A DNA stretch of 64,000 bases, taken from Octopus sinensis (lineage: Eukaryota). The position numbers and the translations under genes were made by a program. Below, piece by piece: positions 1 to 64,000 of the stretch. The notes under the pieces are model-generated. The model was not told the DNA's origin. It did no database searches and was given only the letters and a program-made list of their open reading frames with translations. The stretch is from positions 23,188,001 to 23,252,000 of the forward strand of contig NC_043014.1 of assembly GCF_006345805.1 (NCBI RefSeq). Direction: 5' to 3'. Numbering within the stretch: the stretch's first letter is position 1; each line of letters opens with the position of its first letter.

Positions 1-893
1 CATGTTCAGTCGCACTGTATATCACCTTAAGCAAGTGTCTTCTACTACATCCCTGAGCAAACCAGAGCATTGTGAATGGATTTGGTAGATGGAAACGGAA
101 AGAAGCCCAACATATATGTATGTGTGTGAATGTGTTTGTTGTACCTTTGTTTAGACATTACTTCATGATTGTAAATGAGCATCATCATAAATGAGTGCTG
201 TTGTTTGTTTCCAGTATTTTGTGAAACATGTCTATCTCTTTAACTTGCTTGGAAATTGATGAGTGTTGGCAACAGGAAGGGTGTCAGGTAGTAGAAAATC
301 TGCCAAGACAAATTCCATATGAGGTATATGTGGATGTTAAATAATGATGATACACACACTTATACACACGCGCACACACACACAAGCATCAGTAATGCTA
401 ACTAATCTCTCAACTCATTGGAAATAAGTTAAATCTCACTGAAATTATACCCTAGCATCTTGTAAATAAGACTAGAAGGCTACATTGGATAATGTACTCC
501 TAGATACACAATATCTAAGAGAATGTTTAATCTGACATAGAGCTAAGGCACAAGAACAGCACATACACACACACACACACACAAACTTGTTAACAATTCA
601 AATAGGCATGGTGCATATTTGAACTTATAATTTCTTGCTGTAAACATGTAAGTGTAAACACATACCAAGTCAGTATGGAGTACTCTTTAACTACACTGAT
701 GGATACATGTAAATGCTGAAGAGGTAATCTCCTCTTCAGCATTAGATACTGGAAGCGGGAATACTACAAACTGACAAAAACATGGATATCTTTTATTATA
801 TTCCCATCATATTATGACTGGTTGCACTAATCAGTGGTTTGGTATAAATAAAATACAGAACAGAAGCACTAAGCAGTGATGTGTGTGCATATA

Positions 894-935
<42 letters not shown>

Positions 936-1215
936 TGCCGTTGTTGTTTAACCCTCAGATAACCACAGTCAAACTCACCTTTGATCAAGGACTAGGTGGC
1001 ACATTGACAGTTACTAGTATGTTGGATAGAATACCATACAATATTTATTGTGCCTATTTGTGTTGTAAATTCAAATCTTACTGAATTCAACTTTAGCTTT
1101 CTATTGGTCAAATACAGTTCTTTTGTTTCCTGTATCTTTTTCTGTTTGTCTGTCTGTCATTAAAATTGGTTACAGCCAAATAGTATGGTGTTATATGTCA
1201 AAAAAAGAAAATCCT

Positions 1216-1576
1216 GTAAGCAGTTTGCTTCCCAACCACATGGTTCTAGGTTCAGTCCTATTGCATGGCACTTTGGGCAGGTGTCTTTAGCTATAGCCCT
1301 GGGCTGACCAAAGCCTTGTAAGTGGCTTGGTAGACAGAAACTAAAAGAAGCCTGTTGTGTGTATGTCTTTGTATCAGTATTTGTCACCCACTGCCACACT
1401 TGAGAACCAGTATTTGTGTGTTTACATCCTTGTAACTTATCAGTTTGGTAAAAGAGACTGATAGTATGAATACCAAGCTTTAGAAAAATCAAGTACTGGG
1501 GTTAATCTATTTGACTAAAAATTCTTCAAGGCAGTGCCCCACCATGGCTGTAGTTTAATGAATGAAGCAAGTAAAA
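1216..1576 (+). mobile_element. tRNA-derived SINE, decayed copy of the dominant family
   Basis: Collinear with the intact copy at 6863-7255: B-box-like GGTTCAGTCC head, 'gtggcttggtagacagaaactaaaagaagcc' core and 'caagtaaaa' tail. Confidence 0.75.
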
Positions 1577-2853
1577 AGGTAAGGCTGGTAACTGAAAAAT
1601 TCCTTGACCAGCACTATGTACTTATCAAGGAGGTCTTATCAACCTGATGGTGCACCTTTCTTTTTGACCAATTTGAGCCATAGCTACATCCTTTACTTAC
1701 ATGTTTTCTGGACACTAAGGTGTAATTTTTGGATATCTGACTGTTGCTTCTAACAGGTGGAATAATCACCCAGAAGGTCCTCCTTTAACTGGTGGTTACT
1801 GTTTGTTGAAACTAAAACCTCATAATATGATCTTTGGTGGTTTTGGTTCCATTCCAACATTTTACATTGAGCAATCTTAGGCAGGTTGGTATAAAAAAGG
1901 GATTTTATGCTAGACAGTGGCTCCCAACCAGGATCCATATAAGATTTTGTTGTTAAAATTTATTTGCAGCTAAATATTTTAATAATCATTATAATACAGT
2001 TCATAATAATATTTAATTATAAAAATATATTTGAATTTTTTTAACATTGAATGGCTAGGAAGGTCCATCTCAGTAAAATAGGAATCAAAGGTAGAAAATG
2101 GATGGGAAACACTATGTATGCTAGAGTATACAGGTTCTCTCATTGTTCCTTATATAGAAAGAACTTCTCAGAAGTCCAACAAGTCACCTCAGGTATAAAG
2201 GTGACCACATACTTCTTTTCTGATCACTGAACATCAAAGCATCACACACATACACACACATTTTCCTGTTTTTTTTTTCCGTATTTATCTCTTATCATTA
2301 TTTGTCCTTCTCCTCCTCCCCTCTAATTCCATAGGTTAAGATAAACCTCTGTTTGCTGCTCCTCCTTCCCTTCCAATACAACAGGAAATGCTTATAATTG
2401 TTAACTTGTGTTAGCTATAAATTATTTTGCCACAGCACACCATCTTATGGAAATAAAGAAAAACTTGTCAAATGGCTTAAGAATTCAAAATATTTCTCAA
2501 AGCAATGGAGAATAAGTGTGTTTGTATCTGTGTGTGTGTGTGTGGTTTTGTGTATATGTGAAACTTTGTGTTTATATAGGGGTGCATTTATGTATATATC
2601 TATATTGGTGTTGTTCTGTTTAACCCCAGGTGAGCCCTGACTGGACAGAGCTATGATCAAAGGCATTCCAACTGTGACTATCTTGTCTCTTTACTATGCC
2701 TAGAGAACCCAAGGCCATATTACCCAACATTTTCTTTTCTAAGGTGGTAGGGTGTGAATTGAGAGAGAGATTTGGTTGCTATTTCTAGCAAATTGAGTAG
2801 CCACATAGATCCTGCATGCATGTATGTGTGTGTAATTGAAGTTATAATGATTC

Positions 2854-2856
<3 letters not shown>

Positions 2857-2934
<78 letters not shown>
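2857..2934. repeat. (ATT)n microsatellite
   Basis: Pure ATT run read directly from the sequence. Confidence 0.95.
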
Positions 2935-3409
2935 CTTAAAGCAGCTGAAGATATATATTCAGAATGAAATAAAAATATATATTTATTTATTTTGGGATAA
3001 TAATGATGTTTTGTTTTTTCCTTGCTACCAGAAACTCTGAGAAAGAGTGTGTGTGTGTGATTATAGTATATATTTTATTTTATTTATAATTTTACAGATT
3101 TATTTCTATTATTTTCTTTGCTTATTTGTTTATCATTGCTCCATTTTAGATATATGAAGTGTGGGTGGAAGCTAGAATATAGAACAAATTTTAAAATAAA
3201 GGAAAATATAAAAGATGTAATAAAAGCAGATGAAAGAAAGAAATGCAACATACGAATGACTAAGAACCTACATGCAAAGAAGGGTGAATTTTTATGAAAT
3301 TTGTATAAATATTTAAGTTAGTGTATGTAGTGAGGGTGGGAAAATCTAATTGTGGGACAAAACTCTACATAGTTTCATATTGACATTGTCACTACCATAG
3401 CAGAACCTT

Positions 3410-3648
3410 TGCAGCAGTTCATATGACCCTTGGAGGTCCACATAAGATTTCATTGTTAAAATTTTGTGCAGTAAATTCCCTATACTTCTACAATACACAA
3501 AATATTTTCATCTTTTTTATACCTTTCCTTTTTATATTTATCCTAAAAATATAATATGGTTTTTTAAAGATTGAATGGTTATGAGGGTCCACCTGAGTAA
3601 AATAAATATGATGGGGGTCCTTAGGTAAAAAATAGTTGAGAACCACTG
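3410..3648 (+). mobile_element. Short non-autonomous DNA element, hAT-like end (related fragments at 1915-2095 and 36727-36917)
   Basis: Ends in GTTGAGAACCACTG, the reverse complement of CAGTGGTTCTCAAC, a hAT/Charlie-type TIR. Shares 'cataagatt..ttgttaaaattt' and 'ttgaatgg..gggtcca' blocks with the other two fragments. Confidence 0.45.
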
Positions 3649-6642
3649 CTATACAGTATACAACATAACCAGCCTAGCATCATAGGAACAACAGTCAATG
3701 CCACAACATCACTGCTTCAGTATTGCCCACCAGGACAGCCACAACTGTCATCAGAACAGCCTTACCATCACAACATTACTGGCTTAGCATCACTAACAAT
3801 CACTGCTACTACTTCACTGACACAGCATCAATGTTGCAACATCATTTACATAAATTATCAAATTAACTGTGAATTTTTTCAGACTTCATACTTTTTATCT
3901 GGTAGGGTTTTTTGTCCAGTCAATCTCTGGAGACTCTACACCAATACCTCTATTTTACCATCTAGTTAAATTAACTCTTTCTGATCAGACCATCATTTTC
4001 CATTCTCTGTTGATTCTTGTGATTATATACAAATATAGTTGTGTCACTGTTATTTACACTTAGAAAATATTGATTAAACCTTTGATTGAAAGTGTATTAG
4101 CTTTATTTTGAGTGTAACCTCAAAACCACCATCATCCAATATGTCTGTTCCTTTTAAAGACATTTATAGTGTGTACATGTAGAGACTCGAATTTATAGTG
4201 TGATTTGATGAAAAATCTAGCTGCTCTTTCTAAACATGCACTAAGTAACTGTTTAGTGCATGGATATATGTGTTTATGTATATATATATCTGAATTGAGA
4301 TAAATAACTTTATTTCATCTTCCATCTTCATTGTTCTTCCATATAACTTCAAAATGGCACAAAGGATTCACACAACCATTTAGTCACTGCCTTTCTCTTG
4401 GTCTTGATGGAACTAGTTCTTTAAAATTCTTACATTCACTTAATTTCCACACACTTTGTTTTTACTTGCCCATAACAAGAGAGTTCTTCTTTTGATAGTT
4501 TCCCCTTGGGCAATTCCTTTCTTCCTCTATCTCCCTCTCTCCCTCTCTCCTTCTGTGTTTGTGTGTGTGCATGCATGTATTTTTCCAGATGTTTTCCCTA
4601 GCACCAAGCTGGTTTTCACTTCCTTCCTTCATTAAATGTTATTTATTCATGCTATCAAATAATGAATAAATGTTTTACACCTTTAGCATTTTTAATTTGG
4701 TAATGGTAAAGACAAATGTGGATTTGAAGGAGATTTGGCTGCCATTTCTATCAGCTGCAGTAATCACAAAGATAGAAGCTCTCCATAAAGGTTCTCTAAA
4801 AGATGTGTTTTTTCAGGTGGCAGGAGGTGTACTTTTACCAAAAGTAATGTCCCAGCAAGGGGACAGTAGTGTGGTGTTCTAATGGTTTAAAATCAAGTAA
4901 AATTTGGCACACTTCACAGTCATGTAATTCCTGGTTCAATCCCACTACAAGATACCTTAGTCAAGTATCTTCTAGCAAAGCTGTAATTAAGTAACAGGAG
5001 ACAGAATAATCTCAGAAGGTCTGTTTTTGTTCTTGTTGCAATAAATGGCCTTCAGTCAGATGTTCATGTAAGTGGATGATTCAAATTCTTGTTCCATTAG
5101 AGAGTTCATTAGCCTTATTTGGTTAGTTGAAAAAATGTTAATAATCAATTTATAGTTTTCACTGTTGTTTGATGGGGGAAAATTTAGAGAAGTTGGGCAT
5201 AAGAGGAATTAGATGAAGAGAGGAGACTCACTTGTTTGGTCATGTGATGCAGATGGATGAGGGCAGTTACATAAAGAAGTACTAATCACTTAAAGTGTAG
5301 GGAAGTTGTGAAAGGGAGTTGTGGGGTGAATTATTGAAGGCTGATCTCCAAATGTTGAGCCTTACACAGTCGATGACAGTGTGCCCCTGTAGGAGGGCAA
5401 AAATTGGCTTGGGCTATAATAAATCATCCAACCCATGTCAGCAGAAGAAGGATGTGAAATGATAATGATGATGTATGTATGCATACATAGATACATGCAT
5501 GTATGGAGCTAAAGCAAGCCTCAGTTCAATCAAACCATCCATCCAATGCCAGTGTGGAAGATGGATGTTAAAAGATGATGATGATAGCTTGCTAACAAAT
5601 AGATATTTATACACACATATGTATGTGTATATATCTATGTTTGTGTTTGTGCCCAGTGTTGAGATAAATCTCTTAATGTCAAAGCCATAACACAGTGGCT
5701 TGATAAAAAGAGATTGATAAAATTAGCAGCAAAGTGGAAATAAGTATTTGTGTTGACATGATCAATGAAATCTTGGAAGGCATTGCCCCAACATGGCCAT
5801 GACTCAATGAGTGAAACCATTAAAAGAATCATATTATATATCCTTGTATATTTTTGGTAAGAGATTTGATCAGGCATTGTGTGTTGAAGCAAATATTGAA
5901 ACAGATCTCAACAGTGGAGAGAGGGAGGGGGTGGGTGAAAGAACATGTGGGACAAATGACTTTACTGATTGCTGGTAACAGCAACTAGCTAAAATAATAA
6001 CAAAGTAAATAAACTGAATAGCAGCTAACGGGTGCATATGGTATGGGCATTAATTAATTGCCGAATTGGCAAACACATGTACAGCAAAACAAACTTACTG
6101 TGATAGTTGCAACATGGTGTTAAGACATTTTACTATTCATATATTTTTTTTGTTTCAGTCATTTGACTGCAGTCATGCTGGAGCACCACCCACCTTTGGT
6201 TGAACAAATCAACCCCAGGACTTATTCTTTGTAGGCCTAGTACTTATTCTTTCGGTCTCATTTGCTGAACCGTTAAGTTACGGTAATGTAAACACAGTTG
6301 TCAAGAGATTGTGGGGCAAACACAGACACACAAATACATACATACATATAAATTTACTTCTAATATAAGGATAAAATTTTTTTTGAAAAACAATTTTATC
6401 AGTGGCCAGCATATTAAAATACCTTGTAAGGTGAAATTATAAACTATTATAAATAAGAGCAAAAGAAACAAAAATTTCTTTGCCAATATGCTGAAAAAAT
6501 AGACTTTATATCATCTAACCATGTTTCAACACATTGTTTATTTATAGTGAAAAATATTATATGTGCTTAGACAATATAAAGTCTATTTTTTCAGTATAAT
6601 GGCATAGAAAATTTTTTTTTCTTTTGCCCTTATTTATAATTG

Positions 6643-6677
<35 letters not shown>

Positions 6678-6862
6678 GATGGGCTTCTTTCAGTTTCTGC
6701 CTACCTAATCCACTCACAAGGCTTTTGTTGGTCTGAGGCTATAATAGAAGACACTTGCTCAAAGTGCCATGCAGTGGAATTGAACCTGGAACCATGTAGT
6801 TGGGAAGCATGCTTCTTACCACAAAATATGAATGGTAAAATATACACTCACACATACACATA

Positions 6863-7255
6863 GGCGCAAGAGTGGCTGTGTGGTAAGTAGCTTGCTAGCC
6901 AACCACATGGTTCCGGGTTCAGTCCCACTGCGTGGCATCTTGGGCAAGTGTCTTCTGCTATAGCCCCGGGCCGACCAATGCCTTGGAGTGGATTTGGTAG
7001 ACAGAAACTAAAAGAAGCCTGTCGTATATATGTATGTGTGTGTTTGTATGTCTGTGTTTGTCCCCCTAGCATTGCTTGACAACCGATGCTGGCGTGTTTA
7101 CGTCCCTGTCACCTAGCGGTTCAGCAAAAGGGACCGATAGAATAAGTACTAGGCTTACAAAGAATAAGTCCCGGGGTCGATTTGCTCGACTAAAGGCGAT
7201 GCTCCAGCATGGCCGCAGTCAAAATGGACTGAACCAAGTAAAAGAGAGTAAAGAG
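6863..7255 (+). mobile_element. Full-length tRNA-derived SINE
   Basis: A-box-like TGGCTGTGTGG and B-box-like GGTTCAGTCCC, conserved core, short 'agtaaagag' repeated tail. More than 10 homologous fragments in the window (e.g. 1-110, 6170-6300, 6670-6820, 8941-9270, 15106-15250, 25690-25830, 41690-42000, 48500-48800). Confidence 0.85.
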
Positions 7256-7638
7256 ATACCTATGGACACTAACTAATCACACTAATGATCAGGTAATATT
7301 CCAGCCATAATTATCCTTTCTATTTTAAGCACAAGGCCATATAATAATAATTATAATATCTATTATGATCTGTACACACAGCAAGTTATGCCTAAAATGA
7401 CTGATAAATTATAGAATAAAGTAATAGTAAGACTTAGCTGTTGTTCCTAGCAGGTCAGACACTTGCATTAAGGCTCTTTCTTTGCTTCAAATGACCACTT
7501 GGAGAAGACTCTCACTTGAAGGAGACCCTAAAAGTTGTTTAAAAAAGCATTCTTTATTTGCTGAAATTATTTAGTATGTTAGTAAGTATTCCTCATTTCT
7601 GTTTATCTGTCTGCTGCTTGCCCTTACCCCCACTTCAC

Positions 7639-7669
<31 letters not shown>

Positions 7670-8276
7670 CCCCTCTCTTATTCCCTTTCTCATTTTGATG
7701 AAGAACTCTGTTGAAGCCATTATTACATCCCTTACTCAATCACAGCATACCAAGATTTTGTTTCAGTCATTTGAATTTTGGTTAGATAGTTGACACCTCT
7801 CACTTGCAATGCCTTCGTACTCTGGCAATCTTTACCCACCTAATAAAAACTGTTCTTCAATATTTGCAAGTTAGAGAAAGGAGGCTTGAAGCCAGGTGTG
7901 GGGGAGATGGGGAGAAATTTACAGATGTTACTACCAGAAATATAACAAGCAAACAACTCAAAGAACATGGTAAAACATGATTATGGCTGTGCTAATATAA
8001 AATTCAATATTTATTCAATTTGGCCCATGTTCTATGGGCAGCTTTTAAGCTAGCTCCTGTGGAAAGCTCTTCACTGGGTCTTGGGCCCAACAATGACACT
8101 TCATGCATTGAGTACATATTAAATTTTATTAAACTTGACCAATATTTTTCAAGCAATGAACAATTTTCACCAAATCAATGATATAATTTGTCAACTTTGA
8201 ACCTATTGCAAAGCTGAATGATAAACAACATTCTTTGTCGTCCCATTTGGGAGTTGGTACAATGTTTTTCTGTCTA

Positions 8277-8336
<60 letters not shown>

Positions 8337-8940
8337 TGTCTTCAACCATTACTATCACCAGCACCACCCCATTGCCACAACTGCCATACACACCATTCAG
8401 ACTACTGTTGGTCTGAGGCTATAATAGAAGACACTTGCTCAAAGTGCCATGCAGTGGGACTGAACCTGGAACCATGTAGTTGGGAAGCATGCTTCTTACC
8501 ACAAAATATGAATGGTAAAATACACATACACACACATACCTATGGACACTAACTAATCACACTAATGATCAGGTAATACCTTTGACTTCACCGCTTTCCC
8601 CTCCACCACCATCACCACTGTCTTTCACATCACTTACTATCACCATCATCCCTGACCACCACAGCTACCACTACCACCACCATCATCATCACCTCCGCCT
8701 CTATCATAACTACAGCTCAATCTACTACTGCCCTCACCATCTCTATGCCTACAATTACTCTCACACCAGCAGGAGGAATAGTAGAAGTGTCATTGAATAG
8801 TGAGAGCAGGGGTCAAAATGTGACACACTGACACAAAGAAATTAGTTTTGGCATTTATTATAGATTATCTCTCACCAGCAGTCCCCATGAAAATGTTAAA
8901 GGTTATATTCAAAATAAAAATATTGTTGGAAGTTTACAGA

Positions 8941-9270
8941 GAGGCATGACCATGTGGTAAGAAGCTTGCTTCCCATCCACATGATTTCAGGCTCAGTCAC
9001 ACTGTGAGGTACCTTTCTACTATAGCCTCAGGCTGACCAAAGCTTTATGAGTGGATTTGGTTGACAGAGACTGGAAGAAGCTTGTTGTAAAAGTGTGTGT
9101 CTTTGAGTATGTGCTTGTCCCCCACCATTGCTTAACAACTGGTGTTGGTGTGTTTACATCCCTATAACTTGGCAGTAGAGACCAGTAGAATGAGTACCAG
9201 GCTTAAAAAAGAAAATATAAGGAATGGGGTTGATTCATTCAACCAAAATTTCTTCACGGTAGTGCTCCAG
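8941..9270 (+). mobile_element. tRNA-derived SINE, decayed
   Basis: Collinear similarity to 6863-7255. Confidence 0.7.
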
Positions 9271-9539
9271 CAGAAACATTTTTTAAGATGTCTATACCAT
9301 ACAGATAGTATTGAAAGTGCAGTCTTGGAAAAGAACATCTTTCAAAATTCTGTTGTTTGTTATACATTTGGTTAAACCCTTTTCATCTTTTCCAGCTTGA
9401 CAACTGTTAGCTGTTATTTTTATCTTCATAACAAGAATACTTCAAAGGTCTCACTTATCTGTAATATTTTTTTGCTACAGCATAGCTACATTGGTAAAGC
9501 TTTAACAAATCTTAATATCCTGAATTATACAAAAGCAGT

Positions 9540-9725
9540 GAGCTAGCAAAATCGTTAGTATGCTGAGCAAAATGCTTCTCTGCATTTTGTCTGTCTTTAT
9601 GTTCTGAGTCCGACTTTGCCATTCATCTTTTCAAGGTTGATAAAATAAGTACCAATCAAGTACTAGGGTCAATGTAATTGACTAACCCCTCCTCAGAAAT
9701 TGCTGGCCTTGTACCAAAATTTGAG
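9540..9725 (+). mobile_element. Second SINE-like family (inverted copy at about 40755-40945)
   Basis: Shares 'gagct.gca..atcgttag', 'gactttgcc.ttc' and 'gtc.at.taattgact' blocks with the minus-strand copy near 40.8 kb. Confidence 0.5.
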
Positions 9726-10329
9726 ATGATATGCGGAGTAGCAAATCGGTGCAGTCATTAGAGTACTGGATAGAATGTAAGGCAATAATTGTTCTGACAG
9801 TCATTACTCTGTGTTCAAATCCTGTCCAGATCAACTTTGTGTTTTTTAAGGCAGTACTGTCCTTCTACTGATATGACTGAAAGAATAAAAGAATGTACTC
9901 TTATTGTCATACCAGAGAATAGTACATATGGTGGAACTTGAATTCATAGTCCTAGTCAGAGAATAACAGCAGCTACCCCAGTGATTTGTGGATTCTGAAA
10001 AAAGAATATATATCCATACATATATCATCATTTTGATGATCCTTTTCCAATGCTTGTGTGGGTTAGACAGAATTTGTTGAGGGAGATTTTCTACTACTGG
10101 ATGCCCTTCCTGTTGCCAGCCCTTATTTGTTTTCACACAAGATAATATTTCCCCATAGCCAGACGCGCTTTTCATGAAAGGGGTCTTTGAATGAACAGCA
10201 CATGGAATTTATGTCTCCATATTATCCACTTGTAATAACAAAATATTGATAATAAGACTACATTTCTGTTTATAAATGCCCTATAAATTCCACACAGCCT
10301 TGGCTTTGTTGTCTCATGCACCGAGGGTA

Positions 10330-10480
10330 CATAAAAAGCACCCACTACACTCTCGGAGTGGTTGGTGTTAGGAAGGGCATGCAACTGTAGAAACATTGCC
10401 AGATCAGATTGGAGCCTCAGTCAAACCATCCAACTCATGCCAGCATAGAAAACAGACATCAAACAATGATGATGATGAGA
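10330..10480 (+). mobile_element. RTE-type 3' tail fragment with (TGA)n end
   Basis: 'gcacccactacactctcggagtggttggtgttaggaagggcat...gacatcaaacaatgatgatgat' matches the 3' end of the RTE at 52660-52838. Similar tails at 35060-35240 and 48900-49065. Confidence 0.7.
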
Positions 10481-10523
10481 TATATATATATATGTTATAA
10501 TTTAGAACAAATAGTATGTTGTC

Positions 10524-10589
10524 ATTATAGTGCTCGGAGTTTCGAATGTCGAAGTGAAGAGCTACAATGCATTCTCATCAGCTATTAAT
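10524..10589 (-). ncRNA. Decayed type I hammerhead ribozyme, probably in the pLTR of the adjacent Penelope-like element
   Basis: Minus strand reads ATTAATAG CTGATGA GAATG-(21 nt)-CATTC GAAAC TCCGA GCA CTATAAT. Core boxes, stem II and stem I are present, but the cleavage triplet is GCA instead of GUH. Confidence 0.6.
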
Positions 10590-10789
10590 GGCAATAGAGG
10601 CTGTGAAAAAAACTGTTGAATAAAAAGGAGGTTACTCCATTAGGGAGAAAAAGAAAAAAGATAAAAAATACAAACAACCATATTCTCACAATACATAGAC
10701 ATAAACGCCCTGCATTCATAAAGTCTATATACATACACACTCACACAAACATGTATACCTACATGCACATACACACACACACACATGTT

Positions 10790-10837
<48 letters not shown>

Positions 10838-11279
10838 ATATACACACACATATACATATATATATATATATACACACATATACATCCTCCTATCACACAC
10901 CTACCTCCGTACATATACAAACACATGCATATCCGTATAAATGAAGGGGACGTTTGCATAAAATTCACACTTATGCACCGGACACATTGCATACACATAC
11001 ACACACATATACATATAAAATATAAATATACATATACATACACTCACACACGTACACATTCACACAATTAAAAAGAAAAAATGAAAAATATATATAAAAA
11101 AGAAAAAATTAAAAGAAGTTAAGACATATTGGGAAGCTTGTGCAGGAACACAGTAAAAATGTGGATTCTAGCCATGATCTTGGGGAGCCCAAAACCATAA
11201 AAAGGTCATATGTGGACATGATCCAAAACATTCAGTTCTTGAATTTAGACATGCAGCAGGGTCCAAGGAACTTTTCCAG

Positions 11280-12187
11280 ATGGCAATAGAAGCTATGAAA
11301 AAAACTGTTGAATAAAAAGGAAGTTACTCTTTCCATATTTTCAAAGACTGCACTTGCCACTAATGTTGGCTAAGATCTTCCAGTAAATCCTATAGCTGAC
11401 ACCTTGTTCTTTTAAGAACCATATAAGACTGGATAATTTGGTAGTTTTTCTTTTATTCCATTGTCTGAAGTTTAAGGTGTGATTGTTGAACCTTGCTTTG
11501 AAATTTCCCTCTGTGAGACCCACATACCCCTTTGATGAAACTGTGTTATTAGCATTTGTAGAATTTATGGTGGTTTCATAAATAATGGCCTTGGTCATAC
11601 GGGCTCCATTTAGCAGGCACAAGTCTTTATCCTTGCAGGAACAGCCAGCTTTGTGTTGTTGTTTTGCATTGTATGTTTTTAAAATTTGGGGTTGAACTAA
11701 AACTAATTTTTAGGTTATGCCTATTAAAGAGTTTCATATATTTATGATGTTTTAGAAAATGTCTATCTATTAGTGACAATAAATATTTACCTATATTAAC
11801 AGTCACTTCAGGGGAGTAAAGGGTGTGAACCAGATAATTTTCCTGTGTCTGTGTTTTCTTGGCCTAATAGCAGACATGTAAGCTATTTCCTCTTTAAATT
11901 CACTAGCTTTAAGGACATTGTTATATTGTGGGGCAGCATTATTAAATATGTTTATATTGGACGAAAGGCTAGAAATTCTCCTAATATTCTCAACTAAATT
12001 CTTAAACACTATGGCAGGAACCTACATTAATATAACTCTATCATTGGACTTTCTATAGGGTTTGTAAATCTAGAGACACATCAAGGAAATTGACAACTGT
12101 CAGGTTGGTATCTATTGTTATGCTAAGATCGAATGTTTTCATAAGATGGATAATATCCTTCCTTAAGCGATCTTGCATGGGTCCGTC
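11280..12187 (-). mobile_element. Penelope-like element remnant (RT C-terminus plus GIY-YIG endonuclease)
   Basis: Minus-strand translations DGPMQDRLRKDIIHLMKTFDLSITIDTNLTVVNFLDVSLD (RT), NAAPQYNNVLKASEF..RKIIWFTPF, and GCSCKDKDLCLLNG..AIIY..GYVGLTEGNFKARFNNH..TKLSSLIW (GIY-YIG). Several stops and frameshifts. A 50-bp segment at 11280-11330 is directly repeated at 10588-10640, consistent with a pLTR. Confidence 0.85.
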
Positions 12188-12775
12188 TATATATATATAT
12201 ATATATATATGTATATAATATTTTTCACTTGCATATTGTCAGTATGCTTCTACTGAAGAGTGTAAAGTAATTTTTATTACAAAACATGAAATCTTAAGCT
12301 CTAGAGTTGTCCAAAATTTCATAAATCTTCTTGTCCATTTCCTCACATCCAGCGTTGTGCAAAAAAAACTAGAACAGATTTAGAGTGGTTTGTACACATT
12401 TGACATCTACTTCTAGCGTATTGGTGTTGTCCCTCCAGCACCCTTAATTATAATTATATACTTAAATATAGAAGATCATAGCTGAATGAAATTGTAGTTA
12501 TTAACTATTTTTTTTTTCATTTCGGCACAAAATATTTATGAAATTTTATAAGGGAACAAGTAGGAAGTTGTTTTACTTGTCATTTTCCTAATCATATTAC
12601 TTTTCAGCACTAGCTAGAACTACCAACAAAATCTTATAGAAATTATATATTTATATATTAGTAACAGAGACAGTATTAATATCATGAGGTAATGTTAATC
12701 CCCACTTAAACACGGATGTTCTATGAAAACAAATTATCTGTGGTAGATAGATGCTATGACAGACACTTTCATATT

Positions 12776-13112
12776 GGCTTTTGGTGCAAAATGCTCTCTT
12801 GTTTATATTACTAGCAGGGAGATAAATCTCTGCCACTTCCAGTGCCAAGACCACCAGATCATGTGATTTCAACTTTTCTTGGTCTTGTCAATGATGGATG
12901 CTTGACTGCTAGAGATAGCAGCAACTCATCTTGGATCTCATCAGTTTGGCTCACAGATTTAAAAAAATTTTATCTCTAGCAGTCAAGCATCCATCATTGA
13001 CAAGACCAAGAAAAGTTGAAATCACATGATCTGGTGGTCTTGGCACTGGAAGTGGCAGAGATTTATCTCCCTGCTAGTAATATAAACAAGAGAGCATTTT
13101 GCACCGAAAGCC
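12776..13112. repeat. Inverted repeat, 142-bp arms (12776-12917 and 12971-13112), 53-bp spacer
   Basis: Arms compared base by base: one mismatch (position 13106). Confidence 0.95.
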
Positions 13113-16100
13113 TGTGAGCCAAACTGTAGAGATCCCTCATCTTCCCACCAGTGATATATAGAAAAACGGGGCCAGAACAGGCACTGATGTCATGATTTGT
13201 CAGTGAGCTTGTTAAAAAATATATATTATCAACAAAGGCAGTATTAATACTAAGAGGTAATATCCTCGCTTAAACATGGATGTTCTATTAGAGCATCTTA
13301 TAAATTTATGATTTATAACATTCTTATGAACTTATTAAACATAGTTTAAATAAAATGTTTACTATGGAACCATGAAGCAGTTTGAAATACAGGAAATTGT
13401 ATGTTCCCCTCCTTAATATAAATTTACCCTATATAAATTGCACTGTCACTGATCAAAGGATAGCCCAAGTTCTAAGAAGACTTGTTTGCTCCTCAGGTGT
13501 AATTTAAAAAATTTTGTTTCAGTTGGCCTCTTCATGGTTTTCAATTTATTTATTTTTTTATAAAGGTATTTTTATTGCTAAAAGTAGGCATATTTACTGT
13601 TTCTTTCTTTTTTTTTCCTACTTTTTTCATGGTGCTTTACTCAGCACAAAACATCCATTAAAACCAAACAGCTTCACGCCAATCTTTTGATTAATGAGTT
13701 TAATATCACCCCATCCACCTTCATCTCTATATGTGGAGTCAACCAGCTGGATGAAGCCAGCTATGGTGTACCACAGTTTCTTGAGATCAAATATCAAACT
13801 GGGAAAGCATCAGATGCTTATTGAAGAAAAGAGATAAATGAAGCATAAATTGATAAGTAGGGACCTAGGTTAAATAGGTAGGTAGGGTCAATTGGTAGTG
13901 TAGGGGCAGGGGAACTGGTTGGACTTTGTGTGTGTGTTTATAGACATCTGTGGAGCAATCACACACCGCACATTCTCCCCCCCCCTCTCTCTCTCTCTCG
14001 CTTTCTCATTGTCCCACAAAGAAGACTGTCTAGTTTATAAAAGAAGACAGTGAACTTAAGAGCAACTGGATATGTGTTTGTATGGATGTATGATTTATAT
14101 TATTATTAGGATTATTATTTTTTAATCTATCTTAAACTCATTTATTTCTCATTTTAATGTCATTAGTTACACATTTTTCTCTGCAAACCTGAAAATTCTA
14201 TTTTCCATTCCTAGTTGGAACAAATTTCATTTGGTTTTATGTCTTTCAGCAACTCCTCCTCCAGCTCCCCCATTCCTCACCCCCCACCTGCTTTCTACTT
14301 CTTGCTTGTACAATCTATAAGTGTACTAATGACTCTGTGTGTGTGTGAGAGAGAGAGAGAGTGTGTGTGTGTGTGAATCAAAACTTCCACTTGATGTTGT
14401 TCCTAATGTCCTTAAGAAGGGCATTGAACACTGCAGTCTTCATTTTCTTTCTCCTTAGCAATTTGCATTTCCATCACTATGTGAGATATAATGTGCGTGG
14501 AAAAACACACACCCACCCTTGTGAGCATCAGATGATGATGATGATGATATAATAGCCCCAGGTCAGTATTAGTGGAGCAAACAATTTACGATCAAAGGTA
14601 TTCCAGCTGTGAGAATCCTTTTTTCTTTAAAGATTATTGAGTATAACTAAAGAGACTTGACTGTTGTTTCTAACAAATAGAAAGACCATGATGTAGAGGC
14701 TCCATTTGGCTGATATATTTAATGTGTCATTTTTATGGATGGGTGTGGATAGACTTACTAAACAAGCCATACACACCCATTCTACACTGATAGAAATATG
14801 GCATAAAATTAGCAGATTAAATTACTTTTTACATTAAAATACAGTTATTTTTGTTGTTGTTGCTAACCCCAGGTCAATTTGGATTTAGCTGGCCTGTTAT
14901 CAAAGGTGTCCCATTTGTTACCATCTCATTTTTAGGGGTAAGGTCATGAGTTCAATTTCCAACATCACTTTGTGTTCTTGAGCAAAGGGCCAGCCTCATT
15001 ACATTCTGTGTCATGCTGAGTTTCCTTGAGTACTAAGAGTATACATGTTTGTGGAGTACTCAACCATTTGTGTGTTAATTTCATGAGCACACACACACAC
15101 ACATGTATGACAGGCGTCTTTCAGTTTCCACTTACCAAATTCACTCGCAAGACTTTTGTCAGCCTAGGGATGGAATACAAGATACTTGTCCATGGTACTA
15201 TGCAGCAGGACTGAACCTGGCAACTATGTGGTTGGGAGCAAACTTCTTACCATCAGTCAGTTTTGTACCTAAGTAAGGGCAATTTGCTAAAGTGTAAGGC
15301 AGCCCATCAGATGACTTGTGTATATTCTTTGATGTCAGTAGAATAGTTGACGCTGTTGAACTGGTCTACAGTTATTGAGATTTTTCTTCCTTTGTCCTAT
15401 TAGTTGTGTAGGTTCTGCTAAAAGATCATGAATGTTTCACTTCCTCTTACTCCAATCCTGACATGGCCAATCTTTACATGAATTAGCTCAGCAGTGAGTA
15501 CTGAAGATTCTTTAATCTTACAAGTTCAAGGCATTGTTACTACAGCTGATGCTATGATAAGATGTACTCAGCACACTCTGTAAAGTGGCAAATAAGTGGA
15601 GATGACAGGGTTTACAGGACCATTTAGTCTTGTTGGGGAAATGGTAACCTCTTTAGTGCTGGTGCTATAAAATACACCCAGTACATTATATTACTGTTCA
15701 GAAAGGCATCAAGCTATAGAAATTGTGCCTAAAAGGGAAATGTATAAGACTTGATCCTCTGACTTCTGTTGGAGGACAGTAACTCTGATTAAAGAATTGA
15801 TTCAGAAGCAAGCAAAAATTGAACAGGAGAGGGTAGTGGTGATGAGAATTAGGATGAGTTGTAATGTTTAAGTCTTTACTTTAAAACATTGGCAGGGTGA
15901 GTGAAGTAAAAAGAGTTTTCTCATTTGGAACTTAAACCATATGACATACATCAAGTGAATGAAAGGTAAATGTTTGCCAACCTCATCTCACATTCTGGAA
16001 TGGAAACCGAATCTTAGGTCACCAAAAGTTTACCTTCTCTGTTCTATAAGGTGTAGATGAGTAGCAAAATCTACTTTAGGCTTAAACTAAGTTGCTGTGA

Positions 16101-16288
16101 AGCAGCTGTGGCTGGCTGGAAACTATTTAATGGTAATTTGGCTGCCATAAATCATTCCTTTTGCCTAGCTAAACTTCTTCAATTCAATGGCTCACTGATG
16201 CTTTCCACTTTTCTGGCCTAGTTTCTATTTTTTTTTAATTAGATGACATTTCTAGATTATGCATGTATGTGTGTATATGTATATATCA

Positions 16289-16322
<34 letters not shown>

Positions 16323-16345
16323 GTATATATATGTGTATATATATT

Positions 16346-16667
16346 GGTGCAGATGTGGCTGTCTGGTAAAGAAGCTTGCTTCCCAACCAGGATGCATGTT
16401 ATCTTAGGCAAGTGTCTTCCTATGAAAGCCTTATAAGTGGATTTGGCAGGCAAAATCTGTAAGAGACCCCATCACATGTGTGTGTGCCCCACTACTGATG
16501 TTGGCATGTTTATATCCCTGTAACTGAGTTGTCCAGCAACAGAGACCAATAGAATAAGTGCCAGGCTTAATGAAAGATAAGCACTGGAGTTGATCCGTCC
16601 AAGTAAAAATTCTTCAAGGTGGTGCCCCTGCATGGCCACAGTCTAATGACTGATACAAGTAAAAGAT
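16346..16667 (+). mobile_element. tRNA-derived SINE, decayed
   Basis: Collinear similarity to 6863-7255. Confidence 0.7.
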
Positions 16668-16732
16668 ATATATATATATATATCACACACACACACTTAC
16701 AGATAGGCACAAAAATAAATACATTATATATA

Positions 16733-16768
<36 letters not shown>

Positions 16769-16923
16769 TTTGCTCATTTATAGGTTTCAGTTATTGGACT
16801 GTGGCCATGCTGGGGCACTTAAATTTACTCAACAATATTGAGCCTAATTTATATATAGCTCCTCTGAAATGAATATTTTGGATGTCAACATATATTGGTG
16901 AATGGTTAAAACAATGGACTAGA

Positions 16924-17023
16924 NNNNNNNNNNNNNNNNNNNNNNNNNNNNNNNNNNNNNNNNNNNNNNNNNNNNNNNNNNNNNNNNNNNNNNNNNNNNN
17001 NNNNNNNNNNNNNNNNNNNNNNN
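16924..17023. other. Assembly gap (100 N)
   Basis: Run of exactly 100 N, typical of a scaffolding join of unknown true size. Confidence 0.98.
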
Positions 17024-18996
17024 AGTGGTTCTCTTCCTTCCCAATAAGAACCGTACTAGGTTCATTCAGTTTGATATCGCCAGCTTCTACCCCTCGATTA
17101 ACCCTAGTGTGCTAAATAAGGCCCTCTGGCATGCTCACAACAAGGCTGGCCTCACCAGAGAAGAGATAGATATCATTTTAGTTGCCAGGAAATCGTTTAT
17201 TAAGTTTGATAATAAGTTGTGGATCCGTAAAGATACTCCCAATGAATTTGATGTGCCTATGGTAGTTCGGATAGCGCGCAGATAGCCGATTTGGTCGGAA
17301 TATATATTCTCTACGAATTGTCCGACCAATTCCCGGAGATCGCGGGCGGCCTGTATCGTGACGATTGTCTGTTTTACCTGCAAAACACCACGAACAGAAT
17401 AGTGCAGAAAACTAAGAGCAGGTTAGCTAGGTTTTTTAATAGAATGGGCATGAGTATAGTTTTTGATAATGAACTCACCAAGGCTAATTTCCTAGACGTT
17501 ACCACTTAACCTTAATAGCGACTCATACTGCCCTTACCATAAGCCTTCCACTAATTTGAAGTATGTCAGTGTCTTCTCAAATCATGCCAAAACTGTAACA
17601 GACAATTTGGTTAAAAACATCTCTCTAAGATTGTCTGGCTGTCCGCCAGTGCCGATATTTTTATGCAGAAAGCGGAACTTTATAACGCCGCACTATCTAA
17701 GGCCGGTTATAGGCAGAAGGTAATTTATATTGATCCGGCCCTTCCGATGCCATCATTCGGTCATCAGGATAGGGCCGTATATAATAACATTAACATTTTA
17801 AGTAAGGACGGGAGCGCGGCGGATGCCGGGGTAGTCGCTCCCGCATTTAATTTAGCGAACAAGGATAATTATCGGTCCGGGAGGTCTTACACTAACCCAA
17901 GACCCGTTATTCATCCGAGAATCACCCACCCGAACGCGAGAGCTGGCGTCCCAACCCATCACACTGATAGGAATAAGCATATATGGTTTGTAATCCCCTT
18001 TGGTAAGCAGATTAGAACTAACCTCCCCCTCATGTTTAGACAAGCCATCGCCAATAACTTCCCCAGAAATTCCAAATATTACTCCACGGTTAACTCGCAT
18101 AAAGTTAGGATAGCTTTCTCCAACACTAAAAACCTCGCCCAGATAATCGCCTCCCATAATAATAGGCTACTTACTAAGACCCTATCACCTTTTTCCGGAG
18201 GCACAGCCTCTTCCGCTCCCGGTTTAATGCTCAGTAGGAATAATTATAGTAGTAATAATGATATGAGAGCCAGTACAATGACACATAATCTCAGCTCCAG
18301 CCAGGGAGTACCCACTAGGGGTATAGTTATAAATAGGGGTGTTGTGGTTGACGGTACAATGGGAGTAGGGTAGAGAGCCCCAATAGCATCCCCAGCATCA
18401 TTTCCCGCAATAGCAGCACCACGGGCAGTAGCAATGACAGCACTCTGATAGATAGTGGAGAATCAGGGGTTATTCCTATAGTTAATAGTGACGTAGTGGA
18501 AAATAGAGTAGTAAGCGGCTGCAGGTCTCGGAACGAATATAGTGACAGGAACGCAGTTCTAATTTCAGAAATTAATCCTAGCAGAATAAGATTCACGTCG
18601 GCGAACTCCAAGATCAAAAACGCCGTCTACCAATGCAAGGTTTACACGGACTCAGATGTCTTCACATATGTAGGGGCCTCATCCTCAAGATTGTCTTTGC
18701 GTGTCTCCAACCATTACGCAACTTTTCGGGACATGAACAAGCGCCAGACCACGGGACTCAGTAAGCTAATATGGCGACTGAAGGATACGAACTTAAGCTA
18801 CAGGCTGGAATGGTCAATTTTGTCGGTGGCCCTCCCATTTGATAGGGGCAGAAGGCAGTGCAACCTTTGTGTCTCCGAACTCTTCTATATTTTGTTTGCC
18901 AGAGGCCGGATGGTAAACGGGCTTTTACAGTCGGCTTTTCGATGCCCCCATTGGCGGCGTTACACTTATCTGGCTTTTAATAGCGTTTATAAATAA
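17024..18996 (+). mobile_element. Penelope-like element: RT plus GIY-YIG, frameshifted, 5' end lost in the gap
   Basis: RT motifs FIQFDIASFYPSI, MVGIYILYEL, GGLYRDDCL, NFLDVT, YNAALSKAGY. GIY-YIG AVYQCKV..TYVGASSSRLSLRVSNH..TGLSKLIW..CNLCVSE. GC content is visibly higher than the flanks. Confidence 0.92.
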
Positions 18997-19560
18997 TACC
19001 GGCACCCATAGCCTTGGTAACAAATTCTGAAGTAGCCTTTAAGATATCTACGATTAACCACTGCAAGGGGAATTACTCCTGTAAGACAAACGGGGCTTGG
19101 TTTTTTCACACAGCGGGGGGCTTCCTTGACAAGGCAGGCTTAGATGAACACACACACACATAAAACATAATATATATATTTTTTTTTTCTGCCACCCAAC
19201 GGTTCTCGCGGCAGTAGCCACTGACAGCCGAACGATCAAACGCACACACGTACACAAAAAATGTTTTCTACCCCTACGCCAACACACACATATATAGAAC
19301 AGTATACACACACACACGTCTCTAAGTAGATTTTTTCTCGCCCCTTATAAAACATCCAATATTCCTTAAATAGTCAGAACTTTATTCTCGGTCACAAAGA
19401 ACACCCACATGGTTGACCGATGCCTGACCGTTAAAATTCTTCAGCCACCGGTTCTCAACATACACTGATAAACAGTTCGCCATGGGCTCTTAGGAGCATA
19501 GTTCGATTGTTTTTTTGCTCCGCCTCTGTTCTGTTTTTGTTTTTCCAACGGATTTCCTAT

Positions 19561-19649
19561 TTTCTTCCTGAAGAGAAAGACACAATATGGTCCCATTATT
19601 CAATCGGATTTTGGTAATTTGTGCCTTTCGAAACACGTGTAGAATGAAA
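19561..19649 (+). ncRNA. Type I hammerhead ribozyme with palindromic stem III
   Basis: TTTCTTC CTGAAGA (19568-19574), stem II GAAAGACACAA/TTGTGCCTTTC (10 of 11 bp), GAAAC ACGT GTA, then GAA(T)GAAA pairing with TTTCTTC. Same strand as, and about 570 nt downstream of, the Penelope-like ORF. Confidence 0.8.
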
Positions 19650-19858
19650 TAAAACGATTTCTGTTCAATCTGCGTTCAGCTCCATTTCTTCAATTCACCA
19701 ATAATGTTTTAATTTCAATTATCCGCACCAACGCACGGTTGCAAACACCATATGGTTGTACCTCCAACTGTGCTGTTTACTGCTGTGATTTTTGCTACTA
19801 AGGTATCGGTTAAACTTTTGATTAATCTACTACAAGATTATTCATCTTTCTATTTCAC

Positions 19859-19859
<1 letters not shown>

Positions 19860-19943
<84 letters not shown>

Positions 19944-19981
19944 CATATACATATATATATATATATATACATTATATATAC

Positions 19982-20054
<73 letters not shown>

Positions 20055-20142
20055 ATATATATATACATGTATACATATATATATATATATATATACTATA
20101 TATATATACATATGTATATATATATTATATATATATATACAT

Positions 20143-20176
<34 letters not shown>

Positions 20177-20229
20177 CATATATATATAATATATATATTA
20201 TATATATAATATATATATTATATATATAC

Positions 20230-20260
<31 letters not shown>

Positions 20261-20288
20261 CAATATATATACATATATATATACATAC
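19860..20288. repeat. (TA)n/(TACA) compound microsatellite
   Basis: Direct reading. Accounts for the YIYI ORFs. Confidence 0.95.
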
Positions 20289-20593
20289 TGCCTTTCGCAT
20301 CAAGTAGTTGGCGTGACCACGCGTATGTGTTTGTGCTCCGTTTGCCTTCAGGCACTTGTTCCACAGCCAGCCTATACTGAACTCGTCCTGTCGAAAGACG
20401 CTTGTCCTGACGTCCTGGTCTTGTTATTATTGTTTTTACGTTATTGTGTATTCTTATCCGTGCTATCGTTATTGTTTTTACGTATTTTTGAATTTTTTTG
20501 GAGTAACATCGTCCATTTTTCCGTCACCGTGTTGTATACTTTCGAGGTTTTCTTCCAAGGAATCTAATGCGACTGGCTTAGATTTCCCTTGGC

Positions 20594-20760
20594 GGGCTGC
20601 CCAGATTGGAGCAATCTCAAGATTAATCAGCCGAAATTGCGAAGATGATCTGGTTCTTGACTGATGACTGAGAGCTTTGAAAGTCCCGTCTGTGTGTTTT
20701 TCTGTCGTCTTCAAAATGTTTCACGTTCTTGTCCCAGTTTGTGTTTTTTTTAACGTTTAC
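20594..20760 (+). repeat. Dispersed 130-170-bp repeat family (other copies 20921-21049 minus, 23985-24120 plus, diverged 60590-60738 minus)
   Basis: Shared 'ttaatcagccgaaatt..gatgatc..gttcttga(c/t)tgaNga..gctt.gaa.gtcc.gtc..gtttt..tcgtctt..tgtttt..gttcttgtc.cagtttgt' sequence. Copies abut (TA)n tracts. Confidence 0.75.
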
Positions 20761-20899
<139 letters not shown>

Positions 20900-21116
20900 A
20901 TATATATATATATTATGATATGTAAAAAAATACAAACTGTGACAAGAACGCATAACACTTAGAAGACGATACAACAAACACAGACAGGACATTCGAAGCC
21001 CTCAGTCTTCAGTCAAGAACCGGATCATCGTAGTAATTTCGGCTGATTAATATATATATACATATATATATTGTATTGTTTGTGTGTTGCGTGCTTCGTG
21101 TGTGTGCGTGCAAATG

Positions 21117-22975
21117 TATACATACATACACACACACACGCATGCATCCCTACCCACATACATACACATACATACACACACACACATGCATCCCTACCCA
21201 CATACATACACACACACATACCTACACACACACACACATACATACATACATACTTAAGACATACTCACACACAGACATACACCCATACACTCACACTCAC
21301 ACACACACATATAGACGCACACGCACACATACACACACCTACATACATACATTACACTTGTACACACACACACTTACATTCATACATACACACACCTACA
21401 CAGCCATACCTTCACTCACACATACACACATACCTACATACACACACAAACACACACAGACACACCCCCATACATACATACACCTATACACACACGCCTA
21501 CACACATACATACACACATGCATAAACACACACACATACACATACGCACACACACATATACTTACACACATGCACACACACACACACATACATACATACA
21601 CCCATACACATACACACACACATACTTACATACTCCTATACACACATACATACACACAGACACACTCACACATACATACACACACATACTTACACACACA
21701 CTCACCTGCACGCACACACACATGCATGACACACACCCATACACTCACACTCATATACACGCACACGTACACGCACACACACTCCTACACTCCCATACAC
21801 ACACAAACGCATACACACACACACGCATACATACATATATTACATACGTACACACACACCTACATACACTCATACCCTCAACCATACATACATACACACA
21901 CACACAAACATACACGGACACACCCATACATACATACACACATACACCTATACACACCGCCTACACACCTATATACACACATATGCATACACACACATGT
22001 ACGCACATACACACACATAACGCTTACACACATGCACACACACACACATACATACGCACATGCATGCATGCACACGCGCACACCTACACGCAGGCATACA
22101 TGCATACACACACACGCACGCACACATACATACATACACACACATACATACACCCACACACATACACACATCAAGTACACACATACATACACACTCACAC
22201 ATACACACACACACACACTTACTCGCATGCACGGGCACACACATGCACATACACACACTTACACACATACACACACATACATACACACACATACACACGG
22301 ACATACATCCATACACACACATACTTACACACATTCAATTGGACACACTGACACCCAGACATACACACAGACACTCACACATCCACACACACATACTTAC
22401 ACACACACTCGCAGGTGCGCGCACATACATGCATGTGCACGTTCGTGCACTCATACCCGCATTCATGCACCACGCCCGTGGGTTTCGACTAGATCTCTTG
22501 TTTGTATCTGGGGCTGGCGTGTTTCTTGGGTTCTCTTACGCCTGTCTCCACGGGAGCACTTTTCCATCTTTCCCTCAGTTGCAGTTTGTTTCCTTAATAC
22601 CCCCACCTTTTGTACACACACGCACACACATACATACACCCACTCCCACGCACTCACACACACACATTTGCATATATATATATACATTACACTTACACAC
22701 ACTTCAAATTTACTTGTCATACATACAACTACGCACACTGGACACACTACTCTCAACACGCACATGGCACTTACATACGCCCCCCCCATTCCCTCCCCCC
22801 TCTTTTTACCACTGACCACTGACTTGCTACTGCTATGTCATACCTTCCGCCCTACCTACACACACATACAGACGCAACGCACTAACATATACATATAATT
22901 TTTTTATCTCGCCTTACACACACATACACACATGCACACGTACACACTCACACATACATACCCATTATTCTTCTA
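21117..22975. repeat. Degenerate (CA)/(CATA) low-complexity tract, about 1.9 kb
   Basis: Direct reading. Produces the 426- and 442-aa His/Thr/Tyr ORFs. Confidence 0.9.
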
Positions 22976-23080
22976 TACATACACATCATTCTTTCCACTC
23001 TTGTTACCAACCTTCCTTTTTTCACTCTTTTGTCTTTAAAAACCAGCCCTTGTTATCCAAAACTTCCGGCCTTTCAGCAG

Positions 23081-23127
<47 letters not shown>

Positions 23128-23395
23128 TATTTATTTCTGGGTGAGTTAAAGGTTGCAAAACCAACTAAGGGATAGTACCTATCCAATACTGCTGGTAGTG
23201 TGCCCAATTATTCATAGTCAAATGCTAGTTATTGCATGGCAATCTTGCAGTTGAGTATTATATATGGGTGGGAGTAAAAAAAGTTATTATCCATGGTTTA
23301 TACAGTCAATAAGAAAACGGGAGAAGATATAAAATTGACAGAACATATATATATATATATATACTTGGAAATGGATGTGTAGCATATAATAAATA

Positions 23396-23437
<42 letters not shown>

Positions 23438-23449
23438 TATGCATGTGTA

Positions 23450-23891
23450 GGTACAGGATGTCACCAACAGTAAACAACATGAAATACGAAAACAAATGAG
23501 TTGAATACGCAAAAAAACGGGAAACAAACAGAAAACACGACTAGTAACATAAAGAACGACTTTTCACCAGTTATCGACTGTCTATCTACTCCTCATTTCA
23601 GGCATTGAATGAAAATGAGTCTTCGAAGATAGTTGCTCCCATAAGTACCAAAATAAAATATGGGATTTATAAAGGTCAAAGTTAGTAACAAAAACAGGAC
23701 TGTTGAGACATGCAAGGAAACTGAATGAAAACAAACATGGGGGTTCATTAGAGAAATATTTTCTTTGACAAGGGAAGACATAGAAGAGAGTAGTAGGATA
23801 TGTTCAGTCCTTAGGACAGTCCTGAAAGAAAGAAAGATGACCGCATGACGAAAATAAAGATAGGCGATAGTCACGTGTGACATCCTGTACC
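23450..23891. mobile_element. MITE-like element with 15-bp terminal inverted repeats
   Basis: GGTACAGGATGTCAC (23450-23464) and its exact reverse complement GTGACATCCTGTACC (23877-23891). A related end, GGGTACAGGCGCCAC, lies near 23957. Confidence 0.6.
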
Positions 23892-24265
23892 CATATATGC
23901 ACGTGTATGTGTGTGTGTGTATAAATATATATATATACTTACATATAAGACCAAAAGGGTACAGGCGCCACTATATATATATGTCAAGATTAATCAGCCA
24001 AAATTGCTAGGATGATCCAGTTCTTGATTGACGAATGAAGGCTTTGAATGTCCCGTCCGTGTTTTTTGTATCGTCTTTTCTAAATGTTTTGTGTTCTTGT
24101 CCCAGTTTGTATTTTTTTACATATACATTACACACACACCACACACACACACCACAACACATACCACACACACACACAAATATATGTATATAAATAAATA
24201 CATGAAAGTACATAAAGTTTGTAAAAAAAAAAGGGGATCATGTATATACCTCCTGGCTGTTGAGA

Positions 24266-25640
24266 TCATAACACCTCGTTGTAAACAATGTTCCTTGTTT
24301 TTCCTTGTGGAGCATATACAAAAAGGTTTCTTTTGGTTCCTACTCTTGAGCAGCCAACATACAGTTGCCTATGCCAGAAGCAGGGCTCTTCCAAGAAAAG
24401 ACCAGCTACAGAGAGGGTTTGACCCTGAGATTTGTTAATGGACATGGCAAAGCTGACACGAAGGGGGAATTGCAGTCTTCTGAATGTAAATGGAATTTCT
24501 GCTCCTGATGGAGTAAGAGGAAATCTTGGAATAAAGACGTCATCACCTTTTCCACATCCAGAAAGAATGATTGCCTCGATAATGTGTGATATCATTTTCT
24601 TTATCACCAGTCATGTTCCATTGCAAAGTCTTGGTGATTCCAGATTGCGGAGTAGCATTACAGGAGTTCCAACTTTAAGTGGTTAATATGTGTGGAGGTA
24701 GTGAAAAGGGCTCCAGTGAATTGAGAAATTCAGGAGGATAGTTCACAACTTCATTTATATCTGGAATTGTATCAACAGACTTGTAAGTGTGTATAGTGCT
24801 GGGAAGAGAATGCATTAGCTGTTGATTACTTTTTTTAACAAGCGACGTTTTTGGGAGTTAATATTTTCTTTCACACAGCCAATTGTGATTTTGGTAGTTT
24901 TGTGTGAAGTTGGGAAAGACTTGTTTTTGAGTCATCTACAGAATTAACAACAGAGGAAAATTACCACACTTCCATTTGTCCTGCAGCATCAAGAGGCATC
25001 TTGCCTTCACCAAGTGTCAAAATGTCCTGTGCAAACTTTGTGGACATTTTGTCGCCGTGTAGCTGAGCTCTCATGTTAATGGTGAGACTAAAGATTGTAA
25101 CATGATGCCACAGGTAGTAGAAGATTTTAGGCATGCTTGAATTTCATCAGCTCTAGTGCCTTTCAGAATGACAAGAAGAGTTTGCCTGAAATCACCTGAC
25201 AACAGAAGTGTTACACCTCCCATTGGAGCCTGACAGTCTCGGATGTCTTTCAGGGCTCTATCTAATGCTTCCAAAGCTCCCTTGTGAGCCATAGTGTACT
25301 CATCCCAGACAATTACATAACAATTTTAAGTACTTGTCCTTGATCTGAGCTTTGTTGATGTTGCATGAAGGCATTTTGGATGCGCTAAATTGAGAGGGAG
25401 TTTAAAAGTTGAGTGTGCTGTCCTGCTACCGGGTAACAAAGTAGCTGCAATGCCAGAGGAGGCTACAACTACTGCAATGTCCTGATGCTACCTAACTTCT
25501 GCAAGGAGAAGCTTTGTAATAAATGTTTTTCCTGTCCCTCCAGGAGCATCGAGGAAGAAGATTCGTCCCTCGCGTTAGCGTACACTGTTAAGAATAGTTC
25601 TGTAGGCCTGCAGCTGGTCCAGAAGTAATTTAGGCTCATT
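24266..25640 (-). pseudogene. Helitron Pif1-family helicase remnant
   Basis: FLDAPGGTGKTF (Walker A), MAHKGALEALDRALKDIR..GGVTLLLSGDFRQTL, and RRLQFPLRVSFAMSINKSQGQTL..QLYVGCSRVG..TRNIVYNEVL*. Multiple frameshifts. Confidence 0.92.
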
Positions 25641-25859
25641 TTCAACAATGTACTTTGAAAGCGCTTGAGTGTCGTAGGTTGTATATATGTAGAAAATCCA
25701 CTGAGAAGGCTTTTGTTGGTCTGAAGCTACAGCAGAAGACACATGCCAAGTCACCACACAGTGGGACTGAACCCAGGACCATGTGTTTGGAACGTAGTTT
25801 GTTACCACGCAGCCACCTGCCCCTATGTGTGTGTGCGTATGTGTGTATGGGTAGATATA

Positions 25860-26290
25860 TTATGCATGTATATCTGTATATATATATGTGTACATATTAC
25901 ATGTACATCTATATATATATACATCTACACATAAAATACAAAATACAAAGTTATATCTCGATATCGCTAGTGATAAGAATACTCAAAATATATAACAGAC
26001 TGGAATTGTAGGCCCGTCTCTTGCAATTTCGATCAATTGGATCTTGTCCTCCCTCTTGTATAGAAGTGTATGGCTGCAGTGAAATTAATTTTTGGACTTT
26101 CTTCTATCGAAAGAATTTTAACAAAAATGCTTCCGTAAAGAAGGTGAAAATATTGTCAATTTCCCCTAACAGGGACACACTTCAACTTTTAAACAATAAC
26201 CAAAGCCCCTTCTCCGAAAGGGGGAGGGTTACGGTTTATAATTATTTAACAAATGCAACACAACAACGTTTCCCTGACCAACAAACGTGA
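25860..26290 (-). mobile_element. Helitron non-coding segment homologous to the element at 61259-62873
   Basis: Inverted match to 62010-62210 and 62620-62820. Lies upstream of the helicase remnant on the same (minus) strand, separated from it by a SINE fragment. Confidence 0.75.
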
Positions 26291-26451
26291 TTACAATAGT
26301 CAAACAGTAATAAAAATAACAACAAACCTTTTTAATTTATCCCCATTTATGTGAAACCACTTATTCAAGTCATTGATGCAATTTTATACGAATTGCTAAT
26401 ACACAAACACACACACACACACATAATAAGGGTGAAAAATTGAATATTAAT

Positions 26452-26746
26452 TTGATTAATATGAATTGAAAACCAGTGGTGTAGCATATAAGATCATAGC
26501 GGATCTTCCTCTAGCAAAAAGGATGACTAGTATTGAAATGAGAGAAGCAAATCGTAAAATATTGAGTTTTCTCGAATTTTTGCTTAATTGGGGGGCAAAG
26601 TGAAAAAACTTTACATGCCATGACCCAATCGAATCTACTTGGAAAAATCATAGGTAAATTCTAATTGAAGAAATTCTATATTGTAGAATTGTATTAAAAG
26701 AAACATGGGAACAGGCAGAGAAAATCTGCCTTTTATCATAAGAGAT
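26452..26746 (+). repeat. Dispersed repeat with terminal hairpin (inverted copy at 57414-57812)
   Basis: High similarity between the two copies. Ends in hairpin AGGCAGA-GAAAA-TCTGCCT followed by TTTATCATAAGAGAT. Possibly a rolling-circle (Helentron/HINE-type) non-autonomous element (inference). Confidence 0.6.
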
Positions 26747-27494
26747 ACATACAAAGTAAGATAGGGGTTATGGGTGTAACCCAGTATGGGATAGTATTTA
26801 TCCAATATACTGTTGGTAAAGTACCCAGATTCTTAATACATAAATGTTTTTAATACCAATGCAATTAACTCATTTATTGTATTAAACATGTGAAGGTAAA
26901 GAAATATTTTTACCATAAATTTATAATATAAATAAGAAAATGGAGACACAAATTTAGTTTGTTCATCAACTTTCGGATATTAGAATGTTGGATTATTTAT
27001 TCATTTAACAAAATGAAAATCTCAATAGCATACATTTATATATCTTATAATTCAATACATATAAGATAAGAATACAAATTATAAAAGACATAATATAAAT
27101 TATTGAAATCATTAAAATCATTGCTTACAGCTGTTTCAACCTATGGCTAAAAGTAGTTAATTTTATTTTATTGCCTATAGTTGTCAACATATGAGGTTGT
27201 AGGCTTTTAAAAATAGGTTTATAAGGAACTATAAAAATATTAATATTAATACATTAAACATGATGCATATATATTTAATATATAAAAAATATGAACAAAT
27301 ATCCGTATAGACTTATACATATATACACATATACATACATAAGCAAAGTGTATATATTATTACATGTGGAAAAATACATAAATAAACACAATTAACAATA
27401 GGTCCAAGTAGATATAACGTACGTCATATACATATATATATACATTGGAACATATAAACACATCTATGATTATGACCAGAAAATAATCAATTAT

Positions 27495-27527
<33 letters not shown>

Positions 27528-27764
27528 GTTTTACCAATAAAACAATATTATAACACGTCTATGCTTATGACCAGATAAATACCAATCAATTATTAATAAA
27601 AATACTGGTCTTATTATCAATATATTATTATTATTATTATTATTATATATGGTTATCAATATTATATTTATAGTAATCTTCAATAGATCATACATATTAT
27701 AATAGATTCTAACATATCAAATAATTACGATACAAAATAAACACTCAACAATCGATACAAATAA

Positions 27765-27811
<47 letters not shown>

Positions 27812-27823
<12 letters not shown>

Positions 27824-29253
27824 AAACAAGTAAAAAATAGAAAATGCTTAAATAATTTATAGTGAACATTTCAGTACCGGTTTCGGTCATTTTGAGACCT
27901 TTTCAACTGTACGATTAAATAATTAAATTTAGAAAAATTAGAAGAAAAGTTTTTTTAAAAGAATATTTCTATAGTAGTGTTCAGATTTAAGTGGCATTCT
28001 GCCTTTCTCTGACTCCCTTGTTTGCACTTGTGTGTTCGAGGTAGTTGTGAGCTCTTGGTAGGGTAGTAGAGAGAAGGCTGGTGAGGAAAGGGGGGTGGGA
28101 GAATCTGGGAGTGCCCTGATGGTCGTATTTGAATGGTCAGTGGCGGCTGGCAGTCTCAGTTCAATTCAGGAGAATATTTATGTTGACAGGCTTCTTTATA
28201 GAATTAGCGTAGGTGTTATACTAAAAAACATTAGTGACAAACTTAAGGGGTAGGGGGTGGAGAAGAAGAAGAAGAAGAAGAAGAAGAAGAAGGAGAAGGA
28301 GAAGATGACGATGATGGTGATGGTGGTGATGATTATGACGACGATGATGATGATAACGCTGATGATGAAGAAGAAGAAGAAGAAGGAGGAGGAGAAGGAG
28401 AAGATGGTGGTGATGATGGTGGCGATGATGATGATGCCGATGATGATGATAACGTTGATGATGAAGAAGAAGAGGAAGAAGAAGAAGAAGAAAAAACAGA
28501 GAGGGGAGAATATGAATGTAAATATAGCTATGAAGGGGCTGATTAGTAATGGATTCTATTGAGTGTAGTATTTGTGTGTGTATATATATTTTTTTCTTTA
28601 TTCTAAAGTTGAGGTATATTAATTGTTTGTCGTAGACCCGTTAAGAAGTGGCTTGTATTTTGTAATAAAGAGATTTTCTTTACTTATTCGTTGTCTCGAG
28701 GTTGTATCGTCCCTAAATTGGTAGAGGGGGAAATTCTGAAGTTTGGGTGTTTTTTTGTTGGCGCAAGTATCTATGTGTTGGCTAAAAGCTATTTTTCTGT
28801 TTTGGGGAATTTTTATCTGGGATCTGTGCAGGGCCATTCGTTTACGCAAACCATTTTTGTTTGGCCTATGTACTGCTCTTGACACCCGGAGCAGGTTAGT
28901 GAGTATATTAGGTTCTCCGAAGCACATGTGAAGTTGCTTTTCACTGTAAAACGTTGTCCCTGTTTGAAGGAGAACTCAGAACCCTCGATAGATAGTCGCA
29001 TATCCCGCAATTGGGTCTTCCACATTTTTTTACTGTCGGCTTCTGGTTGAAGAGTGAATTCGGGCTTGTGTAAGGAGATTTTCATGGATCTAGGCTGTCT
29101 TTGCTTTTTATGATCGTGTGGTTTGGAGGATGTGTTCATTCTGTGGTCTTTTTTAGGAGGGGTATGTTGTGGAGGATGGTGTCGAAGGCTTCGTTATTGA
29201 GAGGGTTGTGTGTGGAGATGTATGGTAGGCTTTTGGTTGTATGGTAAGGCTTT
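27812..29253 (-). mobile_element. 5'-truncated Penelope-like element (GIY-YIG plus 3' region with HHR)
   Basis: FTVKSNFTCASENLIYSLTCSGCQEQYIGQT-KNGLRKRMALHRSQI..SRQRISKENLFITKYKPLLN is a GIY-YIG domain. 3' end abuts (TA)n. Confidence 0.88.
27872..27909 (-). ncRNA. Minimal type I hammerhead ribozyme, U3:A8 core variant
   Basis: Minus strand: CAG TTGAAAA GGTC-tcaaaat-GACC GAAAC CG GTA CTG. Confidence 0.65.
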
Positions 29254-30378
29254 TGAAAAGCAACTTCACATGTGCTTCGGAGAACCTAATATACTCACTA
29301 ACCTGCCGGGTGTCAAGAGCAGTACATAGGCCAAACAAAAAATGGTTTGCGTAAACGAATGGCCCTGCACAGATCCCAGATAAAAATTCCCAAAACAGAA
29401 AAAATAGCTTTTAGCCAACACATAGATACTTGCGCCAACAAAAAAACACCAAACTTCAGAATTTTCCCCCTCTACCAATTTAGGGACGATAACCTCGAGA
29501 CAACGAATAAGTAAAGAAAATCTCTTTATTACAAAATACAAGCCACTTCTTAACGGGTCTACGACAAAACAATTAATATACCTCACTTTAGAATAAAAGA
29601 AAAAAAATATTATACACACACAAATACTACACTCAATAGAATCCATTACTAATCAGCCCCTTCATAGCTATATTTACATTCATATCCCCCTCTCTGTTTT
29701 TTCTTCTTCTTCTTCTTCCTCTTCTTCTTCATCATCAACGTTATCATCATCATCGGCATCATCATCATCGCCACCATCATCACCACCATCTTCTCCTTCT
29801 CTCCTCCTTTTCTTCTTCTTCTTCATCATCAGCGTTATCATCATCATCGTCGTCATAATCATCACCACCATCACCATCATCGTCATCTTCTCCTTCTCCT
29901 TCTTCTTCTTCTTCTTCTTCTTCTTCTTCTCCACCCCCTACCCCTTAAGTTTGTCACTAATGTTTTTAGTATAACACCTACGCTAATTCTATAAAGAAGC
30001 CTGTCAACATAAATATTCTCCTGAATTGAACTGAGACTGCAGCCGCCACTGACCATTCAAAATACGACCATCAGGGCACTCCCAGATTCTCCCACCCCCC
30101 TTTCCTCACCAGCCTTCTCTCTACTACCCTACCAAGAGCTCACAACTACCTCGAACACACAAGTGCAAACAAGGGAGTCAGAGAAGGCAGAATGCCACTT
30201 AAATCTGAACACTACTATAGAAATATTCTTTTAAAAAAAACTTTTCTTCTAATTTTTCTAAATTTAATTATTTAATCGTTACAGTTGAAAAGGTCTCAAA
30301 ATGACCGAAACCGGTACTGAAATGTTCACTATAAAATTATTTTGCATTTTCTATTTTTACTTGTTTTTTCATATATAT
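29254..30378 (+). mobile_element. Inverted duplicate of the 3' 1.13 kb of the same Penelope-like element
   Basis: Reverse complement of 27812-28943, differing mainly by 1-nt indels. Confidence 0.9.
30282..30319 (+). ncRNA. Minimal type I hammerhead ribozyme, U3:A8 core variant (second copy)
   Basis: Identical to the 27872-27909 motif. Stem I CAG/CTG, stem II GGTC/GACC, palindromic ACCGGT stem III, GUA triplet. Confidence 0.65.
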
Positions 30379-30789
30379 CAACTCGTGTGTTCCTTTTCAC
30401 CCTTATACATATTATATAATATATATACATACATACACATATATATATGTATACAAATATACATGCATTAAAACATATAAAACATACAGTTAGACTATGG
30501 TTTTCAGTATATACATCCTCTTAATACAAACAGGTTTAATTGTAATGTCCAAATGAGTATTTTTTCTTTTCGTCAAAGTTGAAGTTAATCCATCTAAATA
30601 ATATATATCGTAAAATAATTCAACAAATTTTTTTTTTTAAATAAAGCTTTTGATTATGTATGATAGATAAGCCACAATATCTATGCTTTATGTTATATTA
30701 ATATTTTAGAATTTCAAAATTATTGGGAGTTAGGGAGCGCTTGGTGGCTCTCAAGGTGCCAAGCACCCTTCCTCTCTCTATACCTAATC

Positions 30790-32545
30790 CAGGATTGCAG
30801 CTCAGTCAAAGAGACAGCTGCCAAGTATTGATTGTTGACCCTATCAAAAGCTTTAGATTGGCCTAAATTAATCAGAGCCCCACCCATGCCATTTTTGTTA
30901 CCCCCACTCTCCAAGATGTAGCACAGAAGATGGAGGTTATCGTGAATACTCCTGGTTGGGATGACGCAAGTTTGCACCATGCCAATCTCTGGGTAACACC
31001 TTGGCCAAAATCTTCAATTCTTCATTGAGCAGAGTGATGGGCCTGAAATTCTCTATAATGTCCCCCTTGTTTGGGTCCTTTCTCACCAGTGCCACTACCC
31101 CTCAACAGACAAAAGTGGGAATTCTCCCTTTGCTGCCAGTCGCAGTAGACATCTGTTAAGAGGCCCGCAAACAAGTCTGGCATTGCAGTATAAAGCTTGT
31201 AGGGCAGACCATCCAAACCCGGCAATCTACCTCTCATGCAACTCTTCATCACTTCCTGTGTTTCCGCAGCTGTTATCAGCCTTTCGCAGCAGCACTCCAC
31301 CTCCCTCCCCAAGAGTCATGGCAGGCTGTCCAGGTGGACACCAAAGTCTACCGTTATCCATCCTACCATTCATCCTGAACAGTCAAGCAAAGTGCCAATG
31401 AAAAGCAGCAAACATCTGTTTCGGCTTGAGCACCATGTATCTACTCTGGTCCACCAAAGACTGAATGGTGGCTTGATTACCACTTTTTGTCTCCGCTATG
31501 TGGGACCATCGTAATGCTTTCATTCCCTCCCCACTTTGTGAGCGTGCCTTAGTTCTGACAATACAGCCTTTGTGTTTGGCGTCGAAAAATTGGTTGAGGG
31601 CCAACCTTGGTGCCAACACATCAGTTGCAATGCCTGTCCTAAGTGCCTCATCTAACTTTCTAGCTAAATCCCCCTCTATTCTATTCTTTCTACTGCTAAT
31701 GCCTTGCTAAACCTAATCAATTCTACTCTACTTGCCCTTTTATGAGCAAACCACCAATTGTTGTTGACGATTACACCCGTCATCGCCCGCTCAACTAAAT
31801 CACTAATCTGGTCTCTGTAAGCTTGACATGCCGATAATGATGTGTTCAGCTTCCAATAACTGGGTAGAAGCCTGCCTAAGTCGACCGTACAGATCACAAA
31901 TTTGTGGTCTGTGTAGCCGACCATGTGAAATTGTGGGCACCCTATGCTATCCTTGTCCGCTGGCCTACAAAATACCTAGATACAGTCTTGATGACCCAAT
32001 GCAGTTTATCCAAGTCCACATTGGTACATTCAAGTAATCTAGTGGGTACCTATCACACAATTGAAAACCTGTGAGCAGGTTTTGGAGGCTTTTGTACCCC
32101 ACTCTCCTATCAGATACTCCCACGCAATTGAAACATCCATCTAAGACAGCGTTCCCCTACTAATACTAAGACGTTCCCAGGAAAACCTCCAGACATTTGA
32201 AGTAATCAGACCGCCCTGCCCCTGTTGGAGCATAGGTAGCCACCAGTCTGAAAGCACTGCTGTTCACATCTAGGACCACTAACTTACCTTCTGGATCCAA
32301 GAAGACTGCCTTTATTTTCAAATTTGGACTCTTCCGGAAAAACAACCACCTCTCAGCTGACACGGAGATATGTAGATCTCGTCTCCACAGAAAAAGGTGA
32401 TGAGGTCCCGTGGGCCGGATAGTCTAGATTCACTAGTGGCTGCAACATCTACACTAAGGGACATCAGGTCATTTAAAAGGTGACCTTGTTTCCAAAGCAA
32501 CCCAAGGCCCCTGACATTTACACAACCTATTCTGAGAATGACCAT
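30790..32545 (-). mobile_element. Tx1/L1-like LINE remnant (APE endonuclease plus RT N-terminus)
   Basis: LRIGCVNVRGL, FRLVATYAP, TDHKFV, YWKLNTSL, GRLPGLDGLPYKLY, RSIHDNLHLL, NLGQSKAFDRV. Heavily frameshifted. Confidence 0.85.
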
Positions 32546-33930
32546 TGTAAAATAAATTTAGAGAAGAGCTCTACTTACCATTGTTGTATGGCAGCGTTGT
32601 GCCCCTGGTCTTTGTTGTGGGCGTTTCCGTGAGGTTTTTATAGTCTGTTGGAAAGTTTATTTTCAAAGTGCTGTATCTTTCCTGTAGCATTTTAAAAATC
32701 TGTATGTGTAGTGGTGTTGTGTGTGTGTGTTGGAAAGACTTGGTCTTCCATTGTGGTGTCTGTGTGTTATTAAGGTATTTCATGAGGTCTGTGTTGTTAG
32801 TGTCGATGGCTGTGAGGTTGGTAGTGTTTGTGCAGTCTGCTTGTGTCGGTGTTTGAATTTGTCATGGCTGGAATGTTTTTCACCATAATCTACTCAGTTG
32901 GGACTGAGGATATGACAAAAAAAAAATCCATATACAAATGAGGTTTCTTTGCTCATTTTACATCTCTCTAATACCATGGTGTTTTTAATGAAAACTTCAT
33001 TATCAGCTTAATAAATCAACAGTCTCATTCTCCTTCTCTTTCACTTGCCCTTTCTTTCTCTGTAGTTTTCTCCCATTCTTCCTTTTCTGATAATTAATTA
33101 ATGAATTAATTATTCCAAAATTTATTTATATATTTATTTCACCCTAGAGATTCCTAAGATCAATTAGTTTTGACTTAACCTATTCAAAACTAGTTTTCTT
33201 TTTTTTTTTCTTTTCCTTTTAGAAGTGAGATGTGATGGAAGTGTTGGTGATGATTTAATGATGCCTTATATTAATCAAGAGCCCAATGGTTGTTTATTAA
33301 TGCAATTTACAATTCCTCTTGCTTCAGAGATAGAAAACATAAAATGTTAATCCTATTTCTTCATATACACATGCATGCACAAAAATGGATCTTTATTGGT
33401 TTTAACAATGAGTATCAATATACTGAACTACTTGCTCCTAGAATCAGTGTATGCAGTTGAGTATTTCTCAGACACATATACACTTAATATAATTTGTACA
33501 ATACAGGATAAGTCTGGCACAGTGTGCCAAGCTTGCACCTTTTAAACTACAAGTACAGTCCATTAAAACATCTTCCATACAGTTTCATCTACCCACTTTG
33601 CTTACAAGGCTTGGGTTGACCTGAAGCCATTGTAAAAGACACTTGCTCAAGATGCCATACTCTGGTAGCACATCTGAGACTTCAACTTCTTAATCTATTT
33701 AATCATGTAAAATGCAAATATGCAACTTAACTTATCAACTACAGTGCTAGCCTGATTTACGGCTGAATTAAACACCATATCTTCATACCGGCACCATATA
33801 AAGAGCACTCATACTGGTGCCATGTATTGGGTCATCCCATTAATAATGTGGTTTTTTTATATTTATTTTATTTTTCAAAATTAAGATAAAGTTCTTTTAT
33901 AATCTAAAATACACTTTCTACAATGCTTTT

Positions 33931-34880
33931 CTATCTGTCGGGTAGATTTGCAAGTTCCCTCTTCCAAAATCCACTTGTCCGTGAGGAAAAATATTCCTCC
34001 AGAACTATTCTGACCTCATCTACAGAATTCATATTTTTTCCATTCAAATGATTTTGAAGACTGCAGAATAAATGATAATCAAATGGGGCAATGTCTGATG
34101 AATATGGTGGGTGGGGCATTGTTTCCCATTCAAACTTCTCCAGCTTTTGGAATGTCATCCTTGCTGTATTTGGTCGAGCATTATCCTGATGGAAGAACAC
34201 CCTTCCGTCTTGAAACAAAAGATGGTCATAAGCCACTCAAGCTGTTTGCAGTAGGTCTCCTTTGTTATCATTTGGTTTGGATTTAAAAGTTTAAAGTGAA
34301 CTAGACCTTTCATATCCCACCAAACAGATAACAACACCTTATGTGGGTGGGGTGCTAGTGCTTCTTTTTCCCTTACCCACTGTCTTCGGTGCTTGACATT
34401 TTTATAGAGACACCATTTCTTGTCGCTAGTCACTATTCGGCCCAAAAAAGGTGCATTCGTGGGACCTGATAGCAAAGAAGAGCACACATTTACTTTCTGC
34501 ACATAATTATACTTGGAAAGTTTGTGGGAAACCCATTGACCTAATTTGTTGACTTTTCCGATGGCATGCAGGTGTTGATGATAGGTTGAATAACCAAATC
34601 CATGCTTCTCTGCTAGTTCCTCAATAGTTACGATGGGATTTTGTTCCATCAAGGTTTGCAGAACATCTTCATTGAGCTCTGCAGATCTTCCAGGACAAGG
34701 CTCATCTTCTAGGCTGTAGTTTCCGACTCGGAATTTCTGGAACCACTGTTGACACTGGCTTACGCTTATTGTCCGATGTTCCTATACTGCATTAATATTC
34801 CTCACACTTTCCGTTGCATTGTTGCCTTTATTAAACTCATAAAGCAAAATATGCCAATATGCTCCTTTGTCACTTGAAAA
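33931..34880 (-). pseudogene. Mariner (D,D34D) transposase remnant
   Basis: HILLYEFNKGNNATESVRNI, KLGQWVSHKL (WVPHEL-like), IVTSDKKW, KVLLSVWWD, FHQDNARP, HPPYSSDIAPFDYHLF. Confidence 0.93.
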
Positions 34881-35523
34881 CATAACTGTTAAAACTGCCC
34901 TCTTCAAAACTTGCACTAAGAATACAGATAAAGTAAAATTACTACCTGCTTTTATAGCAAGTTGATGCAGGTAGTTTATCCCATTCCCCTCCAACTTTTT
35001 GTTCATGCAATTGAAAACAGCGCAATAGTTATGGGATGACCCAATAAAAAGTACTTATGCTGGTGCCACATAAAAGCAGCCAACACATTCTGTAAAATGG
35101 TTGGCATTAGGAATGGTACCCAATCATTGAAACCATGCCAAAACAGATAAATAGAACCCGGACAGCTTTCCGGCTGGTCAACTATTGAACCGTCTAACCC
35201 ATGCAAGCATGGAAAACAGATATTAAATGATGATGATGATGAATATTCTGTGCTGTTACTTGGGAAGGAAACCATTTATATCTTCTAAAGAATGGTTAAC
35301 AAACTGTGAAAGTTCATCTGGATATTTCTGTCTTCTTAATTTTTCTGCTCACATCAAAAGCATGTTTATATTCTTATTTCTCTCACAGCTGGGCTTGATA
35401 ATAATCTTTTACCTTTTATCTTTTACTTGTTTCAGCCATGTACTTTTTAAGCTTATACTGAATCACTAAGTTACAGGGACATAAACACACCTACGGCGGT
35501 CGTCAAGTGGCCATGACACACAT

Positions 35524-35555
<32 letters not shown>

Positions 35556-35629
35556 GCTTTCAGTTTCCGTCTACCAATCCACTCACAAGGCTTTGGTCAG
35601 CCTGAAGCTATAGTAGAAGCGACTCATCA

Positions 35630-36520
35630 GATCTTTGTGGTTTTCATCACTGTTTACAATCTTGTTTCAATTATTTTCAAATTGGTATATGGATTAAGTT
35701 TTGTATACCAATTATGAAAATAAAATTCATTTTCCCTATAGATTCATCATTGAAAAGTTATTAGCCTTTAAAATTTGAAAAATTTGGTTATTTTAGCCAA
35801 TCAGAAGCAAGTATTTTGCACATCACCATAAAGTTCTGTTAGCATATTAAGCAAATAGGCACCACGTGTTCCATAGCTGATTGCAAAGAACTCTGTTTCC
35901 ATAGTAACCAAAGATGCTGTGCGTGCGCACAAGGAGTGTAACCACCAAATTGAGTGTAATCAACAAATTGAGAGTACTTTGGCATCTTTAAAGCATGGAA
36001 ATAAATGCAGGTGTGGGACACACTGTTTCCATGGTTGATTCTTATCTTTGGGAATTTATGTGGAGAAGGAAGTATGAGAAAGATAATTTATTTTATAAAA
36101 TCCTTGAGTGTATTGCAAACTTTCGTTCCTGAGTTTTTCAGCTAATAAATGTCTGTTTTAAGCAGTGTTTTGACTGTTATTTCTAGCAACTCCTGTTGGT
36201 TTGTAGCTTTTAAATATTTGATTTGCTCATGAATCTTTTAATGTTTTTCACTGTCTACTGTAGCTAGTTTAATGTCAGTCTCACCACCACCTTTTCTAGC
36301 TACTTTGACAACTAATGGAAAAGGCAGTGAATGCGTTGTTTTCTGATTGGCTGAAAATTCTGAAAATGATCAAACTTTGAACACCTGTAACATTTTCGCA
36401 AAATTTTTCTGCAATAAATGAATAGCAAATTTGGATTCAACATCAAAGATTACATCTATATGATACATTAAAAAATTCTTTTAATGATTTTGATATGCAG
36501 TGGCGATAACCACAAAGATC
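35630..36520. mobile_element. Non-autonomous TIR element (about 890 bp) inserted into a SINE
   Basis: TIRs GATCTTTGTGGTTTTCATCACTG (35630-35652) and CAGTGGCGATAACCACAAAGATC (36498-36520), 20 of 23 matching. Internal inverted motif AGCCAATCAGAA/TTCTGATTGGCT. A minus-strand SINE stops near 35620 and resumes near 36525. Confidence 0.7.
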
Positions 36521-38056
36521 CCACTTACCATGCAGTGGGACTGTACCCAGAACCATGTGGTTGTGAAGCAAGCTTCTTATCCAACAGCCATATGGTAGTG
36601 ATGGTGGTTATCATTGTGGCTATGGTCAGAAGCTATCCTGGATTACATTATCCAGTGTATTCTGTGATAAGGTGTGATTTGAGGGTGATTTCACCTTGTT
36701 TAAAGCAGGTCTTGTGACTGTAGAGGAATGGTTCCTCACCATTTCATGTAGACCCCTTTCTATTTTACTCCAGTTGGCCCTCATAGCCATTAGATATCTA
36801 AATAAAATCTTATATTTTTATAATCAAATATTATTAGTAATTGTAGAGGTATAACCAATATATTTCAGATAAATTTTAACAACAAAATCTTGTATGAACC
36901 CTGATTAAGAACCACTGATGTAGAGAGACTCTTGTAGCCTACTCCCCCCACCCCATGGTGTTGATGATGGTGGTGCTCCTGCTGCTGTTGCTACTGCTAA
37001 ATAACAGTGATAGCCTTATGGGTTTGCTTGGTAGTGGTAGTTATGGTAGAGAAAAGGGATCTTGTGGTATGTTAGTTGATTGGATATGGATGTGAGATGC
37101 AGTGAGTAGAGGGTGTGTAATTTAGGTCAGTTAGTTGTCATTGTAACTAGTTACAAAGGAACAGGTTGCTTGTTGCTTTGCTGCCTATTCCCCTGTCTTT
37201 GCTTTCATTGCAATCCTTCTCCCTAAACTGTTGTTGTTATTGTATGTGTGTCTTATTGAATTAATAACAGACAAAATCCATTGAAACCAGTGAGAGAGCT
37301 TCTACATAGTTGCTCAGTTTGCTAGAAACAACTCCTAAATCACACCTTACCCCCTTAAGAAAGAGCAGTTCTACACAACATACTGTATGCAAATTTCTTT
37401 TTATCCCCTCTTTACCACCCTCTCCCTCTTTGTCTATATATCTAATGTGTGTGTGTGTGTACTCACTACACACTGTAGTATAAATACATTATACAGTGTC
37501 ACATCATTATGTCTAATAAACTTATATTTTTAGCCTTGTAAATATTATGTTCTGTGGCCTTTTTGCAGTTTCAAATAGGAATTGAACTGATCACTTTCAG
37601 CTGTGTTATAAAAAAAATCATCAAAGATAATACATACTGTATATTATTAAAAACTGCATATGAAGACGTGTGCAGTCTTGCATACTAGAACAGGAAAGAC
37701 ATACACAAAGAAATTTTGTCTAAGAAAATATTTTTGTTATAAGTTTTGTGGTTAAAAACACATTGGGCCTAGCTCCATGTGAAATCAGTGAACTACCTAA
37801 ATAGAGGTTCAGGCTCAGATCCAATGACCAAGACATTATTTACTACTGAAGAGGCAAACATCATGTTGAAATACCACATCTGGGGTCTGCTGATGTCACA
37901 TGGAGCTCAGCACATGAAGTTGATAGAGAAAAATGTTATCTTAGTTCTTGTTCTGATTTGCAGGGGCATATTAAAATTATGTGTATACATTATACATCTT
38001 TGTTTCGATCTCCACTGCTTTATGTTCTTATATATATATATATATATATATATATA

Positions 38057-38500
38057 ACCCTAGGGGCAAAGAAATAAGAACCCACAGTATGGTGGAAGCC
38101 ATAGCCACTCATAATGAAAAGGAGTGCTGGTGGAATGTCCCAGTGAAAACCTCAATAAAAGGTAAACACAATAGATGTGATATAATGATTTGGGATAGAG
38201 AAGAGAAACTGTACAGTTTGCCCAGCAGATGTTAACATAAAGCTGAAGATCAGTGAAAAAGAGAATACTTACGCTAAACTATTGAAAAATCTGTAGTTAC
38301 TCTATCCAGATTACAAGTTCAGATTTATATCTGTAATTATTGGGGCCCCGGGATATGTAACACACTGCCTAAATACCAATCTTGAGAAATTAGGCTTCTC
38401 AAAACCAGGAAGAAGAAAGCTGATTCGAAGACTACAGTTCCAAGCCATCACTGGAACTGTAAAAATCTGTAAAACTTTCCATAAGTTTATCATTTAAATA
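38057..38500 (+). mobile_element. 3' fragment of an R4/Dong-like non-LTR retrotransposon (RLE domain)
   Basis: WWNVPVKTSIKGKHNRCDIMIWDREEK, PADVNIKLKISEKENTY, DYKFRFISVIIGAPGYV, LQFQAITGTVKICKTF. PD-(D/E)xK restriction-like endonuclease region. Confidence 0.75.
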
Positions 38501-39143
38501 TATATGAGCTTGTCTAGATATGCAAGTATATGCATGAAAAGACATACATAACACAAAACTTATGAATTTGCACATGTACATACAAAAATACCTTGTTGAT
38601 GTTGAAATCCCAGTGAAGGAGTCTTGTATCTAGGTTAGAAACTGGCTCTTTCTCTATTGTCAAGAAATCTTGAAATAATACTAAATAATGACATATCGTT
38701 GTTTTAAACACTCACATTTTCTATGCTGGGTTGGGTTAGATTAAGCAAGTAAGGTGTTTTTTACTCCCTGTTTTTCGCACATTAAAATTGCTGAACTACA
38801 GGACATATTGTTTATAGATTTTATCAAGCAGTGGCAATTTAAGGCTGTAGAAAAAAAGTCCTTGTCATACATATGCGTGCACACACATACACACATTCAT
38901 GCCTACTTACCTACCCACTACATACGTGTGTGTGTACTTCTCAACAACACAATCTGTGTCTGCACCTACTGCATGAACACATTCACATCCACGCTATAAA
39001 TACCAGCCAATGAATGAGGGAGACTACATGGCCATTGTCTTGCTAGAGACAGTACCCAAACCCCCACTTCAAATCATATTCTATCATCTTAAGAAAGAAG
39101 GACATATTGAATAATGTTGTACTAGATTGATAACAGAGGCTTA

Positions 39144-39174
<31 letters not shown>

Positions 39175-40001
39175 CAAGAAATGAAGCCAGTATGCTCCGA
39201 TGGATGTGTAATGTCAGTGTTCATAATCGACAGAGTGTAAGTACCTTGAGAGAAAAGTTGAACCTAAGAAGCATCAGTTGTGTTGTGCAAAAGAGACGTC
39301 TGCACTGGTATGGGCATGTGACGAGAATGGGTGAAGATAGTTGTGTGCAAAAGTTCCACACTCTAGCAGTTGAGGGAACCTGTGGAAGAGGTAGACCCAG
39401 GAAAACCTGGAACGAGGTGGTGAAGCACGACCTTCGAACTTTAGGTCTCATCAAGGAAATGACTAGAGACTGAGACCTATGGAAGTATGCTGTGCGTGAG
39501 AATACTCGGCAAGACCAGTGAGAACAGTCAAAATCAAACCAAATCAACATCAGTGGAAATTGCAGCTGTGGTTAAGCGAACCATCCGATCGTTTGTCCGT
39601 TGCCAGCCTCGCCTGGCCCCTGTGCCGTTGGCACATAAAAGCACCATCCGCTCGTGTCCGTTGCCAGCCTCGCCTGGCCCCGTGCCGGTAGCACATAAAA
39701 GCACCATCCGTTCGTCTCCGTTGCCAGCCTCGCCTGGCCCCCCGTGCCGGTGGCACGTAAAAACACCATCCGTTCGTGGCCGTTTGCCAGCTCTGTCTGG
39801 CACCTGTGCAGGTGGCACGTAAAAAGCACCCACTACACTCACGGAGTGGTTGGTGTTAGGAACTGCATCCAGCCGTAGAAACACTGCCAAATCTGACTGG
39901 GCCTGATGAAGCCTTCCGGCTTCACAGACCCCAGTTAAACCATCCAACCCATGCTAGCATGGAAAACGGACACTAAATGATGATGATGGTGATAATGATG
40001 A
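39175..40001 (+). mobile_element. 5'-truncated RTE LINE 3' end with about 59-bp tandem repeats in the UTR and a (TGA)n tail
   Basis: MLRWMCNVSV..LHWYGHVTRM..GRGRPRKTW. Near-identical to 50275-50600. Confidence 0.9.
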
Positions 40002-40199
40002 TATATATATATATATAATGGTCACCACTGCAGGTTCAGCGATCAAATGTGTGCATACATAGTCAAGGCCAACAACTTGATAGACATTAAAGTCAGTTTG
40101 ATTGACCCCAGTACTTTGTTGGTCTCTAGAAAGATGAATGGCAAATTTATTGTCAACTGGATTCCAACTAAGAATCCTAAAAAGATATAATCCAATGCC

Positions 40200-40495
40200 T
40201 TAAGATAGAATGAAGAATGTGAGTGAGCATAATGATAGAAAAGGAGGATATGAGACTGTAAAGCAAAGAAATGAAGAAATCAGATACACAATACTTCTCA
40301 GTTATGAAGAAACTGCTTGATTTCAAATTGCAGAAAAAAGACAAAGAATACTACAAAGAGAAGTCAATGTTTATTGTGAATTTGGGAGAAGTGTAGCAAA
40401 AACACAGAAGCAAGGCTTTTGAGCCAAAAACAATTAAGAAAAACTGAAAGAAGACAAAATGAAACACAAGAAGAAATTAAAGCTAGGCTTTAAGT
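40200..40495 (+). pseudogene. Possible Helitron N-terminal remnant (ETxEERxARL-type repeats)
   Basis: One frame reads EARLLSQKQLRKTERRQNETQEEIKARL*. Short and degenerate. Confidence 0.3.
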
Positions 40496-40561
40496 AGGCA
40501 CATTAAGTATTAGTGAAAGGAGGCAGAAATGAACCCCACTCCATTTCTTTTTGGCAGATAC

Positions 40562-40727
40562 TACATTAGTAGTAGTAGCAGCAGCAGTAGTAGTAGTAGT
40601 AGTACTACTACTACTACTAGTACTGATGATGATGATGTTAATGATGATAATAATATTAATAATCATAATAATAATAATAATAATGATGATAATAATAATC
40701 ATAATAATAATAATGATATTAATGATA
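40562..40727. repeat. Compound trinucleotide block (TAG/CAG/TAC/TGA/TAA)
   Basis: Direct reading. Confidence 0.9.
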
Positions 40728-42001
40728 ATTATCCTTTTTAATATAGGCACAAAGCCTGGAATTTGAGGGGAGGAGGATAGTCGATCACATCGACCCTAGT
40801 ACATGACTGGTACTTAATTTATTGACCCCAAAAAGAAGAAAGGCAAAGTTGACCTTGGTGAAATTTGAGCTCTGAACATAGCCGTGGGTGAAATACTGCT
40901 AAGCGTTTCACCTGGCGTGCTAACGATCCTGCCAGCTCACAGCCTTGATATTAGTAATAATAATAATAACTGTTTTTAATTTAAGCCAACAATTTTGAGT
41001 TCAAGACTGGTGCTACTTTATTTAATTGACACTTGAGAGATGAAAAGCGAAGTCAACCTCTGTGGGATATGAACTCAGGGTGTAAAGAGCCAGATGAAAT
41101 ACTGCAAAGCATTTTATGTTATTCAGTACTAACTTTTCTACCAATGCACTGCCCTAGTAGTGGTAATAACAGTAATGATTTATTTTATTGGCCATAAGGG
41201 TGCAAGGCATTGGGGTCAAAAGATGGTCAAATAACTGTAGAGGTTCCAGTCTTATTTCTTTGCTCATTCAGTAGCTTCATGATGATTTGTTTGCAATGCA
41301 GGGGCCTACCAGAAAGAATTTATTATTATATTGAGGCATTTCATTCCCCAATCCGAGGATCCCATGCCCCATCATGACCCTTGAATATTTTCAATTAGCA
41401 TGAATAAATGTCAGTTATTTAGTCAAGCACAAAGGGGTAGATTTAGGTTGGGGTTGGAGTGGATCAATGTGTTGGTGGTGGGTGTAAGGTATTGTAAGAT
41501 TCTGTTGTATATGAACAGATCTTGCTTGGTGTGTCTATATGAGTGACTGAGGAGAATATAGACTGCTTTAATAACCACCCCACCTCTATATTCTTAAATA
41601 GGTGTTTTAAGCATTGTGTGCGTATGTATGTGTATACGTATATATGGATGCATATGTGTGTTTGTTTGTGTGTGTGTGTGTGTAGTCTCTTGTTTCAGTC
41701 AGTGGATTATGGGCATATTGGGGTACAACCTTGAAGGTTTTAGTCAAACAAATCAACTCCTGTACTTAATTTTTATTTAAGTTTGGTACTTATTGATGTG
41801 AGACAAACACAGACACAAAGACATATATATATACATATATACATGATGGGCTCCCACAGTTTCCATCTACCAAATTCATTCACAAGGCAATGGTCAGCCC
41901 AGGACTATAGAAAAAGACACCCAAGATGCTGAATAGTGGTACTGAGCCCAACCCTCATGGTTGCAAAGCAAGCTTCTTAACCACACAGACATGCTTGTGC
42001 C

Positions 42002-42053
<52 letters not shown>

Positions 42054-43214
42054 TGTATATGAGAGGGAGATAGATATATGAATGTATATATATATGTAGT
42101 GAGCACATACATGTATACATCTGAATTCAACCCACAAAGAGTTTGTTGTTGTTGTTGATGATGAACCCCCGATCAAACAGACATGATGAAATGATTCCAT
42201 GGTGCCATTTTAGAATATATACAAACTCAAGTGCTTGATTCTTGCTTTAGTGATGGGATGCAAAACCAATAAATTTAGTCAGTGGTAAAGTTGAACCTTT
42301 TATATCATTCAGTATTCAGCAAATTTCATTATAAAATGACTATTTTTAAATCTCACAACGTGAGTTATTCAGCAACAGTACTTTGTAGTAAAGATTGTTT
42401 GCCAACATAACATGGCAGTCCTGGTTTAGGACGCATGTTGCTGTAATTTTCAAACAAGGGAATCTAGCACCCCTACGAAAATATAAGGACACAGATCATG
42501 TCATATAGCCAGCTGGAGACAATGTTTCCTGGGGCTAAATTACAGCAATATTCATCCTAAACTAGTACTGCCATGTTAAGATGGCAAACAATCTTTACTA
42601 CAAATTTCATTATCTTTTATCAGGAGTAATCTTTTTTTATCTCACTTTGTACCATTGTTCTGTTGATACTCTGCCTAGTAAAGACAAAGTGAAACAGACA
42701 AGAAAGCCAGATTCTTTTTCTGATAACACTGTTTTAAACAACATTATTGTGGTTTCAAGCATGGGTTCTTTTTTGTTGACTTGCAAATGATAAAAGTTAA
42801 GAGTTGAAGAAGAACTAATATCCTCATTATCCAATGTATTCTTTTCTAAGATGGTATGGTGTGATTTGAAGGAGATTTAGCTACAATTTCTAGCACCTAG
42901 GGGCATTTACAGCTTAATTAATATAAGGTTAAAGTAAGTTACTGTTAATATTCAAAATGTTGGCATATCTTTCTGCTTGTATGGTTTTTTTTTCTTTTAG
43001 TGACATAGCTGAGTAGTTCATGGAATAAAGCATTCACACATATATATACACATACATGAGGCATTTAACAAAATAGGAGCCTTTATGTGATCATGCAACC
43101 TGCTAGAAATTACAGCTAAATCTTCATCAATCAAACCCAAGTGTCTTTTTTAAAAAAGACACTAGTTCTAGATAAAACAAAAAAGACACAATGATCATGG
43201 GATCTTAGAGATAT

Positions 43215-44155
43215 TGGAAAACTACTGGAGTTTCATGAGGCAACTTTTTGATCAACAAATGACTTGTTTGTTCTGCACCACTGACTTCAGGAAACCAGCC
43301 AACCACCTGATCATCTATCAATTGGTGGGCACACAAGCCTGATTGATTACATTCTCATCAGAAAAGGGATAGACAGATGCTTGTGAAGAGTGTTAAACTC
43401 AACATAGGTTAGTGACTTCAGAGTTAGGGCTAGGTGAACTCAGTGGTGCAAACCTATCTCAAAAAGGAGGGATCCTTCAAACACTCAGAAATTTATAGAC
43501 GTTCTAACTGAAGAATTTGACTAGTATGGGGAGGAGATAGTAATGTTTAACTCACAGGACAACTAGAAGTTCTTATGTGACAATCTACCTAGAGCAGCTG
43601 ATCAAATCTATGGCTGGGGCAAAGTTTCAGCCAGACGAAGGGTGACATGATGGTGGAATAGTGAGGTAGACTGAGCTTGGAAAGAGTGGGAATAAGGATG
43701 ACATTATTCAACAAGAGCAAAAGTAAAAAGAGATCTGCCAGCATCTTATGGCATGAATTTCTGAGGTGTCAGGTGTTCTGGATTGCAAGACAGTGTATAA
43801 GAGAGAATCAAGTTGTGGGAGAGAAGTGTGTATGGATAGATAATGAAAAGCTTGTACTTACTGATTCTGAAAAGAAAGAGACATGGAAGTGCTACCTAGT
43901 GCAAATTATGGACACAAAAGGTGCTGTAGGAAGGTTCACAGAGAAAGTAGTCTTTGTGTGTGGAAGATGTGCAAGGGTAATAAATACTAAAGACACATGG
44001 GAAATATATTTTCTCAAATGCTCTGGAGGTTCCCTAGAGGTCATAAATGGTTTCAGTTACCTAATTAGCAGAAGAGGATGTTCTGAAAGTATAGTTGCTA
44101 GTATAAGAATATGATAGTAAATGTTCAGAGAACTGTTACCTCTGTTGGCTACAAA

Positions 44156-44230
<75 letters not shown>

Positions 44231-44620
44231 ATGCTTATGTACAAACACCAATGGTACATAGTATTGAGATATGAGCTGTGAATGCAGAGGACATGTGATA
44301 ATTAGGGAGATTGAAACTAGTATGCTCCATTGTATGTGCAACATCAGTGTACATGTATGGTAAAGTGCTGGAGTATTGAGAGATGTAGTGTGCAAGGGAG
44401 AAGTCTGCACTGGTTTGGTCATGTGATGCAAATTGACAAGGATAGCTACATAAAGAAGTACTGGTCACTTAAAGTGGAAGGTATTTATGAAAGAGGAAGG
44501 CCCAAGAAGACATGAAGTGTAGTAGTGGGGTTGATTTCAAGATGCTGAGCCTCTCAGAGGAGATGACAAAGGTATTACCAGGTTGGCAATTTGCAGTGCT
44601 CAATAAGACTGGCCATCATA
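43215..44620 (+). mobile_element. Old, decayed RTE LINE
   Basis: Remnants of FRKPANHLI, WWNSEVD, VFWIARQCIRENQVVGEKCV, FVCGRCA, WFGHVMQ, GRPKKT. Interrupted by (CT)n at 44160-44228. Confidence 0.75.
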
Positions 44621-46139
44621 GCAAAAAATGACATTCAAAAAGCATTTTGTTTATGCTTGTAACCCATTCTACTTCATCAAATATTCCTCACATTTCATTC
44701 CCCTAACACCCTGCCTTTCATCACGTCTCAGTGGCTGTAATCACTTGAGAGTAAAATTGGCACATACCACTCCTCCCTGCATTTTTCTTTGTACTACCAG
44801 TTACCTTCCCACTGCCAAAACCTTTTCACCTTTTATTCTCATGATCTAGCCCACCTCCAATCGTTTTCACCAATCACCTCCTTACTATGCCTTCAGTTAC
44901 CTCCCTTCTCTGCCATATTCCATATTAACACCTCACATATCTATCATTTTCAACACCTTTTCATATCCTCCATCAAACAAACCTCACTCACTATAGCCAC
45001 CTCTTACATTTCCCCCTCTATTGCTTTTACACTTTCCACATCATCCTCCCACCTTCTGATCTATCCTGTTTCCTCAGTCACTTCTCTCTCTCTCACTATT
45101 CCACCCCCTCATACTAATATTTCCCATCAAGTACATCTCTACCTTTGTTCATTACTAACAACATTCATCTCCATCCCCACTCCGCTGCCTTTAACTATCT
45201 GTTACTCTCCCTTCACACTCTCATATATCTTCCTCTCCTTCCCCCAATCCACAGTCTGTATCCTCCTTTCTGCTCACCTTGTACCTTGAGAGTTTGCTCT
45301 GTCACCCCATCATTGTCATCATTATCTTCTTCCCAGCTATTCTCAACCACCCTTACATAATGTTGGATAACCATATATATACATCCTCTATGTCAAAACT
45401 ACTGCGCTTGTCCCTCTATCATACTTTAGCCTCTCAAAATCTCCTCAGATCTTTGTTCCACTTAGTCATATGTCTTTCTGAGTTTTTTTTTTCTTCCTCC
45501 CCAACTCTTGTTCTTTTTCTGTCCTGCAAGTTAGCTGGCAACCTCACTAGTGCTAATGGCATTAGGAAGGACATCCAGTTCTAACAAGCCATACCCTATC
45601 AAATTGTTCAACCCATGGAAAATGGATGTTAAATTAATAATAATAACAACGATGATGATGATATAGGGGAGGAGGAGGATGCTGATAGTGATGGCAACAG
45701 GAGTGATGACTTTTTGTTTATATAGGTGATGTAGAATTTGCTGAGAAAAAGAAAAAAAAAACTAAAACAGGCTATACAAATATTTTTTTTAATACTAATG
45801 TGTGTGACACCGCCCATACTAAAGTGTTGATATCTAAATTAAAATTGTTGTTAAAGTCTCATTACAGTATGTGTGATACTACGAAATTCAGTTGATCAAC
45901 ACAAACATGATGCATGTATAATGTTACAAATCTTTTGCTAAATCCCTCCAAAATTTTGATTATATTGAATAGTCATTAGAAATATGGTTATGTAAAAGTT
46001 AAGGGTTCTCAACTTTTTCTAACTTAGCAACTCCCTTTCACAAAAATGTTTTTGAAAAACCCCTCCTCCATCCTATATTTTACCAAAAAAAAAATTTTAA
46101 ACAAACAGAAGCTAATTTTGTTGATAGTTGATAAACTCA

Positions 46140-46720
46140 ATACCTTTTGCATCCCCCAAAACTGAGGCTATCACCTTCCCTGCCGATGAAATGACCATGT
46201 CCTTCTTTGGAGCATGTGAGTGGAGAAGGATGTTTCCACTGCACAGATTGTCTTTTTGTCTCTGGCTCAAAGTGATGAAGACAACACTCATCCTGGCTTA
46301 AGAAATGTTCAAGGAAACCAGCTGGATCTGTCAGATTTTCCCATGCTGGGATCAGCCTGATGCACTTTTGATCAGATGTCAGAAAACGTGGTACCCACCA
46401 AGCAAAAATCTTCATCATGTAAGTTCATTGTGCAAAATATTCGCAACTCTCTAAAAGAATATAGTAATAGCATTGGCTATTTGTTTTATAGACAATTACC
46501 TGTCATCCATCACCATGTGGTGAACATAATCAATATTTTTTCAGCTGTGACAATTGCAGGATGTCTAAACGTTGGGTCATCTTTAACACTCCCACTTCCC
46601 CTCCTAAATTCAGCTTCCCAATTTCAAACTGTTGATAAAGCTGAAGTGTCATCCCTTAATGTAGTAACCATGTTGGCATCAATATCCTCGAGGTCTAAAC
46701 CCTTTTTCTGCTAAATTTGC
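46140..46720 (-). pseudogene. Second mariner transposase remnant
   Basis: KIFAWWVPRFLTSDQK, FLSQDECCLHHFEPETKRQSVQWKHP. Confidence 0.8.
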
Positions 46721-49067
46721 TGCTTTTTCATGAGGAGTCACTACTAGGTATTTTTGAAGTCTTCTTTGAACAGTCAGATGCCAGTTTATCTGGAAAGAAA
46801 TAACGCAGTTTTTAATAGAGTTGAAATTAATACAAGATTTCACAGGTCTAGCATCACTATTTCATAGTCAGCCTATGAACTTTTCAGCCCATCTTTGTAT
46901 ATTAGAAAATGACGTGTCTCAAATATAAGTATTGTACCTAATTTACATATTTCGTTAAGAATTTACACATCCCATCTAAAAATCCTTTGACAATTGCTGT
47001 CACCTTGTGAGGTCACAATAACCTCAAGGGGATGCTTCTGTCCAGCATGCACCATACACACCCCCATTCAGAGAGAAAGTGACATCTATCTTCTTGATTC
47101 AAGTTTTGTTACTGGTTCAAGGTTATTTATTGGCTCAGTTTTCTTACAGGTTCAGGTTTACTTGCTCACTCAAATGAGTGAGCAAGTAAGCTTCAGTCAG
47201 TTGAACTCAGCTCAGTTGAAGACAAAATTTAATATGTAATAAATGAGAATATATGAAAAAGGGTAGTTCCACAGAAAAATTCCTTTTCTTTTTTAAGGAA
47301 AGGACTGATTGTACTTGGAGTTTGACTATATAGATGAACTATAGAGAGACAGATATAGCTTTCTGTCAAATATGTTTTAAAATAGTACTTTCAGAAGACT
47401 TGTCAACACACAATTTGCAAACACATCACTATTCAATAGTTGTATATCTTAATTCAAATTCTAGCCTTATGTTTTCTTAGCAAAAGAAAAAGAAACCCCA
47501 AAAAACTCTGATCTAAAACAAATTTTACTGCTTCAAGAGAAGAAAAAGAAAAGAAAAATGTTATAAAACCATAGATTCTGGTTCTAAAGAGAAATCCCAA
47601 ATCTCTTTGATGCAGATTTGATTGTATTAGTCATATGTCATTCTGCAGTAAAGGTCATCAGAGACAGATTGTTCTGACAAGTTAGTCATTGCATATTAAT
47701 CATGACATCTAGATGAAATAAGATTCCTAAGATGAAGTGTTATGTGAAAAGAGAAGACAAGTGAAGGAAAATGTGAGAAAGAAGAGAAATGGAGTAGGGG
47801 AAAGAATGGGTTTAGTCTGAGTCTGTCTTATCATTGCTCAACTAGGTTAAGACAGACTTCTTTGTATAACAACTATCGACATGAGATCAGAGATGATAGG
47901 AGCTGAAATAGATGTAGGACAGGTACTTTGGGTGAGAGATTTCTTTTAGATTTTCAGTGTTGAAATTACAAAAGTTTTAGAATAAACTGTTGAATAAATA
48001 ACTGTATTAGAAAAATGACTGATGGGGTTTTATAATCCATCTTAGATGATTATTATCCTTTTTTCCTTTTTCTGTTTTGCTAATACAAGCAACAGTGCAA
48101 CATGGTTGGACTATTGGAAGCTGGTAATCAACACTAATTGTTAAATTCTTTTGAAACAATTTATCAGATTATATTTTATTTTATCTTCAGATCATAATTT
48201 TTCTAATTTTCTTATTTCTTCAGAAATAAGACACCTGATGATAGATGGAGATCACACTGATCAAAAACATAACATAGATCAATCATGGAATAATTACCTT
48301 TTATTTGCATAAAAACTGCAGCTGAATGAGATATCATTGGCACAGTGAGGGGGGAGAGTTTGCAGTATCATGCCTCCTTACTAACATGAGTTACATTATG
48401 ACAAGGATTAAGTCCCAAGTATATAAAAAAAAAAAAATTCTAAAGCCTGCATCATTTCTCTGAGTTGGTCTTGCACTTTATTTTGCACTGTATCAGAAGT
48501 ACATATTTTCTTTTTAAGCCAGGTACTTATTCTATAGGCCTCTTTTGCAGAAATGTTAAGTTACGGAGACATAAACACACCAACACCAGTTGAGAAGAAG
48601 TGATGGAGGACAAATACTGGCAAAAAGACTTTCTCTCTTTCTCACACACCCACTGACAGTTTTCTTTCAGTTTCTGTCAACCCAATCCACTCACAAAGTT
48701 TTATTTGGCCCAGTACACCTACTCAAGAGGCTGCACATCAGGACTAATCATAAGGCCACATGCTTGTGAAGAAGACTTCTTTACCACACAGCTATGCTTG
48801 CATCTATATAATATATATGTATGCCTGTACTACATAAGATGCCCTCATGCCTGTGGCACGTAACATGCACTTGCACAGGTACCACATAAAAACAATCATG
48901 CTGCCAGCAAGTAAAAACCACTCAGCACATTCTGTAAAAGGGTTGACATTAGGTAGGGCATCCAGATGTAGAAATCATACCAGAACAGACAATTGGGGCT
49001 GGCCAGCTCCTGTCAAACCATCCAACCCATGCCAGCATGGAGAATGGATGTTGAACGATGATGATTC

Positions 49068-49108
<41 letters not shown>

Positions 49109-49532
49109 TATATATATATATAATCATCATTATTACTATCATCAATTGATGTCTGTTTTCCATGCTGGTATGGGTTGTAGGGTTGCATGCCATTCCTAGT
49201 GCCAAGCACTTTATTGCATGCATTGGGTGCTTTATTTGTATCAATCATACCAGTGAGCTTGTCAAGTGACTTGCAAGACAGGAACTGAATGTATATCTCC
49301 AGCTAGCCAGGCATCTTCTCCTCGCAGTAATTTTGGGAGAAATGTGGGGGTAGAATCCTCAGGCACTTCCTTTGTAAGGACCTATAAGGCGCAACTGTCA
49401 TGATATTTTTTACTATTCCCAGGCTTGACCAACTGAGACTGGATATTATCAAACTTTCTTATATTGGTCTACTCCTACTTCTTAGCTCGGCATGTACACA
49501 CACACAATATGTGTGTGTATATATATATATAT

Positions 49533-52500
49533 ATCGAGTACAGTGAAGAATTCCGGGTAGAGGTTGGGGTCCACCAAGGTTCAGTCCTCAGCCCCCTCCT
49601 ATTTATCATAGTCCTCCAGGCAATAACGGAAGAATTTAAGACAGGATGCCCCTGGGAGCTCCTATATGCTGATGACCTTGCTCTAATTGCTGAGTCACTA
49701 TCAGAACTGGAGGAGAAGTTTCAGGTGTGGAAACAAGGATTAGAATCGAAGGGCCTTAGAATCAACCTAGCCAAAACCAAAGTCCTAATAAGTAGGAAGG
49801 TGGACCAACCACAAACGACTTCAGGTAGATGGCCCTGCTCGATCTGTAAAAAAGGTGTAGGTAGAAACTCTATAAGGTGCACCAAGTGTAAGCTATGGAC
49901 ACATAAGAGGTGCAGCAATGTCAAAGGAAGGCTAACTAAGAAAATAGTTTTTGTCTGTGGCAGATGCTCAGGAGAAATAAACACTGGAAATGTGCAGAGA
50001 CCAACTTCTACCACGTTCCAGGGAGACAAACTAGAAGTAGTTGATAGCTTCCGCTACCTAGGAGACCAAGTCAGTAGCGGGGGTGGTGTGCTGAAAGTGT
50101 AACTGCTAGAGTAAGAATAGCCTGGGCAAAGTTTAGAGAGCTCTTACCCCTGCTGGTGACAAAAGGCCTCTCGCTAAGAGTAAAAGGCAGACTATATGAT
50201 GCGTGTGTACGTAAAGCCATGCTACATGGTAGTGAAACATGGGCCGTGACAGCTGAGGATATGCGTAAGCTTGCAAGAAATGAAGCCAGTATGCTCCGAT
50301 GGATGTGTAATGTCAGTGTTCATAATCGTCAGAGTGTAAGTACTTTGAGAGAAAAGTTGAACCTAAGAAGTGTCAGTTGTGGTGTGCAAGAGAGACGGCT
50401 GCGCTGGTATGGTCATGTGACGAGAATGGCTGAAGATAGTTGTGTGCAAAAGTGCTACACCCTAGCAGTTGAGGGAACCTGTGGAAGAGGTAGACCCAGG
50501 AAAACCTGGGACGAGGTGGTGAAGCACGACCTTCGAACTTTAGGTCTCACCAAGGAAATGACTGAAGACCGAGTCCTATGGAAGTGTGCTGTGCATGAGA
50601 GGACCCGGCAGGACTAGTCAGGCCATATCCCGTGGCCCCTACCTGGGACGTAGTCGATCCACCTGTGCATACCTTCCTTCTTGTGACACTTGTGAAGACC
50701 TGCTGAGGCAAGTGAAAATCAATCAAAATAGATGAACATCAATGGAATTTGTATCTTTGTGGTACCAGTGCCTGTGGCACACAAGAAAACCATCCGAACG
50801 TGGCCGTAGCCAGTACCGCATCGACTGGCCTCCGTGCTGTGGGAACATGGTGGCACATAAAAACACCATCCGAAGACCCGGCAAGACTAGTCAGGTCATA
50901 ACCCGTGGGCCCTACCTGGGACGTAGTCAGTCCACCTGTACATACCTTCCTTCATGTGACACTTGTGAAGACCTGCTGAGGCAAGTGAAAATCAAAATCA
51001 AATCAAAACAAATCAAAATAGATGAACATCAATGGAATTTGTATCCTTGTGGTACCAGTGCCGGTGGCACACAAGAATCCATCCGAACGTGGCCGTAGTC
51101 AGTACCGCTTGTGGTACCAGTGCCGGTGGCACACAAGAATCCATCCGAACGTGGCCGTAGTCAGTACCGCTTGTGGTACCAGTGCCGGTGGCACACAAGA
51201 ATCCATCCGAACGTGGCCGTAGTCAGTACCGCATCACTGGCCATCGTGCTGTGGGCACATAACAAACACCATCCGTCGTGGCCGTTCGCCAGCCTCATCT
51301 AGCACCTGTGTCGGTGGCACATAAAAAGTAGTCAGTACCGCTTGTGGTACCAGTGCCGGTGGCACACAAGAATCCATCCGAACATGGCCGTAGTCAGTAC
51401 CGCATCACTGGCCATCGTGCTGTGAGCACATAACAAACACCATCCGGTCGTGGCCGTTCGCCAGCCTCATCTAGCACCTGTGTCGGTGGCACATAAAAAC
51501 ACCTTCCGAAGACCCGGCAAGACTAGTCAGGCCATAAACCATGGCCCCTACCTGGGACGTAGTCAGTCCACCTGTGTATACCTTCCTCCTTGTGATACTT
51601 GTGAAGGCCTGTTGAGGCAAGTGAAAATCAAAATCAAATCAAAACAAATCAAAATAGATGAACATCAATGGAATTTGTATCTTTGTGGTACCAGTGCCGG
51701 TGGCACACAAGAGAAAACCATCCGAAAGTGGCCGTAGCCAGTACCGCATCGACTGGTCTCCGTGCTGTGGGCACATGACAAACACCATCCGATCGTGGCC
51801 GTTCGCCAGCCTCATCTAGCACCTGTGTCGGTGGCACATAAAAACACCATCCGAAGACCCGGCAAGACTAGTCAGGCCATAACCCATGGCCCCTACCTGG
51901 GACGTAGTCAGTCCACCTGTGCATACCTTCCTTCTTGTGACACTTGTGAAGACCTGTTGAGGCAAGTGAAAATCAAATCAAAACAAATCAAAATAGATGA
52001 ACATCAATGGAATCTGTATCTTTGTGGTACCAGTGCCGGTGGCACACACTTTGTGGTACCAGTGCCGGTGGCACACAAGAGAACCATCCGAACGTGGCCG
52101 TAGCCAGTTCCGCATCGACCGGCCTCCGTGCTGTGGGCACGTAACAAACACCATCCGATCATGGCCGTTCGCCAGCCTCATCTGGCACCTGTGTCGGTGG
52201 CACATAAAAACACCTTCCGAAGACCCGGCAAGACTAGTCAGTCCACCTGTGCATACCTTCCTTCTTGTGACACTTGTGAAGACCGGTTGAGGCAAGTGAA
52301 AATCAAATCAAATCAAAATAGACAAAATAGATGAACATCAATGGAATTTGTATCCTGTGGTACCAGTGCCTGTGGAACACAAGAAATCCATCAGTGCGGT
52401 GGGCACATGACAAACACCATCCGATCGTGGCCGTTCGCCAGCCTCATCTAGCACCTGTGTCGGTGGCACATAAAAACACCATCCGAGCGTGGCCGTCTGC

Positions 52501-52838
52501 CAGCCTCGTCTGGCACCTGTATCGGTGGCACATAAAAACACCATCCGAGCGTGGCCGTCTGCCAGCCTCGTCTGGCACCTGTGTCAGTGGCACATAAAAA
52601 ACACCATCCGAGCGTGGCCGTTTGCCAGCCTCGTCTGGCACCTGTGTCAGTGGCACATAAAATCACCCACTACACTCTCGGAGTGGTTGGCGTTAGGAAG
52701 GGCATCCAGCTGTAGAAACACTGCCAGATCTGACTGGACTGGTGCAGCTTTCGGGCTCCCCAGACCCCAGTTGAACCGTCCAACCCATGCTAGCATGGAA
52801 AGCGGACGTTAAATGATGATGATGATGATGATGATGAT
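49533..52838 (+). mobile_element. 5'-truncated RTE LINE (RT C-half) with an expanded repetitive 3' UTR and (TGA)n tail
   Basis: VGVHQGSVLSPLLF, LLYADDL, INLAKTK, WPCSICKKGVG..C..C, FRYLGD, LRWYGHVTRM, RGRPRKTW, stop at 50617. Modular repeats 50620-52660. Confidence 0.93.
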
Positions 52839-52956
52839 ATATATACATACTCATATATATACACTCACACACACATATATATATATGTGTGTGTATATAT
52901 ATATATACATACACATATATATATACATACATATATGTATATATATATACATATAT

Positions 52957-53004
<48 letters not shown>

Positions 53005-53259
53005 CATATATATACATATACATATATATACATTTATATATATATACATATACATATATTTATACATATATATATATATATACATATATATATAGTGACG
53101 TATTTTTGCCATTTCAATATGGCTAACCCCTAAGGGTGGATGCTACTGTAGTTTTTAGCCCCAGGAGGACACACTCCTCCAGCTGGCCATAGACACACTA
53201 TCTGTGTCCTGTCAGTATTTGCAAAGGGAAGTCATCCTTCCCGTCTTCAACTTATGATA

Positions 53260-53304
53260 CACACGGACTCGAGTTTCGAGGTATTGACCTCTCGTCAGCG
53301 TGTG
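53260..53304 (-). ncRNA. Type I hammerhead ribozyme (array copy 1)
   Basis: CACACG CTGACGA GAGGT-CAAT-ACCTC GAAAC TCGA GTC CGTGTG: complete canonical core, 6-bp stem I, 5-bp stem II, GUC cleavage triplet. Confidence 0.93.
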
Positions 53305-53611
53305 ACAATCATAGTTGTCGCCGAGATTAGATTTCCTTCACAAATACTTATACTTTTTCCAGCGCCCACTGTCGCTGATATTGAAAAAGTGAAATCAAAC
53401 AATGATAAATATCAAAGTGAGTTATATACAGTAGCGGTAACACATCGTGACGTATTTTTGCCATTTCAATATGGCTAACCCCTAAGGGTGGATGCTACTG
53501 TAGTTTTTAGCCCCAGGAGGACACACTCCTCCAGCTGGCCATAGACACACTATCTGTGTCCTGTCAGTATTTGCAAAGGGAAGTCATCCTTCCCGTCTTC
53601 AACTTATGATA

Positions 53612-53656
53612 CACACGGACTCGAGTTTCGAGGTATTGACCTCTCGTCAGCGTGTG
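53612..53656 (-). ncRNA. Type I hammerhead ribozyme (array copy 2)
   Basis: Identical to copy 1. Confidence 0.93.
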
Positions 53657-53964
53657 ACAATCATAGTTGTCGCCGAGAATTAGATTTCCTTCACAAATAC
53701 TTATACTTTTTCCAGCGCCCACTGTCGCTGATATTGAAAAAGTGAAATCAAACAATGATAAATATCAAAGTGAGTTATATACAGTAGCGGTAACACATCG
53801 TGACGTATTTTTGCCATTTCAATATGGCTAACCCCTAAGGGTGGATGCTACTGTAGTTTTTAGCCCCAGGAGGACACACTCCTCCAGCTGGCCATAGACA
53901 CACTATCTGTGTCCTGTCAGTATTTGCAAAGGGAAGTCATCCTTCCCGTCTTCAACTTATGATA

Positions 53965-54009
53965 CACACGGACTCGAGTTTCGAGGTATTGACCTCTCGT
54001 CAGCGTGTG
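53965..54009 (-). ncRNA. Type I hammerhead ribozyme (array copy 3)
   Basis: Identical to copy 1. Confidence 0.93.
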
Positions 54010-54118
54010 ACAATCATAGTTGTCGCCGAGAATTAGATTTCCTTCACAAATACTTATACTTTTTCCAGCGCCCACTGTCGCTGATATTGAAAAAGTGAAA
54101 TCAAACAATGATAAATAT

Positions 54119-54161
54119 CACGCTGACGAGAAGTCAATACCTCGAAACTCGAGTCCGTGTG
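54119..54161 (+). ncRNA. Type I hammerhead ribozyme (array copy 4, at the inversion junction)
   Basis: Same motif, with stem I shortened to 4 bp by the junction and a G>A change at 54132 in stem II. Confidence 0.8.
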
Positions 54162-54469
54162 TATCATAAGTTGAAGATGGGAAGGATGACTTCCCTTTGC
54201 AAATACTGACAGGACACAGATAGTGTGTCTATGGCCAGCTGGAGGAGTGTGTCCTCCTGGGGCTAAAAACTACAGTAGCATCCACCCTTAGGGGTTAGCC
54301 ATATTGAAATGGCAAAAATACGTCACGATGTGTTACCGCTACTGTATATAACTCACTTTGATATTTATCATTGTTTGATTTCACTTTTTCAATATCAGCG
54401 ACAGTGGGCGCTGGAAAAAGTATAAGTATTTGTGAAGGAAATCTAATTCTCGGCGACAACTATGATTGT

Positions 54470-54514
54470 CACACGCTGACGAGAGGTCAATACCTCGAAA
54501 CTCGAGTCCGTGTG
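54470..54514 (+). ncRNA. Type I hammerhead ribozyme (array copy 5)
   Basis: Identical to copy 1. Predicted cleavage after 54508, exactly 353 nt from the copy-4 site after 54155. Confidence 0.93.
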
Positions 54515-54726
54515 TATCATAAGTTGAAGACGGGAAGGATGACTTCCCTTTGCAAATACTGACAGGACACAGATAGTGTGTCTATGGCCAGCTGGAGGAG
54601 TGTGTCCTCCTGGGGCTAAAAACTACAGTAGCATCCACCCTTAGGGGTTAGCCATATTGAAATGGCAAAAATACGTCACGATGTGTTACCGCTACTGTAT
54701 ATAACTCACTTTGATATTTATCATTG

Positions 54727-54787
<61 letters not shown>

Positions 54788-54936
54788 CATAGCGCGGAAA
54801 ACGGACGTTAAACGATGATGATGATGATGATACATATACATAGTAGTAGAATAGTAAAAAATACATACATACATACAAGCATACGTAATAATAATAATAA
54901 TAATAAGTGGATGTAAACACATGAACAAAATAAGAA

Positions 54937-56310
54937 AAAACACCTTCCAAAGACCCGGCAAGACTAGTCAGGCCATAAACCATGGCCCCTACCTGGGACG
55001 TAGTCAGTCCACCTGTGCATACCTTCCTCCTTGTGATACTTGTGAAGGCCTGTTGAGGCAAGTGAAAATCAAAATCAAATCAAAATAGATGAACATCAAT
55101 GGAATTTGTATCTTTGTGGTACCAGTGCCGGTGGCACACAAGAGAAAACCATCCGAAAGTGGCCGTAGCCAGTACCGCATCGACTGGCCTCCGTGCTGTG
55201 GGCACATGACAAACAGCATCCGATCGTGGCCGTTCGCCAGCCTCATCTAGCACCTGTGTCGGTGGCACATAAAAACACCATCCGAAGACCCGGCAAGACT
55301 AGTCAGGCCATAACCCATGGCCTGGGACGTAGTCAGTCCACCTGTGCATACCTTCCTTCTTGTGACACTTGTGAAGACCTGTTGAGGCAAGTGAAAATCA
55401 AATCAAAACAAATCAAAATAGATGAACATCAATGGAATCTGTATCTTTGTGGTACCAGTGACGGTGGCACACACTTTGTGGTACCAGTGCCGGTGGCACA
55501 CAAGAGAACCATCCGAACGTGGCCGTAGCCAGTTCCGCATCGACCGGCCTCCGTGCTGTGGGCACGTAACAAACACCATCCGATCATGGCCGTTCGCCAG
55601 CCTCATCTGGCACCTGTGTCGGTGGCACATAAAAACACCTTCCGAAGACCCGGCAAGACTAGTCAGTCCACCTGTGCATACCTTCCTTCTTGTGACACTT
55701 GTGAAGACCGGTTGAGGCAAGTGAAAATCAAATCAAATCAAAATAGACAAAATAGATGAACATCAATGGAATTTGTATCCTGTGGTACCAGTGCCTGTGG
55801 CACACAAGAAATCCATCAGTGCCGTAGTCAGTGCGGTGGGCACATGACAAACACCATCCGATCGTGGCCGTTCGCCAGCCTCATCTAGCACCTGTGTCGG
55901 TGGCACATAAAAACACCATCCGAGCGTGGCCGTCTGCCAGCCTCGTCTGGCACCTGTGTCGGTGGCACATAAAAACACCATCCGAGCGTGGCCATCTGCC
56001 AGCCTCGTCTGGCACCTGTGTCGGTGGCACATAAAAAACACCATCCGAGCGTGGCCGTCTGCCAGCCTCGTCTGGCACCTGTGTCGGTGGCACATAAAAA
56101 CACCATCCGAGCGTGGCCGTTTGCCAGCCTCGTCTGGCACCTGTGTCAGTGGCACATAAAATCACCCACTACACTCTCGAGTGGTTGGCGTTAGGAAGGG
56201 CATCCAGCTGTAGAAACACTGCCAGATCTGACTGGACTGGTGCAGCTTTCGGGCCCCCCAGACCCCAGTTGAACCGTCCAACCCATGCTAGCATGGAAAG
56301 CGGACGTTAA

Positions 56311-56342
<32 letters not shown>

Positions 56343-56544
56343 ATATATACATACTCATATATATACACTCACACACATATATATATGTGTGTGTATATAT
56401 ATATACATACACATATATATATACATACATATATGTATATATATATACATATATATATAATATATATATATATATACATACATATATATACATATACATA
56501 TATATACATTTATATATATATATACATATACATATATTTATACA

Positions 56545-56632
<88 letters not shown>

Positions 56633-56781
56633 CATAGCGCGGAAAACGGACGTTAAACGATGATGATGATGATGATACATATACATAGTAGTAGAATAGT
56701 AAAAAATACATACATACATACAAGCATACGTAATAATAATAATAATAATAAGTGGATGTAAACACATGAACAAAATAAGAA
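54937..56781 (+). repeat. Tandem direct duplicate of 51495-54936, lacking the HHR array
   Basis: Collinear RTE-UTR repeats, (TGA)n tail, TA/CA microsatellite and the downstream 'catagcgcggaaaacggacgttaaacg...gaacaaaataaga' block. Junction in an A-run. Confidence 0.88.
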
Positions 56782-57244
56782 TAAACAAAAACAAATTACA
56801 CGAATGTATATAAACAGAAGATATAAATATTACAGGCATTTCCCACCCACACACACACAGTAACTAAACATAGGTGCGCAAATGAGGACTCATACAATAG
56901 AAATACAAAATGGCTGACGGTTAGTAAGGAGAGACACACAAATAAGAAAGAAGAAAGCAAAGGACCACTGATGCGGTCACAGGAGTGTGACGAAAGAACT
57001 CTGACCGAAATAAGATTAAGTTTAATGTAAAAAATAAAAAATAAATATCACTGAAGCAAAGTAACACCAAATATATAGTGCGTGTGTTTTTATTGGCTAA
57101 ACTGGCAAAATGACCATTCCGAAATACAACAATATGTGTTTCAACACACGATTTCACATAAAAAAATTTGCACGTGACCTCGTGTGTACCATTAGCGATT
57201 TTTTTCCCTCTCTCTTCCCTTCTCTGGATCTTTCCTTCTCCTAT

Positions 57245-57279
57245 GTTTCTGACGAAGAGCTCCGTTCGAAATGTTAAAC
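57245..57279 (+). ncRNA. Minimal type I hammerhead-like motif
   Basis: GTTT CTGACGA A GAGC-tcc-GTTC GAAA TGTT AAAC. Stem I GTTT/AAAC, near-palindromic stem III, one extra A before stem II. Confidence 0.6.
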
Positions 57280-57812
57280 CCTCCTTCTTTCCTGAGCGTC
57301 CAATAATACTATATTTGTTCCACGTCCTCGCGTTGTTGTGTTTTTTTTTTGTGCTTTCTTGTTTGGATTAACTATATATATATATGTATATATATGTATG
57401 TATATAAATATAAATCTCTTATGATAAAAGGCAGATTTTCTCTGCCTCCAGAATCGTTCGTTTTTTATACAATTGTACAATATAGAAGTTCTTCACTTGG
57501 AATTTACCTATGATTTTTCCGAGTAGATTCCATTGGGTCATGGCATGTAAAGTTTTTTCAATTTGACCCCCAATTAAGCAAATATTCGAGAAAACTCAAT
57601 ATTTTACGATTTGCCTCTCTCATTTCAAGTGCTTCACTCCTTCCATTACCACTACACTTTCTCCTCCTTTCTCTTTGCAAGTGTGCAACAATTAAAGTGA
57701 AAGTATTTATATAACAGGGATGAGCCATTAATACTGATCATCCTTTTTGCTAGAGGAAGATCCGCTATGGTCTTATATGCTACACCACTGGTTTTCAATT
57801 CATATTAATCAA

Positions 57813-60181
57813 GGAACATGGTAAACGTTGGTCTCTGCACATTTTCAGTTTTTATTGCTCCTGAGCATCTGCCACAGACAAAAACTATTTTCCTAGTTAG
57901 CCTTCCTTTGACATTGCTACACCTCTTATGTGTCCATAGCTTGCACTTGGTGCACCTTATAGAGTTTCTACCTACACCTTTTTTATAGATCGAGCAGGGC
58001 CATCTACCTGAAAGCGTTTGTGACTTGTCTACATTCCTACTTATTAGGACTTTGGTTTTGGCTAGATTGATTCTGAGGCCCTTCAATTCTAGACCTTGCT
58101 TCCACACCTGAAACTTCTCCTCCAGTTCTGATTGTGACTCAGCAATTAGAGCAAGGTCATCAGCATAGAGGAGCTCCCAGGGGCATCCAGTCTTGAATTC
58201 CTCCGTTATTGCCTGGAGGACTATGATAAATAGGAGGGGACTGAGGACTGAACCTTGGTGGACCCCAACCTCTACCCTGAATTCTTCACTGTACTCGATG
58301 CCAACCCTCACCTTACTAGCAGCGTCTCTGTACATGGCTTGTACAGCTCTCACTAACCATTCATCTATCCCTACTTTCCTCATTGACCACCAGATAAGGG
58401 ATCGGGGGACCCTGTCGAAGGCTTTCTCCATATCAACAAAAGCCAGGTATAGGGGCTTGTCTTTGGCTAGGTATTTCTACTGCAGCTGTCTTACCATGAA
58501 AATAGCATCAGTAGTACTTTTCCCTGGCATGAACCCAAACTGCATCTGATCTAGCCTAACTCTCTCTCTAATTAGTTGGGCTATAACCCTCTCCATAACC
58601 TTCATTACCTGATCCAGCAGCTTGATACCCCCGTAGTTATTTGTATCTAGGGCGTCACCTTTACCTTTGTAGCAGCTGACTATTATGCTGCTACACCAGT
58701 CATTGGGTATGACTCCTTCGTGTATCACCTGGTTTACTATACGGGTGAGTAGGCTATAGCCGACACTACCAGATATTTTGAGCATCTCTGCAGTAATACC
58801 TGATGGGCCTGGGGCTTTCCCTGTTTTCATGCCTTAACTACTAAGGAACTGTCAACTTGGATTGCTGGTCCCTCTGTTGGGTCGACATTCGGCAGACTCT
58901 CTTTATCCCATTCATTTTCTTTATTCAGCAACCTTTCATAGTGGCGTCTCCAAACCTCTCTCTTTGCATCCTCATTTAGCGCAAGTGAACCGTCATCCTT
59001 GCGAACACATTTCTTTCCTACTACATCACGATTCTCTCTCACACACTGTCTTGCAACACGAAATACCTCAAGTCTTTCATCCAGGTCATTGGCAAATTTT
59101 TTCTTATCTGCTTCCCCTCTGGCTAAATACACCTGCCTCCTAGCTTCCCTTCTGGCAGTCTGATACACTTCCCTGCTACCACCATTCTTCCAGTCCTTCC
59201 AAGCCTGTTTCTTTTCTCTAATAGCCCTGTCAACAGTATTGTTCCACCACCACGTTATTTTGGGTCTTGTGGGGACTTTGCACCAGCCACAGATCTGGTC
59301 AGTGGCTTTCAGCAGGTTGTCCCTTAGAAGCGTCCAGTTGTCTTCTACCCCATGTGTAGCTATACCCCCTTCTATTTCGTCAAAGGCTTCAAGTAACATC
59401 TCTCTAAATCTCTGTCCATTTGCAGGGTCTTTAAGCTTCCAGACCCTTCTTCTCCATGTTGGTCGTCTTCTAGTCGTCCTCTTAGTCCTGATCCTAAAGT
59501 CACTAACTACCAGTCTATGTTGTGGGGTACATTCTTCGCCTGGGAAGGTTTTGGCATTTATAAGCAGCCATCTTTCCCTTTTTCTGGCAAGGATGTAGTC
59601 GATTTGGCTAGGATGCCGGCCCGATCGGTAGGTGACCAGGTGGCTTGTTTCCTGAAGTTAGTGTTGCAAACCATAAGACTATTCGCATCGCAGAACTCCA
59701 GCAGCCTGGTTCCCTCCTTGTTGCGGGAACCATAACCGTAGCCTCCATGCATGCCATGGAAGCCCCCAGCACATCGTCCAACATGCCAATTGAAGTCACC
59801 AGCCACAAAGAGAAGGTCCCTGTCGTTCGTCAATGAGGTGGTCTGCAGTAGGGTGTCATAGAAACAGTCTTTCCGTCCATCAGGTAGCCCTGGCTGAGGG
59901 GCATAGGCCGATATAATAGTTGCTAAACTATGATGGAGCACTAATCTAATCTTCAATATTTTGTCACATACTCTGACTACCTCGATTACCTTATCTACCC
60001 ATTTTTCGGCGATAAGCATGCCCACACCCCCGACCCCATCAGTATTCCCAGCCCAGAAAATCTTGTACCTCTGTCCTTTGCCTGTGAGGAACCTAGCAGA
60101 ACCTCCTCTCCACCTCACTTCTTGAATGCAGCATATATCAACACACCTGCGTTCAAGCAATTCGACAATCTCGCCAGACAT
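57813..60181 (-). mobile_element. RTE LINE (APE endonuclease plus RT N-half), truncated at both ends
   Basis: VDICCIQEVRW, ISAYAPQ, VAGDFN, LLEFCDAN, KTGKAPGPSG, YKGKGD, QFGFMPGKSTTDAIF, DMEKAFDRVP, GVHQGSVLSP, LLYADDL. Confidence 0.93.
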
Positions 60182-60239
60182 GCCTTATATATCTATAGTC
60201 CTTCAGGAACTGCCCCCAAGTCCTTTTACTCTCCTTTCG

Positions 60240-60576
60240 ACGCTCATATCAATGGATATTTCGTTGCACATAACATTTCCTTTTCAAATCGTTATACAGC
60301 AGCACGAGGCCAGGTTTTTTTTATATCCTGTAGCACATTTCCATCACTTTCTTAGGCTGGTCTTTTCCTTCTTCAACTGCTTCATTTTCCTGATCCTCCT
60401 GCTTGTCAACACTTTCCTTTCGCTAATCGGATATTCTCTTTCACTCCAAATAATTCCTTTCCTGTATCATATATTGAGCTTGTTAATTTTCCCAGTTTCT
60501 CCACTGTAGAGCCTGTCATTTTATAAATAGCTCGACATACCTTGTTTTCAAATTCTTTATATTTCCCTTTCTCAAC
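60240..60576 (-). pseudogene. Relic of an RLE-type non-LTR element (HERO/NeSL-like pre-RT region)
   Basis: STVEKLGKLTSSIYDTGKELFGVKE..SRRIRKMKQLKKEKTSLRK*WK resembles the pre-RT region of HERO-type ORFs (from recall, not a search). Confidence 0.5.
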
Positions 60577-60826
60577 TATGTATATATATACAAAAAAGGG
60601 GCAAAAACACAAAACATCGAAACACACGATACAAAGGAAACAAGGACAGCTCATTCAGAGTTTTTTTTCCTCAGTCGAGTTCTAGATTATCTTTGCAATT
60701 TTGGATGGTTATACTTGAGATTGCTCCAATCTGGCCAATCTATATATACATATAAATATACATATATATATATACATATATATACATATATATATATATT
60801 TGGAAAGTGGACATTAAACAATGATG

Positions 60827-60870
<44 letters not shown>

Positions 60871-60890
60871 TGTGTGTGCGTATTTCATTT

Positions 60891-61111
60891 TAGGGATAAG
60901 CAAGTTAAACAGATCAATATATAAAGTTTATTAAATACTTGAAATGCAAGAAATGTATACGTGTTTACATACAAAAAGGTCCCTTTAATTGTCTATATCA
61001 TTTGTATTCTGTGTAAGTTGGACTTTTTATAAGTAAACATATATACAATTTTTGTGTTTTATGTATTTCAACATACTTTATTTATTGATCTGTCTAACTT
61101 GCTTATCCCTA
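60891..61111. mobile_element. MITE (221 bp) with about 29-bp TIRs
   Basis: TAGGGATAAGCAAGTTAAACAGATCAATA (60891-60919) versus TATTGATCTGTCTAACTTGCTTATCCCTA (61083-61111), one mismatch. Confidence 0.7.
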
Positions 61112-61258
61112 TATTTAATTCTATACCTTCTCAAGTTTAAATTTCTTGAGCACTACAAAAGTGTATTCTATACAGAGAATATCTGATTCTCATGTGTGTG
61201 TGTATATATAAAACCCCACTAGAATGGGAGAAAGCGCTAATATATGATCTAAGTTATT

Positions 61259-62763
61259 TCTATATATATAAAACTGAGAATGTGTGTCTGTCTGTCTGTT
61301 TCCCTAAAACTTGAGAACTACACAGCCAATTTCATTCAAATTTCACACATGCCTTACTTAGGGTCCGGGGAGTGTCACCGGCAAAAGAAATTTTTAACTT
61401 TTTGCCTAGGGCGAGCCCATACCAATATCATATCTTCTCCACTATTTCAGTATTATGTGTTAAAAGTGAAACAAAAACATCTCTCTATTTTATGTCAGAT
61501 ACTTTCACTTTAACAATAGAAATTAGAGATAATAATAACAATTGAATTATATGTAGTAAGTAATAATTAAAATCAAACTAAAGTATAATATAATAATTAA
61601 ATCATGACATAACAATTAAAAGTAAAAATAGCAATTGGTATAAAATCGCATCAATGACTTGAACTTGAATAAGTGGTTTCACATGAATGGGAATAAATAA
61701 AAAATAAAATTAGTGTGCAGAAATGGAATAGTCCAGATGGAGGTGTGCACATACCCTTTACCACAACTCTTACATTAGATTATCTGCTAATTAGCTAACA
61801 TTAAGTATCTATATGAAGTTTGGCTGAATGTAATGTCTGTTTTCTCAAACACACGCTTCTACTGAGTACTGCTGTTGATTTATTACTGATCCATAAAGGA
61901 CTATAGCTTCAACTGAGTACTGCTTTTTGATTCACCGTAAGGTTTGTTGTTATTATTATTACTGTTTAACTATTGTTATCACGTTTGTTGGTTCCTCGTA
62001 AGGGAAGCATTGTTGTGTTGCATTTGTTAAATAATTGTAAACCATAACCCTCCCCCTTTGGCAGAAGGAACTTTGGTTATTGTTTAAAAATTGAATTGTG
62101 TCCCTGTTTGGGGAAATTGACAATATTTTCACCGTTTATTCGGAAGCATTTTTGTTAAAATGTCTTCGATAGAAGAAAGTCCAAAAATGAATTTTGCTGC
62201 TTCTGTCGGCGGGCGCGAACTCATTAAAATTAAAATGTAAGAAATACAAACCTATTTCGGAATGATCACCGACAGAGATGGTGAATCTAGGATAACACCA
62301 CCAAACGAAATAAAAAATTAAATTAAAGAAAAGTCTATTGTCTATAAAGTATACAATGTAGAGAAAAAAAAGATTTGAACACCTGGAGGAAAACACCATC
62401 GAAAAGTGTCTTGGTGCGACTATGAAAGATATCTAACCAGAGGTGGTAAATTCACCACATTAGAAGCAAGGTTTGAGTCAACGGAGCGTGCAAGGGAGTA
62501 CTCGACTCGAACCTTGCAAAGTGGAAATATTTTATTTTTACCTTTATATCTGGGACATAGGACGTCCCGGATAAAAATTTAAAATGTCCCCACAGAAGTA
62601 GCGGTAGGCTGGATTGTAGCCACACTTCTATACAAGAGGGAGGACAAGATACAATTGTACAAAATTGCAAGAGACAGGCCTACAATTCCGGTCTGTTATA
62701 TATTTTGAGTATTGTTATCACTAGCGATATCAAGATATAACTTAGTATTTTGTATTTTATGTG

Positions 62764-62801
<38 letters not shown>

Positions 62802-62873
62802 TGCACATGTAATATGTACACATATATACATGCACTACCACTATGACCCGGCGTTGCCGGGTCATAATGCTAG
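61259..62873 (+). mobile_element. Non-autonomous Helitron
   Basis: 5' TC-TATATATATAAAA..(GTCT)n start. 3' 11-bp hairpin TATGACCCGGC-GTT-GCCGGGTCATA (62842-62866) followed by CTAG|T (62870-62874), which are canonical Helitron termini. Confidence 0.8.
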
Positions 62874-64000
62874 TATGATGTATAAAAACATGTAATATAC
62901 AAATAAATTTCTGTAAATATAAAACCATCCGAATTTCTGAGTACCTCATTTCTTCTAATATATATAAATATATATATGTATGTTTGTTTGTTTATATATG
63001 TATGTATAAATATATATATATTGTATATGGTGCAAAAAAAAGATATAATATGAAAACAAAGGAAATGTTTTACTTTTTGAGTACACACTCTTTTTCTGAA
63101 TAAAAGAACATACAAGGAGAGAAAGAAAAAAACTGCGTTTCAAGGCAAGTTTCTTCATTCTTTCTGTATTAGAAATTGTTCAGAATGAGTATAAGTTAAA
63201 TTTAAATTAAATTTAAGGTTGACAGCATTAAAATGCAGTACTCAAACTTTGCTTCGGGTAACTCGCAGGTATGTGCCTGCAGAGTACGTTCACCACTTAC
63301 AAACTACCAGGCGTTATCCACGGTACTGTGCTTTCGTCACTGGATCTATGTATGGAATTCCTATGTGCACATTATGTATATTGTAAATGATTGATGTAGA
63401 AGAGAGTGTGTAACTAGAAGCTTTATTTAGGACAACAGTTGTTTCAGTTGCCTTCTGCACTGCTCCCTAGTGGGTGGGGAACAATGTAATGATATCAGAT
63501 GCATCTTGCAGTGCAAATGAGCCTCATCAGGTGAAGTAATATACTTCAAAAGTTATAAGATTTACATTTCACTCCAAGCTAAATGCTGATGGTATTATGG
63601 TGTGTTGCTAGTAGTTTGCATACAGTGGTGAAGTAACAATACTGTATACAGGAAGTGGTTGACAAAAAAAAAAGATTATAATGTAAAGGTGGGGAGGTAT
63701 TATTGGCAATGGATTGAAAGGCCCGAAAACACATAGAGACCTTTGATGGCTGGTTATGGCATCAAGAATTTAGTAGGGGTGTGATTCCTTTAGACTTGAT
63801 GGCTGCTTAATTGCCCTATGGCCCATATTAATATAGGAACATACATCGATTCACACCTACACTTATATAGACACACATACAAGTACACACTCACATACAC
63901 ATGCATTTATACACCACCACTCAGCATAAGTATATAGGCACAGCCATCTATTTATACATACACACACACACACACACACATACATATGTGCATGTAAAGA

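What the first reader, a model, noticed from the sequence alone, without database searches (positions are those of the whole stretch)
53095..54727. Candidate cephalopod retrozyme: 353-nt hammerhead monomer in a near-identical multimeric array
Seen: about 4.6 tandem copies of a 353-bp unit, only three differences found, each full unit with one canonical type I HHR. Stem I extends through an internal loop (CAACT-ATGAT-tgt-CACACG / CGTGTG-t-ATCAT-a-AGTTG) opposite a CAAU loop II. The rest of the unit has many hairpins (GGGAAG/CTTCCC, GACACA/TGTGTC, GGAGGA/TCCTCC, GCCAT/ATGGC, CAGCG/CGCTG). No RT or transposase sequence is present. Known: non-LTR retrozymes in other metazoans are tandem monomers of a few hundred bp with type I HHRs that give abundant circRNAs, and stem I/loop II contacts accelerate natural HHRs. 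Inference: transcription of either strand yields a 353-nt (or 352-nt) monomer that can circularise and be copied by a borrowed RT. I do not know of this family being described.
Basis: partly seen in the sequence, partly recalled or inferred. Interest (0 to 1): 0.92.

Follow-up and report, generated by a model that had tools for sequence, protein, structure and literature searches.

The report
Octopus hammerhead retrozyme, inverted twin array
A 1.6-kb block of a non-coding 353-bp repeat, each copy carrying a self-cleaving hammerhead ribozyme, was recently inserted into an (AT)n microsatellite of an octopus-like genome as two back-to-back inverted arrays; it is a new family of a known kind of element (animal "retrozymes"), and how it was inserted points to Penelope-like machinery.

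Summary
The repeat and its ribozyme are real. The unit is 353 bp, 42.5% GC and non-coding, and only three differences separate the copies. Each full unit holds a complete type I hammerhead (Rfam Hammerhead_1, 32.2 bits against a curated cut-off of 34). No motif this good appeared in 200 shuffled windows.

The block is not one 4.6-copy tandem array. It is two inverted arms. Arm 53095-54120 has 2.9 units with the ribozyme on the minus strand. Arm 54121-54727 has 1.7 units with it on the plus strand. The arms are joined head-to-head with 2 nt of microhomology, and both 3' ends face outward.

The block interrupts an (AT)n tract that is uninterrupted in a tandem paralogue 3.4 kb downstream, so it is a recent insertion. 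The monomer RNA is strongly self-paired (z about -6). Helix III is an 8-nt palindrome, which predicts cleavage as a double hammerhead.

All sequence-testable features of metazoan non-LTR retrozymes are met. Inverted, 5'-truncated copies in (TA)n are what is described for Penelope-like element (PLE) insertions, and a GIY-YIG-bearing remnant in the same window has the same layout.

The host is octopus-like. I found no published description of this family. Expression, circularisation, cleavage and genome-wide copy number could not be tested. Verdict: a new member of a known kind, of moderate interest.

The parts
53095..54120 (-). Left arm: 2.9 units in ribozyme-sense orientation on the minus strand. 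Read 5' to 3' it covers unit positions 204-353, a full 353-nt unit, a 352-nt unit, then positions 1-171. Its 5' end is at the centre of the block and its 3' end abuts (AT)n.
   Evidence: TRF finds period 353, 2.9 copies, 99% matches. BLAST of the unit and arm-to-unit alignment.
54121..54727 (+). Right arm: 1.72 units in ribozyme-sense orientation on the plus strand. It covers unit positions 319-353, a full 353-nt unit, then positions 1-219/220. Its 5' end is at the centre and its 3' end abuts (AT)n.
   Evidence: Inverted repeat 53399-54007 / 54119-54727, 609 nt, 99.7% identical. Arm alignment.
54119..54120 (.). Inversion junction. The dinucleotide CA can be assigned to either arm (2-nt microhomology). 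The structure is not a perfect palindrome: 111 nt lie between the longest inverted arms.
   Evidence: BLAST placements overlap at 54119-54120. Arm spacing. Sequence.
53965..54009 (-). Complete type I hammerhead. Cleavage falls after the C at 53971.
   Evidence: Rfam RF00163, 32.2 bits, E 1.3e-5. My own scanner finds helices I/II/III of 6/5/2 bp. GUC positions.
53612..53656 (-). Complete type I hammerhead. Cleavage falls after the C at 53618.
53260..53304 (-). Complete type I hammerhead. Cleavage falls after the C at 53266.
54470..54514 (+). Complete type I hammerhead. Cleavage falls after the C at 54508.
54117..54160 (+). Truncated hammerhead at the inversion point. Helix I is reduced to CACG/CGUG with no stem I extension, and helix II has a G-to-A change at 54132 that gives an A.C mismatch. 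It is probably impaired.
   Evidence: Rfam 24.2 bits. Missed by the structure scanner. Variant list.
53618..53970 (-). Predicted 353-nt monomer RNA between two intact cleavage sites. A second monomer of 352 nt spans 53266-53617 on the same strand.
   Evidence: Cleavage positions. The linear fold is -120.2 kcal/mol, z -6.4. The circular fold is -115.1 kcal/mol, 63% paired, z -5.8.
54156..54508 (+). Reference 353-nt unit used in all analyses. It runs from just after a cleavage site to the next cleavage site. Its release from a plus-strand transcript would need the crippled ribozyme at 54117-54160.
52875..53094 (.). Left part of the interrupted (AT)n target tract, just downstream of the (ATG)n tail of a LINE 3' end (52813-52838).
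   Evidence: TRF. Empty-site alignment. O. vulgaris LINE copy ending in (ATG)n.
54728..54791 (.). Right part of the interrupted (AT)n target tract. Base 54728 is a C that matches neither the unit nor the repeat.
56341..56636 (.). Empty-site paralogue: an uninterrupted (AT)n in the tandem duplicate of the flanks. Copy A is 51495-54942 with the insert. Copy B is 54936-56787 without it. The two copies are 96.6-98.6% identical.
   Evidence: Self-BLAST. Base-by-base alignment across the junction.
42347..42450 (-). Locus 2, left arm: a diverged relative of unit positions 111-212, 5'-truncated, with no ribozyme.
   Evidence: BLAST E 1.4e-4. Inverted pair 42382-42449 / 42537-42604, 90% complementary.
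42486..42588 (+). Locus 2, right arm: a diverged relative (71% identity) of unit positions 56-161. Weaker similarity continues to about position 224 at 42668. It is 5'-truncated, lies head-to-head with the left arm, and has no ribozyme.
   Evidence: BLAST E 3.5e-5. The local alignment scores 135, against a mean of 59 and a maximum of 97 for shuffles.

Best explanation
This is a young insertion of a non-autonomous, non-coding retroelement of the metazoan non-LTR retrozyme class, in an octopus-like genome.

Shown:
- A 353-nt unit carries one complete type I hammerhead.
- The unit is present as two multimeric arms in opposite orientation.
- The block lies inside an (AT)n tract that is intact in a paralogue.

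Inferred life cycle:
1. An array is transcribed into an oligomeric RNA.
2. Neighbouring ribozymes pair through the palindromic helix III (ACUCGAGU) to form double hammerheads and cut after GUC.
3. [quoted passage not shown]
4. The long stem I (positions 1-18 paired with 296-318) holds those ends together, so a host ligase can close the circle.
5. In the monomeric circle helix III is too weak for efficient re-cleavage, so the circle persists.

Inferred integration:
1. An endonuclease with (TA)n preference, most likely the GIY-YIG endonuclease of a Penelope-like element, broke the microsatellite.
2. Both exposed 3'-OH ends primed reverse transcription on ribozyme-sense RNA. The RNA was either a circle copied round and round or an uncleaved multimer.
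3. This gave one cDNA of 2.9 units and one of 1.7 units. The two start at different unit positions (171 and 219/220).
4. The cDNAs run toward each other and were joined at their 5'-truncated ends through a 2-nt microhomology.
For: Ribozyme:
- All core nucleotides and the three helices are present. Rfam gives 32.2 bits with E 1.3e-5.
- The only such motifs in 64 kb are these, and none appeared in 200 shuffled windows.

Retrozyme anatomy:
- The period is 353 bp and GC is 42.5%.
- There are no ORFs of note.
- The ribozyme-sense monomer folds at -120.2 kcal/mol (z -6.4), against -99.3 (z -3.8) for the complement.
- The circular form folds at -115.1 kcal/mol, z -5.8.
- These values match the description of ~170-400 nt, low-GC, highly self-paired tandem repeats with type I hammerheads in PMC7229834.

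Double hammerhead:
- The helix III hairpin has 0.0 kcal/mol, whereas the duplex has -12.1.
- A two-ribozyme cofold gives -53.9 kcal/mol with canonical helices II and III, against 2 x -24.6 for misfolded monomers.

Insertion:
- The flanks are colinear with an uninterrupted paralogous (AT)n.
- The copies differ at 3 sites in 1633 nt, whereas the flanking duplicates differ by 1.4-3.4%.

Orientation test:
- In ribozyme sense both arms have their 3' ends at the flanks and their 5' ends at the centre. Target-primed reverse transcription of ribozyme-sense RNA from both sides of a break predicts exactly this.

PLE signature:
- PMC8557442 describes inverted 5'-truncated copies, partial tandems, (TA)n targets and one-sided 30-40-bp tails for PLE insertions.
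- A GIY-YIG-bearing remnant in this window (27812-28943 / 29254-30378) is also head-to-head with 3' ends outward and sits at an (AT)n edge.
- A diverged relative of the unit at 42.35-42.6 kb is also a head-to-head, 5'-truncated pair.
- PLE-like RT/GIY-YIG remnants occur in the window, with relatives in O. sinensis and O. bimaculoides.
- 31 young PLE families are annotated in O. vulgaris (PMC13282606).
Against: - The Rfam score is 1.8 bits below the curated gathering score.
- No RNA evidence of any kind is available. Cleavage, circles and expression are all untested.
- Only one intact locus was seen. No other copy of the unit turned up in 54 kb sampled from three octopus genomes, in the protein-handle searches, or in the metagenome and viral scans. 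A dispersed family is therefore inferred from one fresh locus plus one diverged relic.
- The PLE domain calls in the window are sub-threshold in Pfam (GIY-YIG E 0.004-0.013; the RT is not recognised).
- The 3' regions of those PLE-like remnants share no sequence with the unit, so no specific autonomous partner is identified.
- No target-site duplication can be read in a microsatellite.
- Near-identical 353-bp repeats and a 609-bp inverted repeat are hard to assemble. The scaffold has at least one gap (16924-17023), so copy number and the junction need long-read confirmation.
Confidence: 0.75

Rival explanations
1. The block is not an independent retrozyme family. It is a severely 5'-truncated insertion of an autonomous Penelope-like element, of which only the ribozyme-bearing terminal repeat (pLTR) was copied, in the usual tandem and inverted PLE fashion.
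For: - pLTRs of canonical and Hydra-clade PLEs carry hammerheads, and PLE insertions are usually 5'-truncated, partly tandem and often inverted (PMC8557442).
- Xenopus retrozymes are sister to pLTRs (2026 preprint).
- PLEs with ribozymes in tandem are mentioned for the axolotl.
- The (TA)n target and the head-to-head layout fit.
Against: - The repeat period equals one ribozyme-to-ribozyme unit of 353 nt. The template was therefore itself a 353-nt circle or multimer, not a ~3-kb element whose partial tandem would have a kilobase period.
- No RT or GIY-YIG ORF lies within or next to the block. The nearest RT fragments belong to an AP-endonuclease-type LINE.
- The PLE-like remnants in the window and the sampled octopus PLE-like loci share no sequence with the unit and have no hammerhead.
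- The ribozyme is a canonical type I with an extended stem I. PMC7229834 contrasts this with the minimal variants of most PLEs.
Confidence: 0.12
2. It is a small ribozyme-bearing satellite that arose and expanded at the DNA level by slippage or unequal crossing-over. A later DNA rearrangement inverted part of it. No RNA intermediate was involved.
For: - Hammerhead repeats were first described as satellite DNA in newts.
- The 2026 preprint proposes local amplification by unequal crossover after a founding insertion.
- The surrounding region is itself a tandem duplication rich in sub-repeats.
Against: - The paralogous empty site shows the whole block arrived as an insertion into (AT)n.
- The two arms start and end at unrelated unit positions, and both 3' ends face outward. 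A fold-back or inversion of a pre-existing array would carry flank along or leave the arms in register.
- The right flank continues the empty-site sequence exactly.
- A second, diverged locus has the same head-to-head layout.
Confidence: 0.07
3. The inverted arm and the copy numbers are assembly artefacts, for example from a chimeric palindromic long read or the collapse or mis-join of near-identical repeats. The true locus would be a simple direct array.
For: - The copies are over 99% identical, and a 609-bp inverted repeat is difficult to assemble.
- The scaffold contains an N gap at 16924-17023.
Against: - The junction is asymmetric, with 111 nt between the arms and arms that begin at unit positions 204 and 319. 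It is not the perfect zero-spacer palindrome typical of missed-adapter reads.
- The right arm has two private variants and the left arm one.
- Both flanks agree with the empty-site paralogue.
- An older inverted pair with 97.4% identical arms elsewhere in the window shows that such structures are biological in this genome.
Confidence: 0.06

Closest known systems
Metazoan non-LTR retrozymes (Cervera & de la Pena 2020, PMC7229834), for example the ~350-nt mussel and axolotl families
   Same: - One type I hammerhead per non-coding monomer of a few hundred bp.
- Multimeric arrangement, GC below 45%, and a highly self-paired monomer RNA.
[quoted passage not shown]
- Co-occurrence with Penelope-like elements in the host genome.
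   Different: - This is a new sequence family in a cephalopod, a group not covered in that paper or in the 2026 vertebrate survey.
- The array is split into two inverted arms inside an (AT)n tract, with an empty-site paralogue. Neither retrozyme paper describes this architecture: "inverted" and "microsatellite" each occur zero times in PMC7229834.
- RNA circles have not been shown for this family.
Penelope-like element insertions and their pLTR hammerheads (Arkhipova; Craig et al. 2021, PMC8557442), especially (TA)n-targeting clades such as Hydra, Neptune and Naiad
   Same: - An inverted 5'-truncated copy lies head-to-head with a partly tandem copy.
- The insertion is in a (TA)n microsatellite.
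- The two ends differ by a ~48-nt extension, reminiscent of the one-sided 30-40-bp tail.
- A hammerhead is present in the repeated part.
   Different: - There is no RT or GIY-YIG ORF.
- The tandem period is a 353-nt ribozyme unit rather than a whole element.
- There is no sequence similarity to the PLE-like remnants available here.
Newt/axolotl satellite 2 hammerheads and other dimer-dependent hammerheads (HHR_Amex1; ASBVd)
   Same: A very short helix III is capped by a palindromic loop. Two ribozymes in a multimeric transcript can therefore form one extended helix III, here an 8-bp ACUCGAGU duplex. This predicts cleavage as a dimer and stable monomers.
   Different: Helix III here has two base pairs rather than one, and the rest of the unit is unrelated. 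The dimer dependence is predicted from folding energies only.

Membership tests
Hammerhead ribozyme, type I (Rfam RF00163) | Conserved catalytic core CUGANGA ... GAAA ... UH with a cleavage site | tested here: met
   The sequence CUGACGA-G...C-GAAA-C UCGA G-UC is present in four complete copies.
Hammerhead ribozyme, type I (Rfam RF00163) | Three helices around the core, with helix I open (type I topology) | tested here: met
   Helix I is 6 bp and extends to 16 bp through an internal loop. Helix II is 5 bp with a CAAU loop. Helix III is 2 bp with a UCGA loop.
Hammerhead ribozyme, type I (Rfam RF00163) | Score at or above Rfam's curated gathering threshold (34 bits) | tested here: not met
   The score is 32.2 bits, so nothing is reported at gathering thresholds. 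The E-value is still 1.3e-5 for the 2-kb search and 4.2e-4 for the whole window.
Hammerhead ribozyme, type I (Rfam RF00163) | Stem I / loop II tertiary contact elements | tested here: inconclusive
   An internal loop (UGU/U) lies 6 bp from the core, opposite a loop II whose AAUA matches the Rfam consensus. Whether they actually make contact cannot be judged from sequence.
Hammerhead ribozyme, type I (Rfam RF00163) | Self-cleavage activity | not testable with these tools
   This needs in vitro transcription of monomer and dimer constructs.
Metazoan non-LTR retrozyme | Type I hammerhead once per monomer of ~150-450 bp, with at least two monomers in tandem | tested here: met
   The unit is 353 bp. 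There are 2.9 direct copies on one arm and 1.7 on the other.
Metazoan non-LTR retrozyme | Non-coding, with no LTR/PBS/PPT, and low GC (below 45-50%) | tested here: met
   The longest stop-free stretch is 66 codons. GC is 42.5%. No terminal repeats exist other than the unit itself.
Metazoan non-LTR retrozyme | Highly self-paired monomer RNA | tested here: met
   Linear fold -120.2 kcal/mol, z -6.4. Circular fold -115.1 kcal/mol, 63% paired, z -5.8.
Metazoan non-LTR retrozyme | Dispersed multi-copy family in the genome | tested here: inconclusive
   The window holds one fresh locus and one diverged head-to-head relic. Nothing was found in 54 kb of other octopus sequence or in the searchable collections. 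Cephalopod genomes cannot be searched by DNA with these tools.
Metazoan non-LTR retrozyme | Expression as abundant linear and circular monomer RNAs | not testable with these tools
   No transcriptome data can be searched by nucleotide sequence here.
Metazoan non-LTR retrozyme | Co-existence with Penelope-like elements in the host | tested here: met
   RT-like and GIY-YIG-like remnants are present in the window, though sub-threshold in Pfam. One relative has a C-terminal GIY-YIG domain at the Pfam cut-off, and there are O. sinensis and O. bimaculoides homologues. PLE families are annotated in O. vulgaris.
Penelope-like element (pLTR of an autonomous copy) | Terminal repeat contiguous with an ORF encoding a PLE reverse transcriptase and GIY-YIG endonuclease | tested here: not met
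   No such ORF lies in or next to 53095-54727. The neighbouring RT fragments are of the AP-endonuclease LINE type. The unit is unrelated to the 3' regions of the window's PLE-like remnants.
Penelope-like element (insertion signature only) | 5'-truncated inverted copy head-to-head with a partly tandem copy, and a microsatellite (TA)n target | tested here: met
   The literature description is in PMC8557442.

The most novel reading that the evidence does not exclude
The locus is a nearly unmutated record of how a retrozyme integrates. Two cDNAs were copied from 353-nt ribozyme-sense circles or multimers. They were primed from both sides of a Penelope-type endonuclease break in (TA)n and joined head-to-head.

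If other insertions of the family show the same pattern, this would be the first insertion-site-level evidence that PLE machinery mobilises animal retrozymes. So far that link rests on co-occurrence and on pLTR similarity.

As a by-product, read-through transcription of the two arms would fold into a ~609-bp near-perfect double-stranded RNA. In a cephalopod this would be an obvious substrate for ADAR editing or small-RNA production against the family.
Probability: 0.3. Interest if true: 0.65.

Novelty: new member of a known kind. Interest (0 to 1): 0.45.

Why it matters
Animal retrozymes are thought to spread through small circular RNAs copied by a borrowed reverse transcriptase. The partner enzyme and the integration mechanism are still inferred only from co-occurrence with Penelope-like elements and from similarity to their terminal repeats.

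This locus adds a cephalopod family to the catalogue. More usefully, it is a very young insertion whose boundaries can be read exactly against an empty paralogous site. Its layout is the one described for Penelope-like insertions: multimeric cDNA, two inverted 5'-truncated arms with 3' ends outward, and a (TA)n target.

That turns "which machinery mobilises retrozymes?" into a question that a genome-wide survey of this one family's junctions could answer. The predicted dimer-dependent ribozyme also gives a simple in vitro test. Otherwise the element is an ordinary member of a well-described class.

Tried and rejected
1. Rfam at gathering thresholds returned nothing. The permissive scan was needed.
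2. The many miRNA-family matches (mir-297, mir-1277 and others) are microsatellite artefacts. The MIR4208 match at 53958-54169 is simply the hairpin formed by the centre of the inverted repeat. I rejected all of these as genes.
3. I tried short spurious ORFs of the unit as handles to find other genomic or transcriptome copies. The exact look-up found none, and the homology search with the 66-codon stretch found no candidate.
4. The ribozyme core pattern with this helix III found nothing in JGI metagenome contigs or in IMG/VR.
5. I tried to find the autonomous partner. I pulled relatives of the window's RT/GIY-YIG remnant and fetched O. sinensis, O. bimaculoides and O. vulgaris loci. These contained no copy of the unit and no hammerhead. 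The sample is only 54 kb, so this says little.
6. Pfam does not recognise the RT of those remnants or of their full-length relatives, and a PDB sequence search found nothing. The PLE assignment therefore rests on weak GIY-YIG matches, domain order and motifs read by eye.
7. The 3' regions of the PLE-like remnants show no similarity to the unit or to each other.
8. Full-text searches for the ribozyme sequence and for cephalopod retrozymes found no prior description.
9. I considered a defined 3' end for the family, because the right arm ends at unit position 220 and the locus-2 homology fades near position 224. I left this as a lead only, because the coincidence is weak.
Full report
**Observation**

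The sequence at 53095-54727 is a repeat of a 353-bp unit bounded on both sides by (AT)n. Tandem Repeats Finder reports only 2.9 direct copies, at 53095-54120. The remaining 607 bases (54121-54727) are the reverse complement of the same unit.

I took as reference the stretch between two cleavage sites (54156-54508, plus strand) and aligned both arms to it.
- The left arm, read on the minus strand, covers unit positions 204-353, a full 353-nt unit, a 352-nt unit, then positions 1-171.
- The right arm, read on the plus strand, covers positions 319-353, a full unit, then positions 1-219/220.
- The dinucleotide CA at 54119-54120 can be assigned to either arm.

Only three differences exist among the copies. 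One copy has a T instead of C at unit position 23 (54178). There is a G-to-A change at 54132. One A is deleted in one copy, which makes it 352 nt. The block is two arrays joined head-to-head.

**The ribozyme**

With permissive thresholds, Rfam's Hammerhead_1 model matches 53260-53304, 53612-53656 and 53965-54009 on the minus strand and 54470-54514 on the plus strand. Each scores 32.2 bits (E 1.3e-5 in a 2-kb search, 4.2e-4 in the whole window). This is just under the curated cut-off of 34, which is why the default scan is empty.

The core is complete: CUGACGA, GAAA and GUC, followed by the cleavage site.
- Helix I is 6 bp (CACACG/CGUGUG).
- Helix II is 5 bp with a CAAU loop.
- Helix III is only A-U and C-G, closed by UCGA.

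My own structure-aware scanner finds exactly these four motifs in the 64-kb window. It finds none as good in 200 dinucleotide-shuffled windows, and a loose version occurs 0.025 times per window.

A fifth copy at the inversion point (54117-54160, 24.2 bits) has lost the 5' strand of stem I beyond four pairs and carries a helix II mismatch. It is probably crippled.

Consequently a minus-strand transcript contains three intact ribozymes. It would release one 353-nt monomer (53970 to 53618) and one 352-nt monomer (53617 to 53266). A plus-strand transcript could release its monomer only with the help of the crippled copy.

**The RNA**

The unit has no coding potential. The longest ORF is 74 aa and the longest stop-free stretch is 66 codons on either strand. 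GC is 42.5%.

The ribozyme-sense monomer folds to -120.2 kcal/mol (z = -6.4 against dinucleotide shuffles). Its complement reaches -99.3 (z = -3.8). As a circle the monomer still reaches -115.1 kcal/mol with 63% of bases paired (z = -5.8).

In these folds positions 1-18 pair with positions 296-318. Stem I of the ribozyme therefore closes the whole molecule and holds the two cleavage ends side by side.

Helix III together with its loop is the 8-nt palindrome ACUCGAGU. As a hairpin it has no predicted stability (0.0 kcal/mol). As a duplex between two ribozymes it gives -12.1 kcal/mol. Two ribozyme segments cofold at -53.9 kcal/mol with canonical helices II and III, whereas a single segment misfolds at -24.6.

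This is the behaviour known for newt and axolotl repeats, which cleave as dimers (PMC7229834). It predicts cleavage in multimeric transcripts and stability of the monomer. That prediction is an inference from folding energies, not a result.

**It is an insertion, and a young one**

The flanks belong to a tandem duplication. Copy A spans 51495-54942 and contains the block. Copy B spans 54936-56787 and lacks it. The copies are 96.6-98.6% identical.

With the block removed, A aligns to B straight through an uninterrupted (AT)n tract. The block therefore arrived after the duplication, and it is much younger: 3 differences in 1633 nt against 1.4-3.4% between the flanks.

The (AT)n tract lies just downstream of the (ATG)n tail of a LINE 3' end. 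The comparison with an O. vulgaris copy shows this. No target-site duplication can be read in a microsatellite.

**Orientation as a test of mechanism**

In ribozyme sense, both arms have their 3' ends at the flanks and their 5' ends at the centre. Both are 5'-truncated at unrelated unit positions (204 and 319). They start at different unit positions next to the flanks (171 and 219/220).

This is what is expected if both 3'-OH ends of a break in (AT)n primed reverse transcription on ribozyme-sense RNA and the two cDNAs were then joined.
- Each cDNA is longer than one unit, so the template was a circle copied repeatedly or an uncleaved multimer.
- A DNA fold-back would have carried flank with it, but the right flank continues the empty site exactly.
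- A missed-adapter artefact would give a perfect palindrome. Here 111 nt separate the arms, and each arm has private variants.

**The Penelope connection**

Craig et al. (PMC8557442) describe the following features for Penelope-like elements:
- frequent 5' truncation and partial tandems;
- an inverted 5'-truncated copy lying head-to-head;
- a one-sided 30-40-bp tail;
- (TA)n as a preferred target for several clades;
- for the Hydra clade, which occurs in molluscs, universal canonical hammerheads.

The window offers its own comparators.
- An inverted pair at 27812-28943 / 29254-30378 (arms 97.4% identical) carries GIY-YIG-like ORF ends at its centre, has its 3' ends outward, and abuts (AT)29.
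- RT-like plus GIY-YIG-like remnants at 16923-18993 and 11344-11709 lie upstream of long (TA)n tracts.
- A 71%-identical relative of the unit at 42347-42450 / 42486-42588 is again a head-to-head, 5'-truncated pair without a ribozyme.

The domain evidence for these remnants is weak. Pfam gives GIY-YIG at E 0.004-0.013 and does not recognise the RT. One full-length relative reaches the GIY-YIG cut-off at its C terminus, and the closest homologues are O. sinensis and O. bimaculoides proteins.

Their 3' regions share nothing with the unit. Three sampled octopus loci contain neither the unit nor any hammerhead. No specific partner is therefore identified.

**Host and prior knowledge**

The window's LINE fragment is 81% identical to an O. 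vulgaris protein and 65-67% identical to O. bimaculoides proteins. "Cephalopod" is supported, but the species is not determined.

- Non-LTR retrozymes are described for corals, a mussel, the axolotl and many other animals (PMC7229834).
- A 2026 preprint argues from vertebrate data that they derive from PLE terminal repeats.
- The giant squid genome paper lists 235 Hammerhead_1 hits without analysing them.
- A 2026 O. vulgaris repeat annotation lists 31 young PLE families but no ribozyme element.
- Full-text searches for the ribozyme sequence found nothing.
- Neither retrozyme paper mentions inverted arrays or microsatellite targets.

**Verdict**

This is a real, recently inserted member of the retrozyme class, and a new family as far as I could check. 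Its two-armed inverted architecture in (AT)n reads like a Penelope-type integration event.

Confidence in the class assignment is high, about 0.85. Confidence in the specific integration mechanism is moderate, about 0.55. Activity, circles and genome-wide distribution are untested. Interest is moderate. The class is known and its presence in cephalopods is unsurprising, but the locus gives a clean, testable handle on how retrozymes are mobilised.

Noticed in passing
window 27812-28943 / 29254-30378: This is a 1.14-kb inverted repeat (97.4% identical, 310-nt spacer). GIY-YIG-like ORF ends with a CxxC between GIY and YIG lie at its centre (28816-29193 minus strand, 29229-29511 plus strand), and their 3' ends point outward. 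Each arm contains mirrored (AGA)n(GAT)n(GAA)n microsatellites. The left edge abuts (AT)29 and the right edge is followed by ATATATAT. It looks like a Penelope-type head-to-head insertion.
   Followed up: partly
window 16923-18993 (+) and 11344-11709 (-): These are remnants of a retroelement with RT-like motifs (FDIASFYPSI, YRDD) followed by a C-terminal GIY-YIG-like domain that lacks the CxxC finger. Long (TA)n tracts lie downstream (19861-20287 and 10792-10872). The closest homologue is an O. sinensis protein annotated 'myb-like protein I' (73% identity). Full-length relatives of ~700 aa carry Pfam PF26215. They may belong to the Hydra clade of PLEs, but Pfam support is sub-threshold.
   Followed up: partly
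window 42347-42450 (-) / 42486-42668 (+): This is an older, diverged (about 62-71% identity) head-to-head pair related to unit positions ~56-224. It has no hammerhead. Its homology fades near unit position 224, close to where the right arm of the main array ends (position 220), which may hint at a preferred 3' end.
   Followed up: partly
window 53095, 54728, 30370: All three outward junctions of the inverted insertions read ...C followed by (A)TATAT: ACGTCAC|TATATA, CATTGTC|ATATAT and TTTTTTC|ATATAT. The C at 54728 matches neither the unit nor the microsatellite. This may be a cleavage or priming signature, or it may be coincidence.
   Followed up: no
window 51495-54942 vs 54936-56787: This is a ~1.85-kb tandem duplication made of ~330-360-bp sub-repeats, which themselves contain 62-bp repeats. 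It corresponds to the 3' region of a LINE that ends in (ATG)n. A second ~35-nt copy of the LINE 3' end plus (ATG)n follows the (AT)n tract at about 54795-54830 and 56640-56675.
   Followed up: partly
window 49464-50617 (+), 57805-60181 (-): These are fragments of a non-LTR retrotransposon with AP-endonuclease, RT and PHD-finger domains. They are 81% identical to an O. vulgaris protein and flank the repeat region in opposite orientations.
   Followed up: partly
window 24269-25325 (-): A PIF1-like helicase fragment (Pfam PIF1, E 3.6e-19) sits beside a weak UvrD_C match. It may be a Helitron remnant.
   Followed up: no
window 34155-34652 (-): A mariner-type transposase fragment (Pfam Transposase_1, E 1.6e-16).
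   Followed up: no
window 16924-17023: A run of 100 N marks a scaffold gap inside the PLE-like remnant. It is a reminder that repeat structures in this assembly need long-read confirmation.
   Followed up: no
window 21120-22408 and many other sites: Very long (AC)n/(ACAT)n and (TA)n microsatellites occur here. They generate dozens of spurious Rfam miRNA-family matches (mir-297, mir-1277, mir-3149, mir-466).
   Followed up: yes
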